Positions 1-64,000 of a stretch of DNA of 64,000 bases are shown here, one piece after another. Under the pieces are notes generated by a model, which was not told the DNA's origin, made no database searches, and saw nothing but the letters and a program-made list of their open reading frames with translations. The stretch comes from Escherichia coli (GTDB lineage Bacteria > Pseudomonadota > Gammaproteobacteria > Enterobacterales > Enterobacteriaceae). The position numbers and the translations under genes were made by a program. Within the stretch, counting starts at the first letter, position 1, and every line of letters starts with the position of its first letter. The stretch lies in assembly GCF_002854065.1 (NCBI RefSeq), contig NZ_CP024147.1. The stretch is one strand, 5' to 3'.

Positions 1-76
1 GGGCAGGTGAAAGATTGCTCTGGTCACGGCGTAAAAATTCAATGGCCAGCTGGGTGGGATCAAGTTGAGTAGACAT
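1..76 (-). CDS. ydiH: 5' end of a small ORF truncated by the window edge (about 25 codons, MSTQLDPTQLAIEFLRRDQSNLSPA...), position matches ydiH
   Basis: ATG at 74..76 on minus strand preceded by GAGGA Shine-Dalgarno; synteny upstream of menI. Confidence 0.45.
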   Translation of the reverse strand, partial: MSTQLDPTQLAIEFLRRDQSNLSPA

Positions 77-175
77 AGCATCCTCGCTTTTAGACAAGAC
101 CTGCACAGTATACCACCGTTTACTGTGCAGATAATGACCAAAAGCAATATGCGTCACACTTTTCTGGTGACAACG

Positions 176-586
176 TCACAAAATGGCGGTCGTCAATCGT
201 GACGAACAGCACAAACGCCCTTTCTCATCGAAGATTTCAATCTGCCAGACCTGGTGACGCGAACCGAGATGCAACGGTTTGCATACGCCGCGCACCCGCC
301 CTTCTCGTGCCGAGCGGACATGGTTAGCATTGATTTCCAGACCAACCACTTTTTGCTCACCTTCGGTACATAAATAACCGGCAACGGAACCGATACTTTC
401 GGCCAGTACCACGGATGCACCTCCATGTAGCAACCCGAAAAGCTGCTTTGTCCGCGAGTCTACTGGCATTGTCGCTTCAAGGGTGTCATCACCAATATGT
501 TCAAAGCGAATATCCAGTAACCCCACCATGTTTCCTTCACCCATGGCATTCAGTGCTTCCAGGGTGATTTTTCGTTTCCATATCAT
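176..586 (-). CDS. menI: 1,4-dihydroxy-2-naphthoyl-CoA thioesterase (hotdog-fold, PaaI family)
   Basis: 136-aa ORF in track; sequence recognised as YdiI/MenI; synteny. Confidence 0.9.
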   Translation of the reverse strand: MIWKRKITLEALNAMGEGNMVGLLDIRFEHIGDDTLEATMPVDSRTKQLFGLLHGGASVVLAESIGSVAGYLCTEGEQKVVGLEINANHVRSAREGRVRGVCKPLHLGSRHQVWQIEIFDEKGRLCCSSRLTTAIL

Positions 587-3500
587 TTAATAATCTCCAG
601 TAAAGCCTGCACAGGATGGCGTACCCCCGTGCCTTCAACCCGTTTGACCTGACTACGGCAGGAATATCCGGTCGCCAGACAGCGGTTACGCGGCAGTCGC
701 TGCATAGCCTGATGCCAGGATAACTCATAGATCCCGAGCGAATTTTTATGGTTTTTCGCTTCATGTCCGTAAGTCCCTGCCATGCCGCAGCAACCCACGC
801 TGACATTTTCCAGTTTCGCGCCAAAACGGGCAAATATCGCGGCCCATTGTGCTGGCGCACCCGGCAAGGCGGTAACTTCGGTACAGTGACCAAAGAAATA
901 CCATGATTCACCGCTGACTGTAGCCACTGGCTGTGACTCAAGTGCGCTTGCCAGCCATTCATTCGCCAGTAAGACGTTAAACTCGCCACGTTCCTCGCCC
1001 AGTGCCAGTTTATATTCATCGCGATAACAAAGTACCAGCGCCGGATCGACGCCTACCATTGGCATACCCAGCTTCGCCATACGGTTGAGGAAATCCGCCG
1101 TCTTTTTCGCCGTCTTCGCAAAACGATTAAGAAAACCTTTAATATGCTGGGCTTTGCCATTTGGCGAAAATGGCAGTAACACAGGCTGGAAACCTAATTT
1201 TTCGACCAGACGGACAAAATCCGCCACCACTTGCGCATCGTAATAGCTGGTAAAGGGGTCCTGCACCACCAACACCGTGCGCGCTTTCTGCTCTGCATTG
1301 AGAGCTTCAAGCTGTTCCAGCGTCATGTTTGCCGAGCGATGCCCCACCATTTGTTGTTGTAGCGAGGGGACCGACAGCAGCGGCAAATCAACCATGCCGA
1401 TATGTTTTTCCGAGAGTTTGCGCATCAGCGGCTGGTTAATGAAGAAGTTAAAGGTTTTCGGCGCGCGTGCCATCAGCGGTGCGTAGCTCTCGACCGTAGC
1501 GACGAGGTGGTCGCGCAGCGGACGTAAATAACGGGTGTGATAGAGCTGCAGGAAACGAGAGCGAAACTCCGGCACATCAATTTTGATGGGGCACTGGGTC
1601 GAACAAGCTTTACAGGCCAGACAGCCCGACATCGCCTCTTTGACTTCGTGTGAGAAGTCATATTCGCCTTTATTCGCATGCCAGCTATTGCGCGTGCGGG
1701 CAATTAACGTCCGCAAACTGACGCCGGATTCAGGCAGTTCTTGTTCCAGTTTGAGTGGATCAACGCCGCGATCCGCCAACAAACGCAGCCATTCACGCAC
1801 CAGCGTTGCGCGCCCTTTCGGTGAATGAATCCGGTTCTGGGTGATCTTCATCGACGGACACATCGGACTACGGGCATCAAAGTTGAAGCATAAACCGTTG
1901 CCGTTACACTCCATCGCACCGCGCCACTGCTGGCGTACCGCAATGGGGATCTGCCGATCGAATGTACCGCGCTTCACCGCGTCCACTTTCATCATCGGCG
2001 CATCGAGACCTTCTGGCGGGCAAATCTTCCCTGGGTTGAGTCGGTTATGCGGGTCAAATGCCGCTTTCACTTTGCGCAGTTCTGCAAAAAGTTCCTCACC
2101 GAAAAACGCCGGGCTGTATTCAGCGCGAAAACCTTTGCCGTGCTCGCCCCACAACAAACCACCGTATTTCGCAGTCAGCGCCACCACGTCATCAGAAATT
2201 TGCTTCATCAAAATCTCTTGTTGCGGATCGCACATATCCAGTGCCGGACGGACGTGCAACACCCCAGCATCGACATGACCAAACATGCCATAACTTAAGC
2301 CGTGGCTGTCGAGCAGCGCGCGAAATTCAGCAATATAATCGGCCAGATGTTCCGGCGGTACGCAGGTATCCTCAGCAAACGGAATTGGCTTAGCGGCACC
2401 TTTGGCATTGCCAAGCAGACCAACGGCTTTTTTGCGCATTGCATAGATACGTTCAACCCCCGCCAGCTCACGGCACACCTGCCAGCCGATGACACCTGCT
2501 TGATGACTGGCGATCAGCTCATCCAACCGCGCACAGAGTGCATTTACCCGCTCATCAATCAGCGCCTCATCATCACCAGCAAATTCCACAATGTTCAGCC
2601 CGAGCATCTCTTGGTCAGGCACATCGGTAATCAACTCGCTGACGGAATGCCAGACAATATCTTCCCGCGCCAGATTCAGCACTTTTGAGTCCACCGTCTC
2701 TACCGAAAGCGCCCGCGCCTCAACCATAAACGGCGCGTTACGCAGCGCAGAGTCAAAAGAGTCATATTTGACGTTCACCAGACGGCGCACTTTAGGCAAG
2801 CGCGTAATATCCAGCCGCGCTTCGGTAATAAAGGCCAGCGTCCCTTCTGAACCCGTCAGAATGCGCGTCAGGTCGAACTCGGTCATCTCATCGTTAAAGA
2901 CATGACGCAGATCGTAACCGGTAAGAAAGCGGTTAAGTTTGGGGAAGTTGTCGATAATTAACTGGCGTTGCTGACGGCAACGTTGATAAACCGTGTTATA
3001 AATTCGCCCGATTGCGGTATTGGTTTTACCCAGCGTTTCCGCCAGTTCGACGGGTAAAGGTTGCGTATCGAGAATATCGCCCCCCAACAACACCGCGCGT
3101 ACGCCAAGTACGTGATCTGACGTTTTGCCATAGACCAGCGATCCCTGACCGGATGCATCGGTATTGATCATCCCGCCGAGCGTTGCCCGGTTGCTGGTCG
3201 AAAGTTCTGGTGCAAAAAAGTAGCCGAACGGTTTCAGGTACTGATTGAGTTGGTCTTTTATCACCCCGGCCTCAACGCGCACCCAGCCCTCTTCAGGGTT
3301 AATTTCGATGATGCGGTTCATATGGCGGGACATATCAACAATAATCCCCTGGTTGAGCGCCTGACCGTTAGTGCCGGTGCCGCCGCCGCGGGGGGTAAAG
3401 ATCAGCGATGAATAGCGTTCCTGCGCGGCAAGACGGGCGATCAGCGCCACATCTGCGGTTGAACGCGGAAATACCACCGCATCGGGGAGAAGTTGGTAAA

Positions 3501-3639
3501 TACTGTTGTCGGTCGACATTGTCAGACGATCGGCATAACTTGTCGCCGTATCGCCGGTAAAACCTTGTTGCTCCAGCTCTTGCAAAAAATTAAGCACCAG
3601 TTGAACGACTCCGGGTGCCTGGGAAATCTGTGGAATCAT
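583..3639 (-). CDS. ydiJ: large FAD-linked oxidoreductase with C-terminal Cys-rich Fe-S domain, 1018 aa
   Basis: Track ORF 583..3711 trimmed to internal ATG (MIPQISQ...) giving 1018 aa; overlaps menI start by 4 bp. Confidence 0.85.
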   Translation of the reverse strand: MIPQISQAPGVVQLVLNFLQELEQQGFTGDTATSYADRLTMSTDNSIYQLLPDAVVFPRSTADVALIARLAAQERYSSLIFTPRGGGTGTNGQALNQGIIVDMSRHMNRIIEINPEEGWVRVEAGVIKDQLNQYLKPFGYFFAPELSTSNRATLGGMINTDASGQGSLVYGKTSDHVLGVRAVLLGGDILDTQPLPVELAETLGKTNTAIGRIYNTVYQRCRQQRQLIIDNFPKLNRFLTGYDLRHVFNDEMTEFDLTRILTGSEGTLAFITEARLDITRLPKVRRLVNVKYDSFDSALRNAPFMVEARALSVETVDSKVLNLAREDIVWHSVSELITDVPDQEMLGLNIVEFAGDDEALIDERVNALCARLDELIASHQAGVIGWQVCRELAGVERIYAMRKKAVGLLGNAKGAAKPIPFAEDTCVPPEHLADYIAEFRALLDSHGLSYGMFGHVDAGVLHVRPALDMCDPQQEILMKQISDDVVALTAKYGGLLWGEHGKGFRAEYSPAFFGEELFAELRKVKAAFDPHNRLNPGKICPPEGLDAPMMKVDAVKRGTFDRQIPIAVRQQWRGAMECNGNGLCFNFDARSPMCPSMKITQNRIHSPKGRATLVREWLRLLADRGVDPLKLEQELPESGVSLRTLIARTRNSWHANKGEYDFSHEVKEAMSGCLACKACSTQCPIKIDVPEFRSRFLQLYHTRYLRPLRDHLVATVESYAPLMARAPKTFNFFINQPLMRKLSEKHIGMVDLPLLSVPSLQQQMVGHRSANMTLEQLEALNAEQKARTVLVVQDPFTSYYDAQVVADFVRLVEKLGFQPVLLPFSPNGKAQHIKGFLNRFAKTAKKTADFLNRMAKLGMPMVGVDPALVLCYRDEYKLALGEERGEFNVLLANEWLASALESQPVATVSGESWYFFGHCTEVTALPGAPAQWAAIFARFGAKLENVSVGCCGMAGTYGHEAKNHKNSLGIYELSWHQAMQRLPRNRCLATGYSCRSQVKRVEGTGVRHPVQALLEIIK

Positions 3640-4027
3640 TATATTGACCCTTTCCTGCGGTCTGTGATGTAGGTCGATACACTGTTCTTTCAGGCGGCTG
3701 CAATAGCGCACAGAAAGGTGATGTTTATTTACTCTATGGATTTCGAGTTGCAGGAAGGCGGCAAGCGAGTGAACTCCAGGAGCTTACAACAGTAAGTAAC
3801 TGGGGTGAACGAACGTAGCCGCAGCATATGCAACTTGAAATACGACGAGTAAATCGTTTGCGTGTTGCCTGAGTTGTTGTACCACATTTTTTTCTAACAC
3901 GCCCATCAGAATTAAGGGCAGAATCGGCCTGTTAAAAACCGCTGAAATTGCTCATCATTATGCAGGTGAGTTTCGCGTGTTCACGTCGCGTCGACGATTT
4001 GACGCACAAAAAAGGTGAAAAGTAGTT

Positions 4028-5140
4028 ATGGTAAATGTTCGTCAGCCCAGGGATGTCGCACAAATTCTGCTTTCGGTGCTGTTTTTAGCCATCATGATTG
4101 TGGCATGTCTGTGGATTGTTCAACCCTTTATTCTCGGCTTTGCATGGGCCGGTACGGTGGTTATCGCCACCTGGCCGGTATTGTTACGTTTGCAAAAGAT
4201 CATGTTTGGCCGCCGCTCTCTCGCCGTTCTGGTTATGACGCTGTTATTAGTGATGGTGTTTATCATCCCTATTGCTTTGCTGGTTAACAGTATCGTCGAC
4301 GGCAGCGGCCCGCTTATTAAAGCCATTTCCAGCGGTGACATGACGTTACCCGATCTGGCGTGGCTTAATACCATTCCGGTGATTGGCGCGAAGCTGTATG
4401 CAGGCTGGCACAACTTGCTGGATATGGGGGGGACGGCGATCATGGCGAAAGTCCGCCCTTATATTGGTACCACCACCACCTGGTTCGTTGGGCAAGCGGC
4501 GCATATCGGGCGCTTTATGGTGCATTGTGCGCTGATGCTTCTCTTCAGTGCCCTGCTGTACTGGCGCGGTGAACAGGTGGCACAAGGCATTCGCCATTTT
4601 GCAACCCGTCTGGCAGGCGTTCGCGGAGATGCCGCCGTGCTGCTGGCGGCACAGGCTATCCGCGCGGTGGCGCTGGGTGTGGTGGTGACGGCGTTAGTAC
4701 AGGCAGTGCTTGGCGGTATCGGCCTCGCCGTATCCGGCGTACCTTATGCAACGTTGCTAACGGTGTTAATGATCCTCTCCTGCCTTGTCCAGCTTGGCCC
4801 GTTGCCGGTACTGATTCCGGCGATTATCTGGCTCTACTGGACCGGCGATACCACCTGGGGAACGGTATTGTTAGTGTGGAGCGGTGTGGTTGGCACGCTG
4901 GATAACGTCATCCGCCCAATGTTAATTCGCATGGGTGCCGATTTACCGCTGATCCTGATCCTCTCTGGCGTTATTGGTGGTTTGATTGCTTTCGGGATGA
5001 TCGGTCTGTTTATTGGTCCGGTTCTGTTAGCCGTTTCCTGGCGTCTGTTTGCCGCGTGGGTGGAAGAAGTCCCGCCGCCGACGGACCAACCGGAAGAAAT
5101 TCTCGAAGAACTTGGCGAAATCGAGAAACCGAATAAGTAA
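4028..5140 (+). CDS. ydiK: inner-membrane AI-2E/UPF0118 family transporter
   Basis: 370-aa hydrophobic ORF; synteny. Confidence 0.85.
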   Translation: MVNVRQPRDVAQILLSVLFLAIMIVACLWIVQPFILGFAWAGTVVIATWPVLLRLQKIMFGRRSLAVLVMTLLLVMVFIIPIALLVNSIVDGSGPLIKAISSGDMTLPDLAWLNTIPVIGAKLYAGWHNLLDMGGTAIMAKVRPYIGTTTTWFVGQAAHIGRFMVHCALMLLFSALLYWRGEQVAQGIRHFATRLAGVRGDAAVLLAAQAIRAVALGVVVTALVQAVLGGIGLAVSGVPYATLLTVLMILSCLVQLGPLPVLIPAIIWLYWTGDTTWGTVLLVWSGVVGTLDNVIRPMLIRMGADLPLILILSGVIGGLIAFGMIGLFIGPVLLAVSWRLFAAWVEEVPPPTDQPEEILEELGEIEKPNK

Positions 5141-5147
5141 TTTCTCA

Positions 5148-5173
5148 TCAGGCGGCTCTGCCGCCTGATTGTT
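5148..5173 (+). terminator. possible intrinsic terminator after ydiK (GC stem caggcggc/gccgcctg, weak T tract)
   Basis: Inverted repeat read directly 8 bp after ydiK stop. Confidence 0.4.
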
Positions 5174-5325
5174 AACCACCGCTAATTGATATTTGCTTGC
5201 TCTTCCCCATATTTTCCTGCTTACCGCCATTCAGCTGGTAGTACCTGTCGCAAATTCTTTACAGTTTTTAAACTAATGAGACGAATCTGATCGACGCAAA
5301 AAGTCCGTATGCCTACTATTAGCTC

Positions 5326-5430
5326 ACGGTTATAAATCAACATATTGATTTATAAGCATGGAAATCCCCTGAGTGAAACAACGAATTGCTGTGTGTAGTC
5401 TTTGCCCATCTCCCACGATGGGCTTTTTTT
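5326..5430 (+). ncRNA. rprA: RprA small regulatory RNA (Hfq-dependent activator of rpoS translation)
   Basis: Sequence ACGGTTATAAATCAACATATTGATTTATAAGCATGGAAATCCCCTGAGTGAAACAACGAATTGCTGTGTGTAGTCTTTGCCCATCTCCCACGATGGGCTTTTTTT matches RprA as I recall it, ending in hairpin plus T8 terminator. Confidence 0.85.
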
Positions 5431-5568
5431 TAACATTTTTCCGCTTCGCTACCTCGCCCCTCACTCTTTCCAATAATGTTGCACAAGATACTGTGACTCT
5501 CTTCAAGCCGTCAGCAGGCTGATAATGTTATTTATATTTTATTGTTTATTTCATGCAGCCATTACACG

Positions 5569-5925
5569 ATGAACGCTTATGAACTCCAGGCACTCCGCCA
5601 TATTTTTGCCATGACTATTGATGAATGCGCGACCTGGATTGCCCAGACCGGTGACAGTGAAAGCTGGCGTCAGTGGGAAAATGGCAAATGCGCCATTCCT
5701 GATCGTGTAGTCGAGCAACTGTTGGCTATGCGTCAGCAACGAAAAAAACATCTTCATGCCATTATAGAGAAAATAAATAACCGCATCGGCAACAACACCA
5801 TGCGTTTTTTCCCCGACTTAACCGCGTTTCAACGTGTCTACCCGGATGGCAATTTTATTGACTGGAAGATCTATCAATCGGTAGCCGCTGAATTATATGC
5901 ACACGATCTGGAGCGGCTTTGTTAA
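5569..5925 (+). CDS. ydiL: uncharacterised protein YdiL (118 aa)
   Basis: Track ORF 5542..5925 (TTG start) trimmed to ATG at 5569 (MNAYELQ...). Confidence 0.7.
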   Translation: MNAYELQALRHIFAMTIDECATWIAQTGDSESWRQWENGKCAIPDRVVEQLLAMRQQRKKHLHAIIEKINNRIGNNTMRFFPDLTAFQRVYPDGNFIDWKIYQSVAAELYAHDLERLC

Positions 5926-6024
5926 TTTCTCCACAAAAAGGAATTGTCGTTGTTACAACAATAATGAACGGATACTGACACAAAATCGCTACACTTTTTA
6001 AAGCACCTTTGCTAAGTAGAACCT

Positions 6025-7239
6025 ATGAAAAATCCCTATTACCCTACCGCACTTGGGTTGTATTTTAATTACCTGGTGCATGGTATGGGCGTCATTTTGA
6101 TGAGCCTGAATATGGCCTCGCTGGAGACACTTTGGCAGACTAATGCCGCGGGTGTCTCGATAGTTATCTCATCGCTGGGCATTGGTCGATTAAGTGTCTT
6201 GCTTTTTGCAGGATTATTATCCGATCGCTTTGGTCGCCGCCCTTTTATCATGCTCGGGATGTGCTGCTATATGGCCTTCTTTTTTGGCATCCTGCAGACC
6301 AATAACATCATTATTGCTTATGTTTTTGGCTTTCTGGCGGGAATGGCAAACAGTTTTCTCGATGCAGGCACTTATCCCAGTTTGATGGAAGCTTTTCCAC
6401 GCTCACCTGGGACAGCCAATATTTTAATTAAAGCATTTGTTTCCAGCGGACAATTTTTATTACCGCTAATCATTAGCCTGTTAGTGTGGGCTGAACTGTG
6501 GTTCGGTTGGTCCTTTATGATTGCTGCAGGCATTATGTTTATTAACGCTCTGTTTTTATACCGTTGTACGTTCCCACCCCATCCGGGTCGTCGCTTACCT
6601 GTCATAAAGAAAACCACCAGCTCTACGGAACATCGCTGTTCAATTATCGATTTAGCCAGTTATACCTTATATGGCTATATCTCAATGGCAACGTTTTATC
6701 TGGTTAGCCAGTGGCTGGCACAGTACGGACAATTTGTTGCAGGCATGTCATACACTATGTCGATCAAACTACTTAGTATCTACACCGTGGGTTCGCTGCT
6801 TTGTGTATTTATTACCGCTCCACTCATTCGTAATACCGTTCGCCCAACAACATTACTGATGCTGTACACCTTTATCTCATTTATTGCTCTGTTTACCGTC
6901 TGCCTGCATCCCACATTTTATGTGGTGATAATATTTGCTTTTGTCATTGGTTTTACCTCTGCTGGAGGTGTTGTGCAAATTGGCCTGACGTTAATGGCTG
7001 AACGTTTCCCCTACGCTAAAGGTAAAGCTACAGGTATCTATTACAGTGCGGGCAGTATTGCGACCTTTACTATTCCGTTGATTACGGCTCATCTGTCCCA
7101 AAGAAGTATTGCCGATATTATGTGGTTCGATACCGCCATCGCTGCCATCGGCTTTTTACTGGCACTGTTTATCGGCTTACGCAGCCGCAAAAAAACGCGG
7201 CATCACTCGCTAAAGGAAAATGTCGCTCCGGGTGGGTAA
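6025..7239 (+). CDS. ydiM: MFS transporter
   Basis: 404-aa polytopic membrane ORF; synteny next to ydiN/ydiB/aroD. Confidence 0.85.
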   Translation: MKNPYYPTALGLYFNYLVHGMGVILMSLNMASLETLWQTNAAGVSIVISSLGIGRLSVLLFAGLLSDRFGRRPFIMLGMCCYMAFFFGILQTNNIIIAYVFGFLAGMANSFLDAGTYPSLMEAFPRSPGTANILIKAFVSSGQFLLPLIISLLVWAELWFGWSFMIAAGIMFINALFLYRCTFPPHPGRRLPVIKKTTSSTEHRCSIIDLASYTLYGYISMATFYLVSQWLAQYGQFVAGMSYTMSIKLLSIYTVGSLLCVFITAPLIRNTVRPTTLLMLYTFISFIALFTVCLHPTFYVVIIFAFVIGFTSAGGVVQIGLTLMAERFPYAKGKATGIYYSAGSIATFTIPLITAHLSQRSIADIMWFDTAIAAIGFLLALFIGLRSRKKTRHHSLKENVAPGG

Positions 7240-7465
7240 TGCAATATTCTTTTCAGGTCATGCAAGATCTTACGGATAAATAACTCTTTCTGCGCTAACT
7301 AAGGAAAATCGCGATCAAAAACAAACTATGACATGCAATATTCCTGGAAACATAAACTTTATGCCATGTACCCAGGGAAAATCATCTTCAGTATAGTAAT
7401 TATGTAAACCGTCGGAGAACAATACGTACGGTAACGAAATAATCTTTCAGCAAGGAGCTGTGAAA

Positions 7466-8731
7466 ATGTCTCAAAATAAGGCTTTCAGCACGCCATTTAT
7501 CCTGGCTGTTCTTTGTATTTACTTCAGCTACTTCCTGCACGGCATTAGTGTTATTACGCTTGCCCAAAATATGTCATCTCTGGCGGAAAAGTTTTCCACT
7601 GACAACGCGGGCATTGCCTACTTAATTTCCGGTATCGGTTTGGGGCGATTGATCAGTATTTTATTCTTCGGTGTGATCTCCGATAAGTTTGGTCGTCGGG
7701 CGGTGATATTAATGGCAGTAATAATGTATCTGCTATTCTTCTTTGGTATTCCCGCTTGCCCGAATTTAACTCTCGCCTACGGTCTGGCAGTGTGCGTAGG
7801 TATCGCTAACTCAGCGCTGGATACGGGTGGCTACCCCGCGCTCATGGAATGCTTTCCGAAAGCCTCTGGTTCGGCGGTCATACTGGTTAAAGCGATGGTG
7901 TCATTCGGGCAAATGTTCTACCCAATGCTGGTGAGCTATATGTTGCTCAATAATATCTGGTACGGCTATGGGCTGATTATTCCGGGTATTCTGTTTGTAC
8001 TGATCACGCTGATGCTGTTGAAAAGCAAATTCCCCAGCCAGTTGGTGGACGCCAGCGTAGCTAATGAATTACCGCAAATGAACAGCAAACCGTTAGTCTG
8101 GCTGGAAGGTGTTTCATCGGTACTGTTCGGTGTAGTCGCATTCTCGACCTTTTATGTGATTGTGGTGTGGATGCCCAAATATGCGATGGCTTTTGCTGGT
8201 ATGTCAGAAGCTGAGGCATTAAAAACCATCTCTTATTACAGTATGGGCTCGTTGGTCTGTGTCTTTATTTTTGCCGCACTACTGAAAAAAATGGTCCGGC
8301 CCATCTGGGCTAATGTATTTAACTCTGCACTGGCAACAATAACAGCAGCCATTATCTACCTGTACCCTTCTCCACTGGTGTGTAATGCCGGCGCCTTTGT
8401 TATCGGTTTCTCAGCAGCTGGCGGCATTTTACAGCTCGGTGTTTCGGTCATGTCAGAGTTTTTCCCAAAAAGCAAAGCCAAAGTCACCAGTATTTATATG
8501 ATGATGGGTGGACTGGCTAACTTTGTTATTCCGCTGATTACCGGTTATCTGTCGAACATCGGCCTGCAATATATCATTGTTCTCGATTTTACTTTCGCGC
8601 TGCTGGCCCTGATTACCGCAATTATTGTTTTTATCCGCTATTACCGCGTTTTTATTATTCCTGAGAATGATGTGCGGTTTGGCGAGCGCAAATTTAGCAC
8701 CCGGTTAAACACAATTAAGCATAGAGGTTAA
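7466..8731 (+). CDS. ydiN: MFS transporter (paralog of ydiM)
   Basis: Track ORF 7460..8731 (GTG start); ATG at 7466 preferred; AGGAG RBS upstream. Confidence 0.85.
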
Positions 8732-8742
8732 AGGAGTTAATT

Positions 8743-9609
8743 ATGGATGTTACCGCAAAATACGAATTGATTGGGTTGATGGCTTATCCTATCCGCCACA
8801 GTTTATCGCCTGAAATGCAGAATAAAGCCTTAGAAAAAGCGGGATTGCCATTTACCTATATGGCCTTCGAAGTGGATAACGATAGCTTTCCCGGAGCAAT
8901 TGAAGGATTAAAAGCTCTAAAAATGCGCGGAACTGGTGTATCAATGCCGAACAAACAACTGGCGTGTGAATATGTTGATGAATTAACGCCAGCAGCCAAA
9001 CTGGTGGGTGCCATCAACACCATCGTTAATGATGATGGCTACCTGCGCGGCTATAACACCGACGGCACGGGCCATATTCGCGCCATTAAAGAGAGCGGTT
9101 TTGATATCAAAGGCAAAACAATGGTGCTGTTAGGGGCCGGAGGTGCCTCAACGGCGATTGGCGCGCAGGGGGCAATTGAAGGTTTAAAAGAAATTAAACT
9201 CTTTAACCGTCGGGATGAGTTCTTCGATAAAGCCCTCGCCTTCGCGCAGCGGGTTAACGAAAACACCGATTGTGTCGTCACGGTTACCGATCTCGCCGAT
9301 CAGCAAGCCTTTGCTGAAGCCCTGGCTTTCGCCGACATTTTAACCAATGGCACAAAAGTGGGTATGAACCCCCTTGAGAATGAATCATTGGTTAATGATA
9401 TCAGTCTGTTACATCCGGGACTGCTGGTCACTGAATGCGTGTATAACCCGCATATGACGAAGTTATTGCAGCAGGCGCAACAAGCTGGTTGCAAAACGAT
9501 TGATGGATACGGCATGTTGTTGTGGCAAGGGGCTGAACAGTTCACGTTATGGACTGGCAAAGATTTCCCTCTGGAATATGTTAAACAGGTCATGGGGTTC
9601 GGTGCCTGA
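8743..9609 (+). CDS. ydiB: quinate/shikimate 5-dehydrogenase, NAD(P)-dependent
   Basis: 288-aa ORF; shikimate dehydrogenase family sequence; adjacent to aroD. Confidence 0.9.
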
Positions 9610-9639
9610 CAGGCTGACCGCGTGCAGAAAGGGTAAAAA

Positions 9640-10398
9640 ATGAAAACCGTAACTGTAAAAGATCTCGTCATTGGTGCGGGCGCACCTAAAATCATCGTCT
9701 CGCTGATGGCGAAAGATATCGCCCGCGTGAAATCCGAAGCTCTCGCCTATCGTGAAGCGGACTTTGATATTCTGGAATGGCGTGTGGACCACTTTGCCGA
9801 CCTCTCCAATGTGGAGTCTGTCATGGCGGCAGCAAAAATTCTCCGTGAAACCATGCCAGAAAAACCGCTGCTGTTTACCTTCCGCAGTGCCAAAGAAGGC
9901 GGCGAGCAGGCGATTTCCACCGAGGCTTATATTGCACTCAATCGTGCAGCCATCGACAGCGGCCTGGTTGATATGATCGATCTGGAGTTATTTACCGGCG
10001 ATGATCAGGTTAAAGAAACCGTCGCCTACGCCCACGCGCATGATGTGAAAGTTGTCATGTCCAACCATGACTTCCATAAAACGCCGGAAGCCGAAGAAAT
10101 CATTGCCCGTCTGCGCAAAATGCAATCCTTCGACGCCGATATTCCTAAGATTGCGCTGATGCCGCAAAGTACCAGCGATGTGCTGACGTTGCTTGCCGCG
10201 ACCCTGGAGATGCAGGAGCAGTATGCCGATCGTCCAATCATCACGATGTCAATGGCAAAAACTGGCGTAATTTCTCGTCTGGCTGGTGAAGTATTTGGCT
10301 CGGCGGCAACTTTTGGTGCGGTAAAAAAAGCCTCTGCGCCAGGGCAAATCTCGGTAAATGATTTGCGCACAGTATTAACTATTTTACATCAGGCATAA
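9640..10398 (+). CDS. aroD: 3-dehydroquinate dehydratase type I
   Basis: 252-aa ORF recognised as AroD. Confidence 0.95.
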
Positions 10399-10543
10399 GC
10401 AATAATATTTCGGCGGGAATATCCTCCCCCGCCGAACTAAAAAAAATATATTCAACCGTATTTAATAAAAATATTTCGTGAGTCTCTGTGCGCTAATTAT
10501 CCATCTGGCGTAGGGAAAATCACACCTGAATCAGGAATTAACA

Positions 10544-12139
10544 ATGAAACCTGTAAAACCACCTCGTATTAATGGACGAGTGCCGGTCCTGTCGGCACAG
10601 GAAGCGGTGAATTATATTCCCGACGAAGCAACACTTTGTGTGTTAGGCGCTGGCGGCGGTATTCTGGAAGCCACCACGTTAATTACTGCTCTTGCTGATA
10701 AATATAAACAGACTCAAACGCCACGTAATTTATCGATTATTAGTCCAACAGGGCTTGGCGATCGCGCCGACCGTGGTATTAGTCCGCTGGCGCAAGAAGG
10801 TCTGGTTAAATGGGCATTATGCGGTCACTGGGGACAATCGCCGCGTATTTCTGATCTCGCAGAACAAAATAAAATTATTGCTTATAACTATCCACAAGGT
10901 GTACTTACACAAACCTTACGCGCCGCCGCAGCCCACCAGCCTGGTATTATTAGTGATATTGGCATCGGGACATTTGTCGATCCACGCCAGCAAGGCGGCA
11001 AACTGAATGAAGTCACTAAAGAAGACCTGATTAAACTGGTCGAGTTTGATAACAAAGAATATCTCTATTACAAAGCGATTGCGCCAGATATCGCCTTCAT
11101 TCGCGCTACCACCTGCGACAGCGAAGGCTACGCCACTTTTGAAGATGAGGTGATGTATCTCGACGCATTGGTTATTGCCCAGGCGGTGCACAATAACGGC
11201 GGTATTGTGATGATGCAGGTGCAGAAAATGGTTAAGAAAGCCACGCTGCATCCTAAATCTGTCCGTATTCCGGGTTATCTGGTGGATATTGTGGTGGTCG
11301 ATCCGGATCAAACCCAACTGTATGGCGGTGCACCGGTTAACCGCTTTATTTCTGGTGACTTCACCCTTGATGACAGTACCAAACTTAGCCTGCCCCTAAA
11401 CCAACGTAAATTAGTTGCGCGGCGCGCATTATTCGAAATGCGTAAAGGCGCGGTGGGGAATGTCGGCGTCGGTATTGCTGACGGCATTGGCCTGGTCGCT
11501 CGGGAAGAAGGTTGTGCTGATGACTTTATTCTGACGGTAGAAACAGGTCCGATTGGCGGAATTACTTCACAGGGTATCGCCTTTGGCGCGAACGTGAATA
11601 CCCGCGCCATTCTGGATATGACGTCCCAGTTTGATTTTTATCACGGTGGTGGTCTGGATGTTTGTTATTTGAGTTTTGCTGAAGTCGACCAGCACGGTAA
11701 CGTCGGTGTGCATAAATTCAATGGTAAAATCATGGGCACTGGTGGATTTATTGATATCAGTGCCACTTCGAAGAAAATCGTTTTCTGCGGCACATTAACT
11801 GCGGGCAGTTTAAACACAGAAATTACCGACGGCAAATTAAATATCGTCCAGGAAGGACGGGTGAAGAAATTTATTCGGGAACTACCGGAAATTACTTTCA
11901 GCGGAAAAATCGCTCTCGAGCGAGGGCTGGATGTTCGTTATATCACTGAGCGCGCAGTATTCACGCTGAAAGAAGACGGCCTGCATTTAATCGAAATCGC
12001 CCCTGGCGTCGATTTACAAAAAGATATTCTCGACAAAATGGATTTCACCCCAGTAATTTCGCCAGAACTCAAACTGATGGACGAAAGATTATTTATCGAT
12101 GCGGCGATGGGTTTTGTCCTGCCTGAAGCGGCTCATTAA
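10544..12139 (+). CDS. ydiF: family I CoA-transferase (acetate/short-chain acyl-CoA transferase, fused alpha/beta)
   Basis: 531-aa ORF; synteny. Confidence 0.9.
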   Translation: MKPVKPPRINGRVPVLSAQEAVNYIPDEATLCVLGAGGGILEATTLITALADKYKQTQTPRNLSIISPTGLGDRADRGISPLAQEGLVKWALCGHWGQSPRISDLAEQNKIIAYNYPQGVLTQTLRAAAAHQPGIISDIGIGTFVDPRQQGGKLNEVTKEDLIKLVEFDNKEYLYYKAIAPDIAFIRATTCDSEGYATFEDEVMYLDALVIAQAVHNNGGIVMMQVQKMVKKATLHPKSVRIPGYLVDIVVVDPDQTQLYGGAPVNRFISGDFTLDDSTKLSLPLNQRKLVARRALFEMRKGAVGNVGVGIADGIGLVAREEGCADDFILTVETGPIGGITSQGIAFGANVNTRAILDMTSQFDFYHGGGLDVCYLSFAEVDQHGNVGVHKFNGKIMGTGGFIDISATSKKIVFCGTLTAGSLNTEITDGKLNIVQEGRVKKFIRELPEITFSGKIALERGLDVRYITERAVFTLKEDGLHLIEIAPGVDLQKDILDKMDFTPVISPELKLMDERLFIDAAMGFVLPEAAH

Positions 12140-12152
12140 CAGGAGTATCACG

Positions 12153-13304
12153 ATGGATTTTTCTTTAACTGAAGAACAAGAACTGCTGCTGGCCAGTATT
12201 CGCGAACTGATTACGACTAACTTTCCGGAAGAGTATTTCCGCACCTGCGATCAAAACGGGACATACCCGCGTGAATTTATGCGGGCACTGGCGGATAACG
12301 GTATTTCCATGCTTGGCGTGCCGGAAGAATTTGGTGGTATCCCTGCGGATTACGTCACCCAGATGCTGGCGCTGATGGAAGTGTCAAAATGCGGTGCTCC
12401 GGCATTTTTGATCACCAACGGTCAATGTATTCACAGTATGCGCCGTTTCGGTTCTGCAGAGCAGCTACGTAAAACGGCAGAAAGCACCCTGGAAACCGGC
12501 GACCCCGCCTATGCCCTGGCGTTGACGGAACCAGGTGCTGGCTCAGATAACAACAGCGCCACTACCACTTACACGCGTAAAAACGGCAAGGTTTACATCA
12601 ACGGACAGAAAACTTTTATTACCGGTGCGAAAGAGTACCCGTATATGCTGGTGCTGGCGCGCGATCCTGAACCGAAAGATCCCAAAAAAGCCTTCACCCT
12701 GTGGTGGGTCGACTCCAGTAAGCCCGGCATTAAGATTAACCCGCTGCATAAAATCGGCTGGCATATGCTCAGCACCTGCGAAGTCTATCTCGACAACGTG
12801 GAAGTTGAAGAGAGCGACATGGTGGGCGAAGAAGGAATGGGTTTCCTCAATGTGATGTACAACTTTGAGATGGAGCGCCTGATCAACGCCGCGCGCAGCA
12901 CCGGCTTTGCCGAGTGTGCCTTTGAAGATGCCGCCCGCTATGCCAACCAACGTATCGCTTTTGGTAAACCCATTGGTCATAACCAGATGATCCAGGAAAA
13001 ACTGGCGCTGATGGCGATTAAGATCGACAACATGCGCAACATGGTGCTGAAAGTAGCATGGCAAGCCGATCAGCATCAGTCACTGCGCACCAGCGCGGCG
13101 CTGGCAAAACTGTATTGCGCACGTACCGCAATGGAAGTCATTGATGATGCGATTCAAATCATGGGCGGTCTGGGCTATACCGATGAAGCGCGCGTCTCCC
13201 GCTTCTGGCGTGATGTCCGTTGTGAACGTATTGGCGGCGGTACAGACGAAATTATGATTTACGTAGCAGGTCGGCAAATCCTGAAAGACTATCAGAACAA
13301 ATAA
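12153..13304 (+). CDS. ydiO: acyl-CoA dehydrogenase family protein (383 aa)
   Basis: Track ORF 12099..13304 trimmed to ATG at 12153 (MDFSLTEEQ...) with AGGAG RBS. Confidence 0.9.
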   Translation: MDFSLTEEQELLLASIRELITTNFPEEYFRTCDQNGTYPREFMRALADNGISMLGVPEEFGGIPADYVTQMLALMEVSKCGAPAFLITNGQCIHSMRRFGSAEQLRKTAESTLETGDPAYALALTEPGAGSDNNSATTTYTRKNGKVYINGQKTFITGAKEYPYMLVLARDPEPKDPKKAFTLWWVDSSKPGIKINPLHKIGWHMLSTCEVYLDNVEVEESDMVGEEGMGFLNVMYNFEMERLINAARSTGFAECAFEDAARYANQRIAFGKPIGHNQMIQEKLALMAIKIDNMRNMVLKVAWQADQHQSLRTSAALAKLYCARTAMEVIDDAIQIMGGLGYTDEARVSRFWRDVRCERIGGGTDEIMIYVAGRQILKDYQNK

Positions 13305-13346
13305 TCTGCAGGCGGCGCAGCTTCTTAACAAACTGCGCCGCCAGAT

Positions 13347-14258
13347 TTACCCGGCAAGACTTACCGGTTGAGGAAATTCAGATAAGATTTCTTGTTCCGC
13401 AAAACAGTTTTTAAATTGCCTGCGGTAATCGCTGGGCGAACAACCGACATGGCGCAAAAACAGTTTGGCAAAGTGATCGACATTTTCATAACCCACACGC
13501 CAGGAGATCTCTGCCTGTGATAATTCAGTATTAGTGAGTAACCATTTCGCTTCCGTCATACGCCGTTGAATAACATAGTTAATAGGGGAAATACGATACT
13601 CTTTGGTAAATTCATGGCAAATATAACTGACGCTGGCACGAAATTTTTTCGATAACTGTTCTAAAGTGATTTTTTCGCGATAATTATTATTTAGATAGAA
13701 AAGAATATCTTTTATCAGAACATCTTTTTTAATATACCCCTGCTCCGAACGATAAGCATTTTTAAAGTTTTCGTAGTAAAGAATTGCTAATGTATAGGCA
13801 AATGCATCCCATAACGAAGATGTTTGGCTATTTTTACTTTGCGGCAAAATCACACTTAGCTCATTAAATAAGGTTTTAATGACTTCTTTTCCCTGCCCCG
13901 CGGCAATTACCGGACAAGAATGCGGTTGCAGTAGATGATTTTCCTCAGCCCCCTGAAACTGAAAGCCGTACAGCGCACAGGTACACGTCGTTGCCGGATC
14001 GTTAACGTCAGAGGCCACCGCATGCAGCCTGCCGCGTTCTATCACCACTATATCATCTGCATGCGCGACATATAACGAAGAATCGATGGTAAACCTTGCC
14101 ACCCCTTTCTTGACGTAAATCAGCTCGGTTTCATTGTCATGAACGTGATGTCCAGACTCCCATTTTGGATCATCGCTAAATGCAAAACGTGAAAGCCGTG
14201 GCGTTTTACCAGCGACAAACAGCGTTTCACTGGCATTATCAAAACAGCGTTGATACAT
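13347..14258 (-). CDS. ydiP: AraC/XylS-family transcriptional regulator
   Basis: 303-aa ORF with C-terminal AraC-type HTH; AT-rich. Confidence 0.85.
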   Translation of the reverse strand: MYQRCFDNASETLFVAGKTPRLSRFAFSDDPKWESGHHVHDNETELIYVKKGVARFTIDSSLYVAHADDIVVIERGRLHAVASDVNDPATTCTCALYGFQFQGAEENHLLQPHSCPVIAAGQGKEVIKTLFNELSVILPQSKNSQTSSLWDAFAYTLAILYYENFKNAYRSEQGYIKKDVLIKDILFYLNNNYREKITLEQLSKKFRASVSYICHEFTKEYRISPINYVIQRRMTEAKWLLTNTELSQAEISWRVGYENVDHFAKLFLRHVGCSPSDYRRQFKNCFAEQEILSEFPQPVSLAG

Positions 14259-14573
14259 GACAACCTCCCTATTCCATGAGCAAGCAAAAACAATATATGC
14301 CGGATAAAATACGGCGTGTATTGCGGTTATACAACCGCGTTTAGCGAGAGCTAAACAAGATTATTTACACTGAATGCAAGATTGTACGGTCATGGAATAA
14401 CTATATTGCCGCAAATTGCACTTTTGTTTTAGCGATCGCATTTTTTTTGCAAGATTGTTGGCAAGGAAAACAGCTTGCTCCGTCGAAAACCCCGCACCGC
14501 TATCGCACACTATTTTCAGGCCATTTTTACCTTCCATCGGAGATGGTTCCGTATGCGACTCACAGGAGAAATC

Positions 14574-15338
14574 ATGAAAATAATAACCTGCTTTAAGCTG
14601 GTGCCTGAAGAACAGGACATTGTTGTCACTCCAGAATACACCCTGAATTTCGACAATGCCGACGCCAAAATCAGCCAGTTCGATCTCAATGCCATTGAAG
14701 CTGCAAGCCAGCTTGCAACAGATGACGATGAGATAGCCGCGCTGACCGTTGGCGGCTCATTGTTGCAGAACTCGAAAGTGCGCAAAGACGTGCTATCCCG
14801 CGGGCCGCACAGCCTGTATATGGTGCAGGATGCACAACTTGAGCATGCACTGCCTCTCGATACCGCAAAAGCGCTGGCGGCAGCAGTTGAAAAGATCGGC
14901 TTCGATTTACTGATCTTTGGTGAAGGTTCCGGCGACCTTTATGCCCAGCAGGTTGGCTTGCTGGTCGGAGAAATTCTGCAACTTCCGGTGATTAATGCAG
15001 TGAGTGCTATTCAGCGTCAGGGCAATACACTGGTGATTGAACGCACGCTTGAAGATGACGTTGAAGTTATTGAACTCTCTGTTCCAGCCGTGCTCTGCGT
15101 CACCTCCGATATTAACGTGCCACGCATTCCTTCGATGAAAGCCATTCTCGGCGCGGGTAAAAAACCGGTAAATCAGTGGCAGGCAAGTGATATTGGCTGG
15201 AGCCAGAGCGCACCACTTGCTGAACTGACCGGCATTCGCGTACCGCCGCAAACAGAACGTAAGCACATCATTCTCGATAACGATTCGCCGGAGGCCATTG
15301 CCGAGCTGGCGGAACATCTGAAGAAAGCCCTGAACTGA
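14574..15338 (+). CDS. ydiQ: electron transfer flavoprotein beta subunit (FixA-like)
   Basis: Track ORF 14475..15338 trimmed to ATG 14574 (MKIITCFKLVPE...) with AGGAG RBS; 254 aa. Confidence 0.9.
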   Translation: MKIITCFKLVPEEQDIVVTPEYTLNFDNADAKISQFDLNAIEAASQLATDDDEIAALTVGGSLLQNSKVRKDVLSRGPHSLYMVQDAQLEHALPLDTAKALAAAVEKIGFDLLIFGEGSGDLYAQQVGLLVGEILQLPVINAVSAIQRQGNTLVIERTLEDDVEVIELSVPAVLCVTSDINVPRIPSMKAILGAGKKPVNQWQASDIGWSQSAPLAELTGIRVPPQTERKHIILDNDSPEAIAELAEHLKKALN

Positions 15339-15357
15339 AGCCTACGGAGAAGAAACG

Positions 15358-16296
15358 ATGAGTCAATTAAACAGCGTCTGGGTCTTTAGCGATAATCCTG
15401 AACGTTATGCTGAACTGTTTGGCGGCGCTCAGCAATGGGGCCAACAGGTGTATGCCATTGTACAAAATACCGACCAGGTGCAGACAGTTATGCCTTATGG
15501 TCCAAAATGTATTTATGTTCTTGAGCAAAACGACGCGCTGCAACGCACTGAAAATTACGCCGAAAGCATTGCTGCTCTGCTGAAAGATAAACACCCCGCT
15601 ATGTTGCTACTGGCCGCGACGAAACGTGGTAAAGCTCCGGCAGCACGGTTAAGTGTGCAACTGAATGCGGCGCTGGTGAACGATGCCACGGCGGTGGATA
15701 TTGTCGATGGTCACATTTGCGCCGAACACCGGATGTATGGCGGGTTAGCGTTCGCTCAGGAAAAGATCAACAGCTCGCTAGCGATCATTACCCTTGCACC
15801 CGGTGTTCAGGAACCGTGCACCAGTGATACCTCTCATCAGTGCCCGACAGAAACGGTACCTTATGTTGCTCCGCGTCATGAAATTCTCTGTCGCGAGCGC
15901 CGTGCGAAAGCGGCAAGCAGCGTGGACCTGAGCAAAGCAAAACGTGTGGTTGGCGTCGGTCGTGGTCTGGCAGCGCAGGATGACCTGAAAATGGTCCACG
16001 AACTGGCGGCGGTGCTGAATGCTGAAGTCGGCTGTTCACGTCCAATTGCCGAAGGCGAGAACTGGATGGAGCGTGAACGTTATATCGGTGTCTCCGGCGT
16101 GTTGCTGAAATCCGATCTCTACCTGACGCTGGGGATCTCCGGGCAGATCCAACATATGGTTGGCGGCAACGGCGCAAAAGTGATTGTCGCCATCAATAAA
16201 GATAAAAATGCGCCAATCTTCAACTATGCCGACTACGGTCTGGTGGGCGATATCTACAAAGTCGTCCCTACCCTGATTAGCCAGTTGAGCCGCTAA
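15358..16296 (+). CDS. ydiR: electron transfer flavoprotein alpha subunit (FixB-like)
   Basis: 312-aa ORF. Confidence 0.9.
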   Translation: MSQLNSVWVFSDNPERYAELFGGAQQWGQQVYAIVQNTDQVQTVMPYGPKCIYVLEQNDALQRTENYAESIAALLKDKHPAMLLLAATKRGKAPAARLSVQLNAALVNDATAVDIVDGHICAEHRMYGGLAFAQEKINSSLAIITLAPGVQEPCTSDTSHQCPTETVPYVAPRHEILCRERRAKAASSVDLSKAKRVVGVGRGLAAQDDLKMVHELAAVLNAEVGCSRPIAEGENWMERERYIGVSGVLLKSDLYLTLGISGQIQHMVGGNGAKVIVAINKDKNAPIFNYADYGLVGDIYKVVPTLISQLSR

Positions 16297-16351
16297 TTCC
16301 CCTTTCAACCACATCTCCCGCTGTAAACGCAGCGGGAAGGGAGCATAACGC

Positions 16352-17641
16352 ATGTCGGATGACAAATTTGATGCCATTGTGGTCGGTGCGGGCGTTGCTG
16401 GTAGCGTTGCCGCACTGGTCATGGCACGAGCCGGGCTGGATGTCCTGGTGATAGAACGCGGCGACAGTGCCGGATGTAAAAACATGACCGGCGGGCGTCT
16501 TTATGCCCACACACTTGAAGAGATTATTCCAGGCTTTGCAGCATCAGCGCCGGTAGAACGCAAGGTCACACGCGAGAAAATCTCCTTCTTAACCGAAGAG
16601 AGCGCCGTTACCCTCGATTTTCACCGCGAGCAACCAGATGTTCCGCAACACGCATCTTATACCGTATTGCGTAATCGTCTGGACCCGTGGTTGATGGAAC
16701 ATGCCGAGCAGGCGGGCGCACAGTTTATCCCGGGAGTTCGCGTCGATGCGCTGGTTCGTGAAGGAAACAAGGTCACTGGCGTCCAGGCTGGGGATGATAT
16801 TCTCGAAGCGAATGTGGTGATTCTGGCTGATGGCGTTAACTCGATGCTTGGCCGTTCGCTGGGAATGGTTCCCGCTTCCGATCCGCATCATTACGCTGTT
16901 GGTGTTAAAGAGGTTATTGGCCTCACACCAGAACAGATCAACGATCGCTTTAATATTACGGGCGAGGAAGGTGCCGCCTGGCTGTTTGCCGGTTCCCCTT
17001 CTGACGGCCTGATGGGTGGCGGATTCCTCTATACCAATAAGGATTCCATATCGTTGGGGCTGGTTTGTGGATTGGGTGATATCGCCCATGCGCAAAAAAG
17101 CGTGCCGCAAATGCTGGAAGATTTTAAACAACACCCCGCCATTCGCCCGCTGATTAGCGGCGGCAAGTTGCTTGAATATTCCGCGCATATGGTGCCGGAA
17201 GGCGGTCTGGCAATGGTGCCGCAACTGGTTAACGAGGGCGTGATGATCGTTGGTGACGCCGCAGGCTTCTGCCTGAATTTGGGTTTTACGGTCCGCGGCA
17301 TGGATTTAGCCATTGCATCGGCTCAGGCTGCCGCCACAACGGTGATCGCCGCCAAAGAACGCGCGGATTTCTCCGCCAGCAGTCTTGCGCAATACAAACG
17401 TGAGCTGGAACAAAGTTGTGTTATGCGCGATATGCAGCATTTTCGCAAGATCCCGACGCTGATGGAAAATCCGCGCCTGTTTAGTCAGTATCCGCGCATG
17501 GTCGCCGACATCATGAACGATATGTTCACCATTGACGGCAAACCAAACCAGCCGGTACGCAAAATGATCATGGGACACGCGAAGAAAATTGGGCTGATCA
17601 ACTTGCTGAAAGATGGCATTAAGGGAGCAACCGCGCTATGA
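16352..17641 (+). CDS. ydiS: FAD-dependent oxidoreductase, ETF-quinone oxidoreductase-like (FixC-like)
   Basis: 429-aa ORF with N-terminal GxGxxG dinucleotide motif (VVGAGVAGS). Confidence 0.9.
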   Translation: MSDDKFDAIVVGAGVAGSVAALVMARAGLDVLVIERGDSAGCKNMTGGRLYAHTLEEIIPGFAASAPVERKVTREKISFLTEESAVTLDFHREQPDVPQHASYTVLRNRLDPWLMEHAEQAGAQFIPGVRVDALVREGNKVTGVQAGDDILEANVVILADGVNSMLGRSLGMVPASDPHHYAVGVKEVIGLTPEQINDRFNITGEEGAAWLFAGSPSDGLMGGGFLYTNKDSISLGLVCGLGDIAHAQKSVPQMLEDFKQHPAIRPLISGGKLLEYSAHMVPEGGLAMVPQLVNEGVMIVGDAAGFCLNLGFTVRGMDLAIASAQAAATTVIAAKERADFSASSLAQYKRELEQSCVMRDMQHFRKIPTLMENPRLFSQYPRMVADIMNDMFTIDGKPNQPVRKMIMGHAKKIGLINLLKDGIKGATAL

Positions 17642-17931
17642 GCCAGAACGCTACGGTTAACGTCGACATCAAATTAGGCGTCAATAAATTCCATGTTGAT
17701 GAGGGCCACCCGCATATCATTTTGGCGGCAAATCCCGATATCAATGAATTCCGTAAATTAATGAAAGCCTGCCCTGCCGGACTTTATAAGCAGGATGATG
17801 CCGGCAACATTCATTTTGATTCCGCCGGTTGTCTGGAGTGCGGCACCTGTCGGGTGCTGTGCGGTAACACTATTCTCGAACAGTGGCAATATCCCGCAGG
17901 CACCTTCGGTATTGATTTTCGCTACGGCTAA
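17638..17931 (+). CDS. ydiT: ferredoxin-like protein (FixX-like)
   Basis: 97-aa ORF with Cys-rich C-terminus; 4-bp overlap with ydiS. Confidence 0.85.
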   Translation: MSQNATVNVDIKLGVNKFHVDEGHPHIILAANPDINEFRKLMKACPAGLYKQDDAGNIHFDSAGCLECGTCRVLCGNTILEQWQYPAGTFGIDFRYG

Positions 17932-17933
17932 TC

Positions 17934-19262
17934 ATGCATCCCACAGGCCCGCATCTCGGGCCTGATGTTCTGTTTCGAGAGTCCAAAATGAAAGTGACAT
18001 TAACGTTTAACGAACAACGTCGTGCGGCGTATCGTCAGCAAGGGCTATGGGGCGATGCTTCGCTGGCCGATTACTGGCAGCAGACCGCTCGTGCGATGCC
18101 AGACAAAATTGCCGTGGTCGATAATCATGGAGCATCGTACACCTATAGCGCGCTCGATCACGCCGCGAGCTGTCTGGCAAACTGGATGTTAGCGAAGGGT
18201 ATTGAATCAGGCGATCGCATCGCATTTCAACTGCCAGGCTGGTGTGAATTTACCGTTATCTATCTTGCCTGCCTGAAAATCGGTGCGGTTTCCGTACCGC
18301 TGTTGCCTTCCTGGCGGGAAGCAGAACTGGTATGGGTGCTTAATAAGTGTCAGGCAAAAATGTTCTTTGCACCGACGTTGTTTAAACAAACGCGTCCGGT
18401 AGATTTAATCCTGCCGCTGCAAAATCAGCTTCCACAACTACAACAAATTGTCGGCGTGGACAAACTGGCTCCCGCCACCTCTTCCCTCTCATTAAGTCAG
18501 ATTATCGCCGACAATACCCCACTGACCACGGCGATAACGACCCACGGCGATGAATTAGCCGCGGTGCTGTTTACCTCCGGAACCGAGGGCCTGCCAAAGG
18601 GCGTGATGCTTACGCATAACAATATTCTCGCCAGTGAGCGGGCTTATTGCGCGCGGCTGAATCTGACCTGGCAGGATGTCTTTATGATGCCTGCGCCACT
18701 CGGCCACGCAACGGGCTTTCTGCATGGCGTAACAGCACCATTTTTGATTGGTGCTCGCAGCGTGTTGTTAGATATTTTCACTCCTGATGCGTGTCTCGCG
18801 CTGCTTGAGCAGCAGCGTTGCACCTGTATGCTCGGCGCAACGCCGTTTGTCTATGATCTTTTGAATTTACTAGAGAAACAACCCGCAGACCTTTCAGCGC
18901 TGCGCTTCTTTCTTTGCGGCGGTACCACAATCCCCAAAAAAGTGGCGCGTGAATGCCAGCAGCGCGGCATTAAATTATTAAGTGTTTATGGTTCCACAGA
19001 AAGTTCGCCGCATGCGGTGGTGAATCTCGATGATCCTTTGTCGCGCTTTATGCACACCGATGGTTACGCTGCCGCAGGTGTAGAGATTAAAGTGGTCGAT
19101 GACGCACGCAAGACCTTACCGCCAGGTTGCGAAGGTGAAGAAGCCTCGCGTGGCCCCAATGTGTTTATGGGGTATTTTGATGAACCTGAATTAACCGCCC
19201 GAGCCCTGGATGAAGAAGGCTGGTATTACAGCGGCGATCTCTGCCGTATGGATGAAGCTGGC
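17934..19262 (+). pseudogene. fadK: 5' fragment of short-chain acyl-CoA synthetase fadK/ydiD, truncated by IS1 insertion (reading frame runs into IS1 and stops at 19287..19289)
   Basis: Track ORF 17934..19289; AMP-binding motif TSGTEGLPKG present; alternative start at 17988 (MKVTLTF). Confidence 0.85.
19254..19262. repeat. 9-bp target-site duplication (gaagctggc), left copy
   Basis: Identical 9-mer immediately flanks both IS1 ends. Confidence 0.85.
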
Positions 19263-19317
19263 GGTGATGCTGCCAACTTACTGATTTAGTGTATGATGGT
19301 GTTTTTGAGGTGCTCCA

Positions 19318-19593
19318 GTGGCTTCTGTTTCTATCAGCTGTCCCTCCTGTTCAGCTACTGACGGGGTGGTGCGTAACGGCAAAAGCACTGCCGGACATCA
19401 GCGCTATCTCTGCTCTCACTGCCGTAAAACATGGCAACTGCAGTTCACTTACACCGCTTCTCAACCCGGTACGCACCAGAAAATCATTGATATGGCCATG
19501 AATGGCGTTGGATGCCGGGCAACCGCCCGCATTATGGGCGTTGGCCTCAACACGATTTTCCGCCATTTAAAAAACTCAGGCCGCAGTCGGTAA
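19318..19593 (+). CDS. insA: IS1 InsA (transposition inhibitor / DNA-binding N-terminal part of transposase)
   Basis: 91-aa [40 protein letters not shown]...; GTG start. Confidence 0.9.
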
Positions 19594-20015
19594 CCTCGCG
19601 CATACAGCCGGGCAGTGACGTCATCGTCTGCGCGGAAATGGACGAACAGTGGGGATACGTCGGGGCTAAATCGCGCCAGCGCTGGCTGTTTTACGCGTAT
19701 GACAGGCTCCGGAAGACGGTTGTTGCGCACGTATTCGGTGAACGCACTATGGCGACGCTGGGGCGTCTTATGAGCCTGCTGTCACCCTTTGACGTGGTGA
19801 TATGGATGACGGATGGCTGGCCGCTGTATGAATCCCGCCTGAAGGGAAAGCTGCACGTAATCAGCAAGCGATATACGCAGCGAATTGAGCGGCATAACCT
19901 GAATCTGAGGCAGCACCTGGCACGGCTGGGACGGAAGTCGCTGTCGTTCTCAAAATCGGTGGAGCTGCATGACAAAGTCATCGGGCATTATCTGAACATA
20001 AAACACTATCAATAA
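19512..20015 (+). CDS. insB: IS1 InsB reading frame (expressed as InsAB' transposase by -1 frameshift)
   Basis: 167-aa ORF in the -1 frame relative to insA. Confidence 0.85.
19569..19575 (+). other. A6C slippery motif for programmed -1 ribosomal frameshift of IS1 transposase
   Basis: ttaaaaaactc read directly in the insA/insB overlap. Confidence 0.7.
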
Positions 20016-20030
20016 GTTGGAGTCATTACC

Positions 20031-20039
20031 GAAGCTGGC
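20031..20039. repeat. 9-bp target-site duplication (gaagctggc), right copy
   Basis: Identical to 19254..19262. Confidence 0.85.
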
Positions 20040-20414
20040 TATATAAAAATAACCGGGCGCAAGAAAGATATTATTGTCCGCGGCGGCGAAAATATTAGCA
20101 GCCGTGAAGTGGAAGATATTTTATTACAGCATCCTAAAATTCACGATGCTTGTGTGGTTGCAATGCCCGATGAACGCTTAGGTGAACGTTCATGCGCTTA
20201 TGTCGTGCTGAAAGCACCGCATCATTCATTATCGCTGGAAGATGTAGTGGCTTTTTTTAGCCGTAAACGGGTCGCAAAATATAAATACCCTGAACATATC
20301 GTGGTAATCGAAAAACTACCGCGCACTGCCTCAGGTAAAATACAAAAGTTTTTGTTAAGAAAAGATATTATGCGGCGATTAACGCAGGATGTCTGTGAAG
20401 AGATTGAATAAGTT
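20040..20414 (+). pseudogene. fadK: 3' fragment of fadK/ydiD (C-terminal domain of acyl-CoA synthetase)
   Basis: In frame with the 5' fragment once IS1 and one TSD copy are removed; track ORF 20109..20411 carries the C-terminal part. Confidence 0.85.
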
Positions 20415-20436
20415 TCATCTTCGGGGGTCACATAAC

Positions 20437-20475
20437 CCCGGCGACAAAACGCCGCCGGGTATTTATTTTATTTCT
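20437..20475 (+). terminator. intrinsic terminator between convergent fadK and ppsA (stem cccggcg/cgccggg followed by T-rich tract)
   Basis: Inverted repeat plus tatttattttatttc read directly. Confidence 0.5.
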
Positions 20476-22846
20476 TCAGTTCAGCCAGGCTTAACCAGGT
20501 TTGCACCACGGTGTCCGGATTCAGAGACAGGCTATCGATCCCCTCTTCCATCAACCATGCGGCAAAATCTTCGTGGTCGGACGGACCCTGACCGCAAATC
20601 CCGACATATTTGCCCTGTTTCTTCGCGGCACGAATCGCCATCGACAGCAGTGCTTTCACCGCATCGTTGCGCTCATCGAACAATTCAGACACCACGCCGG
20701 AGTCACGATCCAGACCGAGCGCCAGCTGCGTCATATCGTTTGAGCCAATTGAGAAGCCGTCGAAATATTCGAGGAACTGCTCGGCCAGCAAGGCGTTGGA
20801 CGGGATTTCACACATCATGATGATTTTCAGCCCGTTCTCACCACGCTTCAGCCCCTGACGCGCCAGTTCCTCAACCACCGCTTTCGCCTGATCTACGGTA
20901 CGCACGAACGGGATCATGATCTCAACGTTGGTCAGCCCCATGTCGTTGCGCACACGTTTCACTGCTTCGCACTCCAGCGCGAAACAGTCGCGGAAGCTGT
21001 CGGAAACATAGCGGCCCGCGCCACGGAAGCCGAGCATCGGGTTCTCTTCATCTGGCTCGTAACGCTCACCACCGACCAGGTTGGCATATTCGTTCGATTT
21101 AAAATCAGAGAGCCGGACAATGACGCGCTTCGGATAAAACGCGGCACCCAGCGTCGCGATCCCTTCAGTCAGACGACCAACGTAAAATTCACGCGGAGAA
21201 TCAAAACCTTTCATCATCTCGCGGATTTCGTTTTGCAACTGCGGTTCCTGATCGTCAAACTCAAGCAGTGCGCGTGGGTGGACGCCAATCATACGGTTGA
21301 TGATAAATTCCAGACGCGCAAGTCCCACGCCTTCGTTCGGCAGACAGGCGAAGTCGAAAGCTCGGTCCGGGTTACCGACGTTCATCATCACTTTCAACGG
21401 CAGATCCGGCATCGTTTCTACGCTGGAGCTTTTCACGCTAAATTCCAGCAACTCCGCATAGACGTAACCGGTATCACCTTCGGCACAAGAAACAGTGACG
21501 TTCTCACCGTCTTTCATCCGTTCTGTTGCATCACCACAGCCCACTACCGCCGGAATGCCCAGTTCACGAGCGATGATCGCCGCGTGACAGGTACGACCGC
21601 CACGGTTGGTGACGATGGCAGATGCTTTCTTCATGATCGGTTCCCAGTCCGGGTCGGTCATGTCAGTGACCAGCACGTCACCAGGTTCGATGCGGTTCAT
21701 TTCGCTGATGTCATGGATGACTTTCACCGGACCCGCACCGATGCGATGACCGATAGCACGGCCTTCGGCGATAATCTTACCCTGTGAATGCAGCGTATAA
21801 CGCTCCATGACCTGACCGCGTGAGCGCACGGTTTCCGGACGCGCCTGCACAATGAACAGTTTGCCGGTGTGGCCATCTTTCGCCCACTCAATATCCATCG
21901 GGCGACCGTAGTGTTTCTCAATTTGTACGGCCTGTTTTGCCAGTTCCTGCACTTCTTCGTTGGTCAGCGAGAAGATGTCACGCTGTTCCTGCGGTACGTC
22001 TTCGATTTTAACCTGCTTGCCGTGCTCCTGGGTCGGCGCGTAAACCATGCGGATTTTTTTCGACCCCATGGTGCGGCGCACGATAGCCGGGCGATTCGCC
22101 GCCAGTGTCGGTTTATGCACGTAAAACTCATCCGGGTTAACCGCACCCTGCACGACCATCTCACCAAGGCCCCATGCGGAAGTGATAAACACCACCTGGT
22201 CAAAGCCGGATTCGGTATCAATGGAGAACATCACGCCAGATGATGCGAGGTCAGAGCGCACCATCCGTTGAACACCAGCGGAGAGCGCCACACCACGGTG
22301 ATCGTAACCCTGGTGCACACGATAAGAGATGGCGCGATCGTTAAACAGAGAAGCAAATACATGTTTCACTGCCACGAGAACGGCGTCAAAACCCTGAACG
22401 TTGAGGAAGGTTTCCTGCTGACCGGCAAAAGAAGCGTCCGGCATATCTTCTGCGGTGGCGGAGGAGCGCACCGCAAAAGAGGCGTTTTCGTCATCGGCGG
22501 AAAGCTGTGCATAGGCTTCGCGGATGGCGTTTTCCAGCTCAGGCTGGAAGGGAGTGTCGATAATCCACTGGCGGATTTGCGTGCCCGCTTTCGCAAGCTG
22601 AGTAACATCGTCAATATCCGTTTTATCCAGCAGTTCATAAATGCGCTGGTTTACGCCGCTTTGGTCCAGAAACTGGTTAAACGCGTCGGCGGTTGTGGCG
22701 AAACCATTCGGAACGGAAACACCCATTCCGGAAAGGTTAGTAATCATTTCACCCAGGGAGGCATTTTTGCCCCCAACCCTGTCTACATCATTCATGCCGA
22801 GTTGGTTATACCAAAGCACCAGCGGTGACGAGCCATTGTTGGACAT
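20468..22846 (-). CDS. ppsA: phosphoenolpyruvate synthase
   Basis: 792-aa ORF recognised as PpsA. Confidence 0.95.
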
Positions 22847-22932
22847 CGAACAATCCTTTTGTGATAAATGAACGGTTTGAGAAACACATTTCTGCGCATT
22901 TATCTTTGCATATTTAACCGGATGAAAAAAAC

Positions 22933-22948
22933 GGTGAATCGTTCAAGC
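22933..22948. promoter_or_regulatory. candidate Cra (FruR) operator upstream of ppsA (ggtgaatcgttcaagc)
   Basis: Imperfect palindrome TGAATCGTTCA in ppsA upstream region; Cra activation of ppsA is established. Confidence 0.4.
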
Positions 22949-23178
22949 AAATATATTTTTTTACTTTTTAAGACTGATCCCAGCGTTGCGCAAACCTGCT
23001 CTCTTCGACAATTTCCACATAAACCATCGGTATAAACGAAACCATAAAAATGAAATGCTGTTTTCATAAAAAATAAAATTGAAGGTTCATTTTATAAACC
23101 AGACATAACGTTCTACGCTTCTGTGCGTTTTTAATTTATGCTTTCATAGAATTATGTCTGCATCACGGGAAGAACAAA

Positions 23179-24012
23179 ATGGATAATGCTGTTGATCGCC
23201 ACGTTTTTTATATTTCTGATGGTACGGCAATAACTGCGGAGGTATTAGGACACGCAGTAATGTCACAATTTCCCGTCACTATCAGCAGCATCACGCTGCC
23301 GTTTGTCGAAAATGAGAGCCGTGCACGGGCAGTGAAGGATCAGATTGACGCAATTTATCACCAGACAGGCGTGCGCCCGCTGGTCTTCTACTCCATCGTG
23401 TTGCCGGAGATTCGCGCCATCATCTTGCAAAGTGAAGGTTTTTGCCAGGATATCGTTCAGGCGCTGGTTGCCCCGCTACAACAAGAGATGAAACTGGATC
23501 CAACGCCGATTGCTCATCGTACCCATGGCCTTAACCCTAATAATCTCAATAAATATGATGCGCGCATTGCGGCGATTGATTACACCCTCGCCCACGATGA
23601 CGGCATTTCGTTGCGCAATCTGGACCAGGCTCAGGTGATCCTGCTCGGTGTTTCTCGCTGTGGTAAAACCCCCACCAGTCTGTATCTGGCAATGCAGTTT
23701 GGTATCCGCGCGGCAAACTACCCCTTTATTGCCGACGATATGGATAATCTGGTGCTACCCGCGTCGCTCAAACCGCTTCAGCATAAATTGTTCGGCCTGA
23801 CTATCGACCCGGAACGTCTGGCGGCGATTCGCGAGGAACGTCGGGAGAACAGTCGCTATGCCTCGCTTCGTCAGTGCAGGATGGAAGTCGCGGAAGTGGA
23901 AGCCTTGTACCGTAAAAATCAGATCCCGTGGATTAACAGTACCAATTATTCGGTAGAAGAGATTGCCACCAAGATCCTCGATATCATGGGCCTTAGTCGC
24001 CGAATGTACTAG
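23179..24012 (+). CDS. ppsR: PEP synthase regulatory protein (bifunctional kinase/pyrophosphorylase, DUF299)
   Basis: 277-aa ORF divergent from ppsA. Confidence 0.9.
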
Positions 24013-24023
24013 AGAACTAGTGC
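24006..24023 (+). promoter_or_regulatory. TrpR operator of the aroH promoter (GTACTAGAGAACTAGTGC)
   Basis: Near-palindromic trp-operator-like sequence read directly; overlaps ppsR stop codon. Confidence 0.6.
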
Positions 24024-24168
24024 ATTAGCTTATTTTTTTGTTATCATGCTAACCACCCGGCGAGGTGTGACACACCTCGCACTTGAAATCAGCAGCGATT
24101 GGTTTATCGTGATGCGCATCACTTCCCGGCAGTCCTGCCGTAGAAGCAACAAATTTCTGAGACTTGTA

Positions 24169-25215
24169 ATGAACAGAACTGACGAACTCCGTACTGCGCG
24201 TATTGAGAGCCTGGTAACGCCCGCCGAACTCGCGCTACGGTATCCCGTAACGCCTGGAGTCGCCACCCATGTCACCGACTCCCGCCGCAGAATTGAAAAA
24301 ATACTGAATGGTGAAGATAAGCGACTGTTGGTCATTATTGGCCCCTGCTCGATCCACGATCTCACCGCTGCAATGGAGTACGCCACCCGTCTGCAGTCGC
24401 TGCGCAACCAGTACCAGTCACGGCTGGAAATCGTAATGCGCACCTATTTTGAAAAACCACGAACTGTTGTCGGCTGGAAAGGACTAATCTCCGATCCAGA
24501 TTTAAACGGCAGCTATCGGGTAAATCACGGTCTGGAGCTGGCGCGCAAATTACTTTTACAGGTAAATGAGCTGGGCGTCCCAACCGCGACCGAGTTCCTC
24601 GATATGGTGACCGGTCAGTTTATTGCTGATTTAATCAGTTGGGGCGCGATTGGCGCACGTACTACCGAAAGTCAGATCCACCGTGAAATGGCTTCGGCAC
24701 TCTCCTGTCCGGTAGGTTTTAAAAATGGTACCGATGGCAACACGCGGATTGCTGTGGATGCTATCCGCGCAGCCCGCGCCAGCCATATGTTCCTCTCGCC
24801 AGACAAAAATGGTCAGATGACCATCTATCAGACCAGCGGCAACCCGTATGGCCACATTATTATGCGTGGCGGCAAAAAACCGAATTATCATGCCGATGAT
24901 ATCGCCGCAGCCTGCGATACGCTGCACGAGTTTGATTTACCTGAACATCTGGTGGTGGATTTCAGCCACGGTAACTGCCAGAAGCAGCACCGTCGCCAGT
25001 TAGAAGTTTGTGAGGATATTTGTCAGCAAATTCGCAATGGCTCTACGGCGATTGCTGGAATTATGGCGGAAAGTTTCCTGCGCGAAGGAACGCAAAAAAT
25101 CGTCGGCAGTCAGCCGCTCACTTACGGTCAATCCATTACCGACCCGTGTCTGGGCTGGGAAGATACCGAACGCCTGGTCGAAAAACTCGCCTCTGCGGTA
25201 GATACCCGCTTCTGA
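24169..25215 (+). CDS. aroH: DAHP synthase, tryptophan-sensitive isozyme (348 aa)
   Basis: Track ORF 24046..25215 trimmed to ATG 24169 (MNRTDELRT...). Confidence 0.95.
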   Translation: MNRTDELRTARIESLVTPAELALRYPVTPGVATHVTDSRRRIEKILNGEDKRLLVIIGPCSIHDLTAAMEYATRLQSLRNQYQSRLEIVMRTYFEKPRTVVGWKGLISDPDLNGSYRVNHGLELARKLLLQVNELGVPTATEFLDMVTGQFIADLISWGAIGARTTESQIHREMASALSCPVGFKNGTDGNTRIAVDAIRAARASHMFLSPDKNGQMTIYQTSGNPYGHIIMRGGKKPNYHADDIAAACDTLHEFDLPEHLVVDFSHGNCQKQHRRQLEVCEDICQQIRNGSTAIAGIMAESFLREGTQKIVGSQPLTYGQSITDPCLGWEDTERLVEKLASAVDTRF

Positions 25216-25346
25216 ATGCGTGCCCATTCCTGACGGGATGGGCATTTCTGCGCAACTTGTTGTCTTCTCAACACATTACTGCTTGCTCTGGTCAGCCATA
25301 ATATTGATAATAAGAATCATTGTTATATCAATTATTATTAATTTTT

Positions 25347-25538
25347 ATGCGTTATACGGATAGCAGAAAACTCACGCCTGAAACGGATGCCAATCACAAG
25401 ACCGCTTCCCCGCAGCCTATTCGGCGAATTTCCAGCCAGACACTGTTAGGTCCGGATGGCAAACTGATTATCGATCATGACGGGCAAGAATATCTGCTCC
25501 GTAAAACTCAGGCTGGCAAGCTGCTGTTGACCAAGTAG
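25347..25538 (+). CDS. ydiE: small HemP-like protein (63 aa)
   Basis: Track ORF 25320..25538 trimmed to MRYTDSRK... Confidence 0.7.
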
Positions 25539-25541
25539 CCT

Positions 25542-27017
<1,476 letters not shown>

Positions 27018-27040
27018 TTAAACACCAGCAAACAGGAGGG

Positions 27041-27754
27041 TTATCGCTGAACCAACGTCGTTATCTGATTTATAGGAACGGCAGGCCACAGGCATCCCTG
27101 GAGAGCATGGAAATCGAAGGGGGTAATCTGTGCCAATATTTCTGCCGTATCAATGCCCCCCGCGATGATGCAATTGCAACAAGGGGAAATTTGCGCCTGG
27201 ATCGCACGAATAAACGGTTCGAAGGAGCGGTGCGTGATTTGTTGCTGAATAAAACTTTTATCCAGCATGACGCGGGTGAAAAGACCATCAAAAACCGCTT
27301 TCATTGTGCTATTGCCTGCTCCCAAATTACCTAACACAAGGGGATACACTTGCGATAAGGATAAAAGACCGCGATTATCTTTTCCTTCATTGAGATGCGG
27401 GTAATTCTCATTAATCAACAGTTCAATAAACGGATATTTTAATAGTTCGCCTGCGTAATTATCCCTGTCTAATAATAATGTAGCCACTTGTGGCGTTAAA
27501 TTAAGCCAGGCAAAGAGTTTATGTTGAATAAAAAAATGTTGGCATGATTTTAGTAATTCCAACTGCTCTGAAAATAATTGCCAATGTTGCTCCTCGGTAA
27601 GTTGCGCTATAACCCGACTCGTCGGGATACGCACCGTGCCATCTTCACTGGAGAAATGGGTAATTAACTCAACGCCGACAAGGACTTGCTGGTTATCTCT
27701 TATCGGCAGGAAATAGCAATCAGAATGATAAAGATTCTCCAAAAAAATCTTCAT
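27041..27754 (-). CDS. ydiV: anti-FlhD4C2 factor, degenerate EAL-domain protein
   Basis: 237-aa ORF; synteny; AT-rich gene. Confidence 0.85.
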   Translation of the reverse strand: MKIFLENLYHSDCYFLPIRDNQQVLVGVELITHFSSEDGTVRIPTSRVIAQLTEEQHWQLFSEQLELLKSCQHFFIQHKLFAWLNLTPQVATLLLDRDNYAGELLKYPFIELLINENYPHLNEGKDNRGLLSLSQVYPLVLGNLGAGNSTMKAVFDGLFTRVMLDKSFIQQQITHRSFEPFIRAIQAQISPCCNCIIAGGIDTAEILAQITPFDFHALQGCLWPAVPINQITTLVQR

Positions 27755-28000
27755 GGTAACCGTCCCTCTCGAAGGATGTTTTTCAGTATCCGGCTAAAAG
27801 GGATGAGGCCATAAGACATAACAATTACAGAAGGAGTAACTTTCATTTGTTCCATGTTAACCACTTTTTCAGGGGTCCTTTTTTTAGATTATCCTGATTA
27901 TAAACGAATAATCCATTTACGGAATTTTTGTCTGCAAAATACTACTGTATTCTGGAGTAAATGGACGGCGATGTATCATCGCCGTCCAATTTTCGACATA

Positions 28001-28465
28001 CTAGATTCGTCTCGCCTGCCAGAAATTTTTCTGCCAATAGACATTATCAAGTGAGGAACGCATCACTCCCTTGCTGGTAGAGGCGTGGATAAATTGGTTG
28101 TTGGTATCGTAAATACCTACATGCAAACCATTTTGTCCGGAACCCGTTTTGAAAAAGACCAGGTCACCAGGCAGCAACTCGTCTTTATCAATTTGCGTGC
28201 CGATAGAGGCTTGTTCTTTGGTTTCTCGGGGCAGCTGCAAATCGAAACGATCGCGCATCGTCACAACCACAAATCCCGAACAGTCCACACCGCGCCGCGT
28301 CATGCCACCATAACGATACGGCGTGCCATGCCAGCTTTGTAGCTGGTCGTTCAAACCGGCAATAACGGTAATCGAATCAGAAAGTCTGGCATTTGGCGGC
28401 GGTGCTTTATGGTGGCTACACCCGGCCAGAAACAGTGCTGTGATCAAAATAAGGCAGAAACGCAT
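28001..28465 (-). CDS. nlpC: NlpC/P60-family lipoprotein (peptidoglycan endopeptidase family)
   Basis: 154-aa ORF with lipoprotein signal (LAGC). Confidence 0.85.
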   Translation of the reverse strand: MRFCLILITALFLAGCSHHKAPPPNARLSDSITVIAGLNDQLQSWHGTPYRYGGMTRRGVDCSGFVVVTMRDRFDLQLPRETKEQASIGTQIDKDELLPGDLVFFKTGSGQNGLHVGIYDTNNQFIHASTSKGVMRSSLDNVYWQKNFWQARRI

Positions 28466-28542
28466 TCCGTACGGTTCCTCTGTTTTTTATTCTTGCATTA
28501 ATTTAGCGTCGTAATTACCCGATTTTCAAGATACTAATGAAA

Positions 28543-29292
28543 TCAGATGGTCGAAATCAGCATTCTGTGACCTTCGATATCCAGACGGCGAAAATTCATC
28601 CCATAGGCCTGCGCCAGATTTGGCGGCGTGAGCACCTCTTCTCTGCGTCCACTGGCCAGCATTTTTCCACCTTTTAGCAACCACGCCCGATGCGCATGAC
28701 GCAATGTGTGGTTGAGATCGTGACTGCTCATCACAATCGCCAGTCCTTGCTGACACAGCGCGCTCAGAATTTTGTCTAACGCACTTTGTTGCGCAACATC
28801 AAGACTGTTCATCGGCTCATCAAGAAGCAGCAATTGGCCTGCGGGATTGGCTTGTGGTGTGATTTGCAGCACCACCGCAGCAAGACGTACGCGTTGCCAT
28901 TCACCGCCGGAAAGTTGATTGGTGCTACGTCCGAGTTTGTCATCAAGAGCCAGCGCCCCTGCGACATCATTCAGTAGTTCGGTACGCGTTTTATCGTGCT
29001 GATGCAGTGTCAGGTAGTGCCAGACCGGCATTGCAAACGGCGGCGTCTGCTGTTGTGAAAGATAGGCGCGATGCAGCGCGAGTTTTGTTGCGGACCATGC
29101 TTCCAGTGGTTGCCCCGCGAACTGAATGCTTCCCTTACCGCTGGTCATTCCGGCCATTCGCGCCAGTAAGGTACTCTTACCCGCGCCATTCGGCCCCACC
29201 AGGTGCAGGATCTCCCCAGCCCGAACCTCGCCAGAAAGCGGCCCCAGGCGGGTAGATTCCGCAACATCCTGTAACTGCATCACAATAGACAT
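28543..29292 (-). CDS. btuD: vitamin B12 ABC importer ATPase
   Basis: 249-aa ORF with Walker [10 protein letters not shown]. Confidence 0.9.
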
Positions 29293-29843
29293 TATTTTGC
29301 CAACGCCAGTTTAATGCTTTCCATCACAATGGGATCTTCCGGCGTCATATCCGGGGAAAAACGCTGGATGACCAATCCGTCCCTGCCAACTAAAAATTTC
29401 TCAAAATTCCATAAAATATCATCAGGGTACAGCGGTGCACGACCTTTGCTGACCATACGGGCATAGAATCCGCTCTCTTCCGGCGCGACTGCGGTCGGCG
29501 CTGCGGCAATCAATTTTTGATACAGCGGATGGCGTCCTTCGCCATTAACTTCAATCTTACTGAACATCGGGAACGTCACCCCCCATGTGGTGGTACAGTA
29601 AGTTTTAATCTCTTCATCGCTGCCCGGTTCTTGTTCCAGAAACTGGTTGCACGGGAATCCCAGCACCACAAAACCTCGATCGGCCCAGGCTTTCTGAATA
29701 TTCTCCAACTGCTCATATTGCGGCGTTAAGCCACACTTTGAGGCGACATTGACAATCAACAGCACATTACCGGCGTACTTCTCCAGCGTGGTCACTTCAC
29801 CGTCGATATCTTTCACTACGGTCGTCAGAATGGAATCTTGCAT
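29292..29843 (-). CDS. btuE: glutathione peroxidase homolog
   Basis: 183-aa ORF; shares a boundary base with btuD start. Confidence 0.9.
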
Positions 29844-29905
29844 CGTTTCTCCTGGGTGTGGTCAGTAAAAATCTTAGCTTTTAATCATAGACCGTCTTTT
29901 TGCGG

Positions 29906-30886
29906 CTAACGTCCTGCTTTTAACAATAACCAGATAAACACCGGCGCACCCAACGTTGCGGTGACCACGCCAATAGGCAGCTCTGCGGCAGCTAATGCCA
30001 GGCGCGCTACAATATCGGCCAGCAGCAATGCGCTCGCCCCTGCCAGCGCGCAGCCGGGAAGTAATACGCGATGATCGGTTAAACCACACAACCGAATAAT
30101 ATGTGGGATCACCAGACCAATAAAGCCGATAGCACCCGCCAGCGCCACACTGACGCCAACCATCCAGCCGGTCGCTGCCACCAGCACATTGCGCCAGAAC
30201 CACAGGGGTAAACCCAGTTGCCGCGCCGAGATCTCGCCAAGTGCTAACATATTCATCGGCCTGGACTGACAACAGATCCACAACAACACGGGGATCAATG
30301 CCAGCATCAGCCAGCTTTGCCGCCAGTCTACGCCGCCAAAACCGCCCATCATCCAGTACATCAGCTGACGTAAATCAACGGAGGTGGAAAAGTAGATAGC
30401 CCACGTCATTAGTGCGCTACAGATAATCCCTAATGCAACGCCAGCCAGCAATAACCGACTGGTCGAAAGATGACGACGGGCGAAACGTAAGAGTATTAAA
30501 GTGATGATAAGCGCGCCAGCAATCGCACACAGCCCTAGCGCCCAGTTGGGGAGTTGCCCTTGCCCAAGCAATACCGCGGCGATAAGCCCCACGCCTGCGC
30601 CGTTAGAGACGCCAAGTAGTCCAGGTTCTGCCAGAGGATTTTCAAACAACGCCTGCATTACAGCGCCGGATATAGCCAGCGCCGCACCAACCAGCAATAC
30701 AGCCAGCGTACGTGGCAGGCGAATTTGCCAGACGAACAGTTCGCCACGAGGAGAAAACCAGTCACCTGGCGAAATCCATTGTTCACCGGCGCAAAGGCTT
30801 AAGAGAAGCGCCAGCAGCATCAAAACTGACAGGCATAATAACCAGCGAATATTTTGTCGCTGTTGTTGGCGGGCAAGTGTCAGCAT
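29906..30886 (-). CDS. btuC: vitamin B12 ABC importer permease
   Basis: 326-aa polytopic membrane ORF. Confidence 0.9.
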
Positions 30887-30986
30887 GGTATCCGTTCTGC
30901 TGAAGTGTCATGGCGTTGATTTTACGGTGACTCTTCGACAGTGAAAAGAAAAAAGGCCGCAGAGCGGCCTTTTTAGTTAGATCAGA

Positions 30987-31286
30987 TTACTCGTCTTTGG
31001 GCGAAGCGTTTTCGACCCGGCTTTTTAACTTCTGCCCGGGTCTGAAGGTCACCACGCGCCGTGCTGTAATGGGAATATCCTCGCCCGTTTTCGGGTTACG
31101 TCCCGGGCGTTGATTCTTATCACGCAGATCGAAGTTACCAAAACCAGAGAGTTTCACCTGTTCGCCGTTTTCCAGAGCGCGACGGATCTCTTCGAAAAAC
31201 AGTTCAACCAGTTCTTTGGCATCCCGCTTGCTAAGCCCAAGCTTATCAAACAGATATTCTGACATTTCAGCTTTTGTAAGCGCCAT
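30987..31286 (-). CDS. ihfA: integration host factor alpha subunit
   Basis: 99-aa ORF recognised as IHF-alpha. Confidence 0.95.
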
Positions 31287-31290
31287 AGGT

Positions 31291-33681
<2,391 letters not shown>

Positions 33682-33692
33682 CTATTCCTGCC

Positions 33693-34718
<1,026 letters not shown>

Positions 34719-34884
34719 TTAGAGCCTATCCCATCAGGCTATTTTACTTGCCATTTTGGTCCCGGGCAGTGCTCGAAATCCTCACGTACTTAAGTACGCT
34801 CCGGTTTCTCCGCACTGGCCGTATCCAGACTGGCTGCGACAATTACGCCTGATAGACTGGCTTTTTATTTTTCAAAACGCGCAT

Positions 34885-34912
34885 ACAAAAAAAGCCTCCA
34901 CTGGGAGGCTTT
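34885..34912 (-). terminator. pheST attenuator terminator (hairpin agcctcccagtggaggct followed by T7 on minus strand)
   Basis: Read directly between pheM and pheS. Confidence 0.65.
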
Positions 34913-34958
34913 CAGGCGCTGTTTTCCGTTTCTCTTCTCACGCGCTAGCCTCCTGGAT

Positions 34959-35003
34959 TCAGGTGCTAAAGTAAAAAAAGAAGCGGAAAATAGCAGCATT
35001 CAT
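34959..35003 (-). CDS. pheM: pheST operon leader peptide [14 protein letters not shown] (Phe-rich, 14 aa)
   Basis: Read directly on minus strand; 5 Phe codons in 14. Confidence 0.8.
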
Positions 35004-35125
35004 TGCTTGCGTTACCTTTTGGTACTCTTCAAAAGACCTTTATTGAAAAGGCTACGGCGATAAAAGTCAATGTTTTGATGGCGTTGAAACGAAAAGAGGG
35101 AGACTAGCTCCCTCTTTCAACTGGC

Positions 35126-35509
<384 letters not shown>

Positions 35510-35534
35510 TTAAAAAGTTAAAAACGTTAACGGC

Positions 35535-35756
<222 letters not shown>

Positions 35757-35828
35757 TTAATAAACGAAACAAAGGCGAACAAAGCCTGTGAAGCCCGAAG
35801 GCTCCACAGACAGTGCTGCTTGAAGGCC

Positions 35829-36374
<546 letters not shown>

Positions 36375-38303
36375 TTATTCCTCCAATTGTTTAAGACTGC
36401 GGCTGCGAATCTCTTGTTGCAGCTTCTCGATCACTTCATTTACGTCCATGCTTCCCAGGTCTTTACCACGGCGGGTGCGAACGGCAACTTTGCCTGATTC
36501 CACCTCTTTATCACCACAGACCAGCATATATGGGACGCGACGCAAAGTGTGCTCGCGGATTTTAAAGCCAATCTTCTCATTTCTCAAGTCTGCTTTAACA
36601 CGAATGCCCGCATTTGATAGTTTTTGCGTCAATTCGTTAACGTAATCAGACTGTGAATCGGTAATATTCATGATAACAACCTGAACCGGCGCAAGCCAGG
36701 TCGGGAAGAAACCAGCGAATTCTTCGGTCAGGATACCGATGAAACGTTCCATCGACCCAAGAATTGCGCGGTGAATCATTACCGGTACCTTACGCTCGTT
36801 GTCTTCGCCCACATAGGAGGCGCTCAGACGAGACGGCAAGGAGAAGTCCAGCTGTACTGTACCGCACTGCCATGCACGATCGAGGCAGTCATACAGGGTA
36901 AATTCAATTTTCGGACCGTAGAAAGCGCCTTCACCCAGTTGATATTCAAACGGGATGTTGTTTTCTTCCAGCGCAACCGCCAGGTCCGCCTCAGCACGAT
37001 CCCACATTTCGTCACTGCCAATACGTTTTTCAGGACGAGTGGAGAGTTTGACGACAATCTTCTCGAAGCCAAAAGTGCTGTACATATCATAGACTAAACG
37101 GATACATCCGTTAACTTCATCGCGAATTTGTTCTTCAGTACAGAAGATATGCGCGTCATCCTGGGTAAAACCACGCACGCGCATCAGGCCATGCAGCGAA
37201 CCTGACGGCTCGTTACGGTGGCAGCTACCAAACTCGGCCATACGCAGCGGCAGATCGCGATAAGACTTCAGCCCCTGGTTGAAAATTTGTACGTGACCCG
37301 GGCAGTTCATCGGCTTAATGCAGTATTCACGGTTCTCAGAAGACGTGGTGAACATTGCATCTTTGTAGTTGTCCCAGTGACCGGTTTTTTCCCACAGGAC
37401 ACGGTCCATCATGAACGGACCTTTAACTTCCTGATACTGGTACTCTTTCAGTTTAGAACGAACAAACACTTCCAGTTCACGGAAGATGGTCCAGCCGTCG
37501 TTGTGCCAGAATACCATACCCGGCGCTTCTTCCTGCATATGGTACAGGTCGAGCTGTTTACCGATTTTACGGTGGTCGCGTTTCGCGGCTTCTTCCAGGC
37601 GCTGCAGGTAAGCGTTAAGTGCTTTTTTGTCTGCCCACGCCGTACCGTAAATACGTTGCAACATTTTGTTGTTGCTGTCGCCACGCCAGTAAGCCCCTGC
37701 CGTTTTCATTAGTTTGAAATGATGGCAGAAACGCATGTTCGGTACGTGCGGACCGCGGCACATATCGACATATTCTTCATGGAAGTACAGACCTGGCTTG
37801 TCATCATGGGCGATGTTTTCGTCAAGAATGGAGACTTTGTAGCTCTCCCCACGGTTGGCGAAAGTTTCACGCGCTTCGTGCCAGCTGACTTTCTTCTTAA
37901 TGACGTCGTAGTTTTTCTCAGCAAGCTCATGCATCCGCTTCTCGAGTGCTTCGACATCTTCCTGGGTTAACGTGCGGTCAAGATCAACGTCGTAATAAAA
38001 ACCGTTGTCAATAACCGGGCCGATTGCCATTTTGGTATGCGGCCAAAGTTGTTTAATCGCGTGCCCTAACAGGTGCGCACAGGAGTGACGAATGATCTCC
38101 AGACCTTCTTCGTCTTTGGCGGTAATGATCGACAGTTGTGCGTCGTTTTCAATCAGATCGCAAGCATCAACCAGTTCGCCATTAACGCGCCCTGCGATAC
38201 AGGCTTTCGCCAGACCTGGACCAATGTCCAGCGCAACATCCATGGGGCTTACAGCGTGATCGTAATGGCGTTGGCTGCCATCAGGAAGAGTTATAACAGG
38301 CAT
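36375..38303 (-). CDS. thrS: threonyl-tRNA synthetase
   Basis: 642-aa ORF. Confidence 0.95.
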
Positions 38304-38460
38304 TTTATATCCTTATTTGCAGTGGTGACCCACACGAAAGATCACATACAAAGAAAAATTTGTTTATTAACAGTTCATTGCGAAACCATCTAGCCAACAA
38401 ATGCTAAATTGGTTCGCAATCAGGTACACAAATGAAAGACATTAACCTCTCACCTTCCAC
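38304..38460 (-). promoter_or_regulatory. thrS 5' leader / translational operator region (autoregulation by ThrRS), approximate extent
   Basis: Established for E. coli thrS; extent not verified from sequence. Confidence 0.35.

Positions 38461-64000: not shown

What the first reader, a model, noticed from the sequence alone, without database searches (positions are those of the whole stretch)
176..3639. Large multidomain flavoprotein ydiJ overlaps menI by 4 bp
The menI start (ATG) overlaps the ydiJ stop in an ATGA-type junction at 583..586, implying co-transcription and translational coupling of a menaquinone-pathway thioesterase with a 1018-aa FAD/Fe-S oxidoreductase whose substrate is not firmly assigned in my memory. 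The pairing hints at a functional link (quinone or 2-hydroxyacid metabolism).
Basis: partly seen in the sequence, partly recalled or inferred. Interest (0 to 1): 0.35.

Follow-up and report, generated by a model that had tools for sequence, protein, structure and literature searches.

The report
Known E. coli ydiJ-menI overlapping operon
This is the already annotated E. coli ydiJ-menI gene pair, a D-2-hydroxyglutarate dehydrogenase followed by a vitamin-K2 pathway thioesterase; the two genes share four bases, an arrangement that is real and conserved but ordinary in bacteria.

Summary
On the minus strand, ydiJ (583..3639, 1018 aa) ends in a TGA that overlaps the menI ATG (menI 176..586), giving ATGA at 583..586. 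A GGAG Shine-Dalgarno lies 8 nt upstream, inside the last ydiJ codons.

The locus is the E. coli chromosome. RefSeq annotates both genes with the same 4-nt overlap, and the literature lists the pair as operon 'ydiJI'.

YdiJ was shown in 2022 to be a strictly specific D-2-hydroxyglutarate dehydrogenase. It is a fusion of a GlcD-like FAD domain, a [4Fe-4S] motif and a GlpC/HdrB-like CCG half.

Across 79 species with ydiJ, menI follows it in 19:
- 14 of 15 Enterobacterales
- 3 of 4 Pasteurellaceae
- Aeromonas and Psychromonas

It never follows ydiJ in Vibrio, Shewanella, Pseudomonas, Halomonas or more distant taxa. Where the genes overlap, the internal GGAG is kept at a synonymous site (13/14 GAG). 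Where a spacer supplies its own Shine-Dalgarno, that codon is GAA (5/5).

Co-transcription and coupling are therefore well supported by sequence but not shown directly. A Dickeya transcript map reports a weak start site inside ydiJ. A quinone link is plausible but untested. Verdict: already known, low interest.

The parts
583..3639 (-). ydiJ coding sequence, 1018 aa: D-2-hydroxyglutarate dehydrogenase
   Evidence: ORF. RefSeq annotation in the near-identical genome. NCBIfam equivalog NF049975 scores 1727 bits against a cut-off of 1350. Enzymology of the K-12 protein is in PMC9504171.
176..586 (-). [quoted passage not shown]
   Evidence: ORF. Pfam 4HBT. NCBIfam NF007631 scores 307.8 bits against a cut-off of 226. 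PDB YdiI chains 4k49 and 1sbk align over residues 1-136.
583..586 (-). ATGA junction: ydiJ stop TGA (585..583) overlapping the menI start ATG (586..584)
   Evidence: Read directly from the sequence. The same geometry occurs in 11 other species and is invariant in three aligned E. coli strains.
595..598 (-). GGAG Shine-Dalgarno for menI, 8 nt before the ATG, formed by the Leu-Glu codons (CTG GAG) of the ydiJ tail
   Evidence: Sequence. The Glu codon is GAG in 13/14 overlapping cases, against a 42% GAG background in the same genes, and GAA in 5/5 species whose spacer carries its own Shine-Dalgarno. The motif is also visible in alignment A2.
3064..3486 (-). YdiJ residues 52-192: FAD-binding (PCMH-type) domain
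   Evidence: Pfam PF01565, E 2.5e-38.
2023..2799 (-). YdiJ residues 281-539: FAD-linked oxidase C-terminal (substrate) domain
   Evidence: Pfam PF02913, E 2.2e-68.
1588..1623 (-). YdiJ residues 673-684: CxxCxxCxxxCP [4Fe-4S] ferredoxin motif
   Evidence: C673, C676, C679, C683 and P684 are invariant in 19 homologues. Pfam Fer4_8 matches. Chemoproteomics points to C673 and C683 as cluster ligands (bioRxiv 10.1101/2021.04.01.438105).
592..1650 (-). YdiJ residues 664-1016: GlpC-like half with HdrB/LutA-type CCG domains. The invariant GCCGM motif (residues 949-953) lies at 781..795.
   Evidence: NCBIfam GlpC model PRK11168, E 2.9e-31. The Pfam CCG model is silent. C919, C950, C951 and C994 are invariant. 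The AlphaFold model has pLDDT 90.6. Its best fold matches are EtfD 9ojn, HdrB 5odc_B and LutA 9a6l_A.
440..442 (-). menI codon 49, CTT (Leu) here; Pro in the closest genome (CCT) and in every orthologue aligned. A rare allele next to the active-site Gln48.
   Evidence: Single-base difference at 441 from the closest genome. No complete E. coli genome matched at 99% or more (best 98.4%, one mismatch) among the 4865 of 5426 that gave a match; 561 gave none. Pro49 is invariant in 19 orthologues. The exact protein is on only 2 public contigs.
78..175 (-). menI-ydiH spacer marking the 3' end of the pair. It holds the promoter-like site TTGTCA-16-CATATT (173..146) and a long stable hairpin.
   Evidence: Promoter scan. 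The same hexamers are reported as an RpoD SELEX promoter for ydiH (PMC3946193). RNA fold is -48.3 kcal/mol, z -5.8. In relatives without ydiH, canonical terminators follow menI.
3640..4027 (.). Divergent ydiK-ydiJ intergenic region, presumed to hold the ydiJ promoter (not mapped here)
   Evidence: Gene map. The consensus scan found no sigma-70 match on the minus strand and there is no FNR-like box. In Dickeya the ydiJ unit has a strong start site 94 nt upstream of its start codon.

Best explanation
This is the ordinary, already annotated bicistronic ydiJ-menI (ydiJI) operon of E. coli. One mRNA, started in the ydiK-ydiJ spacer, encodes two enzymes. The first is YdiJ, a 1018-aa D-2-hydroxyglutarate dehydrogenase. 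In YdiJ a GlcD-like FAD domain oxidises D-2-hydroxyglutarate to 2-oxoglutarate and passes the electrons through a [4Fe-4S] motif to a GlpC/HdrB-like CCG half, and probably on to the quinone pool. The second is MenI, the hotdog-fold thioesterase that frees 1,4-dihydroxy-2-naphthoate from its CoA ester in menaquinone synthesis. The menI ribosome-binding site (GGAG, 8 nt, ATG) lies inside the last 16 nt of ydiJ. A ribosome finishing ydiJ at TGA therefore sits on the menI ATG and can reinitiate, and free 30S subunits can probably also bind because the site is unstructured. Shown here: the anatomy, the identity of both proteins, the conservation of the overlap and of the internal Shine-Dalgarno, and the taxonomic limits of the linkage. 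Taken from the literature: both enzyme activities and the operon listing. Inferred: co-transcription in this strain, reinitiation as the coupling mechanism, and quinone as the electron acceptor.
For: The sequence and ORFs show the ATGA overlap and the GGAG. RefSeq annotates the same overlap. Both proteins score above the curated cut-offs of their equivalog models and carry the expected Pfam domains. No promoter-like or terminator-like site lies at the junction. The operon is listed as 'ydiJI', with a separate promoter for ydiH downstream (PMC3946193). Salmonella SL1344 TU_146 joins the two genes. In 79 species with ydiJ, menI follows it directly in 19. Of those 19, 11 have ATGA and 2 have a 1-nt overlap. 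Canonical terminators follow menI in Enterobacter, Pectobacterium, Photorhabdus and Providencia. The Shine-Dalgarno codon is GAG in 13/14 overlapping cases against a 42% background (binomial about 1e-4), and GAA in 5/5 cases with a spacer (Fisher 5e-4). Four of five native E. coli 4-nt-overlap pairs tested, including menD-menH, are coupled by termination-reinitiation (PMC6728339). D-2-hydroxyglutarate activity, strict specificity and knockout accumulation are published. The fold of the C-terminal half matches EtfD, HdrB and LutA.
Against: I could retrieve no direct transcript or coupling measurement for E. coli. The Dickeya dadantii map lists ydiJ and menI as separate units, with an RNA-seq-only ('medium') start site 42 nt upstream of menI, though with no terminator after ydiJ. 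That map also splits well-known operons such as rbs and ugp. The junction RNA is less structured than shuffled controls (z +1.3), so menI translation need not depend on ydiJ translation. The codon statistics ignore the relatedness of the species. The physiological electron acceptor is unknown, because only PES/DCIP dyes were used in the assay.
Confidence: 0.8

Rival explanations
1. The pairing is a functional module. YdiJ delivers electrons from D-2-hydroxyglutarate specifically to (demethyl)menaquinone through its GlpC/EtfD-like half, and selection keeps the dehydrogenase co-expressed with a menaquinone-synthesis step.
For: The C-terminal half matches GlpC, the subunit of the anaerobic glycerol-3-phosphate dehydrogenase. 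Its fold best matches mycobacterial EtfD, then HdrB and LutA. From my own knowledge, EtfD is thought to feed the menaquinone pool. PMC12297413 proposes direct quinone use by the GlpC domain. To my knowledge, all lineages with the linkage (Enterobacterales, Pasteurellaceae, Aeromonas) are facultative anaerobes that make menaquinone or demethylmenaquinone, while the ubiquinone-only Pseudomonas and Halomonas have ydiJ without menI. The overlap has been kept across Enterobacterales.
Against: Vibrio (0 of 7, including Salinivibrio) and Shewanella also make menaquinone, to my knowledge, yet lack the linkage. Three distant homologues have no thioesterase neighbour, so there is no sign of independent re-invention. 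In Haemophilus sputorum, Aeromonas and Rodentibacter the two genes are separated by a terminator-like hairpin, an extra ORF or an 834-nt insert, so co-expression is dispensable. Pseudomonas orthologues work in a ubiquinone-only background. There is no FNR-like box upstream of ydiJ. No assay with any quinone has been reported.
Confidence: 0.2
2. menI is expressed mainly from its own promoter inside the 3' end of ydiJ, and the overlap is only compact packing without real coupling.
For: The Dickeya map gives menI its own start site 42 nt upstream of its start codon and lists it as a separate unit. The menI initiation region is open and has its own Shine-Dalgarno. One of the five E. coli overlap pairs tested (bioBF) initiates de novo.
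Against: That start site is RNA-seq-only, and no terminator was found after ydiJ. No sigma-70-like site was found in the ydiJ 3' end of E. coli or Pectobacterium. There is no stretch of unusual synonymous conservation near the 3' end of ydiJ (the last windows score 0.46-0.50 against a mean of 0.45 and sd of 0.045). The Salmonella and E. coli listings join the two genes.
Confidence: 0.15
3. YdiJ and MenI form a physical complex, and the overlap serves stoichiometric co-translational assembly.
For: Short overlaps are enriched 4.5-fold for subunits of heteromeric complexes in E. coli (30.4% against 6.8%; PMC10666635).
Against: About 70% of such pairs are not complexes. Purified YdiJ is active alone as a homotetramer. 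To my knowledge the YdiI crystal structures are homo-oligomers; the chains are listed. The linkage is lost or interrupted in many lineages.
Confidence: 0.05
4. The overlap is an artefact of a wrongly annotated menI start; the true start would be Met15 or Met20.
For: In-frame ATG codons exist at residues 15 and 20.
Against: Residues 1-14 (MIWKR...) are conserved in 19 orthologues and in the paralogue EntH. The crystallised proteins begin at residue 1. A conserved GGAG lies 8 nt upstream of the annotated ATG.
Confidence: 0.02

Closest known systems
E. coli K-12 ydiJ-menI (ydiJI) operon, b1687-b1686
   Same: Same genes, order, strand relation and 4-nt overlap. The locus is about 95-100% identical in 5420 complete E. 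coli genomes. It is listed as operon ydiJI.
   Different: This copy carries the rare MenI P49L change and the lineage-typical F23L. Otherwise nothing differs.
menD-menH and other native E. coli gene pairs with a 4-nt ATGA overlap, coupled by termination-reinitiation (Huber et al. 2019 and 2023)
   Same: Unidirectional pair, -4 overlap, and a Shine-Dalgarno inside the upstream gene.
   Different: Coupling has not been measured for ydiJ-menI. The two products are not known to act in one pathway or complex, and the junction shows no masking RNA structure.
Multidomain Fe-S 2-hydroxyacid dehydrogenases: P. putida PP4493 (D-2-hydroxyglutarate) and the Fe-S D-lactate dehydrogenase PP4737; split counterparts GlcDEF and GlpABC (GlpC)
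   Same: The same GlcD-like FAD half fused to a GlpC-like Fe-S half. PP4493 is 51% identical to YdiJ and has the same substrate. Quinone is the proposed acceptor.
   Different: The Pseudomonas-type genes have a divergent LysR-type regulator and no menI. The acceptor of YdiJ itself has not been tested.
CCG-domain redox proteins: M. smegmatis EtfD (9ojn), HdrB (5odc_B), LutA (9a6l_A)
   Same: The fold of YdiJ residues 561-1018 matches these (Foldseek probability 1.00, E 2e-5 to 1e-3; TM 0.55 normalised to the query for EtfD and 0.56-0.68 normalised to the target for HdrB and LutA). An invariant GCCGM motif is present.
   Different: Sequence identity is only 12-16% and the Pfam CCG model does not fire. 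Only one CCG-type cysteine set is invariant (C919, C950, C951, C994). The isolated protein was reported to hold a single [4Fe-4S] cluster.
EntH (YbdB), the enterobactin proofreading thioesterase and paralogue of MenI
   Same: Same hotdog fold, same length and same MIWKR N-terminus (EntH model at 191 bits).
   Different: The window protein scores above the cut-off only for the MenI model (307.8 against 226) and below it for EntH (191.4 against 237). Its genomic context is ydiJ, not the ent cluster.

Membership tests
YdiJ-type D-2-hydroxyglutarate dehydrogenase (NCBIfam NF049975) | Full-length match to the equivalog model above its curated cut-off | tested here: met
   1727 bits against a cut-off of 1350, residues 1-1016 against profile 1-1017 of 1018
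YdiJ-type D-2-hydroxyglutarate dehydrogenase (NCBIfam NF049975) | GlcD-like FAD-binding domain plus FAD-oxidase C-terminal domain | tested here: met
   PF01565 at E 2.5e-38 and PF02913 at E 2.2e-68
YdiJ-type D-2-hydroxyglutarate dehydrogenase (NCBIfam NF049975) | [4Fe-4S] ferredoxin-type cysteine motif | tested here: met
   C673-x2-C676-x2-C679-x3-C683-P684 is invariant in homologues. Fer4_8 matches.
YdiJ-type D-2-hydroxyglutarate dehydrogenase (NCBIfam NF049975) | GlpC-like C-terminal half with CCG domains | tested here: met
   GlpC model at E 2.9e-31. Fold matches to HdrB, LutA and EtfD. The GCCGM motif is invariant. The Pfam CCG model itself gives no match.
YdiJ-type D-2-hydroxyglutarate dehydrogenase (NCBIfam NF049975) | Specific oxidation of D-2-hydroxyglutarate to 2-oxoglutarate | not testable with these tools
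   Shown for the K-12 enzyme (Km 83 uM, strict specificity; knockouts accumulate D-2-hydroxyglutarate) in PMC9504171 and PMC12297413. The window protein is about 99% identical to public E. coli YdiJ.
[quoted passage not shown] | Equivalog model above its cut-off, and above the paralogue EntH model | tested here: met
   307.8 bits against a cut-off of 226. The EntH model gives 191.4, below its cut-off of 237.
[quoted passage not shown] | Hotdog (4HBT) fold with the active-site residues Gln48, His54 and Glu63 (roles recalled from the YdiI structural literature) | tested here: met
   PF03061 matches. Q48, H54 and E63 are present and invariant in 20 sequences. The neighbouring invariant Pro49 is Leu in this window.
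[quoted passage not shown] | Thioesterase activity on DHNA-CoA and a contribution to menaquinone levels | not testable with these tools
   Literature on K-12 YdiI (Chen 2013 and Latham 2014, cited in PMC12652820; the papers themselves are not held). The effect of P49L is unknown.
Translationally coupled overlapping gene pair (termination-reinitiation) | Same-strand genes with a -4 or -1 overlap | tested here: met
   ATGA at 583..586
Translationally coupled overlapping gene pair (termination-reinitiation) | Shine-Dalgarno for the downstream gene inside the upstream coding sequence | tested here: met
   GGAG at 595..598, 8 nt from the ATG, kept at a synonymous site
Translationally coupled overlapping gene pair (termination-reinitiation) | Both genes on one transcript | tested here: inconclusive
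   No promoter or terminator motif between them, and operon listings in E. coli and Salmonella. However, the Dickeya map lists separate units with an internal RNA-seq-only start site. No E. coli transcript data could be retrieved.
Translationally coupled overlapping gene pair (termination-reinitiation) | Downstream translation depends on translation of the upstream gene | not testable with these tools
   This needs a stop-codon and reporter experiment. The unstructured junction (z +1.3) gives no sign of masking.

The most novel reading that the evidence does not exclude
YdiJ is a D-2-hydroxyglutarate:(demethyl)menaquinone oxidoreductase. Its EtfD/GlpC-like half would reduce naphthoquinones directly. 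The conserved translational coupling to MenI in Enterobacterales, Pasteurellaceae and Aeromonas would then tie removal of the SerA by-product D-2-hydroxyglutarate to the supply of its own electron acceptor. YdiJ's product, 2-oxoglutarate, is also the MenD substrate.
Probability: 0.15. Interest if true: 0.45.

Novelty: already known. Interest (0 to 1): 0.17.

Why it matters
There is little conceptual weight here. Both enzymes are characterised, and the overlap is of the commonest kind.

Two practical points follow.

First, the menI ribosome-binding site and start codon lie inside the last 16 nt of ydiJ. Deleting or replacing ydiJ or its GlpC half, as is done in D-2-hydroxyglutarate biosensor and production strains, can therefore silently change MenI and menaquinone levels. 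Phenotypes assigned to ydiJ may be partly polar effects.

Second, the physiological electron acceptor of YdiJ is still unknown. The GlpC/EtfD-like fold and the lineage-restricted link to menI give a cheap, testable hypothesis: naphthoquinone versus ubiquinone.

Tried and rejected
- **Pfam CCG domain.** There is no match even at E up to 10 on the C-terminal 371 residues. The question was settled instead by the GlpC model and by the fold.
- **Internal promoter for menI.** The consensus scan found none in E. coli or Pectobacterium. Synonymous-site conservation along ydiJ in 15 Enterobacterales shows no peak at the 3' end; the highest values are 0.57 at residues 663-686 and 777-819, against a mean of 0.45 and sd of 0.045. 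The power of this test is low.
- **Masking RNA structure at the junction.** None was found: -25.6 kcal/mol, z +1.3.
- **FNR-type box upstream of ydiJ.** None with up to 2 mismatches lies in 3640..4027, and the window total is near chance.
- **Rfam scan of 1..6000.** Only RprA at 5326..5433 was found.
- **Independent thioesterase linkage in distant YdiJ homologues.** None was found in three look-ups.
- **E. coli transcript, ribosome or proteome tables.** The supplements are not held or do not contain the genes. The primary YdiI papers are not held. The cap on papers was then reached.
- **First homologue search.** It returned mostly close relatives (88-99% identical), so diversity came from the representative search and the genome scan.
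- **SNP at 3678 upstream of ydiJ.** It is a common polymorphism, with 551 genomes carrying the identical 61-mer.

Full report
**What is there.** The window is E. coli chromosome. Bases 1-5200 match 5420 of 5426 complete genomes over at least 80% of their length. They differ from the closest genome (strain 100416) at only two positions. RefSeq annotates, all on the minus strand of the window, ydiH (cut by the window edge), menI at 176..586 and ydiJ at 583..3639. The divergent ydiK lies at 4028..5140 and RprA at 5326..5433.

The minus strand reads ...CTG GAG ATT ATT AAA TGA in the ydiJ frame and ATG ATA TGG AAA in the menI frame. The ydiJ stop is therefore 585..583, the menI start is 586..584, and the shared bases are ATGA at 583..586, exactly as reported. 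A GGAG at 595..598 lies 8 nt before the ATG.

Both start sites are sound. YdiJ aligns end to end with its NCBIfam equivalog. MenI aligns from residue 1 with crystallised YdiI, shares MIWKR with the paralogue EntH, and matches 19 orthologues.

**What the genes are.** YdiJ scores 1727 bits against NF049975, 'D-2-hydroxyglutarate dehydrogenase YdiJ' (cut-off 1350). It carries FAD_binding_4, FAD-oxidase_C and Fer4_8. Residues 664-1016 match GlpC at E 2.9e-31, although the Pfam CCG model is silent.

A 40-sequence alignment gave a confident AlphaFold model of residues 561-1018 (pLDDT 90.6, pTM 0.90). Its best solved relatives are M. smegmatis EtfD, HdrB and LutA. The invariant cysteines are C673, C676, C679 and C683 (the ferredoxin motif) and C919, C950, C951 and C994 (around GCCGM). 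No close solved structure of YdiJ exists by sequence; the best matches are distant FAD-domain relatives and none covers the C-terminal half.

The literature settles the substrate:
- ydiJ knockouts in E. coli and Pantoea accumulate D-2-hydroxyglutarate.
- The purified homotetramer has a Km of 83 uM and strict specificity (PMC9504171).
- Both halves of the protein are needed in vivo (PMC12297413).
- The Pseudomonas orthologue PP4493 does the same job.
- The isolated protein holds FAD and one [4Fe-4S] cluster.

Only artificial dyes were used as acceptor. Quinone is proposed but untested.

MenI scores 307.8 bits against the DHNA-CoA hydrolase equivalog (cut-off 226) and falls below the cut-off for EntH.

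**Is it an operon, and is translation coupled?** There is no intergenic DNA, and no promoter-like or terminator-like motif at the junction. Shimada et al. list the unit as 'ydiJI'. They place an RpoD SELEX promoter, TTGTCA-16-CATATT, in front of ydiH, and these are the same hexamers my scan found at 173..146. A Salmonella co-expression study joins the two genes as one operon.

Against this, the Dickeya dadantii map lists them separately. There ydiJ has a strong start site and no terminator, and menI has an RNA-seq-only start site 42 nt upstream of its ATG. That map also splits classic operons such as rbs and ugp. I found no matching promoter motif in E. coli or Pectobacterium, and no synonymous-site conservation peak in the ydiJ 3' end.

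**Comparative evidence.** This is the strongest new result. A scan of one genome per species returned 79 loci with YdiJ orthologues at 47-96% identity. A menI orthologue follows on the same strand in 19 of them:
- 14 of 15 Enterobacterales (all except Rosenbergiella)
- 3 of 4 Pasteurellaceae
- Aeromonas
- a Psychromonas MAG

It never follows ydiJ in Vibrio/Salinivibrio (0 of 7), Shewanella, Pseudoalteromonas, Colwellia, Idiomarina, Pseudomonas, Halomonas, Marinobacterium, or alpha- and betaproteobacteria.

The junctions differ as follows:
- Eleven loci from Escherichia to Photorhabdus and Providencia have the same ATGA junction.
- Acerihabitans and Pectobacterium have TAATG or TGATG.
- Rahnella, Haemophilus and Psychromonas have 11-63 nt spacers with their own Shine-Dalgarno.
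- H. sputorum has a terminator-like hairpin between the genes.
- Aeromonas has an extra ORF plus a terminator.
- Rodentibacter has an 834-nt insert.

The Glu codon of the conserved ...LLEI tail is GAG, which makes the GGAG, in 13 of 14 overlapping cases. The GAG background in the same genes is 42%. The codon is GAA in all 5 cases with a spacer (binomial about 1e-4, Fisher 5e-4, both ignoring phylogeny). This shows the internal Shine-Dalgarno is under selection as the menI ribosome-binding site. Canonical terminators follow menI in relatives without ydiH, so the unit is bicistronic.

The junction RNA is not structured (z +1.3). Reinitiation is likely, since 4 of 5 native E. coli 4-nt pairs tested behave that way, including menD-menH. 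De novo initiation is not excluded.

**How unusual is it?** It is not unusual. Overlaps of -4 and -1 nt are the commonest same-strand distances. E. coli has 820 pairs at -8..+10 nt, and about 70% of them are not complex subunits. The pair is annotated, and both functions are published.

**Functional link.** The quinone idea remains a hypothesis. In its favour are the GlpC/EtfD-like fold and the restriction of the linkage to lineages that, to my knowledge, use naphthoquinones. Against it: the linkage is absent from Vibrio and Shewanella, it is interrupted in several lineages, three distant homologues show no independent recurrence, no FNR-like site lies upstream, and no quinone assay exists. 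The conserved synteny ppsR-ppsA-(ydiK)-ydiJ-menI-(ydiH)-suf fits simple inheritance from a common ancestor of Enterobacterales, Pasteurellales and Aeromonadales.

**Verdict.** The feature is already known and ordinary. Two things are useful: a warning about polar effects of ydiJ deletions on menI, and a testable hypothesis about the electron acceptor.

Noticed in passing
window 440..442 (menI codon 49; SNP at 441): MenI here has Leu49 (CTT) where the closest genome has CCT and all 19 orthologues aligned have Pro. The change lies in the invariant RT.QP.G.LHGG motif next to Gln48. No complete E. coli genome matched the surrounding 61-mer at 99% or more (best 98.4%, one mismatch) among the 4865 of 5426 that gave a match; 561 gave none. 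The exact protein (WP_101969420.1) is on only 2 public contigs. It could be a real rare allele that weakens the thioesterase, or a sequencing error.
   Followed up: yes
window 78..175 (menI-ydiH spacer): The spacer folds into a very stable extended hairpin (-48.3 kcal/mol, z -5.8) that pairs the ydiH Shine-Dalgarno region. It contains the palindrome CTGCACAGT-N12-ACTGTGCAG around a TGnTATACT extended -10-like motif, which is conserved in E. albertii and Citrobacter. It also contains the SELEX-mapped TTGTCA-16-CATATT site. It could be an operator, an RNA stabiliser or a weak terminator for ydiJ-menI.
   Followed up: partly
window 5569..5925 (ydiL; SNP at 5636): ydiL is intact here (Trp23), whereas the closest genome has a stop at that codon and is annotated as a pseudogene.
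   Followed up: yes
window 19262..20030, 12126..19262 and 53075..56783: An IS1 copy sits at about 19262..20030. The window keeps about 7.1 kb (the ydiO-fadK region) and about 3.7 kb (chb genes) that strain 100416 has lost next to IS1 copies. The IS explains the many extra matches, including on plasmids.
   Followed up: partly
L044 9073..9906 (Rodentibacter rarus): An 834-nt insert between ydiJ and menI carries three copies of a repeat of roughly 70 nt (...ttaaccttgccttcccctgcttgcgggggaaggt.cccgaagggcggaaggggg...), flanking a stretch that was not examined for genes. It looks like a small mobile or repetitive element.
   Followed up: no
L069 9097..9159 and L047 9058..9689: In Haemophilus sputorum a terminator-like hairpin (ccccgcaatcttgcgggg followed by cgtttt) separates ydiJ from menI. 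In Aeromonas caviae an extra ORF and a T-rich hairpin do the same. This shows that co-transcription of the pair is dispensable in some lineages.
   Followed up: partly
Loci L040, L043, L046, L049-L056, L058, L061, L063 (Pseudomonas, Marinobacterium, Amphritea): In ubiquinone-type gammaproteobacteria, ydiJ has a divergent LysR-family regulator about 1 kb upstream in place of ydiK. In Vibrio a 153-aa membrane protein follows ydiJ directly. In Alteromonadales and Shewanella, ppsR-ppsA lie upstream.
   Followed up: partly
window about 38800..40700: By transfer from the annotation of matching genomes, a type III secretion effector gene (espL1) lies between yniD and thrS in this window. It was not examined.
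   Followed up: no

Follow-up and report, generated by a model that had tools for sequence, protein, structure and literature searches.

RprA has been under study since 2001. Its transcription is Rcs-dependent (PMC7913699, PMC7814967), and it was on the Salmonella rprA promoter that the box for the RcsB homodimer was defined structurally, through a crystal structure of RcsB with that promoter (PMC7913699). The RNA binds Hfq (PMC3708529), activates rpoS and ricI and represses csgD, ydaM/dgcM, hdeD and narP (PMC9262595, PMC5861431). Pairing with narP is by RprA nt 30-70, with compensatory mutations at nt 45-48, and a stable 3′ fragment, comprising seed and terminator, is found alongside the primary transcript; this processed form is the last 47 nt and keeps some activity, its effect on the narP 5′ end appearing to be indirect (PMC9262595). 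For the pairing of RprA with rpoS, genetic proof has been published (Majdalani 2002, as cited in PMC7547250). The other Hfq-dependent activators of rpoS, DsrA and ArcZ, have the same pairing site as RprA in the upstream part of the rpoS leader and also counter premature Rho termination (PMC7547250), but their sequences, loci and inducing signals are unrelated to those of RprA. The mobile-element sRNA StxS, from a Shiga-toxin phage, is also an rpoS activator; it is processed by RNase E, and the rpoS seed region that it uses is the same as for RprA (PMC7547250).

The window considered here is a stretch of 64,000 nucleotides of Escherichia coli (contig NZ_CP024147.1 of assembly GCF_002854065.1), in which the initial annotation had placed an RprA small RNA locus at 5326-5430. 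The Rfam RprA search that had been named beforehand as the means of refuting this assignment was done by comparing the whole window with the covariance models of Rfam 15 at gathering thresholds. It gave a match to RprA (RF00034) at 5326-5433 on the plus strand that is far above threshold (118.5 bits, where the gathering score is 70; E = 1.6e-16) and that spans model positions 1-108 of 108 without truncation, which places it in the family by score over the full model; at the rprA locus the Rfam scan had no DsrA or ArcZ match. Gene b4431 of K-12 MG1655 (1770372-1770477) maps onto window 5326-5431, and the 429-nt ydiK-ydiL intergenic region of K-12 is 100% identical to window 5141-5569, with 0 mismatches. 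Between the two strains the RNA, intergenic region, neighbors, RcsB box, promoter and terminator are all the same, and no difference was detected. Of 5426 complete E. coli genomes, 5424 have a match to a 1.1-kb query from around rprA; ydiK, rprA and ydiL are annotated under the match in every record among the matches listed, and the RefSeq rprA annotation falls on the same bases in the matching genomes. In E. coli O157:H7 TR01 the annotated gene corresponds to window 5326-5433. The end at 5430 given initially lies within the run of eight T residues at 5424-5431, and so within normal 3′-end heterogeneity.

With a Rfam match and K-12 identity both bearing out the initial assignment, it is as good as certain that window 5326-5431 (+), with the sequence ACGGTTATAAATCAACATATTGATTTATAAGCATGGAAATCCCCTGAGTGAAACAACGAATTGCTGTGTGTAGTCTTTGCCCATCTCCCACGATGGGCTTTTTTTT, is rprA, the gene for an Rcs-activated, Hfq-dependent small RNA whose expression and Hfq binding are taken from the literature. 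The locus is already known and ordinary, and nothing contradicts the identification. It is, as was first remarked, a useful landmark and a regulatory element that annotation of proteins only would miss, keeping in mind that the NCBI pipeline routinely labels rprA at these bases, so that the locus itself adds nothing new. The present analysis bears directly on sequence identity, family membership, the anatomy and conservation of promoter, box and terminator, and synteny. The features discussed are collected in Table 1.

Table 1. Features at and around rprA, in window coordinates
Feature	Position	Strand	Remarks
ydiK, AI-2E family transporter	4028..5140	+	370-aa ORF; RefSeq annotation in identical genomes
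9-bp inverted repeat ATCAGGCGG/CCGCCTGAT	5147..5169	+	read from sequence
RcsB box TGAGACGAATCTGA	5277..5290	+	-49 to -36 of rprA start; exact consensus match
-35-like hexamer TCGACG (4 of 6)	5291..5296	+	read from sequence; 17-nt spacer to -10
-10 hexamer TACTAT	5314..5319	+	-12 to -7; read from sequence
rprA transcript	5326..5431	+	106 nt by K-12 annotation, 3′ end inside U run; RF00034 118.5 bits; K-12 b4431
5′ stem-loop, RprA nt 5-30	5330..5355	+	11 A-U-rich pairs; minimum-energy and centroid fold
Central pairing region, RprA nt 33-62	5358..5387	+	UCCCCU 5365-5370, AACGAAUU 5380-5387
Invariant core ATTGCTGTGTGTAGTCTTTGCCC	5385..5407	+	5′ end of processed (last 47 nt) form
Rho-independent terminator	5404..5431	+	stem-loop 5404-5423 and T8 5424-5431; terminator scan
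ydiL, Aca2/YdiL family	5569..5925	+	RefSeq annotation; Pfam PF08965, E = 2.8e-61

It had been proposed to look for an RcsB box about 40 bp upstream of 5326, and one is there, its center about 42 bp upstream. The sequence fits the consensus TN(G/A)GAN4TC(T/C)NA (PMC7913699) exactly, and apart from two engineered end bases a single internal base distinguishes window 5272-5294 from the 23-mer that was crystallized with RcsB (PMC7913699). The predicted box directly abuts the -35 hexamer, the arrangement expected of an RprA-family promoter. Counting box matches across the window is not evidence in itself, since there are 3 where 2.4 are expected by chance, which is not significant; position and conservation are what count. 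Where orthologous Enterobacterales loci had enough upstream sequence for scanning of the 100 nt before the E. coli-equivalent start, a strict box was present in 114 of 118, most often at -49 or -50, compared to 1 of 108 in a control stretch. Two of the four without it are mobile partial copies and the other two are from Edwardsiella species. In the 118-sequence alignment, conservation is at least 90% for TC..A in the box, for GA in the -35 (5293-5294) and for TA..AT in the -10 (T5314, A5315, A5318 and T5319). The rprA promoter escapes the generic sigma-70 scan, because its hexamers score 8 of 12 with a threshold of 9; a score below threshold is as expected for an activator-dependent promoter, and the assignment was made from the annotated +1 and from conservation.

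The Edwardsiella loci, from E. ictaluri (L037) and E. hoshinae (L045), are the sole ydiK-linked rprA loci that have neither a strict RcsB box nor one with a single mismatch in the 100 nt upstream. The 5′ halves of their rprA genes also fail to align with the other loci.

With 186 nt separating it from ydiK upstream and 137 nt from ydiL downstream, and all three on the same strand, the segment could be taken for no more than a 3′ UTR or terminator belonging to ydiK, or a transcribed leader of ydiL, rather than an independent gene. This is highly improbable given that an RcsB box, -35 and -10 belonging to rprA itself are conserved, and that ydiK is followed by an inverted repeat of its own at 5147-5169. 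The wider gene order also speaks against it. Among the 120 Enterobacterales loci listed, ydiK is upstream on the same strand in 108, the remainder being mostly cut short or second copies, and the present locus has this same family position. In contrast, the RNA and its promoter are kept though ydiL, together with ydiM, is downstream in just 8 of the 120 loci listed, all of them from Escherichia or Citrobacter, and in Klebsiella the gene downstream of rprA is ppsA, on the opposite strand. The initial description of the gene as lying between ydiK and ydiL therefore holds here and in Escherichia and Citrobacter but not for the order at large, where the conserved anchor is the upstream ydiK.

Several minor features of the neighborhood can be recorded. 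The repeat ATCAGGCGG(CTCTG)CCGCCTGAT is perfect and begins 7 nt past the ydiK stop codon; there is no T run after it and the terminator scan does not list it. PF08965 (Aca2/YdiL), the family of YdiL, includes anti-CRISPR-associated regulators of mobile elements, and ydiL may have been acquired beside rprA in particular lineages only. A Klebsiella pneumoniae record designated as a plasmid (NZ_CP079158.1, 46175-54280; L348) has a full rprA with a ydiJ-like gene, ydiK, ppsA and aroH, and several Klebsiella plasmid records of 110-144 kb likewise have full rprA with chromosomal neighbors. In such cases, either part of the chromosome is carried on a plasmid or the record was wrongly assigned.

The predicted fold of the RNA, at -25.8 kcal/mol, is more stable than that of shuffled sequences (z = -2.51). 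At the 5′ end is a hairpin of 11 A-U-rich base pairs (nt 5-30), then comes a mostly unpaired center, and last the terminator. Over 117 sequences the 5′ stem-loop is paired in 64-73% of cells with both-side changes at 10 of its 11 pairs, and distant genera align poorly there; for the terminator stem the figure is 99.4%, and its compensatory changes are C-G to U-A (20 sequences), A-U to G-C (8 sequences) and A-U to U-A (2 sequences). A terminator hairpin with poly-T had been recognized at the outset, and the stem-loop at 5404-5423 is indeed followed by TTTTTTTT. Its stem has 7 pairs, 5 of them G-C, and it is the sole plus strand site found by the terminator scan; a 3′ Rho-independent terminator and a length of about 105 nt are both as expected of the family.

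Just 5′ of the terminator, and running into its stem, is the core ATTGCTGTGTGTAGTCTTTGCCC, which occurs once in the window with 0 occurrences expected by chance. The 21-mer TTGCTGTGTGTAGTCTTTGCC (RprA nt 61-81) is present exactly in at least 120 Enterobacterales loci from about 50 genera when one genome per species is scanned; the 21-mer is invariant in that set by construction, and it is the flanking evidence that is independent of the search pattern. Its distribution extends to Yersinia, Serratia, Proteus, Providencia, Photorhabdus and Xenorhabdus, and to Edwardsiella, Hafnia, Erwinia, Pantoea, Dickeya and Pectobacterium. Conservation of the 3′ part of RprA, and Rcs control, have been described in Erwinia (PMC7814967).

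The mechanical list of open reading frames contains two that overlap the segment, a GTG-initiated ORF at 5373-5522 (49 aa, +) and a TTG-initiated ORF at 5330-5506 (58 aa, -), and either could be thought to encode a small protein. That rprA is instead a protein gene is improbable in the extreme. The plus strand ORF crosses the intrinsic terminator, neither ORF is annotated in any genome among the matches listed, and what is conserved tracks the RNA features, namely the compensated stem and the invariant unpaired core, and not a reading frame, with indels being frequent.

Expression, Hfq binding, targets and processing of this particular rprA would be those known from the literature on the identical K-12 sequence, where Rcs induction, Hfq binding and RNase E processing to the 47-nt 3′ form are documented (PMC9262595, PMC3708529, PMC7814967). 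On that basis, envelope stress would switch on the Rcs phosphorelay, and phosphorylated RcsB would bind the box at 5277-5290 upstream of the weak -35 and so bring about transcription from +1 at 5326. The RNA of about 105 nt would stop at the intrinsic terminator and bind Hfq, and its central region, nt 30-70, would be available for pairing with target mRNAs. By opening the inhibitory hairpin of the rpoS leader it would increase sigma-S synthesis, and csgD, ydaM/dgcM, hdeD and narP would be repressed through pairing that covers or adjoins the ribosome-binding site. The processed form, the last 47 nt beginning with the invariant core at 5385, would coexist with full-length RprA and may have some activity of its own.

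For the upstream arm of the rpoS leader hairpin, complementarity to the central region of RprA is visible in two blocks. RprA nt 40-45, UCCCCU, are complementary to positions -106..-101 of the K-12 leader and are paired in the computed duplex too; nt 55-62, AACGAAUU, are complementary to -117..-110 as read by eye. In RNAduplex, RprA nt 30-78 and the leader form a duplex whose energy does not surpass that of shuffled sequences (z = -0.41; 117 of 400 dinucleotide shuffles are as good), and use of full-length RprA yields meaninglessly long duplexes. These energies speak neither for nor against the published pairing. The case for the pairing thus rests on the visible blocks and on the published genetics.

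The first 15-23 nt of processed RprA (ATTGCTGTGTGTAGTCTTTGCCC), followed by an intrinsic terminator, are also found in phages, both temperate and lytic, in phage-plasmids and in conjugative plasmids. Twenty-two phage genomes match the RprA query over nt 59-110 or less, among them 3 Escherichia phages of the vB_EcoM-606R2 group and lytic N4-like Erwinia phages. Matches at 80-90% identity, apparently to the 3′ part only, are present in 96 plasmid records, mostly from Klebsiella and Raoultella and typed as conjugative. The 5423 E. coli genomes searched have 6039 RprA places between them, or about 615 chromosomal copies beyond one per genome, with as many as 3 in a single genome. In an alignment of 7 mobile copies ATTGCTGTGTGTAGTCTTTGCCC is identical in all, and is followed by hairpins with differing stems and loops and then by a T run. 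Of six mobile copies scored against Rfam RprA, five have 43-63 bits, and because this is below the gathering score of 70 they would normally escape annotation.

A scan of IMG/VR with the 20-mer core gave at least 120 viral contigs, with 90 distinct flanks, and none of ydiK, ydiJ, ydiL and ydiM has a match at any core-bearing viral locus among the IMG/VR matches listed. Upstream contexts are very diverse; many copies have CCCCTGAATCATCC, reminiscent of UCCCCUGAGUGAAA in the center of RprA. A hairpin of -6 kcal/mol or better and then a T run is present in 58 of 60 distinct viral 3′ segments, with more than 35 stem and loop variants. Mobile copies are mostly without an RcsB box, 7 of 118 viral copies having one in the 200 nt upstream of the core. 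A second viral scan avoided the bias of searching with the core by being anchored on the phage-specific upstream hairpin CAGGTGGAGGCACCACCGCC. Of its 128 occurrences, 45 have the seed GCTGTGTGTAGTCTT and an RprA-type terminator next, 34 have the same seed, with at most one mismatch, and the unrelated terminator GGCGGTACCAG...CTGGTACCGCC, and 49 are without the seed. Retention of the seed before two unrelated terminators argues for selection acting on the single-stranded seed itself.

That the RprA core and mobile elements share sequence is plain from these comparisons. What the sharing means can be read in more than one way. Integration into the 3′ ends of genes happens at tRNA and tmRNA genes, and mobile 3′-core copies could similarly be the attachment-site cores (attP, attL or attR) of elements for which the rprA 3′ end is the integration site, and not functional RNAs at all. 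The situation in Phytobacter massiliensis (NZ_HE578945.1) favors this. A full rprA (L062:814-920, at about 1410180) is followed about 8 kb downstream by a 3′ partial copy (L063:1165-1284, at about 1418247) that has 77.8 bits against Rfam RprA and lacks both ydiK and an RcsB box, and the DNA between the two contains genes for a phage tape-measure protein and a repressor as well as a C4 antisense RNA. The interval looks like a prophage remnant integrated into the rprA 3′ end, and for this copy the attachment-site reading is possible. As a general explanation, attachment sites are unlikely. The vB_EcoM-606R2-type prophage, which 158 E. coli genomes contain, has its integrase and its chromosome junction at yfhL, some 10 kb away from the module; the module itself is part of the early/immunity region, and an attP identity was rejected there because of this distance. 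Integration at rprA would also not be expected of lytic N4-like Erwinia phages, of P1-like phage-plasmids or of IncF-type conjugative plasmids, all of which have the module, and preservation of the 15-nt seed before two unrelated terminators is a further point against attachment sites.

A functional interpretation, which is put forward as a tentative possibility, is that the core at 5385-5407 is the seed of a larger family of sRNA-like modules, each of seed plus terminator, with which mobile elements of Enterobacterales may mimic processed RprA on the same conserved target or targets while being free of envelope-stress signaling. If so, a shared target would account for how extremely the RprA 3′ end is conserved, and the segment of interest for pairing with it would be GCUGUGUGUAGUCUU. 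Should the modules be functional, mobile elements would be copying the seed of a core-genome sRNA on a wide scale, and the modules would point to a highly conserved target of processed RprA. An RprA-like module is absent from the list in a 2025 review of phage sRNAs, and no description of mobile copies of the RprA 3′ core was found in the searchable literature, beyond which prior description is possible. Identity of the mobile module with StxS was considered and rejected, as the two O157:H7 genomes among the matches listed show one copy each of the RprA 3′ segment.

Individual mobile copies have features that merit recording. In Enterobacter wuhouensis a second partial copy, without ydiK or an RcsB box, adjoins CI-like and CII-like genes. 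On the Raoultella conjugative plasmid pRo24724 (L128:2726-3050) the seed and terminator are about 15 nt past the stop codon of an 86-aa ORF that belongs to no Pfam family, and a gene annotated as a Hok-family toxin is adjacent; sok is matched by Rfam about 1.4 kb away and may belong to a different locus. Pfam and PHROGs scans of the small ORFs beside mobile modules gave no family, repressor-type genes excepted. Four viral contigs (L132, L140, L160 and L236) have T-arm-like sequences, for instance GGGTTCGAGTCCC, 15-30 nt upstream of the core. Placement of these modules directly after tRNA genes is not supported, as ARAGORN calls no tRNA immediately upstream in any of the four, and the sequences may be tRNA fragments or tRNA-like elements.

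Other RNA families have matches elsewhere in the window. Phe_leader (RF01859) at 34885-35009 on the minus strand, with 75 bits against a gathering score of 55, is presumably the pheST attenuator. STnc540 (RF02082) matches 30887-31045, also on the minus strand, with 67.4 bits against 38, and this segment contains a strong terminator-like hairpin. The ES036/CssrF sRNA (RF02751) matches 58897-58939 on the plus strand with 42.9 bits against a gathering score of 37.6.

Follow-up and report, generated by a model that had tools for sequence, protein, structure and literature searches.

In Escherichia coli, the caiTABCDE and fixABCX genes encode a CoA-dependent reduction of crotonobetaine, which converts carnitine to γ-butyrobetaine and serves as an anaerobic electron sink. 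Quinate and shikimate are handled by the qui, qsu and qut loci, which are defined by a dehydroshikimate dehydratase leading into protocatechuate degradation. Reductive use of these acids has also been described: growth of Sutterella wadsworthensis is supported by reduction of the shikimate enoate, which yields hydroshikimate (bioRxiv 10.1101/2022.12.26.521950), and lactic acid bacteria are reported to use quinate as a hydrogen acceptor, reducing it through shikimate to dihydroshikimate (PMC13204703). Here we consider a stretch of 64,000 nucleotides of E. coli contig NZ_CP024147.1 (the window), in which ydi(L-M)-ydiN-ydiB-aroD-ydiF-ydiO-ydiP-ydiQRST-fadK (about 5569–20411) may, on balance, form one larger unit for a Cai/Fix-like reduction of quinate or shikimate to dihydroshikimate.

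Gene content and transporters of the ydi locus

The first-pass annotation had placed ydiL, ydiM, ydiN, ydiB and aroD at 5569–10398, and this is borne out by the open reading frames and by E. coli chromosomes with RefSeq annotation, to which the sequence matches at 100%; these limits are exactly the start of ydiL and the stop of aroD, because the genes run from 5569–5925 to 9640–10398, all on the plus strand. Among complete E. coli genomes the region is nearly universal (5425 of 5426). Its upstream boundary is the small RNA gene rprA (5326–5433, plus strand; Rfam RF00034, 118.5 bits with a gathering threshold of 70; also annotated in RefSeq) with a terminator-like site at 5404–5423, which lies outside the system.

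YdiL (5569–5925) is a helix-turn-helix protein of the Aca2/YdiL family (Pfam PF08965, 205 bits) matching PDB entry 1s4k, which is YdiL, and Aca2 structures (1e-14); in the loci examined its gene was seen only alongside ydiM, both being present or both absent. YdiM (6025–7239, plus strand; 404 aa; Pfam MFS_1, 135 bits) and YdiN (7466–8731, plus strand; 421 aa) are transporters of the major facilitator superfamily (MFS), matching MFS_1 as their only Pfam family, and the AlphaFold2 model of YdiN (pLDDT 93) has 12 transmembrane helices. Their paralogy, as previously claimed, is evident (37% identity across 385 aa, E = 1e-86). Both had also been described as lying directly upstream of ydiB and as a matched pair; the former applies to ydiN, which ends 11 bp before ydiB, but not to ydiM, since a 226-bp spacer holding conserved regulatory blocks intervenes between it and ydiN, and the latter is not supported, as the two are anciently diverged members of two clades with different module types, of which ydiN alone is contiguous with ydiB-aroD. 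In a neighbour-joining tree, the YdiM clade elsewhere sits inside ydiB-MFS-aroD cassettes under QuiR-like LysR proteins, between ydiB and aroD in Klebsiella, Paenibacillus, Megasphaera and Lactobacillaceae (YdiM is 58–61% identical to the Klebsiella cassette transporter), while the YdiN clade is confined to clusters with CoA-transferase, acyl-CoA dehydrogenase and ETF genes. In the favoured reading, ydiL-ydiM forms a unit of its own.

YdiM and YdiN share the MFS fold, and presumably proton symport, with ShiA (MHS family), PcaK (AAHS family) and QutD/Qa-y (sugar porters), but lie far under the family cutoffs (TIGR00895, 39–42 bits against 418; TIGR00883, 21 bits against 443) and have no match to Sugar_tr; their subfamily is small and separate, comprising 661 clusters in a set of 1.84 billion representative proteins. 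The statement that their substrates are unassigned stands insofar as no direct hydroaromatic transport assay was found in the literature, but partial deletion data exist for both. Deletion of ydiN raises the shikimate titre 1.3-fold, as deletion of shiA likewise raises it (PMC8788726); shikimate metabolism is perturbed by deletion of ydiN or ydiB (PMC2672614); and 64Cu uptake is slower in a ydiM deletion, copper being the sole uptake defect measured for that mutant (PMC10588857). YdiN is predicted to import quinate, shikimate or dehydroshikimate; YdiM might be a second importer or, alternatively, a product exporter.

The gap between ydiB and aroD is 30 bp. YdiB (8743–9609, plus strand) is an NAD(P)-dependent quinate/shikimate dehydrogenase (NCBIfam NF009390 equivalog, 665 bits against a cutoff of 349) and AroD (9640–10398) a type I 3-dehydroquinate dehydratase (TIGR01093, 293 bits against 139). 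The stable hairpin 3′ of aroD (10409–10436, plus strand; −16.6 kcal/mol, z = −3.7) is without a U-tract on the plus strand; as this is no canonical terminator, transcription may run on into ydiF. There follow, on the plus strand, ydiF (10544–12139), encoding a family I CoA-transferase with fused subunits (Pfam CoA_trans), and ydiO (12153–13304), encoding an acyl-CoA dehydrogenase/reductase (NF008997, 787 bits) whose nearest characterised relative is the crotonobetainyl-CoA reductase CaiA, although its 452 bits on the CaiA model remain below the cutoff of 540; functional information on ydiO was limited according to a 2019 survey. The minus-strand gene ydiP (13347–14258) encodes an AraC-family regulator, as its AraC-family matches indicate, and is followed on the plus strand by open reading frames for ydiQ, ydiR, ydiS and ydiT (14574–17931), a FixABCX-like set of electron-transfer flavoprotein, ETF-quinone oxidoreductase and ferredoxin, in which YdiQ scores 326 with a FixA subfamily cutoff of 219, and YdiS 639 with a FixC cutoff of 610. 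The last gene, fadK (17988–20411, plus strand), encodes an acyl-CoA synthetase and is split in the window by IS1 (about 19263–20030; inverted repeat 19263–19285; insA/insB-sized open reading frames), a configuration also present in the RefSeq annotation of strain LST200A, while ydiO through fadK are deleted in strain CUWW06; the cluster is dispensable. Campbell et al. reportedly proposed in 2003 that YdiF, YdiO, YdiQRST and FadK act in anaerobic fatty-acid oxidation; we know of no other function proposed for them.

Conserved neighbours and a shared operator

With a YdiM/YdiN profile, 80 loci were retrieved from other genomes, and YdiB and AroD homologs stand beside the MFS gene in essentially every sufficiently flanked one, a very strong tie of the transporter family to quinate/shikimate enzymes that supports this part of the earlier reading. 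This linkage is real, yet already published: it was put forward in 2006 on co-expression (as related in PMC4585142), in 2009 on operon rearrangements (PMC2672614) and in 2023 on phylogenomics (PMC10588857). What is added here is the attachment of C=C reductases, a shared operator and the interleaved gene orders.

The neighbours were clustered without bias in the 42 loci outside the Escherichia-type arrangement. A LysR regulator occurs in 35 of them, an OYE + Pyr_redox_2 flavoenzyme of the enoate-reductase (OYE/FadH) type in 22, a flavin reductase with FMN_bind, FAD_binding_2 and FMN_red domains in 14, and ApbE in 10. In 38 of the 42, the MFS-YdiB-AroD trio is joined to one or more C=C reductase systems, the remaining four being short or truncated contigs, or L040. 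These systems are of three unrelated types, namely the OYE/FadH-type enoate reductase, the flavin reductase with ApbE, and a CoA-transferase combined with acyl-CoA dehydrogenase and ETF; that of E. coli is the third, ydiF-ydiO-ydiP-ydiQRST-fadK, directly downstream of aroD.

This third version recurs with shuffled gene order. Sutterella carries [fadK-ydiT-S-R-Q] divergent to [ydiN-ydiB-aroD-ydiF-ydiO]; in the metagenomic locus L082 the order is MFS, CoA-transferase, acyl-CoA dehydrogenase (ACAD), ETF-beta, ETF-alpha, shikimate dehydrogenase, dehydroquinase I and FixC, on one strand with gaps of 11–140 bp, and L084 and L085 are interleaved in much the same way, the housekeeping genes of L085 having only 69% DNA identity to those of E. 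coli. A ydiF-type gene adjoins the YdiN-clade transporter in L082, L085 and Sutterella. Sporolactobacillus (L070) has the same functional set, with a CoA-transferase of another family and ACADs just 28–29% identical to YdiO. Synteny within Enterobacterales could reflect inheritance and the Sutterella block was probably gained by horizontal transfer; few cases are fully independent (L070, L082, L084 and L085, with L073 and L040 partial). YdiO-like ACADs (63–74% identity) also occur without ydiB and aroD, in a Cai-like cluster of Desulfovibrio (L087) and as a lone gene (L088); such a cassette is thus generic, and family membership does not fix the substrate. Further, biosynthetic aro genes occur in some Megasphaera and Secundilactobacillus loci, so biosynthesis may account for part of the association. 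In S. wadsworthensis, which carries the full cluster (L039), a flavin reductase gene (1850–3283 of that locus) adjoins it, and this enzyme, instead of the ydi-type cluster, could be the shikimate reductase.

The spacers upstream of ydiN and ydiQ have an operator in common. The ydiN operator region (7240–7375, plus strand) holds TGCAA[G/T]AT at 7240, 7261 and 7334, the first two copies 21 bp apart; the proximal site reaches about 7375, a conserved −10-like TATAGT lies beyond it at 7392–7397, and the blocks are kept across Escherichia, Citrobacter and Kosakonia. Upstream of ydiQ (14375–14490, plus strand) TGCAAGAT occurs at 14375 and 14448, flanked by the same pattern as at ydiN. Of six matches to TGCAAKATT in the 64-kb window, four lie in the ydiM|ydiN and ydiP|ydiQ spacers; at the background rate of the same scan about 0.011 matches are expected in the 315-bp ydiP|ydiQ spacer, so that the probability of two or more is about 6e-5. 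Long flanks are common to the distal and proximal site types, which are conserved at the two promoters from Escherichia to Yersinia, Brenneria, S. wadsworthensis, L082 and L084. Orthologs of ydiP stand beside the motif in Sutterella seckii (L036), L082 and L084, and none was found within the flank of L039; from this co-occurrence, YdiP is a candidate binder of the operator and, being of AraC type, likely the common activator of the cluster. Comparison across bacteria suggests that the five genes head a larger cluster under common regulation. Homologs of the shikimate-binding regulator QuiR occur in 47 of the 80 loci, and in Yersinia and relatives a LysR gene separates ydiM from ydiN, its product matching the effector domain of QuiR with bound shikimate (5TED, E = 8.5e-66).

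Possible roles of the cluster

It is possible, if rather unlikely, that the locus serves salvage only, YdiN (perhaps also YdiM) importing shikimate or quinate, which YdiB and AroD convert to dehydroshikimate for aromatic amino-acid biosynthesis, while ydiF-fadK act on short/medium-chain fatty acids in an inherited adjacency. This would agree with the biosynthetic role of aroD and the interconversion of quinate, shikimate and their dehydro forms by YdiB (both family assignments), with the proximity, in some loci, of aroK, aroB and the genes for DAHP synthase and chorismate synthase to the trio, and with a similar conclusion in the 2023 phylogenomic study (PMC10588857); the shikimate-related auxotrophy of ydiN and ydiB deletions (PMC2672614) fits as well, but may be mere polarity on aroD. 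It leaves unexplained, however, the attachment of one of three unrelated reductase systems in nearly all non-Escherichia-type loci, the interleaving, in L082, L084 and L085, of ydiB and aroD with ACAD and ETF genes, and the operator common to the ydiN and ydiQ promoters. Export is improbable, too: Johansson and Liden originally proposed that YdiN expels dehydroshikimate, dehydroquinate or quinate as by-products of YdiB and AroD run backwards, and PMC4585142 does report ydiN, ydiB and aroD as co-upregulated in a carbon-limited shikimate overproducer of E. coli, in which such by-products appear. That strain is an artificial situation, though, and extracellular shikimate goes up, not down, when ydiN is deleted, as it also does upon deletion of the known importer gene shiA (PMC8788726); the conservation of a QuiR-type shikimate sensor and of reductases beside the family fits an external substrate.

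For YdiM, a role as copper importer for maturation of the bo3 quinol oxidase, or as solvent exporter, would make the shikimate-gene neighbourhood irrelevant to its substrate. Bo3 oxidase activity is indeed lost and 64Cu uptake slowed upon ydiM deletion, but the effect could be indirect, and about 75% of the homologs adjoin shikimate genes (PMC10588857); the location of YdiM-clade genes between ydiB and aroD in four groups of bacteria also makes this doubtful. Least probable by far is an oxidative quinate/shikimate locus of the classical kind (Acinetobacter qui, Corynebacterium qsu, Aspergillus qut), to which the first-pass annotation had likened the arrangement. Transporter, quinate/shikimate dehydrogenase and dehydroquinase are clustered as in such loci, but the comparison fails because their defining feature, dehydroshikimate dehydratase, is not annotated in or near the cluster, nor are protocatechuate-cleavage genes; moreover, the dehydroquinase is of type I and is the biosynthetic enzyme of the cell, the transporters belong outside the ShiA, PcaK and QutD families, and the partners conserved across genomes are reductases rather than ring-cleavage enzymes.

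In the favoured scheme, reduction of quinate or shikimate, YdiN would bring in quinate, shikimate or 3-dehydroshikimate; YdiB and AroD would channel quinate (via 3-dehydroquinate) and shikimate to the enone/enoate pair 3-dehydroshikimate/shikimate, the CoA thioester of which would be primed by FadK and recycled by YdiF. YdiO would then reduce the C1=C2 double bond with electrons from YdiQRST and dihydroshikimate would be released, the hydroaromatic acid therefore acting as an anaerobic electron sink. As aroD encodes the sole biosynthetic dehydroquinase of E. coli, imported quinate or shikimate can enter aromatic amino-acid synthesis via the same genes. If the scheme is true, gut bacteria use the plant acids quinate and shikimate as an anaerobic electron sink.

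Comparison with described systems

The Cai system is resembled in a CaiA-type acyl-CoA dehydrogenase working as a reductase, in a FixABCX-type electron supply, and in the combination of CoA-transferase and AMP-forming ligase, a double-bond-making dehydratase, an own transporter and an own regulator. The two differ in that YdiF is a family I CoA-transferase whereas CaiB belongs to family III, that AroD dehydrates the free acid whereas CaiD acts on the CoA ester, that the ydi cluster has an extra dehydrogenase, YdiB, and that its transporter is of the MFS, not a BCCT antiporter like CaiT; the substrate, a hydroaromatic acid, and the function of the ydi cluster are both predicted. With qui1/qui2 of Listeria, ydi-type loci have in common quinate/shikimate dehydrogenase and dehydroquinase genes under a QuiR-type LysR regulator, the homolog of which separates ydiM from ydiN in Yersinia, Dickeya and Brenneria, neighbours the cassette in Klebsiella and Firmicutes, but was lost at the ydi locus in the E. 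coli lineage; the Listeria pathway, however, ends in a dehydroshikimate dehydratase yielding protocatechuate, where ydi-type loci carry C=C reductases. Finally, the predicted net reaction, from the shikimate enoate to hydroshikimate as an electron-accepting process, is the same as in the flavin-reductase shikimate respiration of Eggerthella lenta and S. wadsworthensis (Little et al.), and the Lactobacillaceae loci encode the same reductase class plus ApbE; the E. coli cluster, being without such a flavin reductase, would instead run a cytoplasmic CoA-thioester route.

The ydiL-ydiM-ydiN-ydiB-aroD locus

Positions 5000–11000 of the window are ordinary E. coli chromosome; the segment occurs in 5425 of the 5426 complete genomes of the species and matches strain CUWW06 with 100% identity. 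Predicted ORFs and the RefSeq annotation agree and confirm the gene content and extent given in the first-pass annotation: ydiL (5569–5925), ydiM (6025–7239), ydiN (7466–8731), ydiB (8743–9609; its product reaches NCBIfam NF009390), and aroD (9640–10398; TIGR01093) all lie on the plus strand, and the small RNA rprA (5326–5433, plus strand; 118 bits), the sole match of an Rfam scan, is encoded just 5′ of ydiL. YdiM and YdiN are indeed paralogs (37% identity over 385 residues, E = 1e-86). The claim that both transporter genes sit directly upstream of ydiB-aroD stands for ydiN, which is tightly packed against ydiB (11 bp; ydiB and aroD are 30 bp apart), but not for ydiM, which is 226 bp away from ydiN. 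One E. coli assembly encodes a YdiN-YdiB fusion (P0007, 668 aa, MFS_1 plus shikimate dehydrogenase domains); it is represented by a single sequence, and an error in sequencing or a frameshift over the 11 bp between the genes most likely accounts for it. YdiL matches the Aca2/YdiL family, whose phage Aca2 members repress anti-CRISPR operons, over its full length (PF08965, 205 bits, residues 1–118 of 118), and a PDB search with it returned 1s4k and Aca2 entries. The ydiL gene is chromosomal, always accompanied by ydiM and located just downstream of rprA. Directly 3′ of the ydi cluster follow ppsA, ppsR, and aroH (20468–25215), the last encoding the tryptophan-sensitive DAHP synthase; thus, PEP supply and the first step of the shikimate pathway are encoded less than 15 kb from ydiB and aroD.

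The link of these transporters to shikimate genes is not new. Co-induction of ydiN, ydiB, and aroD, with YdiN proposed as a carrier of shikimate or by-products, is the outcome of a transcriptome study that PMC4585142 summarizes; Hu et al. (2009; PMC2672614) used operon rearrangements to predict a YdiN/YdiL/YdiM-aro module and described phenotypes related to shikimate in strains lacking ydiN or ydiB; Khalfaoui-Hassani et al. (2023; PMC10588857) found approximately 75% of YdiM/YdiN homologs to adjoin shikimate-pathway genes; and deletion of ydiN raised the shikimate titre 1.3-fold, similar to deletion of the importer shiA (PMC8788726). The earlier interpretation finds support in part, and in the form given it was known before: the association itself is borne out by strong synteny, the proposed likeness to classical catabolic loci is not. 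As to ydiO or ydiF and shikimate, or dihydroshikimate, no such extended link was found in the literature searched, which left most subscription journals outside its scope, so that earlier publication is possible.

Both transporters match only the generic Pfam profile MFS_1 (YdiM 135 bits, YdiN 115 bits; cutoff 33.4), and neither reaches the cutoff of any curated MFS subfamily. The aromatic acid:H+ symporter model TIGR00895 gave partial matches only (39.1 and 41.7 bits; cutoff 418.55); TCDB, as quoted in PMC10588857, places both proteins in that family (TC 2.A.1.15). YdiN scores 21.4 bits with TIGR00883, the metabolite:H+ symporter family of ShiA (cutoff 443), and among the models of that kind YdiM matched only the ProP model, with 23 bits; Sugar_tr (PF00083), the family of the fungal quinate permeases QutD/Qa-y, matched neither at E ≤ 0.01. 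Exhaustive scanning of 1.84 billion representative proteins with HMMER returned only 661 related clusters, so the two belong to a small, distinct MFS subfamily. A PDB sequence search with YdiN found no relative at E < 0.01. Its AlphaFold2 model (pLDDT 93.2, pTM 0.90) has 12 long helices in the two-bundle arrangement of a 12-TM MFS protein; in Foldseek, it retrieved MdfA, DgoT, and GlpT at TM-scores of 0.7–0.8, which are silent on the substrate because they are generic MFS neighbors with 12–18% identity. Residues 69–78 fit MFS motif A (G-x-x-x-D-[RK]-x-G-R-[RK], TM2-TM3), and at least 96% of the 75 homologs compared share residue 73 and R77. Among polar positions, D119 (TM4), K142 (TM5), N115, and Q323 are conserved, which would be compatible with a polar anionic substrate.

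Gene neighborhoods of YdiM/YdiN-type transporters

A profile built from 13 homologs yielded 80 loci from a species-level genome collection (Salmonella is absent from the set). With the proteins of the window as queries, YdiB and AroD homologs turned up next to the transporter gene in practically all loci whose flanks were long enough. Two layouts predominate: Enterobacterales except Klebsiella share the order ydiL-ydiM-(LysR)-ydiN-ydiB-aroD-ydiF-ydiO-ydiP-ydiQRST; Klebsiella, Paenibacillus, Clostridium, Megasphaera, and Lactobacillaceae have a compact ydiB-MFS-aroD cassette. For the 42 loci outside the Escherichia-type arrangement, all ORFs were clustered label-free and recurrent families were named via Pfam. 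Besides the transporter (41 loci), YdiB (41), AroD (33), and a LysR regulator (35), this recovered an Fe-S flavoenzyme of the enoate-reductase/FadH/BaiCD type (OYE plus Pyr_redox_2, approximately 670 aa) in 22 of the 42, usually directly 5′ of ydiB; a flavin reductase of approximately 765 aa (FMN_bind, FAD_binding_2, and FMN_red) in 14; and the flavin transferase ApbE in 10. Examples are the OYE-type gene of Klebsiella at 7097–9130 of locus L079 and a flavin reductase gene of Lactiplantibacillus at 12848–15238 of L048. At least one C=C reductase system, the acyl-CoA dehydrogenase (ACAD)/electron-transfer flavoprotein (ETF) type included, is present in 38 of the 42; the remaining four are short or truncated contigs or the locus of Telmatospirillum. 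Dehydroshikimate dehydratase was not found among the conserved neighbors of these 42 loci.

Some loci also hold biosynthetic aro genes. In Secundilactobacillus collinoides (locus L054, 3999–6090 and 15398–17564), and likewise in locus L053, extra genes for DAHP synthase and dehydroquinate synthase flank a ydiB-MFS-aroD-ApbE-flavin reductase cassette; these bacteria might feed dehydroquinate of their own making into the same reductive branch; alternatively, the cassette might also serve as an operon for biosynthesis.

A neighbor-joining tree of 76 members of the transporter family has two main clades, one with E. coli YdiM and the cassette transporters of Klebsiella and Firmicutes, the other with YdiN and the transporters of Sutterella, Telmatospirillum, and three metagenomic loci (L082, L084, L085). 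The loci of the YdiN clade are exactly those of the ACAD/ETF type. Between ydiM and ydiN, Yersinia, Dickeya, Brenneria, Symbiopectobacterium, and Prodigiosinella encode a LysR regulator of 300 aa (for instance at 8124–9026, minus strand, of locus L024; counterparts in L021–L030, L037, and L055), the effector domain of which matches shikimate-bound QuiR, the shikimate-sensing regulator of Listeria (PDB 5TED, E = 8.5e-66). Homologs of this QuiR-like protein occur in 47 of the 80 loci; those of Escherichia, Citrobacter, and Kosakonia are without the gene and retain a spacer of 226–450 bp, and neither gene nor remnant was detected in the E. coli spacer or the 64-kb window. Given the two clades and the missing QuiR-like gene, what looks like a pair in E. 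coli combines a transporter of the YdiM type, which comes with ydiL and whose QuiR partner has been lost, with a neighboring YdiN-type, YdiP-associated module.

The acyl-CoA dehydrogenase branch and its operator

Directly after aroD, E. coli carries ydiF, encoding a family I CoA-transferase (Pfam CoA_trans), then ydiO for an acyl-CoA dehydrogenase with CaiA as its nearest characterized relative, ydiP on the opposite strand for an AraC-type regulator, ydiQRST, and fadK (17988–20411) for an AMP-binding acyl-CoA synthetase; the cluster is thus of the ACAD/ETF type. YdiO has an equivalog model of its own (NF008997) and, with 452 bits on the CaiA equivalog (cutoff 540), appears by sequence to be the closest relative of CaiA rather than CaiA itself. 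YdiQ (326 bits; cutoff 219) and YdiS (639 bits; cutoff 610) reach the FixA and FixC models, and ydiR and ydiT are adjacent to them.

In two Sutterella species, fadK-ydiT-S-R-Q is inverted and divergent from ydiN-ydiB-aroD-ydiF-ydiO; this block was probably acquired horizontally. Metagenomic contigs retrieved via distant YdiN homologs (46–48% identity) have ydiB and aroD inside the reductase operon: L082 encodes, on a single strand, an MFS transporter, CoA-transferase, ACAD, ETF-beta, ETF-alpha, shikimate dehydrogenase, dehydroquinase I, and FixC, and L085 and L084 are variations on this order. The organism of L085 is a distant relative of E. coli, with 69% DNA identity in the rpsF-rpsR region. 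After aroD, the same contig (19618–21127) encodes an ApbA/ketopantoate-reductase-like oxidoreductase and a MaoC-type dehydratase, which hints at steps beyond dihydroshikimate in some lineages. The locus of Sporolactobacillus (L070) is the same functional set built from different parts, with two ACADs only 28–29% identical to YdiO, FixABCX-like genes, YdiB, AroD, two MFS genes, an AMP-binding ligase, and a CoA-transferase of another family. That the order is shuffled and yet the genes stay together, that Sporolactobacillus assembles the set from other parts, and that ydiN and ydiQ have a common operator indicate that the adjacency of ydiN-ydiB-aroD to ydiF-fadK is functional. Shikimate specificity of the entire YdiO subfamily was considered and dropped, since in a reciprocal check homologs at 63–74% identity were not always beside ydiB and aroD.

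Copies of the operator, TGCAA[G/T]AT, precede ydiN (positions 7240, 7261, and 7334) and ydiQ (14375 and 14448); TGCAAKATT has just two further matches elsewhere in the 64-kb window. From the background rate, approximately 0.011 matches are expected in the ydiP-ydiQ spacer (P for two or more approximately 6e-5). There is a distal site type, ATTrTT-N8-TGCAAkATa-TAcGG, and a proximal one, TGCAAkAT-N-yTGGyAA-N-AAAAC-...ATGT, which ends approximately 16 nt 5′ of a conserved −10-like TATAGT and which resembles XylS/AraC half-sites. Citrobacter, Kosakonia, Yersinia, Brenneria, Symbiopectobacterium, and Prodigiosinella have each type at the ydiN as well as the ydiQ promoter, and the two types recur in S. 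wadsworthensis and, beside YdiP-like genes, in L082 and L084. YdiP would be the obvious candidate for the protein binding there. A sigma-54 reading of the proximal site (TGGCA...TTGC) was rejected, as GG and GC lie about 5 nt too far apart, and the higher density of the motif in loci with YdiP (2.8 per 10 kb vs. 1.2 without) was discarded as evidence because it is confounded by base composition. Transcription units were not defined by scanning 5100–10700 with consensus models, where promoter-like sites were fewer than in shuffled sequence and no terminator inside the cluster was convincing. The ydiM-ydiN spacer folds no better than chance (z = 0.24), which makes a riboswitch or attenuator there unlikely. 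After aroD (10409–10436) lies a hairpin (−16.6 kcal/mol, z = −3.7) followed by an A-run on the plus strand, with no clean U-tract on either strand; a partial terminator, an RNA stabilizer, or something else are candidate roles.

A putative route to dihydroshikimate and its counterparts

YdiB and AroD would allow quinate (via dehydroquinate) and shikimate to converge on 3-dehydroshikimate/shikimate. In these, the C1=C2 bond is conjugated to the carboxylate, in dehydroshikimate also to the ketone, and its reduction would be the common final step, since three unrelated reductase types are found on one front end. The E. coli route would run via a CoA thioester, primed by FadK and recycled by YdiF; YdiO would reduce the thioester with electrons from YdiQRST, in parallel to the carnitine/crotonobetaine pathway. 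Tentatively, and with a little less than even confidence, we propose from such comparisons that the ydi cluster may be a YdiP-controlled, carnitine-like system by which E. coli and related gut and plant-associated bacteria use quinate and shikimate as electron acceptors in respiration or fermentation and release dihydroshikimate, and that three types of reductase (OYE/FadH-type, flavin reductase with ApbE, and here ACAD with ETF) may have been joined convergently to one and the same transporter-YdiB-AroD front end. What is added here is a specific model for the whole cluster, for which the chances are about even.

Known phenotypes fit, by analogy, C=C reduction as an electron sink. S. wadsworthensis grows by reducing shikimate to hydroshikimate (bioRxiv 10.1101/2022.12.26.521950), and lactic acid bacteria reportedly use quinate as hydrogen acceptor, via shikimate to dihydroshikimate (PMC13204703). 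S. wadsworthensis carries the whole ydi-like cluster (L039); beside it (1850–3283) lies a gene for a 477-aa FAD_binding_2 flavin reductase, which could be an alternative candidate for the shikimate reductase activity of this organism. For the ydi cluster of E. coli, reduction by the YdiO system remains our preferred reading, and the pathway is dispensable, because in the window fadK is interrupted by IS1 (19263–20030; left inverted repeat 19263–19285, insA-sized ORF 19318–19593, insB-sized ORF 19512–20015). Of 5426 complete E. coli genomes, only about 10 have this configuration; strain CUWW06 has lost ydiO through most of fadK in a deletion bordered by the same IS1. Deletion of ydiM slows 64Cu uptake (PMC10588857), a phenotype for which the proposed model does not account; a 2026 paper on the copper importer CuiT was rejected as evidence on YdiM, as its subject is YnfM.

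Taken as written, the earlier finding repeats what had been published and would be of little consequence. The extended reading offers a concrete function for neighboring E. coli genes that have gone without one for decades, namely ydiM, ydiN, ydiF, ydiO, ydiP, and ydiQRST; if it is true, about 10 long-orphan genes would gain one. Of these, ydiO and ydiQRST already serve in engineered reverse beta-oxidation. The reading also proposes genes for quinate/shikimate reduction, which in gut Sutterella and Eggerthella was lately shown to be a form of respiration, and would put a genetic basis under older reports that lactic acid bacteria and gut flora reduce quinate. The diet is rich in quinate and chlorogenic acid. 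Further, shikimate production strains are repeatedly engineered at ydiB and ydiN, work that would be guided by knowing whether both are parts of a reductive sink that has a regulator and an operator to itself.

The first-pass annotation had likened the arrangement to quinate/shikimate catabolic loci of other bacteria. Dehydrogenase and dehydroquinase do occur together in the classical qui/qsu/qut clusters, as YdiB and AroD do in E. coli; the E. coli dehydroquinase, however, is type I, while catabolic loci mostly have type II. Classical clusters have a pathway-specific regulator responsive to quinate or shikimate; the E. coli cluster encodes the AraC-type YdiP but no QuiR-like LysR protein. The analogy fails because the dehydroshikimate dehydratase leading to protocatechuate in the classical clusters is missing from this region; none is annotated by RefSeq from sufA to thrS. 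In a comparison with the parts of the Cai/Fix system, YdiO is related to the ACAD CaiA but stays below the CaiA cutoff. The FixABCX electron-transfer proteins correspond to YdiQ and YdiS, which pass their cutoffs, with YdiR and YdiT encoded alongside, and the CoA-transferase and AMP-forming CoA ligase to YdiF and FadK, with the difference that YdiF belongs to family I of the CoA-transferases and CaiB to family III.

Follow-up and report, generated by a model that had tools for sequence, protein, structure and literature searches.

The ydiF-fadK cluster of Escherichia coli, here interrupted by IS1, probably belongs to a quinone-linked pathway for ring acids of plant origin

Introduction

Five proteins of the ydi locus, YdiO, YdiQ, YdiR, YdiS and YdiT, are paralogues of CaiA, FixA, FixB, FixC and FixX of the E. 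coli caiTABCDE/fixABCX system. Like ydi, cai/fix combines a transporter, a CoA-transferase and a priming CoA ligase with a dehydratase that forms the enoyl double bond, a reductase of the CaiA type and a FixABCX-type electron supply. CarABCDE of Acetobacterium woodii (6FAH), which acts on a plant-derived unsaturated acid in caffeate respiration, likewise joins a CoA-transferase and a priming ligase to an enoyl-CoA reductase of the ACAD type and an ETF. FixABCX of Azotobacter vinelandii and EtfABCX of Thermotoga maritima (7KOE) are bifurcating, quinone-linked, membrane-associated complexes with the four-subunit architecture of YdiQRST. In the mitochondrial-type system, electrons pass from an ACAD through ETF and FAD/[4Fe-4S] to quinone, the same path as is proposed below for ydi.

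Syntrophus reportedly carries out an enoyl-CoA respiration in which quinol electrons reach an ETF through a membrane oxidoreductase and then an ACAD that reduces enoyl-CoA. Its substrates are said to include cyclohex-1-ene-1-carbonyl-CoA.

The ydi genes themselves have been assigned in the literature to fatty-acid use with fadK and fadIJ, and to butyrate use as ydiQRSTD in Salmonella.

Results

The region corresponds to a known E. coli cluster, ydiF-ydiO-ydiP-ydiQRST-fadK, in which IS1 interrupts fadK (Table 1). All of these genes were found at positions 10544-20411 of the window, the 64,000-nucleotide stretch that was analysed. The original prediction had named the same genes and ended the locus at 20414; the start and the gene content were correct, and the end lies 3 nt beyond the fadK stop at 20411. 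Pfam and NCBIfam agreed with every gene identity from ydiF to fadK. Compared with K-12, ydiN through ydiT and ppsA are unchanged in length, are uninterrupted by stops and differ by 1-7 amino acids each. The predicted AraC-type regulator, YdiP, is indeed encoded divergently within the locus, and its domains were recognized by Pfam. The ydiF-fadK locus is carried by 5339 of 5426 complete E. coli genomes.

Table 1. Features of the ydiN-fadK region, with positions numbered along the window
Feature	Position	Strand	Description
Operator-like TGCAAKAT direct repeats	7240..7341	+	Upstream of ydiN; at 7240, 7261 and 7334; spacings 21 bp and 73 bp
ydiN	7466..8731	+	MFS transporter; intact compared with K-12
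ydiB	8743..9609	+	NAD(P)-dependent quinate/shikimate dehydrogenase; NF009390, 664.7 bits (cut-off 349)
aroD	9640..10398	+	Type I 3-dehydroquinate dehydratase; TIGR01093, 293 bits
GC-rich inverted repeat	10409..10436	.	Between aroD and ydiF
ydiF	10544..12139	+	Family I (Pct-type) short-chain acyl-CoA:carboxylate CoA-transferase; Pfam CoA_trans
ydiO	12153..13304	+	CaiA-type acyl-CoA dehydrogenase/enoyl-CoA reductase
ydiP	13347..14258	-	AraC-family regulator; cupin sensor and HTH_18 domains (Pfam)
Operator-like direct repeats	14375..14455	+	TGCAAGATTGT; upstream of ydiQ; at 14375 and 14448, 73 bp apart
ydiQ	14574..15338	+	ETF small subunit, FixA paralogue
ydiR	15358..16296	+	ETF large subunit, FixB paralogue
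ydiS	16352..17641	+	FixC/ETF-QO-like flavoprotein with quinone-binding domain
ydiT	17638..17931	+	FixX-like ferredoxin; cysteines for one [4Fe-4S] cluster
fadK alternative start	17934	+	ORF from here stops 8 codons inside IS1
fadK 5' part	17988..19262	+	Codons 1-425 of 548 from the 17988 start
Target duplication (9 bp)	19254-19262 and 20031-20039		GAAGCTGGC; flanks IS1
IS1	19263..20030	+	768 bp; terminal repeat GGTGATGCTGCCAACTTACTGAT
fadK 3' remnant	20040..20411	+	AMP-binding_C domain

The inactivation of fadK by IS1, which had also been predicted, was confirmed by the complete element and its target duplication. In silico excision of IS1 and one copy of the duplication restored an intact fadK of 566 codons. 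The AMP-binding domain is the only domain encoded by the 5' part. The second-best NCBIfam match of FadK was cyclohexanecarboxylate-CoA ligase, and FadK activity is highest on C6-C8 acids (2022 review); both would fit the ring-acid role proposed below. Loss of fadK would remove the priming ligase and butyrate activation, and not necessarily the remaining pathway. The latter may survive because fadK is the last gene and YdiF takes CoA from common acyl-CoAs.

YdiF has the catalytic Glu333 and is nearly identical to the solved structure 2AHU (1187 bits). With FadK as the ATP-dependent priming ligase, it would load a small carboxylic acid onto CoA. YdiO scored 786.7 bits with NF008997, followed by the CaiA model at 452 bits, and is 48% identical to CaiA. 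Its residues E241, R242, G362 and G363 are invariant across 11 homologues; Glu241 is the candidate catalytic base, and Gly362 occupies the position of Glu376 in MCAD. YdiO matched 1egc_A, which we take to be the T255E/E376G double mutant of MCAD, 6.4 bits better than 1ege_A, presumably the wild type. Judged from these residues, YdiO is catalytically competent, and it would interconvert enoyl-CoA and acyl-CoA.

These two enzymes could also be seen as parts of a lactate/acrylate-type route or of general short-chain acyl-CoA housekeeping. YdiF would then be a propionate/lactate CoA-transferase feeding lactyl-CoA, for example to lysine lactylation, and YdiO with YdiQR would be an acryloyl-CoA or crotonyl-CoA reductase. 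YdiF is a member of the Pct family; in vitro it makes both acetyl-CoA and lactyl-CoA from acetoacetyl-CoA, and its over-expression raises lactylation (PMC9636275). YdiO, YdiQ and YdiR also match the clostridial AcrC, AcrB and AcrA models, but weakly and far under the cut-offs (e.g., 234 vs 640). Moreover, no lactoyl-CoA dehydratase was found in the ydi locus or any related locus, and the association with YdiB and AroD is left unexplained. We therefore consider this route very improbable.

YdiQRST had been predicted to parallel FixABCX, and this held, with identities of 57% (YdiQ-FixA), 43% (YdiR-FixB), 61% (YdiS-FixC) and 63% (YdiT-FixX). YdiO, YdiQ, YdiR and YdiS all passed their own equivalog or subfamily cut-offs in NCBIfam; their second matches were CaiA, FixA, FixB and FixC, of which only FixA and FixC were above their own cut-offs. 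YdiT matched FixX best, but its 144 bits fell short of the cut-off of 166. YdiS scored 973 bits with NF007450, was also matched by Pfam ETFQO_UQ-bd, and aligned with T. maritima EtfC (7koe_C) at 243 bits and with pig ETF-QO (2gmh) at 90 bits.

The original prediction had further implied that the module couples YdiO to low-potential carriers. If YdiQRST were a bifurcating complex of the FixABCX type, it would oxidise NADH and send the electrons down two branches, one to quinone or YdiO-bound enoyl-CoA and the other to a low-potential ferredoxin or flavodoxin. The homology to FixABCX and EtfABCX, including the YdiS-EtfC match, is consistent with this, as is the finding that, among solved structures, YdiQ and YdiR match bifurcating ETFs best (CarD/CarE, LctB/LctC and C. 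difficile EtfAB). In addition, ydiQRST and ydiO have been used in metabolic-engineering models of beta-oxidation reversal. The motifs of YdiQ and the cysteines of YdiT, however, did not support bifurcation. In YdiQ, D-L-Y-A-Q-Q replaces the DGDTAQ of bifurcating ETFs and ALPLDT replaces ADTWAT. The motif Thr, present in 100% of 216 bifurcating ETFs, is Ala, and the Gly and Asp are Leu and Tyr. Two contacts of the bifurcating FAD in the R. palustris small subunit, D93/T94, correspond to Leu/Pro in YdiQ, like the canonical ETF pattern. YdiQ lacks the canonical AMP "zipper" motif DDDxNQ as well. YdiT has Cys45, 65, 68 and 71 and an extra Cys75; it keeps the proximal-cluster set, and of the four cysteines that bind the distal [4Fe-4S] cluster in bifurcating EtfX three are missing. 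E. coli FixA and FixX depart from the bifurcating proteins in the same ways. Bifurcation by YdiQRST is, in our view, improbable.

A plain link to the quinone pool through YdiO, ETF and a split ETF-QO is more likely, from sequence, than low-potential coupling, because YdiQ is without the bifurcating-FAD residues and YdiT keeps the cysteines of one cluster. YdiQ retains the partner-recognition loop (PRIPSMKAIL, aligned to human PRYATLPNIM), and the electron-transfer FAD site is conserved in YdiR. YdiO would thus exchange electrons with the membrane quinone pool via the ETF YdiQR and then YdiS (FAD) and YdiT (one [4Fe-4S]), the latter two forming a split ETF:quinone oxidoreductase, with electron bifurcation probably playing no part.

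The original prediction began the unit at ydiF. This was too narrow, because an association with the upstream genes ydiN, ydiB and aroD is kept in rearranged gene orders and an operator-like repeat is shared. The block ydiN-ydiB-aroD-ydiF-ydiO-ydiP-ydiQRST-fadK is syntenic in at least 10 Enterobacterales genera. Beyond the Enterobacterales, at least five gene orders were seen around YdiO orthologues, with a gene for a YdiB-type quinate/shikimate dehydrogenase, a type I dehydroquinase or both beside or within the cluster. Sutterella (Betaproteobacteria) has a rearranged cluster, fadK-ydiTSRQ divergent from ydiN-ydiB-aroD-ydiF-ydiO, with unlike flanks in two species. One locus (L056) has the dehydroquinase gene between the ETF-alpha and FixC genes. 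Another (L060) is a single nine-gene operon with the dehydrogenase and dehydroquinase between the ETF and FixCX genes, divergent from a YdiP-like AraC regulator (45% identity). A fifth gene order (L061), without FixCX, has such a regulator upstream. In Sutterella, L056, L060 and L061 the cluster starts with an orthologous MFS gene. The embedded dehydrogenases of L060, L061 and Sutterella pass the YdiB-specific NF009390 at 520-545 bits, and the cluster-embedded dehydroquinases retain the catalytic E86, H143 and K170. No dehydroquinase was found within the visible 15 kb around the YdiO orthologue of L059. More distant YdiO-like ACADs (62-68% identity) had no quinate/shikimate-gene neighbours and pair with family III CoA-transferases. 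This comparison of gene orders indicates that the ydi module and ydiN-ydiB-aroD work together.

The patterns TGCAAKAT-N13-TGCAAKAT and TGCAAKAT-N65-TGCAAKAT were searched for in 60 loci (about 1.1 Mb). Spaced pairs were confined to sites upstream of ydiN-like genes and to the ydiP-ydiQ spacer, Sutterella included; no pair was found upstream of ydiF in Enterobacterales. The repeats upstream of ydiQ are kept in Citrobacter, Kosakonia, Intestinirhabdus, Yersinia, Brenneria, Dickeya and Serratia. We propose that YdiP binds them, and that the ydi module and ydiN-ydiB-aroD probably form one regulon under its putative control. Against a joint unit, a hairpin and a 145-bp gap part aroD from ydiF in Enterobacterales; the inverted repeat there may act as a terminator or attenuator. 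E. coli also relies on aroD for its housekeeping biosynthetic dehydroquinase, and the position of the gene could reflect biosynthesis. In line with the proposed link, expression of ydiB, aroD and ydiN is induced together in a shikimate-accumulating strain.

Discussion

The main alternative is anaerobic beta-oxidation of short- and medium-chain fatty acids, butyrate especially, for which there is published genetic evidence that the original prediction had missed. After activation of the acid by FadK or YdiF, YdiO would oxidise acyl-CoA to enoyl-CoA. YdiQR and YdiST would hand the electrons to quinone, from which they would reach nitrate or another acceptor, and FadIJ, encoded elsewhere, would complete the cycle; ydiN-ydiB-aroD would be unrelated neighbours. 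According to reviews, this role was proposed (Campbell et al. 2003), a fadD fadK double mutant could not use fatty acids and FadK preferred C6-C8, anaerobic butyrate use in Salmonella required ydiQRSTD or ydiD, and the Salmonella ydiQRSTD operon was described as one for anaerobic butyrate beta-oxidation that is lost in S. Typhi. Furthermore, ydiFO, ydiQRST and fadHIJK decay jointly in extraintestinal Salmonella, and the best NCBIfam match of YdiF is staphylococcal FadX, at 388 bits and below the cut-off of 750. On the other hand, a 2022 review says of YdiQR in fatty-acid growth that "experimental evidence is lacking", and adds that transcriptomes contradict anaerobic induction of fadK and that neither FadR nor CRP is known as a fadK regulator. 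The ydiF-fadK locus has no hydratase, dehydrogenase or thiolase of the fatty-acid cycle. Also, beta-oxidation explains neither the YdiB-type dehydrogenase and dehydroquinase genes inside an ETF/FixCX operon of unrelated lineages nor the operator repeat in common with ydiN. Beta-oxidation as the function of the locus is possible but doubtful.

The original prediction was right to leave the substrate open; the same review calls YdiQR "of unknown function". A hydroaromatic acid appears the most likely substrate, because the module forms a conserved unit with ydiN, ydiB and aroD. With moderate confidence, we favor a single regulon in which a hydroaromatic acid is activated with CoA and its ring double bond is reduced by quinol electrons; both the substrate and the direction of electron flow are inferred from gene context alone. 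The genes would probably encode a quinone-linked route for ring acids that come from plants. YdiN is proposed to carry the hydroaromatic substrate or product, and quinate would be converted to 3-dehydroshikimate or shikimate through YdiB and AroD. In both products the carboxylate is conjugated to a C1=C2 double bond. YdiO would reduce the CoA ester of either one with quinol-derived electrons, YdiF would recycle the CoA, and the whole pathway would serve as an anaerobic electron sink, like carnitine or caffeate respiration. The E0' values of about -10 mV for crotonyl-CoA and about -70 mV for menaquinone make a menaquinol-driven reduction feasible. EcoCyc lists quinate as a dead-end metabolite, and in the literature searched we found no paper linking the ydi locus to hydroaromatic compounds.

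Compared with cai/fix, the Glu/Gly catalytic placement is common to YdiO and CaiA, whereas several other parts differ. YdiF belongs to family I (Pct-type) and CaiB to family III, and their 24% identity is not meaningful; the transporter is of the MFS type in ydi and BCCT in cai; the regulator is YdiP rather than CaiF. The proposed dehydration in ydi is by a type I dehydroquinase on the free acid, and that in cai by a crotonase on the CoA ester. Of the Car proteins, CarD matches YdiQ better than any other solved structure (86 bits), and CarC matches YdiO at 158 bits. Unlike ydi, CarCDE is soluble and bifurcating, with DGDTAQ in CarD and a ferredoxin domain on CarE, and it has no FixC/FixX-type quinone link. 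YdiT matches T. maritima EtfX at 57 bits. In contrast to FixABCX and EtfABCX, YdiQ is without contacts for the bifurcating FAD, and the ligands in YdiT suffice for a single [4Fe-4S] cluster instead of two. NADH oxidation or a ferredoxin role would not be expected of YdiQRST. The mitochondrial-type ETF-QO is split over two proteins in ydi, YdiQ has no AMP-site DDDxNQ, and the likely direction is reduction instead of oxidation. The assignment of YdiO and YdiQRST to fatty-acid use in the literature rests on the proximity of fadK and leaves the conserved embedding of the quinate/shikimate genes unaccounted for.

Lastly, the membrane oxidoreductase of the Syntrophus system is said to be of the DUF224 type, compared with the FixCX type in ydi.

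Results

Pfam and NCBIfam matches for each gene confirmed the identities predicted for the genes at 10544-20411, which are listed with the other features in the table. Gene order and orientation are those of K-12 ydiF-ydiO-ydiP-ydiQRST-fadK (b1694-b1701), between aroD and ppsA, and the DNA identity to K-12 outside IS1 is 98.2%. From ydiN through ydiT, and in ppsA, the genes are equal in length to those of K-12 MG1655, with 0 internal stops and 1-7 amino acid changes each. Almost all E. coli have the locus (5339 of 5426 complete genomes). YdiO matches NF008997 at 786.7 bits, and YdiO, YdiQ, YdiR, and YdiS all score above the cut-offs of their own NCBIfam equivalog or subfamily models. The runner-up models were CaiA, FixA, FixB, and FixC, and the cut-off was exceeded only for FixA and FixC. 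YdiT has no NCBIfam model of its own; its best match, FixX, reaches 144 bits and so falls short of the cut-off of 166.

Features of the ydi locus in the window and of related loci in other genomes and metagenomes
Feature	Sequence	Position	Strand	Description
TGCAAKAT repeats	window	7240, 7261, 7334	coding strand of downstream operon	5′ of ydiN
Inverted repeat	window	10409-10436		GC-rich, 11-bp stem
ydiF, ydiO, ydiQ, ydiR, ydiS, ydiT, fadK	window	within 10544-20411	plus	Pfam/NCBIfam
ydiP	window	within 10544-20411	minus	AraC-type; Pfam/NCBIfam
Longer ORF 5′ of ydiO	window	12099-12152		ATG at 12099
TGCAAKAT repeats	window	14375, 14448	coding strand of downstream operon	5′ of ydiQ
Longer ORF 5′ of ydiQ	window	14475-14573		TTG at 14475
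ydiR	window	15358-16296	plus	compared with K-12
Recurrent IS1 target	window	19254-20039		GA(A/G)GCTGGC in fadK
IS1	window	19263-20030	as fadK	768 bp; 9-bp duplication GAAGCTGGC on both sides
Recurrent IS1 target	L002	11101-11868		GA(A/G)GCTGGC in fadK
Recurrent IS1 target	L003	11101-11868		GA(A/G)GCTGGC in fadK
Recurrent IS1 target	L050	1605-2415		GA(A/G)GCTGGC in fadK
Rearranged locus	L056, metagenomic contig, 43% GC		one strand, gaps ≤117 bp	MFS, YdiF, YdiO, ETF-beta, ETF-alpha, type I dehydroquinase, FixC-like, FixX-like, FadK-like
Rearranged locus	L060, contig, 42% GC			YdiP-like AraC divergent from MFS, YdiF, YdiO, ETF-beta, ETF-alpha, YdiB-like, dehydroquinase, FixC-like, FixX-like
Rearranged locus	L061, fifth order			AraC, two MFS, YdiF, YdiO, ETF-beta, ETF-alpha, YdiB-like, dehydroquinase, then ketoreductase-family gene, MaoC dehydratase
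Genes in place of FixCX	L061	15197-17125		ApbA-family ketoreductase, MaoC-type dehydratase, glyoxalase-fold protein
Second, distinct module	L053, E. albertii-type island	4504-15054		AraC, family III CoA-transferase, MFS, ACAD; divergent YdiO-like ACAD (68%), ETF-beta, ETF-alpha, MFS, desulfoferrodoxin
Related module	L051, Desulfovibrio	7271-19772		family III CoA-transferase, MFS, YdiO-like ACAD, FixABCX-like genes, metallo-beta-lactamase-fold protein, CoA ligase; dCache chemoreceptor adjoins
Related module	L058, metagenomic relative	1181-17232		as L051

Longer open reading frames extend 5′ of the annotated starts of ydiO, where the extension overlaps the end of ydiF, and of ydiQ. The shorter starts were used because the NCBIfam alignments begin at residue 1 of the K-12-type starts. 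Compared to K-12, YdiR has 7 amino acid changes (including L94P and P140S) from 18 nucleotide differences and YdiO has 1 from 26. In all comparisons YdiR had the lowest conservation of any cluster protein, and its changes therefore probably reflect weak constraint and not decay.

The original prediction that IS1 inactivates fadK was borne out, as the element is present with its full 768 bp, terminal inverted repeats, insA and insB, and a 9-bp target duplication. The gene is broken after nucleotide 19262, and what remains is an N-terminal AMP-binding domain with 8 IS-encoded codons and a separate AMP-binding_C remnant. Removal of IS1 and one copy of the duplication in silico restored an intact 566-codon fadK frame; the insertion is, therefore, recent and clean. 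Only one IS1 end lies within the 64-kb window and, thus, the window looks like E. coli and not Shigella; a Shigella origin was ruled out by this and by the intact neighbouring genes. The effect of IS1 on the strain is the loss of fadK alone, and polarity is of no concern because fadK is the terminal gene. If FadK is the butyrate-activating enzyme, the strain would resemble the S. Typhi deletion in that single respect. The operons of L060 and L061, two loci fetched from other genomes or metagenomes, do not contain a FadK-like gene, which suggests that the ligase is dispensable for the core pathway.

A query spanning the IS1-fadK junction was covered over at least 80% by seven genomes. At least four other complete E. 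coli genomes, with single-piece matches (H17-H20), carry IS1 at the exact nucleotide and in the same orientation, and the same-site element in other genomes is annotated as IS1A-family. In the fetched loci L002 and L003 the target duplication on both sides is GAGGCTGGC, which tracks a local SNP, compared to GAAGCTGGC in the window. Their flanks are 1.3-2.2% divergent from those of the window, and 8-10 of the 768 IS1 positions are different. These differences in duplication, flanks, and element rule out common ancestry of the insertion in the window with those in L002 and L003; IS1 has entered this fadK hotspot independently in unrelated E. coli. Strain E. coli E69 has an inverted IS1 between the same fadK position and ydiO codon 57, with ydiO'-ydiP-ydiQRST-fadK' deleted. 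Further genomes (H16, H21, H23, and H27) have IS1 at other positions within fadK.

Orthologues of YdiO were scanned with one genome per species. Identities were 91-99% in Escherichia, Citrobacter, Kosakonia, Intestinirhabdus, Yersinia, Serratia, Dickeya, Brenneria, Prodigiosinella, and Symbiopectobacterium, and 80-84% in the betaproteobacterium Sutterella. The order ydiM-ydiN-ydiB-aroD-ydiF-ydiO-ydiP-ydiQRST-fadK is syntenic in all Enterobacterales with enough sequence; synteny inside one order, taken alone, is weak evidence. A rearranged block, with fadK-ydiT-ydiS-ydiR-ydiQ divergent from ydiN-ydiB-aroD-ydiF-ydiO, is found in two species of Sutterella and in a related metagenome scaffold; the outer flanks are unrelated between both species, and the GC content is shifted to 58-63%. 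Other rearranged orders are found in L056, L060, and L061. The dehydrogenases embedded in the clusters of L060, L061, and Sutterella score 520-545 bits with the YdiB-specific NCBIfam equivalog, whose cut-off is 349, and stay below the cut-offs of the AroE-type models, except that of L060, which is marginally above TIGR00507 (204.6 against 200.2 bits). The embedded dehydroquinases retain E86, H143, and K170. It is possible that aroD and ydiB are mere biosynthetic neighbours of the cluster, but this is hard to square with their embedding between ETF and FixCX genes in the low-GC lineages.

Quinate/shikimate genes were never found alongside the YdiO-like proteins of 62-68% identity in Desulfovibrio, the E. 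albertii island, and a metagenome. These proteins pair with family III CoA-transferases and MFS genes, and those of Desulfovibrio and the metagenome contig also have a metallo-beta-lactamase-fold gene beside them. Since the rearranged orthologue loci keep the quinate/shikimate genes and the 62-68% relatives are without them, the association is specific to the YdiO/YdiF orthogroup, and it outlasts at least four rearrangements. A 74% homologue of YdiO (P0027) stands alone in an unrelated context. The cluster boundary drawn in the original prediction was, according to the rearranged gene orders, too narrow; the unit extends to ydiN-ydiB-aroD.

Several other observations were made in the fetched loci. 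Between E. coli and Citrobacter, Kosakonia, Yersinia, Serratia, Dickeya, and Brenneria (L010-L048), YdiO is 91-97% identical in amino acids, YdiR 66-75%, and YdiP 62-84%. YdiO and YdiF appear to be under very strong constraint relative to their redox partners, as this comparison points to. The module in L053 lies between ung and yfiF and does not have intact FixCX, although a fragment 49% identical to YdiT is present. L051 and L058 look like the same modular design for another, sensed substrate. In Enterobacter sp. EA-1 (L049) and Candidatus Symbiopectobacterium (L035 and L036) the ydi tblastn matches are fragmentary or truncated, which suggests pseudogenisation of the locus in these lineages, parallel to the decay reported for extraintestinal Salmonella. 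The genes in place of FixCX in L061 hint that in some organisms the reduced ring is processed further by dehydration or keto-reduction.

Direct repeats of TGCAAKAT lie 5′ of both ydiN (spacings of 21 and 73 bp) and ydiQ (73 bp). Among the 60 fetched loci (~1.1 Mb), TGCAAKAT-N13-TGCAAKAT and TGCAAKAT-N65-TGCAAKAT occur only at the ydiN and ydiQ promoter positions, with matches in Escherichia, Citrobacter, Kosakonia, Intestinirhabdus, an Enterobacterales MAG (both promoters), and Sutterella. The single 11-mer TGCAAGATTGT was not significant by itself within the window; it is the spaced pairs and their exclusive location alone that carry weight. A spacing of 21 bp between direct repeats is typical of AraC-family operators. 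We propose YdiP as the candidate regulator that would bind these sites and co-regulate ydiN-ydiB-aroD with ydiQRST-fadK. Upstream of ydiF, no TGCAAKAT pair was found. The GC-rich inverted repeat there, directly 3′ of aroD and ahead of an A/T-rich stretch, could be a terminator or attenuator of read-through from ydiN-ydiB-aroD to ydiF-ydiO.

The parallel originally drawn between YdiQRST and FixABCX is right, given the paralogy (identities of 43-63%) and the functional logic common to both systems. Compared to the K-12 carnitine proteins, YdiQ is 57% identical to FixA, YdiR 43% to FixB, YdiS 61% to FixC, and YdiT 63% to FixX; YdiO is 48% identical to CaiA and FadK 32% to CaiC. Where MCAD and SCAD have their catalytic Glu ('YEGT'; MCAD-376), YdiO has Gly362 ('GGGT', within IGGGT), and at the position of MCAD Thr255 it has Glu241 ('FEMERL'). 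CaiA shares this placement (FDHERF and VSGGS), and neither residue varies among eleven homologues with identities as low as 48%. Over the same range YdiO scores 158.7 bits with the MCAD entry 1egc and 152.3 bits with 1ege, which we take to be the T255E/E376G double mutant and the wild type, respectively. The placement of the two residues, their invariance, and the higher score with 1egc make it plausible that YdiO has a catalytic base of the isovaleryl-CoA/long-chain ACAD type. Against solved structures, YdiO scored 163 bits with bifurcating Bcd (5ol2_C), 158 with CarC, and 202 with the best short-chain ACAD, 4rm7. Bcd and CarC thus resemble YdiO no more than ordinary short-chain ACADs do.

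Both a CoA-transferase, YdiF, and a priming ligase, the FadK disrupted here by IS1, are encoded in the locus. YdiF is virtually the same as the solved protein 2AHU (1187 bits), with Glu333 in place, and belongs to the Pct family; in vitro it formed acetyl-CoA and lactyl-CoA from acetoacetyl-CoA. A lactate/acrylate-type route is highly improbable, as no lactoyl-CoA dehydratase is present and the AcrABC models stayed below their cut-offs (YdiO 234 against 640, YdiQ 74 against 475, and YdiR 140 against 600 bits); the clostridial Pct-Lcd-AcrABC pathway was rejected for these reasons. According to a review, FadK is reportedly most active on C6-C8 acids. Its second NCBIfam match is a cyclohexanecarboxylate-CoA ligase, at 279 bits, far below the cut-off of that model.

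The coupling of YdiO to low-potential carriers, which had been predicted from the likeness to FixABCX, was not borne out as bifurcation, since YdiQ and YdiT fail three motif tests. The small-subunit 'zipper' is DGDTAQ in bifurcating ETFs, with Thr in 100% of 216, and DDDxNQ in canonical ETFs, where Asp and Asn are 98% conserved in group 1 (PMC8958531). In R. palustris, D93, T94, and T97 of the small subunit bind the bifurcating FAD (PMC6764259). In HMMER alignments, CarD, LctB, and C. difficile EtfB carry GRQAIDGDTAQVG and ADTWAT, and human and Paracoccus ETF-beta carry DDDCNQ or DNDMNA, and GPLQVA or EPLAVA. YdiQ carries GEGSGDLYAQQVG and ALPLDT, the latter resembling the canonical 'GPLQVA' pattern. 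Its residues 121-126 are DLYAQQ, identical in E. coli FixA, and fit neither DGDTAQ nor the canonical AMP-site motif DDDxNQ. The invariant zipper Thr and the D93/T94 pair are absent, and the equivalent of T97 alone is kept. T. maritima EtfX binds one [4Fe-4S] cluster distally, through C29, C33, and others, and a second proximally, through C61, C64, and others (PMC10734219). YdiT does not have equivalents of C29, C33, and C38, while C42, C61, C64, and C67 are kept as Cys45, 65, 68, and 71; only the ligands of the proximal cluster are, thus, retained. E. coli FixX has four cysteines in all.

Other parts of the electron chain are conserved. The electron-transfer FAD site of YdiR is in place (motifs GCSRP and GISGQIQH), and YdiS scores 243 bits with EtfC and 90 bits with pig ETF-QO and also matches the quinone-binding domain of ETF-QO. 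YdiQ keeps the partner-recognition loop, where residues 183-192, PRIPSMKAIL, align with human PRYATLPNIM and Met is at the anchor position, which we take to be the hydrophobic Leu195 of human beta. From these features together with the motif losses, we infer a simple reversible chain of YdiO, YdiQR, YdiT/YdiS, and quinone. A bifurcating FixABCX-type complex is very unlikely after the three failed motif tests, and a bifurcating ETF was rejected on the YdiQ and YdiT motifs. This corrects the expectation that YdiQRST and E. coli FixABCX bifurcate.

Discussion

We tentatively propose that ydiN-ydiB-aroD-ydiF-ydiO-ydiP-ydiQRST-fadK may be a single YdiP-controlled pathway of 'hydroaromatic respiration' in gut Proteobacteria (Escherichia, Salmonella, Citrobacter, Yersinia, Sutterella, and others), with the ring C=C of dietary quinate or shikimate as the terminal acceptor. 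The substrate and the direction of electron flow are what we infer from sequence and gene context. YdiN would import quinate or shikimate, YdiB would oxidize quinate to 3-dehydroquinate, and AroD would dehydrate this to 3-dehydroshikimate, making the C1=C2 bond conjugated with the carboxylate. YdiB may then reduce the 3-keto group to give shikimate, a second role that would account for its dual use of substrates and cofactors. With FadK priming the reaction, YdiF would form the CoA thioester, and YdiO would reduce the double bond with electrons passed from menaquinol through YdiS/YdiT and YdiQR. YdiF would hand the CoA to the next substrate molecule, and dihydroshikimate-type cyclohexane carboxylates would be excreted. 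The reductive direction is feasible, since the E0' of the enoyl-CoA couple lies near -10 mV and that of menaquinone near -70 mV.

The usual assignment of the locus, made in the literature since 2003, is anaerobic beta-oxidation, and Salmonella ydiQRSTD has been described as serving anaerobic butyrate utilisation and as lost in S. Typhi. This model has genetic support. However, a review called evidence on YdiQR lacking, found anaerobic induction of fadK contradicted by transcriptomes, and knew of no FadR or CRP control of fadK. Also, genes for enoyl-CoA hydratase, 3-hydroxyacyl-CoA dehydrogenase, and thiolase are absent from the locus, so that fadIJ elsewhere would be needed, and the conserved association with ydiN-ydiB-aroD and the shared repeat are left unexplained. 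We consider beta-oxidation or butyrate use as the role of the locus somewhat unlikely. Since the chain is close to equilibrium, butyryl-CoA oxidation towards a higher-potential quinone would also be possible, and this could reconcile the Salmonella butyrate data with hydroaromatic reduction.

Aerobic quinate/shikimate catabolism through protocatechuate (qui/qsu) was set aside. The qui/qsu family is defined by a dehydroshikimate dehydratase beside quinate dehydrogenase and dehydroquinase, and no gene for such a dehydratase was found in the ydiM-ppsA interval of the window or in the related loci.

Lactobacilli and gut microbiota are known to form dihydroshikimate and cyclohexane carboxylates from quinate and shikimate by reduction, which provides a biological precedent for the proposed chemistry. 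Consistent with the hydroaromatic reading, ydiB, aroD, and ydiN are co-induced in a shikimate-accumulating strain, and quinate is a dead-end metabolite in EcoCyc. Earlier work had already described the genes and their cai/fix paralogy and had noted that their function was unsettled. In the literature searched, which did not extend to subscription journals, we found no mention of a link to ydiN-ydiB-aroD, of the shared repeat, or of the non-bifurcating signature.

Although these are textbook 'y-genes' and an IS1 insertion is nothing unusual, the locus is a standing gap and YdiB an enzyme without a pathway. A y-ome paper lists ydiO among the genes with limited functional information, ydiO and ydiQRST have been used in engineered models of beta-oxidation reversal with their native role unproven, and loss of the operon has been linked to host adaptation in typhoidal Salmonella. 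If the hydroaromatic link is true, some ten E. coli genes would be given a coherent function, YdiP and TGCAAKAT would be a regulator-operator pair, and both YdiB and the dead-end metabolite quinate would have a physiological role. Enteric bacteria and Sutterella would have a new anaerobic electron acceptor, and a bacterial gene set would be identified behind the long-known microbial reduction of quinate and shikimate.

The closest known system is that for carnitine reduction, which needs FixAB according to a review. In both cai/fix and ydi, a transporter is combined with a CoA-transferase and a priming ligase, and a CaiA-type flavoenzyme with an electron chain of the FixABCX type. They differ in the CoA-transferase, as YdiF is of family I in contrast to the family III CaiB of the cai system.

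Follow-up and report, generated by a model that had tools for sequence, protein, structure and literature searches.

Deletion of the DNA next to an inserted element is classical behavior for IS1. A two-step course, in which insertion is followed by deletion of adjacent DNA, has been documented for IS150 in the Escherichia coli long-term evolution experiment (PMC11708052). With respect to target choice, IS1 is reported to prefer A/T-rich stretches of 8-9 bp, a "relaxed" specificity in which a clear motif is otherwise absent (PMC10359306, PMC5009759), and for IS186 a hot spot of the form GGGG(N6/7)CCCC has been described, one site of which was hit 16 times and in both orientations (PMC5009759). 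FadK, the product of the gene considered here, has been described as a short/medium-chain acyl-CoA synthetase (Morgan-Kiss and Cronan, 2004, as cited in PMC9329746). The label "anaerobic" goes back to the original proposal and has since been questioned, and a fadK single mutant grows normally, since FadD takes over the function of FadK (PMC9329746).

In the window analyzed here, a stretch of 64,000 nucleotides from E. coli (contig NZ_CP024147.1), fadK is interrupted by IS1. The disruption of this dispensable gene is a known kind of event, IS1 insertions being routine, and as such it is of little importance; no papers combining fadK with IS1 were found in a search of the literature. The locus nevertheless bears comparison with both systems above. 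Like the IS186 hot spot it has received repeated independent insertions at one nucleotide and in both orientations. In contrast to the A/T-rich targets described for IS1, however, its duplicated 9-mer is G+C-rich and A/T-richness is confined to the neighboring DNA, and a single site yields no consensus. Compared with the IS150 deletions, the relatives 100416, CUWW06 and PM7 represent the deletion step, whereas the window represents the step before it. We favor, with a probability of about 0.93, ordinary IS1 transposition into fadK, resulting in a probable null allele, at a natural hot spot and as a lineage intermediate that precedes deletion.

A Complete IS1 Element in fadK

The element (19263-20030, plus strand) is 768 bp long, and its insA and insB genes are read in the direction of fadK. 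An imperfect inverted repeat of about 23 bp forms each terminus, and a repeat finder returned 24-nt arms with 79% complementarity: the left repeat (IRL, 19263-19285, plus strand) reads GGTGATGCTGCCAACTTACTGAT and the right repeat (IRR, 20008-20030, plus strand) reads ATCAATAAGTTGGAGTCATTACC, with GGTAATGACTCCAACTTATTGAT as its reverse complement. The insA gene (19318-19593, plus strand) starts with GTG and encodes a zinc-finger/HTH regulator of 91 aa that scores 41 bits (cutoff 28) against the NCBIfam model of the IS1/IS1595 zinc-binding domain. The catalytic part of the transposase lies in the insB' frame (19512-20015, plus strand, counted from the first in-frame ATG), which is joined to insA by a programmed -1 frameshift at the AAAAAAC (A6C) site at 19569-19575 (plus strand; position 307 of the IS). 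InsB' is functionally expressed as an InsAB' fusion, here 19318-20015. With the -1 shift modeled, InsAB' is an uninterrupted protein of 232 aa that matches the equivalog NF033558 (transpos_IS1, IS1 family transposase) over the whole profile (positions 1-199 of 199) with 242.7 bits (cutoff 100), and PF03400 (DDE_Tnp_IS1) was found on the equivalent insB' gene in the related sequence L013.

When aligned to IS1A of K-12 (NC_000913.3, 19796-20563), 760 of the 768 positions are identical (8 differences, 99.0%), and the copies in 100416 and CUWW06, annotated by RefSeq as IS1B-family, are 100% identical to that of the window. Length, inverted repeats, frameshifted frames, transposase model, 9-bp duplication and reference identity all place the element in the IS1 family, and its structure equals that of IS1A and IS1B of K-12 in every respect, the window copy being one more at a site that is empty in K-12. 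With its reading frames and ends intact and identical copies elsewhere in sister genomes, which carry at least 40 IS1 pieces, it is apparently competent for transposition.

Both ends of the element abut the same 9-mer, GAAGCTGGC, at 19254-19262, corresponding to fadK nt 1321-1329, and as a perfect match at 20031-20039. For two fixed positions, the probability that 9 bp agree by chance is 3.8e-6. The empty site of K-12 carries the target once, as the allele GAGGCTGGC. The first-pass annotation, made from the letters of the sequence, had described a complete 768-bp IS1 with both repeats, insA, insB and the A6C motif, flanked on both sides by gaagctggc, and our analysis agrees with it in each of these points and in their coordinates. 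Scanning the window against Rfam revealed no RNA element at or near the insertion.

Reconstruction of fadK and Expected Effect of the Insertion

The 5' fragment of fadK (17934-19262, plus strand, from the list of open reading frames) aligns to nt 1-1329 of the K-12 gene and holds codons 1-443 with the AMP-binding domain. Its frame continues for 27 nt into IS1 and stops at the TAG of 19287-19289; the product has 451 aa, and in it the native ...MDEAG is followed by GDAANLLI. The 3' fragment (20031-20411, plus strand) holds codons 441-566 and the stop, with the remainder of the hinge (YIKITGRKKD), the AMP-binding_C domain and Lys543; within it lies an open reading frame of 100 aa (20109-20411) that is often called as a separate gene. 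Once IS1 and one copy of the target are removed (17934-19262 joined to 20040-20411), a single open gene of 1,701 nt and 566 aa is restored, with one target copy at nt 1321-1329 and the frame kept across the junction, as had been proposed. It equals K-12 fadK in length and differs from it by 39 nt and 6 aa (97.7% nucleotide identity). The K-12 gene (ydiD, b1701) was described as intact in the first-pass annotation and is so in MG1655 (1782977-1784677, 566 aa); likewise, the proposed position of fadK at the 3' end of the ydiQRST-fadK cluster is borne out by the gene order, fadK being the last gene after ydiQRST and convergent with ppsA in both the window and K-12.

The reconstructed protein has AMP-binding (PF00501) at residues 49-415 and AMP-binding_C (PF13193) at 466-543, the motifs GRKKD (449-453) and PRTASGK (537-543), and in its 548-aa form matches the equivalog NF004758 at positions 1-547 of 548 with 1091 bits (cutoff 736). 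IS1 interrupts the hinge motif SGDLCRMDEAG/YIKITGRKKD at the boundary of G443 and Y444. While length and neighbors of the reconstructed gene are those of K-12, the gene in the window is thus broken after codon 443 and its product lacks the C-terminal domain; neither fragment would be full length against the FadK model. AMP-binding and AMP-binding_C, which in the intact enzyme share one polypeptide, are located on separate reading frames, which makes the gene a pseudogene and not a functional member of the family. RefSeq annotation of related genomes already lists a fadK pseudogene, IS1 and an AMP-binding fragment. In enzymes of the ANL adenylate-forming superfamily, to which FadK belongs as a medium/short-chain fatty-acid--CoA ligase, adenylation requires the C-terminal domain and its lysine. 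Because the AMP-binding domain is detached from Lys543 and the domain that carries it, loss of function is to be expected and fadK::IS1 is very probably a null allele, as judged from the sequence.

In a collection of 15 billion proteins, the truncated FadK products of 451 aa and 433 aa had no exact match. The product of the 100-aa reading frame matched exactly on 153 contigs, a number that is not a count of the window insertion since the same sequence also occurs in L017, L019 and L020, drafts of other lineages with oppositely oriented IS1 (see below), and in a noisy metagenome contig with an empty site (L014).

Recurrent Insertion at fadK nt 1321-1329

IS1 in or abutting fadK is a minority state, present in about 30 of 5,426 complete E. 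coli genomes. Several of these carry it at exactly the site of the window. In LST200A, VTB97420v and 20377 it is in the plus orientation, to which 22919 can be added by inference from identical hit statistics, and in EC20-4B-2, PRO_A-1462 and RM14721, together with the drafts L017, L019 and L020, it is in the minus orientation. All same-site hits outside the lineage of the window have GAGGCTGGC on both sides. Under uniform targeting of fadK, 7 or more of 17 mapped lineages would share one site with a probability of about 1e-15. Insertions also recur at a second site, nt 1684-1692, and in 300709 and 30EVA1 IS1 is found 9 nt before the stop codon, leaving an annotated, nearly full-length fadK. 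All mapped fadK insertions fall into the 3' 28% of the gene (nt 1229-1692), which has 57% A+T versus 47%.

We consider it likely that nt 1321-1329, GA(A/G)GCTGGC directly 5' of TATATAAAAAT, serves IS1 as a natural hot spot that is precise to the nucleotide and is used in both orientations and by three isoforms. The number of independent events at this position is at least four and probably 7-10, where any count above the strict minimum of four assumes that the locus has not recombined between lineages and that IS1 copies have not undergone gene conversion.

Selection for the loss of fadK, or of the whole ydiO-fadK cluster, might account for the recurrence in place of a target preference of IS1. 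Besides the genomes with IS1 in or abutting fadK, this would explain the IS1-flanked deletions of ydiO-fadK' or ydiF'-fadK' in at least four lineages (100416/CUWW06, ET76/EC6/ES1, PM7). It is an unlikely explanation, however, for it leaves the precision to the nucleotide unaccounted for, any disruptive position serving equally well, and it predicts neither the confinement of the mapped insertions to the A/T-richer 3' part of the gene nor insertions such as those of 300709 and 30EVA1, which spare nearly all of it.

Even less probable is a single ancient insertion at nt 1321-1329 that was spread by homologous recombination, in which case there would be no hot spot at all. E. coli does recombine, the isolates of the window lineage share one insertion by descent, and gene conversion can homogenize IS1 copies, so that differences between IS1 sequences are weak evidence when taken alone. 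But the element is present in both orientations at the same nucleotide, and one carrier, EC20-4B-2, has the isoform IS1X2, which is 93.9% identical. The target allele is GAA in some carriers and GAG in others and is the same in both copies of each, from which it follows that every carrier duplicated the allele present at its own site. Between same-site carriers the flanks show 26-79 nt differences per 3 kb, and the carriers also differ in SNPs as close as 20 bp or less to the junctions. The flanks of RM14721 are only 2 of 3000 nt away from K-12, which has the empty site. Taken together, orientations, target alleles, SNPs, the IS1X2 copy and the RM14721 flanks require the minimum of four events. 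A single origin is thereby refuted as a complete explanation, while some of the plus-orientation cases with GAGGCTGGC could still merge into one if their phylogeny pointed to a common imported segment.

According to the preferred reading, repeated transposition into a natural hot spot, IS1 entered fadK with duplication of the 9-bp GAAGCTGGC, and left the adenylation domain fused to 8 IS1-encoded residues and cut off from the PRTASGK lysine (K543), with the upstream genes ydiO-ydiT and the convergent ppsA untouched. Different IS1 variants entered the same site in either orientation in unrelated E. coli lineages, and in that of the window the insertion is an intermediate, the next step in close relatives being IS1-mediated deletion of the adjacent ydiO-fadK'. 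Recurrence at one nucleotide by different IS1 variants and in both orientations is sharper than the loosely A/T-seeking IS1 of the literature would suggest. If the hot spot is real, it offers a natural substrate for what the IS1 transposase, or a DNA-bending host factor at the boundary between G+C-rich DNA and A-tract, recognizes, and the ydiO-fadK cluster would be subject to recurrent erosion in IS1-rich E. coli.

Sequence Context of the Target

The duplicated 9-mer is itself G+C-rich and abuts an A/T tract of 13 nt. The adjoining stretch TATATAAAAATAACC (20040-20054) has 87% A+T, which ranks it second among the 1,687 15-mers of fadK. In 2273-PO3 and ET76 IS1 is inserted within or just after this tract. 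These observations are suggestive of the A/T tract as a likely determinant of IS1 targeting. A/T-richness as a sufficient cause can be rejected, as equally A/T-rich stretches of fadK at nt 1036 and 1626-1647 have been hit less often, and 1.2% of the 15-mers of the window equal or exceed this tract in A+T content.

By eye, the target (GATGAAGCTGGC) may bear some resemblance to the IS1 end (GATGCTGCC), to which we attach no weight.

Shared Insertion and Adjacent Deletions in the Lineage of the Window

The insertion with the same target allele, orientation and IS1 sequence is common to GCA_900449015.1, an NCTC assembly, and to the drafts L015, L016 and L018, whose right junction is the same as in the window. 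L013 is 99.956% identical to the window over 18.3 kb, IS1 included. Among the 5,426 complete RefSeq E. coli genomes, none has the full structure at more than 99% identity, the best full-length match being 98.7%. The initial description of the insertion as a strain-specific loss must be qualified: it is shared with the four assemblies just named, and the same site has been hit in unrelated lineages, even if insertion remains a minority state.

The closest relative, 100416, is 99.95-100% identical and yet a deletion derivative. In this genome and in CUWW06, IS1 and its right junction are 100% identical to the window, and about 7.1 kb, from ydiO to the 5' part of fadK, are gone flush with the left end of IS1. 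The segment missing from 100416 (12126-19262) comprises the last 14 nt of ydiF, then ydiO, ydiP, ydiQ, ydiR, ydiS, ydiT and the fadK 5' part, and its junction, in which window position 12125 is joined to IRL, reads ...GTCCTGCCTG followed directly by GGTGATGCTGCC. In CUWW06 the deletion extends 37 bp further into ydiF, with ...GGACGAAAGA followed directly by GGTGATG. PM7 has an inverted IS1 with ydiO on one side and fadK, from nt 1321, on the other. All three have kept the IS and one junction, while the other flank is flush with distal DNA and a target duplication is absent, as is typical of adjacent deletion; the window itself, by contrast, has no deletion. Its insertion is ancestral to the deletion derivatives in 100416 and CUWW06. 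Either intramolecular transposition or recombination with a transient second copy of IS1 may have given rise to these, both mechanisms being compatible with the junctions. Together, the window, 100416 and CUWW06 form a clean natural series, from an insertion with its target duplication to a flush adjacent deletion, in which a metabolic cluster can be seen to erode as IS1 expands.

Since IS1-associated deletions are found at this very element in 100416 and CUWW06, IS1-rich genomes with at least 40 IS1 pieces, the window copy might also be suspected of marking a rearrangement junction, formed by inversion or by recombination between two IS1 copies. The flanks argue strongly against this. They align to K-12 fadK with an overlap of only 9 bp, at nt 1321-1329, so that nothing else is rearranged; on the left of IS1 more than 10 kb, and on the right about 4 kb, are colinear with K-12 without a break, and the genes follow the K-12 order from ydiJ through ppsA and further. 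With the target duplication intact on top of this colinearity, a rearrangement junction is refuted for the window, and the simple insertion inferred in the first-pass annotation stands. It is equally hard to credit that a collapsed or misplaced IS1 repeat has produced the insertion as an assembly artefact, for although assemblies classically go wrong at IS copies and many short-read drafts are interrupted exactly at this point (L015-L020), the independent long-read NCTC assembly has the identical structure and several complete genomes from different laboratories have IS1 at this site with clean target duplications.

IS1 insertion and the reconstructed fadK

The acyl-CoA synthetase gene fadK (ydiD, b1701) is split in the window by a 768-bp element (19263-20030) with imperfect inverted ends, the first bases being GGTGATGCTGCCAACTTACTGAT and the last ATCAATAAGTTGGAGTCATTACC. 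It encodes insA (19318-19593, 91 aa) and the insB frame (ORF 19512-20015), with an AAAAAAC slippery run at 19569, and once a -1 frameshift is modelled InsAB' becomes an uninterrupted protein of 232 aa; its full-length match to the curated IS1 transposase model NF033558 scores 242.7 bits (cutoff 100 bits). Only 8 of 768 positions differ from IS1A of K-12. The element shows every testable defining feature of IS1, and the complete IS1 with both ends, insA, insB and the A6C motif described in the first-pass annotation is indeed present.

Two copies of GAAGCTGGC directly abut IS1 (19254-19262 and 20031-20039), forming the perfect 9-bp target-site duplication (TSD) that had been reported; the probability that two fixed positions agree over this length by chance is ~4e-6. 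Removing IS1 and one TSD copy (17934-19262 joined to 20040-20411) yields, as predicted, a single open frame of 1,701 nt and 566 aa, exactly the length of fadK in K-12 MG1655 (b1701, 1782977-1784677), which is intact as had been stated and differs by 39 nt and 6 aa. The reconstructed FadK, in its 548-aa form, scores 1091 bits on the equivalog NF004758 (cutoff 736 bits). The target 9-mer is single-copy in the reconstructed gene (nt 1321-1329), and K-12 carries it once at the junction as the allele GAGGCTGGC. Since both flanks align continuously with K-12 (left, >10 kb; right, ~4 kb), and these alignments overlap by the 9 duplicated bases only, the structure represents a simple insertion with no rearrangement junction. 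The finding is real and its initial interpretation correct, the event being biologically ordinary. RefSeq records of related genomes already show this configuration: fadK and an "AMP-binding enzyme" are both annotated as partial, and the IS1 transposase as having a programmed frameshift.

On the reconstructed FadK, Pfam assigns residues 49-415 to an AMP-binding domain and residues 466-543 to AMP-binding_C. IS1 lies between G443 and Y444, where SGDLCRMDEAG joins YIKITGRKKD, and the remaining 5' ORF (451 aa) stops 8 codons inside the element. In the ANL adenylate-forming superfamily, the adenylation half-reaction depends on the C-terminal domain with its lysine, and for thioester formation that domain rotates about the hinge. 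Because domain and lysine (K543 of the PRTASGK motif) here lie beyond IS1, we infer that fadK::IS1 would be a null allele; the locus is a pseudogene. The phenotype of this loss is expected to be mild. FadK activity peaks on C6-C8, and its anaerobic specificity, once proposed, is now in question (PMC9329746). As indicated by the first-pass annotation, fadK ends its cluster (ydiQ, ydiR, ydiS, ydiT, fadK in K-12). It is convergent with ppsA, and with ydiO through ydiT all full length in the window, no polar effect on the neighbours would be expected.

Deletion derivatives in the lineage

The proposed strain specificity of the loss stood only in part: the exact structure was found in none of 5,426 complete RefSeq E. 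coli genomes, but the insertion is shared by the NCTC contig GCA_900449015.1 (4.7 Mb), which is 99.956% identical over 18.3 kb, IS1 included, and has both GAAGCTGGC copies around the element. Three draft contigs with the same allele (L015, L016, L018) end within the right end of IS1 with an identical junction. Strain 100416 (Gambia), 100.0% identical to the window over its downstream 24 kb, retains this IS1 and its right junction, with the left inverted repeat (IRL) joined directly to window position 12125. It lacks 7,137 bp (12126-19262), flush with IRL, and has lost the last 14 nt of ydiF, ydiO, ydiP, ydiQRST, the 5' part of fadK and the left TSD copy. In CUWW06 (Thailand), a second near-identical complete genome, the IS1 and its right junction are likewise kept, and the deletion reaches 37 bp deeper into the 3' end of ydiF.

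Comparison of the TSD-bearing window with these deleted relatives indicates that it keeps the intermediate state, an insertion with its TSD intact. The flush deletions arose from this insertion, through either intramolecular transposition or recombination with a transient second IS1. A two-step course of insertion and then deletion, like that of the window lineage, has been seen experimentally for IS150 (PMC11708052). The lineage is rich in IS1, each genome carrying at least 40 pieces of it. The chitobiose operon (chbF-chbR-chbA-chbC, ~52680-56745) is apparently intact in the window, and in 100416 an identical IS1 (L025, 12366-13473) stands in place of the segment from chbC to the 5' part of chbF (chbB-IS1-'celF), a further IS1-associated deletion. 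In the window (5569-5925) the 118 codons of ydiL are uninterrupted; RefSeq lists the gene in 100416 as a pseudogene carrying an internal stop. Decay seems less advanced in the window strain than in this closest complete relative.

Recurrent insertion at one site of fadK

The unrelated strains LST200A, VTB97420v and 20377 carry IS1 at the same fadK nt 1321-1329 in the window orientation, and EC20-4B-2, PRO_A-1462 and RM14721 carry it inverted. Strain 22919 probably belongs to the window-orientation group, its match statistics being identical to those of 20377. Among draft contigs, L017 has the window orientation and L019 and L020 the inverted one. PM7 shows an inverted IS1 with the same right junction and a deletion into ydiO, and TUM14664 and 102651 share its match pattern. 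The duplication reads GAAGCTGGC on both sides in the window lineage and GAGGCTGGC on both sides in the other carriers, so each was copied from the local allele. The element of EC20-4B-2 is the IS1X2 isoform (93.9% identical), and carriers differ in SNPs within 20 bp of the junctions. Together, the two orientations, two TSD alleles, the isoform and these SNPs require at least four independent insertions. The true number is probably seven or more, judging from pairwise flank differences of 26-79 nt per 3 kb, a level corresponding to divergence across the species, and from RM14721, whose flanks are 2 nt from K-12, where the site is empty.

Searching complete genomes with the construct in both IS1 orientations revealed IS1 in or adjoining the fadK/ydiT region in 11 genomes per orientation, plus deletion derivatives. 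Apart from the hot spot at nt 1321-1329, insertions map to nt ~1230-1238 (26561), 1334-1341 (2273-PO3), ~1345 (ET76 group, with a deletion into ydiF), 1362-1370 (SY3626), ~1424-1432 (STEC388), 1540-1547 (UID2309220033), 1661-1669 (ET245) and 1684-1692 (window ~20394-20402). The last is a second recurrent target, TGTGAAGA, 9 nt ahead of the stop, hit in 300709 and, inverted, in the unrelated 30EVA1; OXA-181 (H141) is probably a further carrier of this insertion. All mapped events fall within nt 1229-1692 (window 19162-19262 and 20040-20411), and in complete genomes the first 1,228 nt are free of them, a distribution paralleled by A+T content (57% in the 3' part, 47% in the rest). If ~17 lineage-level events were uniform, the chance of seven at one site would be ~1e-15, or ~1e-12 when restricted to the 3' part. 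In the 90%-identity cluster of a 100-aa FadK 3'-ORF protein, many "partial" proteins of 96-105 aa come from Shigella sonnei draft contig ends, which suggests that in this species too fadK is interrupted by a repeat element, a little downstream of the window site.

Base composition may account for part of this pattern. The 15 nt directly right of the 9-mer, TATATAAAAATAACC, are 87% A+T, second among all fadK 15-mers, which fits the reported preference of IS1. IS1 has been described as lacking a clear sequence motif apart from preferring AT-rich regions (PMC5009759), and its motifs as loosely conserved, with relaxed specificity and 78% 9-bp TSDs (PMC10359306). However, other stretches of fadK are equally A/T-rich and the 9-mer itself is G+C-rich, so that composition is not a sufficient cause, and the nucleotide precision is sharper than this loose published picture. 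Selection for loss of fadK, as the source of the recurrence, cannot explain one-nucleotide precision, and the two insertions 9 nt before the stop leave an annotated fadK that is nearly full-length despite IS1. The hot spot refines what is known of IS1 behaviour only modestly; as no mention of fadK together with IS1 was found in the literature searched, it may be unreported.

Other features of the window

At the gathering threshold, Rfam matches RprA sRNA (5326-5433), STnc540 (30887-31045), the Phe leader (pheM, 34885-35009) and ES036/CssrF (58897-58939), none near IS1 and all expected for this chromosomal region. Beside thrS lies an intact 632-aa ORF (38826-40724), annotated in RefSeq, in the identical region of 100416, as the type III secretion effector EspL1.

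Follow-up and report, generated by a model that had tools for sequence, protein, structure and literature searches.

The DNA analysed here, hereafter the window, is a 64-kb stretch from an O157:H7-like strain of Escherichia coli. Among its genes are ppsA, on the minus strand, and ppsR, on the plus strand, encoding phosphoenolpyruvate (PEP) synthase and the kinase that inactivates it, respectively; aroH comes next after ppsR. The two genes diverge from a gap at 22847..23178, and the features that we assign to this gap and its borders are collected in Table 1. The ppsA product scores 1317 bits against the NCBIfam model NF005057 and 1290 bits against TIGR01418. A first-pass annotation, made from the sequence, had described this gap as a very AT-rich divergent region of 330 bp, with a Cra-like half-palindrome that would serve in the activation of ppsA. 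The divergent arrangement is as described, but the length is not: the gap measures 332 bp.

The locus is almost universal in the species. A segment of 601 bp around the gap (22700..23300) is 100% identical to that of E. coli O157:H7 TR01; of 5426 complete E. coli genomes, 5423 contain this segment. Compared to K-12 MG1655, the gap shows a single base difference, at 22995, which falls outside every element named in Table 1. To follow the gap beyond E. coli, we scanned one genome per species for PpsR, which returned 80 Enterobacteriaceae loci, and both gene starts could be placed in 78 of them. The alignment used below consists of the 74 distinct gap sequences.

Table 1. Features of the ppsA-ppsR gap and its flanking genes (positions are those of the window)
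Feature	Position	Strand	Basis
ppsA CDS, phosphoenolpyruvate synthase, 792 aa	20468..22846	-	ORF list; NCBIfam; RefSeq annotation of identical DNA
ppsA 5' UTR, 49 nt	22847..22895	-	PMC3415461 map; conservation profile
ppsA transcription start, +1 G	22895	-	K-12 map; G invariant in 74/74 sequences
Putative ppsA extended -10, TGcAAAGAT, -15 to -7	22902..22910	-	Position relative to start site
T7 tract, -36..-30, in the place of a -35 element	22925..22931	-	Sequence; conservation
Cra (FruR) operator GGTGAATCGTTCAAGC	22933..22948		Matrix score; identity to published OppsA; position; conservation
A/T-rich upstream flank of the Cra site, -54 to -80	22949..22975		Sequence; moderate conservation
Conserved A/T block, -105 to -52 from ppsR start	23044..23097		Conservation
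ppsR core promoter block TTTTTAATTTATGCTTTCAT	23128..23147	+	Position relative to mapped starts; conservation
ppsR 5' UTR	23149..23178	+	Weak starts 23149 and 23154, mapped from K-12
ppsR CDS, PEP synthase regulatory kinase/phosphorylase PpsR, 277 aa	23179..24012	+	NF049928, 431 bits

The AT-richness noted in the first-pass annotation was borne out. The gap has a GC content of 33.4%, against 49.2% for the whole window, which places it among the lowest 1.2% of 332-nucleotide windows; only two GC troughs of the 64 kb are deeper. Such a contrast could be taken to mean that the segment was acquired horizontally or is silenced by H-NS, and is not an ordinary promoter region. However, this is a core-genome locus, as its presence in nearly all complete E. 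coli genomes shows, and across the Enterobacteriaceae genera its synteny is kept and its gap length is nearly constant. The drop in GC is moreover restricted to the non-coding gap, as expected for a divergent promoter region. We therefore hold a foreign or silenced origin to be very improbable. An Rfam scan of 22700..23300 returned no RNA family at E <= 1.

The length of the gap is itself a conserved feature, with 327 to 341 bp in 73 of the 78 species, although its central part is poorly conserved. This constancy may reflect a constraint on how the two promoters are spaced or phased. Conservation is lowest in 22976..23043, and 23097..23127 is also poorly conserved. At the other extreme, the best-conserved 16-nucleotide window of the gap (22927..22942) reaches a mean identity of 0.977, against 0.65 gap-wide; it overlaps the promoter-proximal half of the Cra site and the adjoining T tract.

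The start of ppsA transcription can be placed precisely. In K-12 it was mapped to position 1785185 of NC_000913.2, on the minus strand, with a leader of 49 nucleotides (PMC3415461, supplementary file 2). The 51-nucleotide string given in that study, which ends at the start site, matches window positions 22895..22945 exactly, so that +1 is the G at 22895. Downstream, the 27 nucleotides adjoining the ppsA start codon, including an AAGGA ribosome-binding site, are strongly conserved. Upstream, T-15, G-14, A-11 and T-7 are, like G+1, invariant in all 74 sequences, whereas the remaining positions of the -10 element vary. This pattern, together with the position of the TG dinucleotide, suggests that ppsA has an extended -10 promoter. 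In the place of a -35 element lies a run of seven T residues, matching TTGACA at two of six positions. With so poor a -35 element, the promoter should be weak in the absence of an activator. The lack of a -35 match would also explain why a consensus promoter scanner called no minus-strand promoter in the gap. Upstream of the Cra site, the flank at 22949..22975 shows moderate conservation and keeps its A/T-richness from genus to genus; it could possibly offer a contact surface for the RNA polymerase alpha subunit's C-terminal domain (alpha-CTD), or form a bendable segment.

According to PMC9426594, the ppsA 5' UTR contains the small-protein gene pssL; in the K-12 RefSeq annotation, pssL (b4782) lies just upstream of pssA (K-12 locus 2703..2744), and the former placement is thus likely to be a mix-up of gene names. 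An ORF of 27 codons (22806..22889, minus strand) begins 6 nucleotides after the ppsA +1 and overlaps the ppsA start, with its ATG kept in only 10 of the 74 aligned sequences. Finally, pairing of the small RNA ArcZ with the 5' end of ppsA has been suggested by a RIL-seq study, as far as the citation in PMC9426594 conveys it. A crude duplex prediction gave no support to this pairing, whose duplex energy was no better than with shuffled mRNA (83% of shuffles were at least as good).

The candidate Cra site, GGTGAATCGTTCAAGC, is found at exactly 22933..22948 when read on the plus strand. It is an imperfect palindrome with a central CG (22940/22941), as is typical of operators of the LacI/GalR family. 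Its description as a half-palindrome was a fair one: the promoter-proximal half GGTGAATC, at -45..-38 of ppsA, is close to consensus, while the distal half GTTCAAGC is degenerate, with two positions off consensus. Relative to the consensus GCTGAAWCGWTTCAGC, the 16-mer has three mismatches. Searching both strands of the window with this consensus and up to three mismatches produced four matches, for about 1.06 expected, an excess that is suggestive but weak.

A weight matrix was far more discriminating. We derived it from an unseeded expectation-maximization (EM) motif search on the upstream regions of 13 accepted K-12 Cra targets (fruB, pykF, aceB, icd, pck, fbp, epd, edd, pfkA, tpiA, gapA, mtlA and adhE), deliberately leaving out ppsA. 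The search converged on GGTGAATCGATTCAGC, which is the published Cra motif gcTGAAtCGaTTCAgc (PMC5888115). Scored with this matrix, 22933..22948 obtains 16.76 bits and ranks first among the 127,970 16-mers on both strands of the window, within the range of the training sites (13.2 to 22.5 bits). The gap offers no alternative, its runner-up reaching only 2.2 bits, and shuffled versions of the gap attain the observed score in 0.06% of cases (P = 0.0006).

The site was also identical to the one in the literature. Supplementary Table S5 of PMC9948231 gives the ppsA Cra-binding site as 'OppsA ggtgaatcgttcaagc', letter for letter the same as our 16-mer at 22933; in that Cra-biosensor paper, OppsA serves as a working operator in synthetic Cra-controlled promoters. 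Counted from the mapped start, the operator spans -53..-38, with its center (22940.5) at -45.5. This is the very position of the FruR operator of ppsA according to Negre et al. 1998, as quoted in the relevant passage of PMC7897506. Both the start-site and the operator data come from K-12, whereas the window belongs to an O157-like strain; the 16-mer, its -45.5 position and the flanking promoter are nonetheless the same in the two, and nothing substantial sets them apart. The element is therefore an already known operator in its known position, and brings no new biology. In E. coli K-12, the ppsA Cra/FruR operator is reportedly the subject of footprinting papers by Ramseier (1993/1995) and Negre (1998).

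Conservation singles out the same bases. The orthologous site is the top Cra match in each of the 78 gaps, with scores of 15.4 to 19.3 bits and five sequence variants. Neither the TGAATCG core (central CG included) nor the AAGC end changes in any of the 74 sequences, in the midst of neighboring bases that vary. Within the site, variation is confined to the two non-consensus bases of the distal half, which read either TC or GT. The distance from the operator to the TG of the -10 element is nearly fixed too, at 22 nucleotides in 66 of the 74 sequences and 23 in the other 8.

Could the 16-mer nevertheless be AT-rich DNA that happens to resemble the Cra consensus, the real site lying elsewhere in the gap or beyond it? 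Its three mismatches, shared by three other matches in the window, leave some room for this, and so does the second-best matrix match of the window, GTTGAGACGATACAGC (58538..58553, minus strand), which scores nearly as high (16.36 bits) inside the nadE coding sequence, where it is probably fortuitous. Against chance stand the first rank of the site in a gap that otherwise stays at or below 2.2 bits, its identity to the published OppsA operator, a spacing to the mapped start exactly as published, in so far as the passage citing Negre et al. reports it, and a core that remains invariant in 74 distinct Enterobacteriaceae sequences while its neighbors change. Chance resemblance is effectively refuted by these data and its probability is close to nil.

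We are thus left with 22933..22948 as, almost certainly, the operator through which the LacI-family protein Cra (FruR) activates the ppsA promoter, and no part of our analysis contradicts this explanation. The first-pass annotation, which had presented the exact site as its own deduction, proved right on this point: the matrix, the OppsA string, the -45.5 position and the conservation profile all lead to the same 16 bases, and no Cra site was found elsewhere in the region.

The mechanism described in the literature would then apply as follows. At low glycolytic flux, for instance on acetate or pyruvate, Cra should be free of its sugar-phosphate effector, fructose-1-phosphate or, in the classical view, fructose-1,6-bisphosphate. 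Free Cra would bind 22933..22948 and recruit RNA polymerase through alpha-CTD, in the manner of a class I activator. Expression of ppsA would rise, allowing pyruvate to be turned into PEP for gluconeogenesis. During growth on glucose or fructose, Cra would be released by the effector and the ppsA promoter would drop to its basal level. Several published observations concern these steps: sugar phosphates release Cra from DNA (PMC7897506), and a reporter driven by the ppsA promoter showed 16-fold induction on acetate compared with glucose (PMC5555440). The latter study set the wild type against a cra deletion and took, as its Cra-independent control, a ppsA promoter whose Cra site was scrambled.

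How does this operator compare to others? With those of fruB, pykF, aceB, icd, pck, fbp, epd and pfkA, among others, it shares the family motif TGAAWCGWTTCA and the central CG, and its score lies inside their range. Its distal half is distinct, with GTTCAAGC in place of GATTCAGC, and this non-consensus form is itself conserved across genera. Where Cra represses a gene, its operator overlaps the promoter or lies downstream of it. The ppsA site lies upstream of the core promoter, as in other gluconeogenic and TCA-cycle targets of Cra, which is expected for activation. A parallel may also be drawn with class I and class II promoters of CRP, where a dimeric activator likewise sits just upstream of a poor -35 element and recruits polymerase through alpha-CTD, according to the literature, although Cra belongs to the LacI/GalR family rather than to CRP/FNR. 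PMC7897506, in the passage citing Negre 1998, calls FruR a class I activator at ppsA, strengthening the binding of alpha-CTD. The canonical CRP positions are -41.5 (class II) and -61.5 (class I); -45.5 falls between the two and equals neither, so that the 'class I' label follows the wording of the authors in that passage.

Among the flux-sensing switches of E. coli central metabolism, the Cra operator of ppsA is one of the best known, and it has already been put to use in synthetic biosensors of glycolytic flux. Its confirmation here shows that a real operator can be recovered from raw sequence by a first-stage reader. As a by-product of modest value, the conservation of the ppsA promoter was mapped base by base, which supports the extended -10 architecture.

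The divergent layout raises the question of whether one Cra operator also controls the ppsR promoter, thereby serving both the enzyme and its regulator. The functional coupling of the two genes speaks for such an arrangement, as does the narrow range of gap lengths, which suggests an architectural constraint. The distances do not: 208.5 bp separate the center of the site from the downstream ppsR start (23149), far beyond the normal range of an activator or repressor, and the intervening DNA includes the least conserved part of the gap (22976..23043). No Cra control of ppsR was found in the literature examined. We consider it unlikely that the operator is shared, and retain its assignment to ppsA.

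The weak ppsR promoter has features of its own. In K-12, its two starts, at 1785439 and 1785444, were mapped with values of 8 and 7, compared to 420 for ppsA (PMC3415461, supplementary file 2). The -10 element is TATGCT (23137..23142), with an invariant A-11 and nearly invariant T-12 and T-7. Mean identity is 0.944 over 23131..23146, whereas the -35 region is not conserved.

Further upstream, the conserved A/T block comprises a perfect dyad, ATGAAA-N6-TTTCAT (23050..23067), an A-rich run, and the element (T/G)TTCATTTT (23085..23093). The arms of the dyad are largely conserved across genera, Salmonella included, and its six-nucleotide spacer varies freely. For the dyad pattern with up to one mismatch, the expectation is 0.37 matches per 64 kb. 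None of the three regulators tested, CRP, Fur and YpdB, fits. YpdB, a pyruvate-responsive regulator of the LytTR type, deserves a comment: its repeats in the yhjX promoter, GGCATTTCAT-N11-GGCATTTCAT, have the TTTCAT core in common with the dyad block, where one copy, AGCATTTCAT on the E. coli minus strand, resembles a YpdB repeat. However, only TTTCAT is conserved across genera and not the GGCA part, the same-strand copies are 13 nucleotides apart instead of 11, and Salmonella, which has no YpdA/YpdB, conserves the block equally well. We rejected YpdB on these grounds.

A tentative and rather doubtful interpretation is that the dyad, the A-run and the third TTTCAT-like element, in a gap of constant length (about 332 bp), form the site of an unrecognised transcription factor or nucleoid protein, which may set the level of PpsR or act on ppsA from a distance. 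If this were true, the PpsA/PpsR switch, known to date solely at the post-translational level, would gain a transcriptional layer. In any case, the study of how PpsR is itself controlled could be guided by this conserved dyad upstream of ppsR.

Other regulators have been connected with this region. A genomic SELEX study lists ppsA as a target of CRP. In spite of this listing, our search for TGTGA-N6-TCACA revealed nothing above chance in the gap: it contains only two matches, each with three mismatches, and the window as a whole has 219 for 230 expected. One paper states that Fur binds upstream of ppsR. Despite this report, scanning with GATAATGATAATCATTATC left the gap at background level, its best match being 10/19, a score that more than 1,300 positions of the window attain. 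The best Fur box of the window, GATAATAAGAATCATTGTT (25306..25324), matches at 15/19, with an overlapping 14/19 match from 25300. It lies at the ydiE promoter and overlaps the mapped ydiE start (about 25319); this box may be the Fur signal that was ascribed to 'upstream of ppsR'.

PdhR is a different case. The PdhR box AgTTGGTtatACCAAag reported by genomic SELEX (PMC7660256) is present at 22800..22816, outside the gap and inside ppsA. The corresponding palindrome, AGTTGGTTATACCAAAG, covers codons 11-16 at about +88 from the ppsA start, where its conservation is inseparable from that of the protein.

A CRP-like sequence, TGTGACACACCTCGCA, was observed beyond ppsR at 24066..24081, with one mismatch to TGTGA-N6-TCACA. 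It is centered 44.5 nucleotides upstream of the mapped aroH start (24118). The program-made aroH ORF of 389 amino acids begins upstream of this transcription start, and the real start codon is at 24169.

Follow-up and report, generated by a model that had tools for sequence, protein, structure and literature searches.

The present analysis concerns the junction between ppsR and aroH, two neighbouring genes located on the same strand of a 64-kb stretch of Escherichia coli DNA (64,000 nucleotides, analysed as a whole and hereafter called the window). The features discussed below are collected in Table 1. The two coding sequences are separated by an intergenic gap of 156 bp, and the upstream one ends in ATG TAC TAG (Met276-Tyr277-stop), a run of codons that also makes up the left arm of the operator described below. 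The interior of ppsR holds a strong antisense RNA 3' end on the minus strand at about position 23382 (1787648 in K-12), according to the data of Adams et al. 2021. About 4 kb upstream of the operator, fadK is split by an IS1 element. The interrupted gene has the length of the K-12 fadK (1701 nt) plus 777 nt, which fits an IS1 and a 9-bp target duplication; this insertion is irrelevant to the operator.

Table 1 Features of the ppsR-aroH junction and of the interrupted fadK, in window coordinates
Feature	Position	Strand	Evidence and details
fadK, N-terminal part	17934-19289		fadK region 17934-20411
IS1 ORFs within fadK	19318-19593 and 19512-20015		
fadK, C-terminal part	20109-20411		
ppsR CDS, 277 codons and stop TAG	23179-24012	+	ORF; NCBIfam PpsR equivalog (430 bits); RefSeq annotation
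aroHp1 guide RNAs	23962-81 (template, -70); 23961-80 (non-template, -91)		indicate a start at 24052 (+/-1)
Extended dyad AATGTACTAG-AGAA-CTAGTGCATT	24003-24026	+	10 RNA pairs, -13.7 kcal/mol; T-run 24030-24039; terminator-like score
TrpR operator of aroH, GTACTAGAGAACTAGTGC	24006-24023	.	consensus match, K-12 identity, conservation, literature
aroHp2 guide RNAs	24018-37 (template, -80); 24037-56 (non-template, -81)		indicate a start at 24118 (+/-1)
aroHp1 -10 region, TGT + TATCAT (extended -10 type)	24039-24047 (hexamer 24042-24047)	+	direct reading
aroHp1 transcription start	24052 (+/-1 nt)	+	guide positions; leader to ATG (24169) of ~117 nt
Perfect 10+10 hairpin GCGAGGTGTG-A-CACACCTCGC	24060-24080	+	-15.6 kcal/mol, z -3.8; no U-run after it
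aroHp2 core, TTGAAA (24083-88), 16-bp spacer, TATCGT (24105-10)	24083-24110	+	promoter scan; conserved in alignment A1
Perfect palindrome GTGATGCGCATCAC (GTGAT-N4-ATCAC)	24109-24122	.	over the aroHp2 -10 element and start site
aroHp2 transcription start	24118 (+/-1)	+	Kim et al. 2012 and guide positions; leader of 51 nt
Small hairpin CGGC-AGTCCT-GCCG	24127-24140		shared leader; consensus folding
aroH CDS (Trp-sensitive DAHP synthase)	24169-25215	+	ORF, translation; NCBIfam AroH (701 bits)

The palindrome GTACTAGAGAACTAGTGC can be read directly in the window, across the end of ppsR. Its two CTAG cores (24009-12 and 24017-20) are 8 bp apart, and the ppsR stop codon (24010-24012) is part of the left one; only the left 7 bp of the site (24006-24012) lie inside the gene. 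When compared with the idealised symmetric trp operator GTACTAGTTAACTAGTAC, which we take to be the consensus represented by the crystallised trp operator, the 18-mer agrees at 15 of 18 positions (three mismatches), and it fits the looser pattern GNACTAGNNNNCTAGTNC without any mismatch. Across both strands of the 64 kb, it is the sole match this close to GTACTAGTTAACTAGTAC, where shuffled sequences lead to an expectation of 0.01. A first-pass annotation of this DNA had reported an operator-like palindrome beginning 4 bp before the ppsR stop codon and had interpreted it as the TrpR operator of aroH overlapping that codon. The position is confirmed, and the interpretation holds on the grounds of the consensus match, the identity of the region to K-12, the identity of AroH and the literature.

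The 231 bp between positions 23950 and 24180 are 100% identical to those of E. coli K-12 MG1655 (the K-12 coordinate being the window coordinate + 1,764,266), so that the published facts about the K-12 aroH control region apply directly to the window. The locus was found in 5423 of the 5426 complete E. coli genomes, in some of them at 100%, and four sampled E. coli variants have altered flanking bases and an intact operator. Studies of the aroH operator go back to the 1980s. Early work on it in E. coli K-12 is said to be that of Zurawski et al. 1981, and studies of operator binding were reportedly carried out by Kumamoto et al. 1987, Klig et al. 1988, Yang et al. 1996 and Grove & Gunsalus 1987. 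Published work on K-12 states that TrpR represses aroH, and a portion of this literature describes TrpR as binding multiple sites in the aroH operator. For K-12, the binding is reported to require tryptophan and aroH to be derepressed in trpR mutants. In one network study, TrpR is the only input to aroH, and the targets of TrpR are given as aroH, trpLEDCBA and trpR, with ppsR unnamed.

Two promoters drive aroH; they were named aroHp1 and aroHp2 in a 2022 preprint (bioRxiv 10.1101/2022.07.14.500123). Their start sites were back-calculated by mapping onto the window the guide-RNA positions given in the supplementary table of that preprint, a calculation that depends on the numbering convention and is accurate to +/-1 nt. 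The start obtained in this manner for aroHp2, 66 bp downstream of the aroHp1 start, coincides with the sole aroH start in the genome-wide data of Kim et al. 2012, which is supported by 414 reads, lies 51 nt before the ATG and corresponds to aroHp2, not to aroHp1. No start-site entry for the aroH region was found in the Cappable-seq supplementary files consulted or in the table of Mendoza-Vargas 2009. The two promoters have distinct features. The T and A of the TAnnnT -10 element of aroHp1 are conserved (alignment A1), and the hexamers located at -35 distance (24018-24025) match TTGACA at 2 of 6 positions and lie beneath the right arm of the operator. Because this -35 is poor, aroHp1 is missed by a simple promoter scan. 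The only sigma-70-like promoter that the scan returns is aroHp2, which the first-pass annotation had overlooked; its conservation among Enterobacteriaceae exceeds that of the spacer in the promoter linked to the operator.

With respect to these start sites, the operator spans positions -46 to -29 of aroHp1, with its centre at -37.5, and its centre lies at -103.5 (~104 bp) relative to aroHp2. It overlaps the core promoter of an aromatic/tryptophan gene, as would be expected of a TrpR operator, the gene downstream being that of the Trp-sensitive AroH. Some details of the first description have to be corrected in this light. The aroH promoter had been placed within the 3' end of ppsR, and this is accurate for the left 7 bp of the operator; its right arm, the -35, the -10 and the start site are all beyond the stop codon. 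The proposed aroH leader of about 150 nt is wrong, since the leaders measure ~117 nt from aroHp1 and 51 nt from aroHp2. A transcription start far from the palindrome had also been named as an observation that would speak against the assignment: the aroHp1 start is close to it, and such a distance is found only if aroHp2 is considered alone.

A mechanism can be proposed from this arrangement. Tryptophan-loaded TrpR dimers occupy the two half-sites, each centred on a CTAG, and a tandem site next to them is probably bound too. Since the operator occupies positions -46 to -29 of aroHp1, the bound repressor would cover the -35 region of this promoter and presumably exclude RNA polymerase by steric hindrance. 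When tryptophan is plentiful, less of the Trp-sensitive DAHP synthase is then made. The distance of aroHp2 from both the aroHp1 start and the operator centre suggests that this second promoter probably supplies the expression that escapes TrpR. We regard it as very probable that this dyad (24006-24023) is the classical operator through which TrpR controls aroH in E. coli, and that repression follows these lines. The operator as such is already known and its regulation belongs to textbook knowledge; it is not a new discovery.

The evolution of the site was studied in 80 Enterobacteriaceae species taken from one genome scan for PpsR (relatives with at least 90% PpsR identity, core Enterobacteriaceae). 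In all of them aroH lies downstream of ppsR, adjacent to it and on the same strand, and the overlap between the operator and the end of ppsR is found in 76 of the 80. In these 76 species ppsR ends in ...RRMY-stop encoded by ATGTACTA(G/A), followed by nnn(A/G)CTAGT(A/G/T)C. In the 76 site-bearing species no variation is seen at operator positions 1-6 and 12-15, corresponding to the arms GTACTA and CTAG, and this includes the CTAG of the right arm, which is non-coding. The Tyr277 codon is TAC in 78 of 79 species, while the other five invariant tyrosine codons of ppsR are TAT in 11 to 61 of the 79; the ppsR stop codon is TAA in 64 species, TAG in 15 and TGA in none (79 species). The left arm of the operator is the end of ppsR, so 7 bp serve two functions. 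It is well supported that this overlap fixes the last tyrosine codon of ppsR as TAC and limits its stop codon to TAA or TAG.

Some lineages carry insertions between the ppsR stop codon and aroH: ~205 bp in L033 (3334-3696), ~1455 bp in L040 (3334-4946) and ~25 bp in L070 (3334-3370). The spacing between both genes reaches 361 bp in L033 and 1611 bp in L040, and in these two species a complete operator, GTACTAACAAGCTAGTAC, is present upstream of aroH, at its normal spacing from the gene. The 25-bp insertion of L070 is followed by a new operator, likewise complete, GAACTAGTAAGCTAGTAC. The single species in which Tyr277 is encoded by TAT is L033, where the operator has been displaced from ppsR by the insertion. 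In L040, TGTACTAA occurs both at the end of ppsR and at the operator, and resembles a target-site duplication. The fact that the operator stays with aroH after these insertions, together with its conservation, indicates that the element belongs to aroH and has been selected in its own right. A different kind of change is seen in the Citrobacter freundii group (L007, L008, L010-L013 and L016), where a deletion of ~30 bp has reduced the intergenic region to 125-126 bp; the leader hairpin and the -35 of aroHp2 are lost with it, and the operator, the aroHp1 -10 and GTGAT-N4-ATCAC are kept.

Several readings of the palindrome other than that of a TrpR operator, or in addition to it, may be considered. 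One possibility is that it also, or even mainly, serves ppsR as its intrinsic terminator, the dyad extended to 24003-24026 forming an RNA hairpin of 10 pairs that is followed by a U-run at 24030-24039. A terminator scan selects exactly the operator dyad and its T-run, the dyad folds at -13.7 kcal/mol with a z of -3.0, and the T-run after it is found in Escherichia, Citrobacter and Salmonella. Nevertheless, only 3 of the 10 pairs of the stem are G-C, the U-run begins 4 nt past the stem, and of 77 sequences, nearly all of which have the palindrome, only 24 carry the T-run. The Term-seq tables of Adams et al. 2021 contain no plus-strand 3' end after ppsR. Furthermore, consensus RNA folding of 77 intergenic regions recovered only the operator dyad and the small hairpin at 24127-24140, with no conserved leader structure, and the dyad stem lacks covariation and has invariant arms, as expected of a protein-binding site. 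We consequently think it improbable that the palindrome is a terminator, and such a role in ppsR would at most be a minor, lineage-restricted extra.

Alternatively, TrpR on its operator could at the same time be a roadblock at the ppsR stop codon, which would make the formation of the ppsR 3' end, or transcription running on into aroH, dependent on tryptophan levels. The operator covers the last 7 nt of ppsR and the two genes are adjacent and co-oriented in the whole species set, which would be compatible with this proposal. Yet the operator goes with aroH and not with ppsR in the species with insertions, and ppsR is missing from the TrpR targets of the network study mentioned above, so this additional function seems unlikely. 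Finally, that the palindrome might be a chance dyad arising from the C-terminal codons of ppsR, without any regulatory role, can be dismissed: the coding sequence (ATG TAC TAG) does constrain part of the site, but 0.01 matches are expected against the one found, the non-coding CTAG of the right arm does not vary among 76 species, the Tyr277 codon is fixed at its synonymous position, the operator is kept beside aroH after insertions and TrpR regulation of aroH is published, so that the conservation data and the published work effectively refute it. The TrpR operator of aroH thus remains the preferred reading.

If the operator constrains the end of ppsR, the identity of the stop codon may in turn matter to the operator. 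A TAG stop provides the full CTAG core, whereas TAA weakens this core at operator position 7. The perfect right arm CTAGTAC was found in none of the 14 species with a TAG stop versus 53 of the 62 with TAA (L002-L081). A tentative explanation, which we consider possible without favoring it, is that the operator governs the way ppsR ends and that the stop codon of this gene has been tuned to set the affinity of the repressor at the aroH promoter, trading off with the right arm. The compensation between TAG and the right arm is suggestive, and about three independent TAG clades underlie it, so it could be a phylogenetic coincidence resulting from shared ancestry. If the explanation were true, the stop codon of one gene would set the strength of the repressor at the promoter of its neighbour.

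The intergenic region contains other elements. One of them is the palindrome GTGATGCGCATCAC, which extends across both the -10 element and the transcription start of aroHp2. In the window it has one match, where 0.03 are expected, and in 77 sequences its GTGAT and ATCAC arms are nearly invariant and its centre is variable. Judged from the sequences, this pattern of conservation would suit a candidate protein-binding site. Written as cGTGA-TGCGCA-TCACt, the palindrome matches the CRP core TGTGA-N6-TCACA at 8 of 10 positions; a literature search for CRP at aroH returned nothing relevant. Some genera (e.g. L024 and L070) have a second copy of this palindrome farther upstream, at the site of the E. 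coli leader hairpin.

That hairpin (24060-24080) begins 8 nt into the aroHp1 leader and may stabilise the 5' end of the mRNA. Unrelated strong hairpins occupy the same spot of the leader in Enterobacter, Leclercia and Pseudenterobacter. As a conserved RNA element, the E. coli hairpin had to be rejected: it is strong in some genera only, while elsewhere it is degenerate or missing, as in E. albertii, and more distant genera lack such a hairpin. The small hairpin at 24127-24140 has one pair that shows a compensatory change from G-C to A-U in 6 species. A search of Rfam gave no match at E <= 1 in 23800-24400.

What this analysis adds to a known operator is modest, namely the mark that the operator has left on the final ppsR codons in the course of evolution and the invariant palindrome over aroHp2. 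Any annotated E. coli genome shows where the operator lies with respect to ppsR, and this position has little weight as a discovery. The locus nevertheless offers a clean example of 7 bp that are both the end of a coding sequence and half a repressor site, and the trace that this has left in evolution can be measured. An accurate map of the region, showing two promoters with leaders of 117 and 51 nt as well as the invariant palindrome on aroHp2, is also an aid to the engineering of aromatic amino acid production and to the editing of the ppsR 3' end.

The comparison with known systems places the site as follows. Relative to the aroH operator of E. coli K-12, nothing differs: the element, the flanking genes and the position with respect to aroH are the same. 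The operator of trpLEDCBA, trpO, is bound by the same repressor and likewise consists of an 18-bp dyad, in which 8 bp separate the two ACTAG cores. It overlaps the -10 region of its promoter, and its repression is much stronger than that of aroH. Unlike trpO, the aroH operator lies over a -35 region, is imperfect at its outer and central positions and has a second promoter downstream. Like other regulatory sites of compact genomes, in which a site for a transcription factor shares bases with the last codons and the stop codon of the upstream gene, the aroH operator is superimposed on the end of ppsR; compared with such sites, the dual constraint can here be measured (TAC in 78/79, no TGA) and traced through 80 species.

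Follow-up and report, generated by a model that had tools for sequence, protein, structure and literature searches.

The pheM leader and ribosome-mediated transcription attenuator of the Escherichia coli pheS-pheT-ihfA operon

Does the interval between rplT and pheS in the window (the whole 64-kb stretch of Escherichia coli DNA analysed here) encode a leader peptide whose translation decides whether transcription continues into pheST, or a plain terminator beside a reading frame that is rich in phenylalanine by chance? On the basis of the raw sequence, the initial annotation had proposed the former at 34885-35003, an extent whose two ends coincide exactly with the pheM ATG and the final base of the Rfam match described below. 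The present analysis identified the element, with a probability of roughly 0.97, as the pheM leader together with the ribosome-mediated transcription attenuator of the E. coli pheS-pheT-ihfA operon, and nothing contradictory to this explanation was encountered, its weak points being confined to the in-silico tests. The attenuator itself is already known, being annotated in RefSeq, modelled in Rfam, and experimentally characterised since 1983-87.

Identity and components of the locus

The Rfam model Phe_leader (RF01859) matched 35009-34885 on the minus strand with 75.0 bits (gathering score 55, E = 6.8e-11), and the alignment covered model positions 1-125 of 125. The 601 nt around the attenuator were 100% identical in many complete E. 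coli chromosomes and had matches in 5425 of 5426 genomes. In one identical genome, RefSeq gives the order thrS, infC, rpmI, rplT, 'Phe leader region', pheM, pheS, pheT, and ihfA, with 'pheST operon leader peptide PheM' as the product name of pheM. In E. coli K-12 MG1655, pheM is annotated as b1715, and this attenuator of pheST-ihfA has the same sequence and the same gene order (thrS-infC-rpmI-rplT-pheM-pheS-pheT-ihfA) as the window. Comparison with K-12 revealed nine differences over 472 aligned nt, all at 34768-34858 downstream of the attenuator, so that these variant positions are confined to the 144-nt repeat treated in the last section and the attenuator has none; the window from 35130 to 34859, comprising the rplT terminator, the promoter, pheM, and the terminator T-run, is identical to K-12.

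Table 1. Coordinates of the features of the pheM-pheST locus in the window, in order of transcription
Feature	Position	Strand	Basis
rplT stop codon	35128-35126	-	sequence
rplT (L20) intrinsic terminator with T-rich tail	35087..35117	-	sequence; context, outside the attenuator
rplT terminator arms, AGAGGGAG / CTCCCTCT	35115-35108 / 35102-35095	-	
pheST 'native' sigma-70 promoter	35041..35070	-	literature position and conservation
-35 TTGACT / -10 TTCAAT(A)	35070-35065 / 35047-35041	-	
Shine-Dalgarno-like AAGGT, 11 nt 5' of the pheM ATG	35014..35018	-	sequence; putative function
pheM leader ORF	34959..35003	-	translation; annotated pheM; core FRFFFYFS(T/A) conserved in 77/78 loci
pheM start codon / stop codon	35003-35001 / 34961-34959	-	
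pheM Phe codons	34988-34986; 34982-34974 (triple run); 34970-34968	-	sequence
Segment 1, 5' strand of the anti-antiterminator (1:2) hairpin	34960..34997	-	MFE structure, pair counts
Segment 2, 3' strand of the 1:2 hairpin	34916..34955	-	MFE structure, pair counts
GGAGGCUAG in segment 2	34953-34945	-	
GGAGGCUAG.GCGU, antiterminator 5' strand	34953-34940	-	
Antiterminator (2:3)	34904..34953	-	nascent-RNA folds with the ribosome at a Phe codon; homologs; pair counts
GGAGGCU in the antiterminator	34953-34947	-	
Intrinsic terminator (3:4)	34887..34913	-	Rfam match, folding, terminator scan
Terminator sequence, GAAAGCCTCC-CAGT-GGAGGCTTTT	34913-34890	-	
Terminator stem arms	34913-34904 / 34899-34890	-	
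Terminator T-run	34893-34887	-	
144-nt imperfect-palindrome repeat in the pheST 5' UTR	34719..34862 (+/- 3 nt)	-	locus comparison; outside the attenuator
pheS, first structural gene under attenuator control	33693..34676	-	ORF list, annotation, K-12 comparison
pheT, after pheS	31291-33678	-	ORF list, annotation
ihfA, after pheT	30987-31286	-	ORF list, annotation

The leader ORF of 14 codons with five Phe codons that had been read from the raw sequence is present as claimed. On the minus strand it reads AAGGTAACGCAAGCA-ATG AAT GCT GCT ATT TTC CGC TTC TTT TTT TAC TTT AGC ACC TGA, that is, 14 codons plus a stop, and Phe accounts for 5 of the 14 codons in the translation (nos. 6, 8, 9, 10, and 12). 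The putative ribosome-binding motif preceding it, AAGG(T), was near-invariant over 74 aligned leaders. As in other leader-peptide attenuators, pheM is thus a short ORF rich in cognate codons and provided with a start codon and a ribosome-binding site.

Two additional ORFs were noted in this region. A GTG preceded by GGAGG-N7 opens a 9-codon ORF (VRRETENSA, then stop) within segment 2, at 34941-34912 on the minus strand and ending at the foot of the terminator; it is probably there by chance, as GTA replaces GTG in many genera and the GGAGG is accounted for by its pairing with CCUCC. On the plus strand, a 72-aa ORF at 34756-34974 overlaps the 144-nt insert, and it is regarded as spurious given that it has no Pfam match and spans a strain-variable sequence. 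For pheS, the true start is the ATG at 34676 (MSHLAELVA), and the program-listed ATG at 34688, which is in frame and further upstream, is not the real start.

Regarding transcription initiation, a -35 hexamer TTGACT is separated by a 17-nt spacer from a -10 element TTCAAT(A). The native pheST promoter of Fayat 1983, as cited in PMC4082710, is TTCAATA located 368 nt upstream of the pheS ATG; counted from the start codon of the window (34676 + 368 = 35044), this position falls inside the TTCAATA heptamer. The arrangement TTGAC(A/T)-17 nt-TTCAAT was conserved in 53 of 79 homologous loci, and a generic promoter scan missed it because T occupies position 2 of the -10 hexamer. Further upstream, the rplT terminator separates the rpmI-rplT unit from the pheM promoter, and a hairpin after the rplT stop codon was kept in nearly all of the 79 homologous loci. 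It was also observed that TTGAC-17-TTCAAT is absent upstream of pheM in some lineages (loci L017, L032, L036, L038, L042, L044, L064-L066, and L079), where the rplT terminator hairpin sits 25-35 nt before the pheM Shine-Dalgarno sequence; in these lineages transcription of the leader would have to rely on rplT read-through or on another promoter.

Mutually exclusive folds and the proposed switch

The GC-rich hairpin followed by seven T that the initial annotation had placed after the ORF is present at 34913-34887. Its stem comprises 10 bp, five of them G-C pairs, closed by the loop CAGU, and the T-run after it contains exactly 7 T; the description as GC-rich holds for the 6-bp core GCCUCC/GGAGGC, and does not hold for the stem base, which is A-U. 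As in an attenuator, this terminator follows the leader ORF and precedes the structural gene, and it appeared in the full-length minimum free energy (MFE) structure of 74 of 74 homologs. It does lie upstream of pheS as stated, but not directly, with about 210 nt between the T-run and the ATG. The corresponding gap measures 66 nt in the GTDB representative of E. coli, and values of 39-66 nt are found in many other genera.

The 131-nt leader region had an MFE of -56.7 kcal/mol, compared with -33.7 +/- 3.2 kcal/mol in dinucleotide shuffles (z = -7.2), and the MFE structure contained a long 1:2 hairpin, an imperfect duplex of about 31 bp. Its 5' strand, segment 1, overlaps pheM codons 3-14 and thereby includes all five Phe codons, while the paired pieces of its 3' strand, segment 2, are CAGG, GCUAG, GUGAGAAGAGAA, CGGAAAA, and AGCGC. 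The 5' part of segment 2, GGAGGCUAG.GCGU, doubles as the 5' strand of an antiterminator composed of the helices GGAGGCU:AGCCUCC (7 bp), AG:CU, and GCGU:GCGC. Since the AGCCUCC paired by GGAGGCU is the 5' arm of the terminator, antiterminator and terminator exclude each other. Moreover, GGAGGC starts 8 nt after the first base of the pheM stop codon.

The initial annotation had suggested folding 34880..35010 for alternative structures. When the complete leader was folded at equilibrium, a 29-nt ribosome mask placed at any codon revealed no switch, the terminator being formed in every mask state. As the terminator forms in every state, which is expected for a kinetic switch, the equilibrium fold is uninformative on the competing models, and it was therefore replaced by folding a nascent transcript that ends before the terminator 3' arm, at modelled ribosome positions. 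Without a ribosome, the nascent RNA was predicted to form the 1:2 hairpin at -39 kcal/mol and to leave the terminator 5' arm unpaired. With the ribosomal A site at Phe6, 8, 9, 10, or 12, GGAGGCUAG.GCGU was predicted to pair with GCGC-CU...AGCCUCC, giving an antiterminator of -17 to -22 kcal/mol that consumes the terminator 5' arm. With the A site on UGA, the modelled footprint covered GGAGGC and the terminator 5' arm was free again. Mutually exclusive stem-loops were thus found in nascent RNA, as the proposed check had anticipated, with the terminator as the only outcome at equilibrium: anti-antiterminator, antiterminator, and terminator are three helices selected by the modelled position of the ribosome, and in these models the switch is visible only under the kinetic assumption.

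As a control, the 46-nt purine-rich linker of the window's sequence was shuffled 500 times. The terminator arm was captured in 286/500 shuffles, and the full switch pattern arose in 111/500, a caveat that applies to the anti-antiterminator with its regulatory codons in the 5' strand as found in the folds. As shuffled sequences often switch, folding of a single sequence is weak evidence, and conservation was relied on instead.

Taken together with the published work, these structures suggest the following course of events. Transcription would initiate at the TTGACT/TTCAATA promoter, and a ribosome would start on the 14-codon pheM ORF with RNA polymerase presumably still in the leader, the timing of coupling and pausing being assumed. 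When Phe-tRNA(Phe) is scarce, the ribosome would stall at one of the five Phe codons and cover segment 1, and the freed segment 2 (GGAGGCUAG..GCGU) could then pair with the nascent terminator 5' arm, so that the antiterminator forms and polymerase reads through into pheST, which would raise the output of phenylalanyl-tRNA synthetase. When Phe-tRNA(Phe) is ample, the ribosome would reach UGA and probably mask GGAGGC, with a footprint placed approximately, or it would leave, whereupon the 31-bp 1:2 hairpin may re-form. In both cases the terminator 5' arm would be free, the 10-bp hairpin and U7 would form, and transcription would stop at about 34887.

What this mechanism senses is charged tRNA-Phe at the ribosome, rather than free phenylalanine as such. 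Both this signal and a decay layer contributed by RNase III are taken from the literature. According to PMC4082710, transcription of pheST from its native promoter 'is subjected to an attenuation control' (Trudel 1984; Springer 1985; Mechulam 1987), and the title of Mechulam 1987, as cited there, speaks of 'tRNA(Phe)-dependent attenuation'. In addition, pheM has been described as a Phe-rich leader with alternative stem-loops (PMC5371410), and a pheM attenuator reporter responds in vivo (PMC3831192). The earlier designation as Phe-dependent transcription attenuation thus stood, on the strength of the switch folds, conservation, K-12 identity, and the literature, and was refined with respect to its signal, from phenylalanine to charged tRNA-Phe.

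The element shares its logic with the trpL and hisL attenuators, namely regulatory codons in a leader, 1:2, 2:3, and 3:4 helices, and a choice among them decided by the position of the ribosome. It differs from them in the amino acid and in the location of the stop codon, only 8 nt before the antiterminator strand; due to this proximity the terminating ribosome would mask that strand directly. With the RF01859 model it shares a mini-ORF rich in Phe, a long hairpin that spans the Phe codons, and the terminator AAAGCCUCC...GGAGGCUUUUUUU. The consensus peptide of the model, ..FFFAFFFT.., reads like the pheL leader of pheA and differs from the ..FRFFFYFST of pheM; the apical hairpin aligned poorly (posterior probabilities 1-5); and pheM controls a tRNA synthetase gene, unlike the pheL-like leader of RF01859, which controls a biosynthetic enzyme. 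As a separate observation, the two E. coli Phe leaders have a nearly identical terminator (AAAGCCUCC...GGAGGCUUUUUUU), and pheM scores well on a pheL-like model; this near-identity could reflect either common ancestry or convergence.

Conservation across Enterobacterales and competing explanations

Homologous loci were sampled by anchoring on PheS and not on the leader. This gave 80 loci, each from a different species, with a range that extends from Escherichia to Yersinia, Dickeya, Erwinia, Pantoea, Hafnia, Edwardsiella, and Lonsdalea. Of the 78 loci that reached far enough upstream, 77 carried a mini-ORF with FRFFFYFS(T/A) at its end (two species had single substitutions), and in the homologous loci the stop codon was separated from the end of the T-run by 69-75 nt. 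The RF01859 threshold was passed by 12 of 12 divergent homologs (60-84 bits); two loci truncated upstream fell below it. Among 74 distinct leaders, nascent-RNA folding predicted capture of the terminator arm with the ribosome at Phe10 or Phe12, and none without a ribosome or at the stop, in 73, and the full four-state pattern in 69. In the Phe10-stalled fold, the partner of the arm lay 8-13 nt past the stop in 51/74 leaders and within 1 nt of that range in 17 more.

Column-wise covariation in a MAFFT alignment was dropped, the terminator 5' arm being out of register in many rows, and it was replaced by pair counts anchored on the coding frame and the invariant motifs. In the 3' strand of helix 1:2, variation was almost exclusively A<->G opposite U (34 U-A/33 U-G/7 C-G at one position; 27/47 and 38/33 at others), and one position of this helix had C-G (25) or U-A (10) with the intermediate C.A (39). 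The antiterminator core was 96-100% pairable, with A-U (43) alternating with G-U (31). Two-sided compensatory changes were rare because the helices are so conserved, being limited to one position of helix 1:2 and to a few scattered instances in the inner helix of the antiterminator. Furthermore, the synonymous sites of the Phe codons were almost invariant across genera, which points to a constraint at the RNA level. The comparative set thus documents a rigid conservation of the pheM switch across Enterobacterales, and it is apparent that a reading of the raw sequence suffices to recover the 14-codon regulatory ORF and its terminator exactly.

These data bear on three other readings of the locus. 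It might be supposed that the hairpin is a plain terminator, or insulation from rplT read-through, and that the Phe-rich ORF beside it is a chance one that is untranslated or unsensed. A strong terminator in every equilibrium fold, the frequency with which shuffled linkers yield a 'switch' too, and the existence of several lineages without a dedicated promoter, where rplT read-through would have to occur, are all in keeping with that idea, but the ORF, the AAGG, the five Phe codons, the position of the stop, and a GGRGGC 8-13 nt past the stop are conserved in 73-77 loci from many genera, the RF01859 leader model matches over its full length, and attenuation is reported in the literature (PMC4082710, PMC5371410, and PMC3831192); a plain terminator is accordingly scarcely credible, and the least probable of the readings considered. 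The peptide itself might alternatively be functional, for instance as a small protein of hydrophobic character or as a nascent peptide that arrests the ribosome, and be conserved by selection on its amino acids, for which the unusual conservation in most of 77 loci, including non-Phe residues and the final residue T/A, could be adduced. Synonymous third positions are conserved as well, however, and the conserved codons are exactly those forming the 5' strand of helix 1:2, both implying a constraint on the RNA, while the pheM literature cited reports no independent function of the peptide, which makes this reading very improbable.

A role of the leader hairpin primarily as an RNase III processing or decay element, setting pheST mRNA stability independently of leader translation, is highly unlikely as the sole function. 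RNase III cuts the pheM attenuator structure in vitro, and the downstream message decays faster in the wild type than in the rnc mutant (PMC5371410); an imperfect duplex of the length of the 1:2 hairpin agrees with such a role, as does the cleavage site determined by RNA-seq, K-12 1799278 (PMC5371410), which maps 8 nt 5' of the pheM ATG, corresponding to about 35011 in the window and to the base of the fold. The same position led us to reject the notion that the published RNase III site lies inside the inserted palindrome. However, PMC5371410 itself treats cleavage as a layer on top of attenuation, and processing leaves the conserved Phe codons, the stop-codon spacing, and the antiterminator unexplained, so that RNase III cleavage is supported as an additional layer of the ribosome-mediated attenuator and not as its sole function.

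A palindromic repeat in the spacer and other features of the window

The spacer between the attenuator and pheS is longer than in the GTDB E. coli representative because of a 144-nt insertion at 34862-34719. The repeat was absent at this site in the E. coli GTDB representative (L002), Salmonella, and Citrobacter amalonaticus in the locus comparison, and the full spacer with the repeat was found in 4781 of 5426 complete E. coli genomes (about 88%), K-12 included. The repeat folds as a single, long and imperfect hairpin (-60.1 kcal/mol, z = -4.9) and belongs to a family whose copy number per genome has a median of 5 and reaches at most 8, further copies of which lie in the intra-operon gaps qseG-qseE and nuoL-nuoM. 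The best matches of the insert were in O157:H7 and O145 strains; together with an espL1-like ORF mentioned below, this makes an E. coli of the EHEC/EPEC lineage the probable source of the window.

Known repeat families were considered for its classification. Against the 127-nt ERIC consensus (PMC2759123), a core of about 40 nt aligned with a score of 29, compared with a shuffle maximum of 24, and the arms of the insert showed no alignment to that consensus. An assignment to ERIC/IRU (RU-1) was thus rejected beyond the 40-nt core in view of the dissimilar arms, and RU-2 and RU-3 were rejected for lack of similarity. The RSA repeats of the K-12 GenBank record are 150/151 bp long and present in six copies (PMC5172473), and the insert, whose size and copy number fit these values, may be 'RSA'. 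Like the insert, both ERIC/IRU (RU-1) and RSA are imperfect palindromes in transcribed intra-operon gaps, with a presence that varies between strains.

Genuine ERIC elements do occur in the same gap elsewhere, either partial or aligning over 113-127 nt with 78-88% identity, indicating that the pheM-pheS spacer has been invaded independently several times; the stretch from the pheM terminator to pheS has recurrently taken up palindromic repeats. The ERIC-bearing gaps were those of Citrobacter and Kluyvera (L007, L009, L011-L014, L016, L023, and L029) and of Yersinia (L064-L066 and L079), and the Citrobacter elements begin 1-2 nt after the terminator T-run. Such invasion of the gap may concern users of the K-12 pheST leader as a reporter. 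All observations on the insert are minor and consistent with the known behaviour of such repeats.

An 'alternate promoter', TCTAAGT, has been proposed about 45 bp upstream of pheS (PMC4082710). In the window, TCTAAGT occupies 34723-34717 on the minus strand, precisely where the 144-nt insert has its right-hand junction, and the empty site of the GTDB E. coli representative has ATTAAGT in its place. We consider it rather unlikely that the repeat is other than neutral; it could alter the stability, processing, or translation of the pheST mRNA, or supply the TCTAAGT promoter, and in that event PheRS expression, or the dynamic range of attenuation, would not be the same in strains with and without the insert.

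Elsewhere in the window, three matches to small RNAs were obtained with Rfam models: RprA as a full-length match at 5326-5433 on the plus strand (118.5 bits, threshold 70), the enterobacterial sRNA STnc540 at 30887-31045 on the minus strand (67.4 bits, threshold 38), and ES036 (CssrF) at 58897-58939 on the plus strand (42.9 bits, threshold 37.6). The STnc540 match overlaps the ihfA 3' end and terminator, which suggests an sRNA derived from a 3' UTR. Moreover, a 632-aa ORF at 38826-40724 on the plus strand lies upstream of thrS and divergent from it, and its length and position equal those of the type III secretion effector gene espL1 in strain 88-3493 (L001), which is identical.
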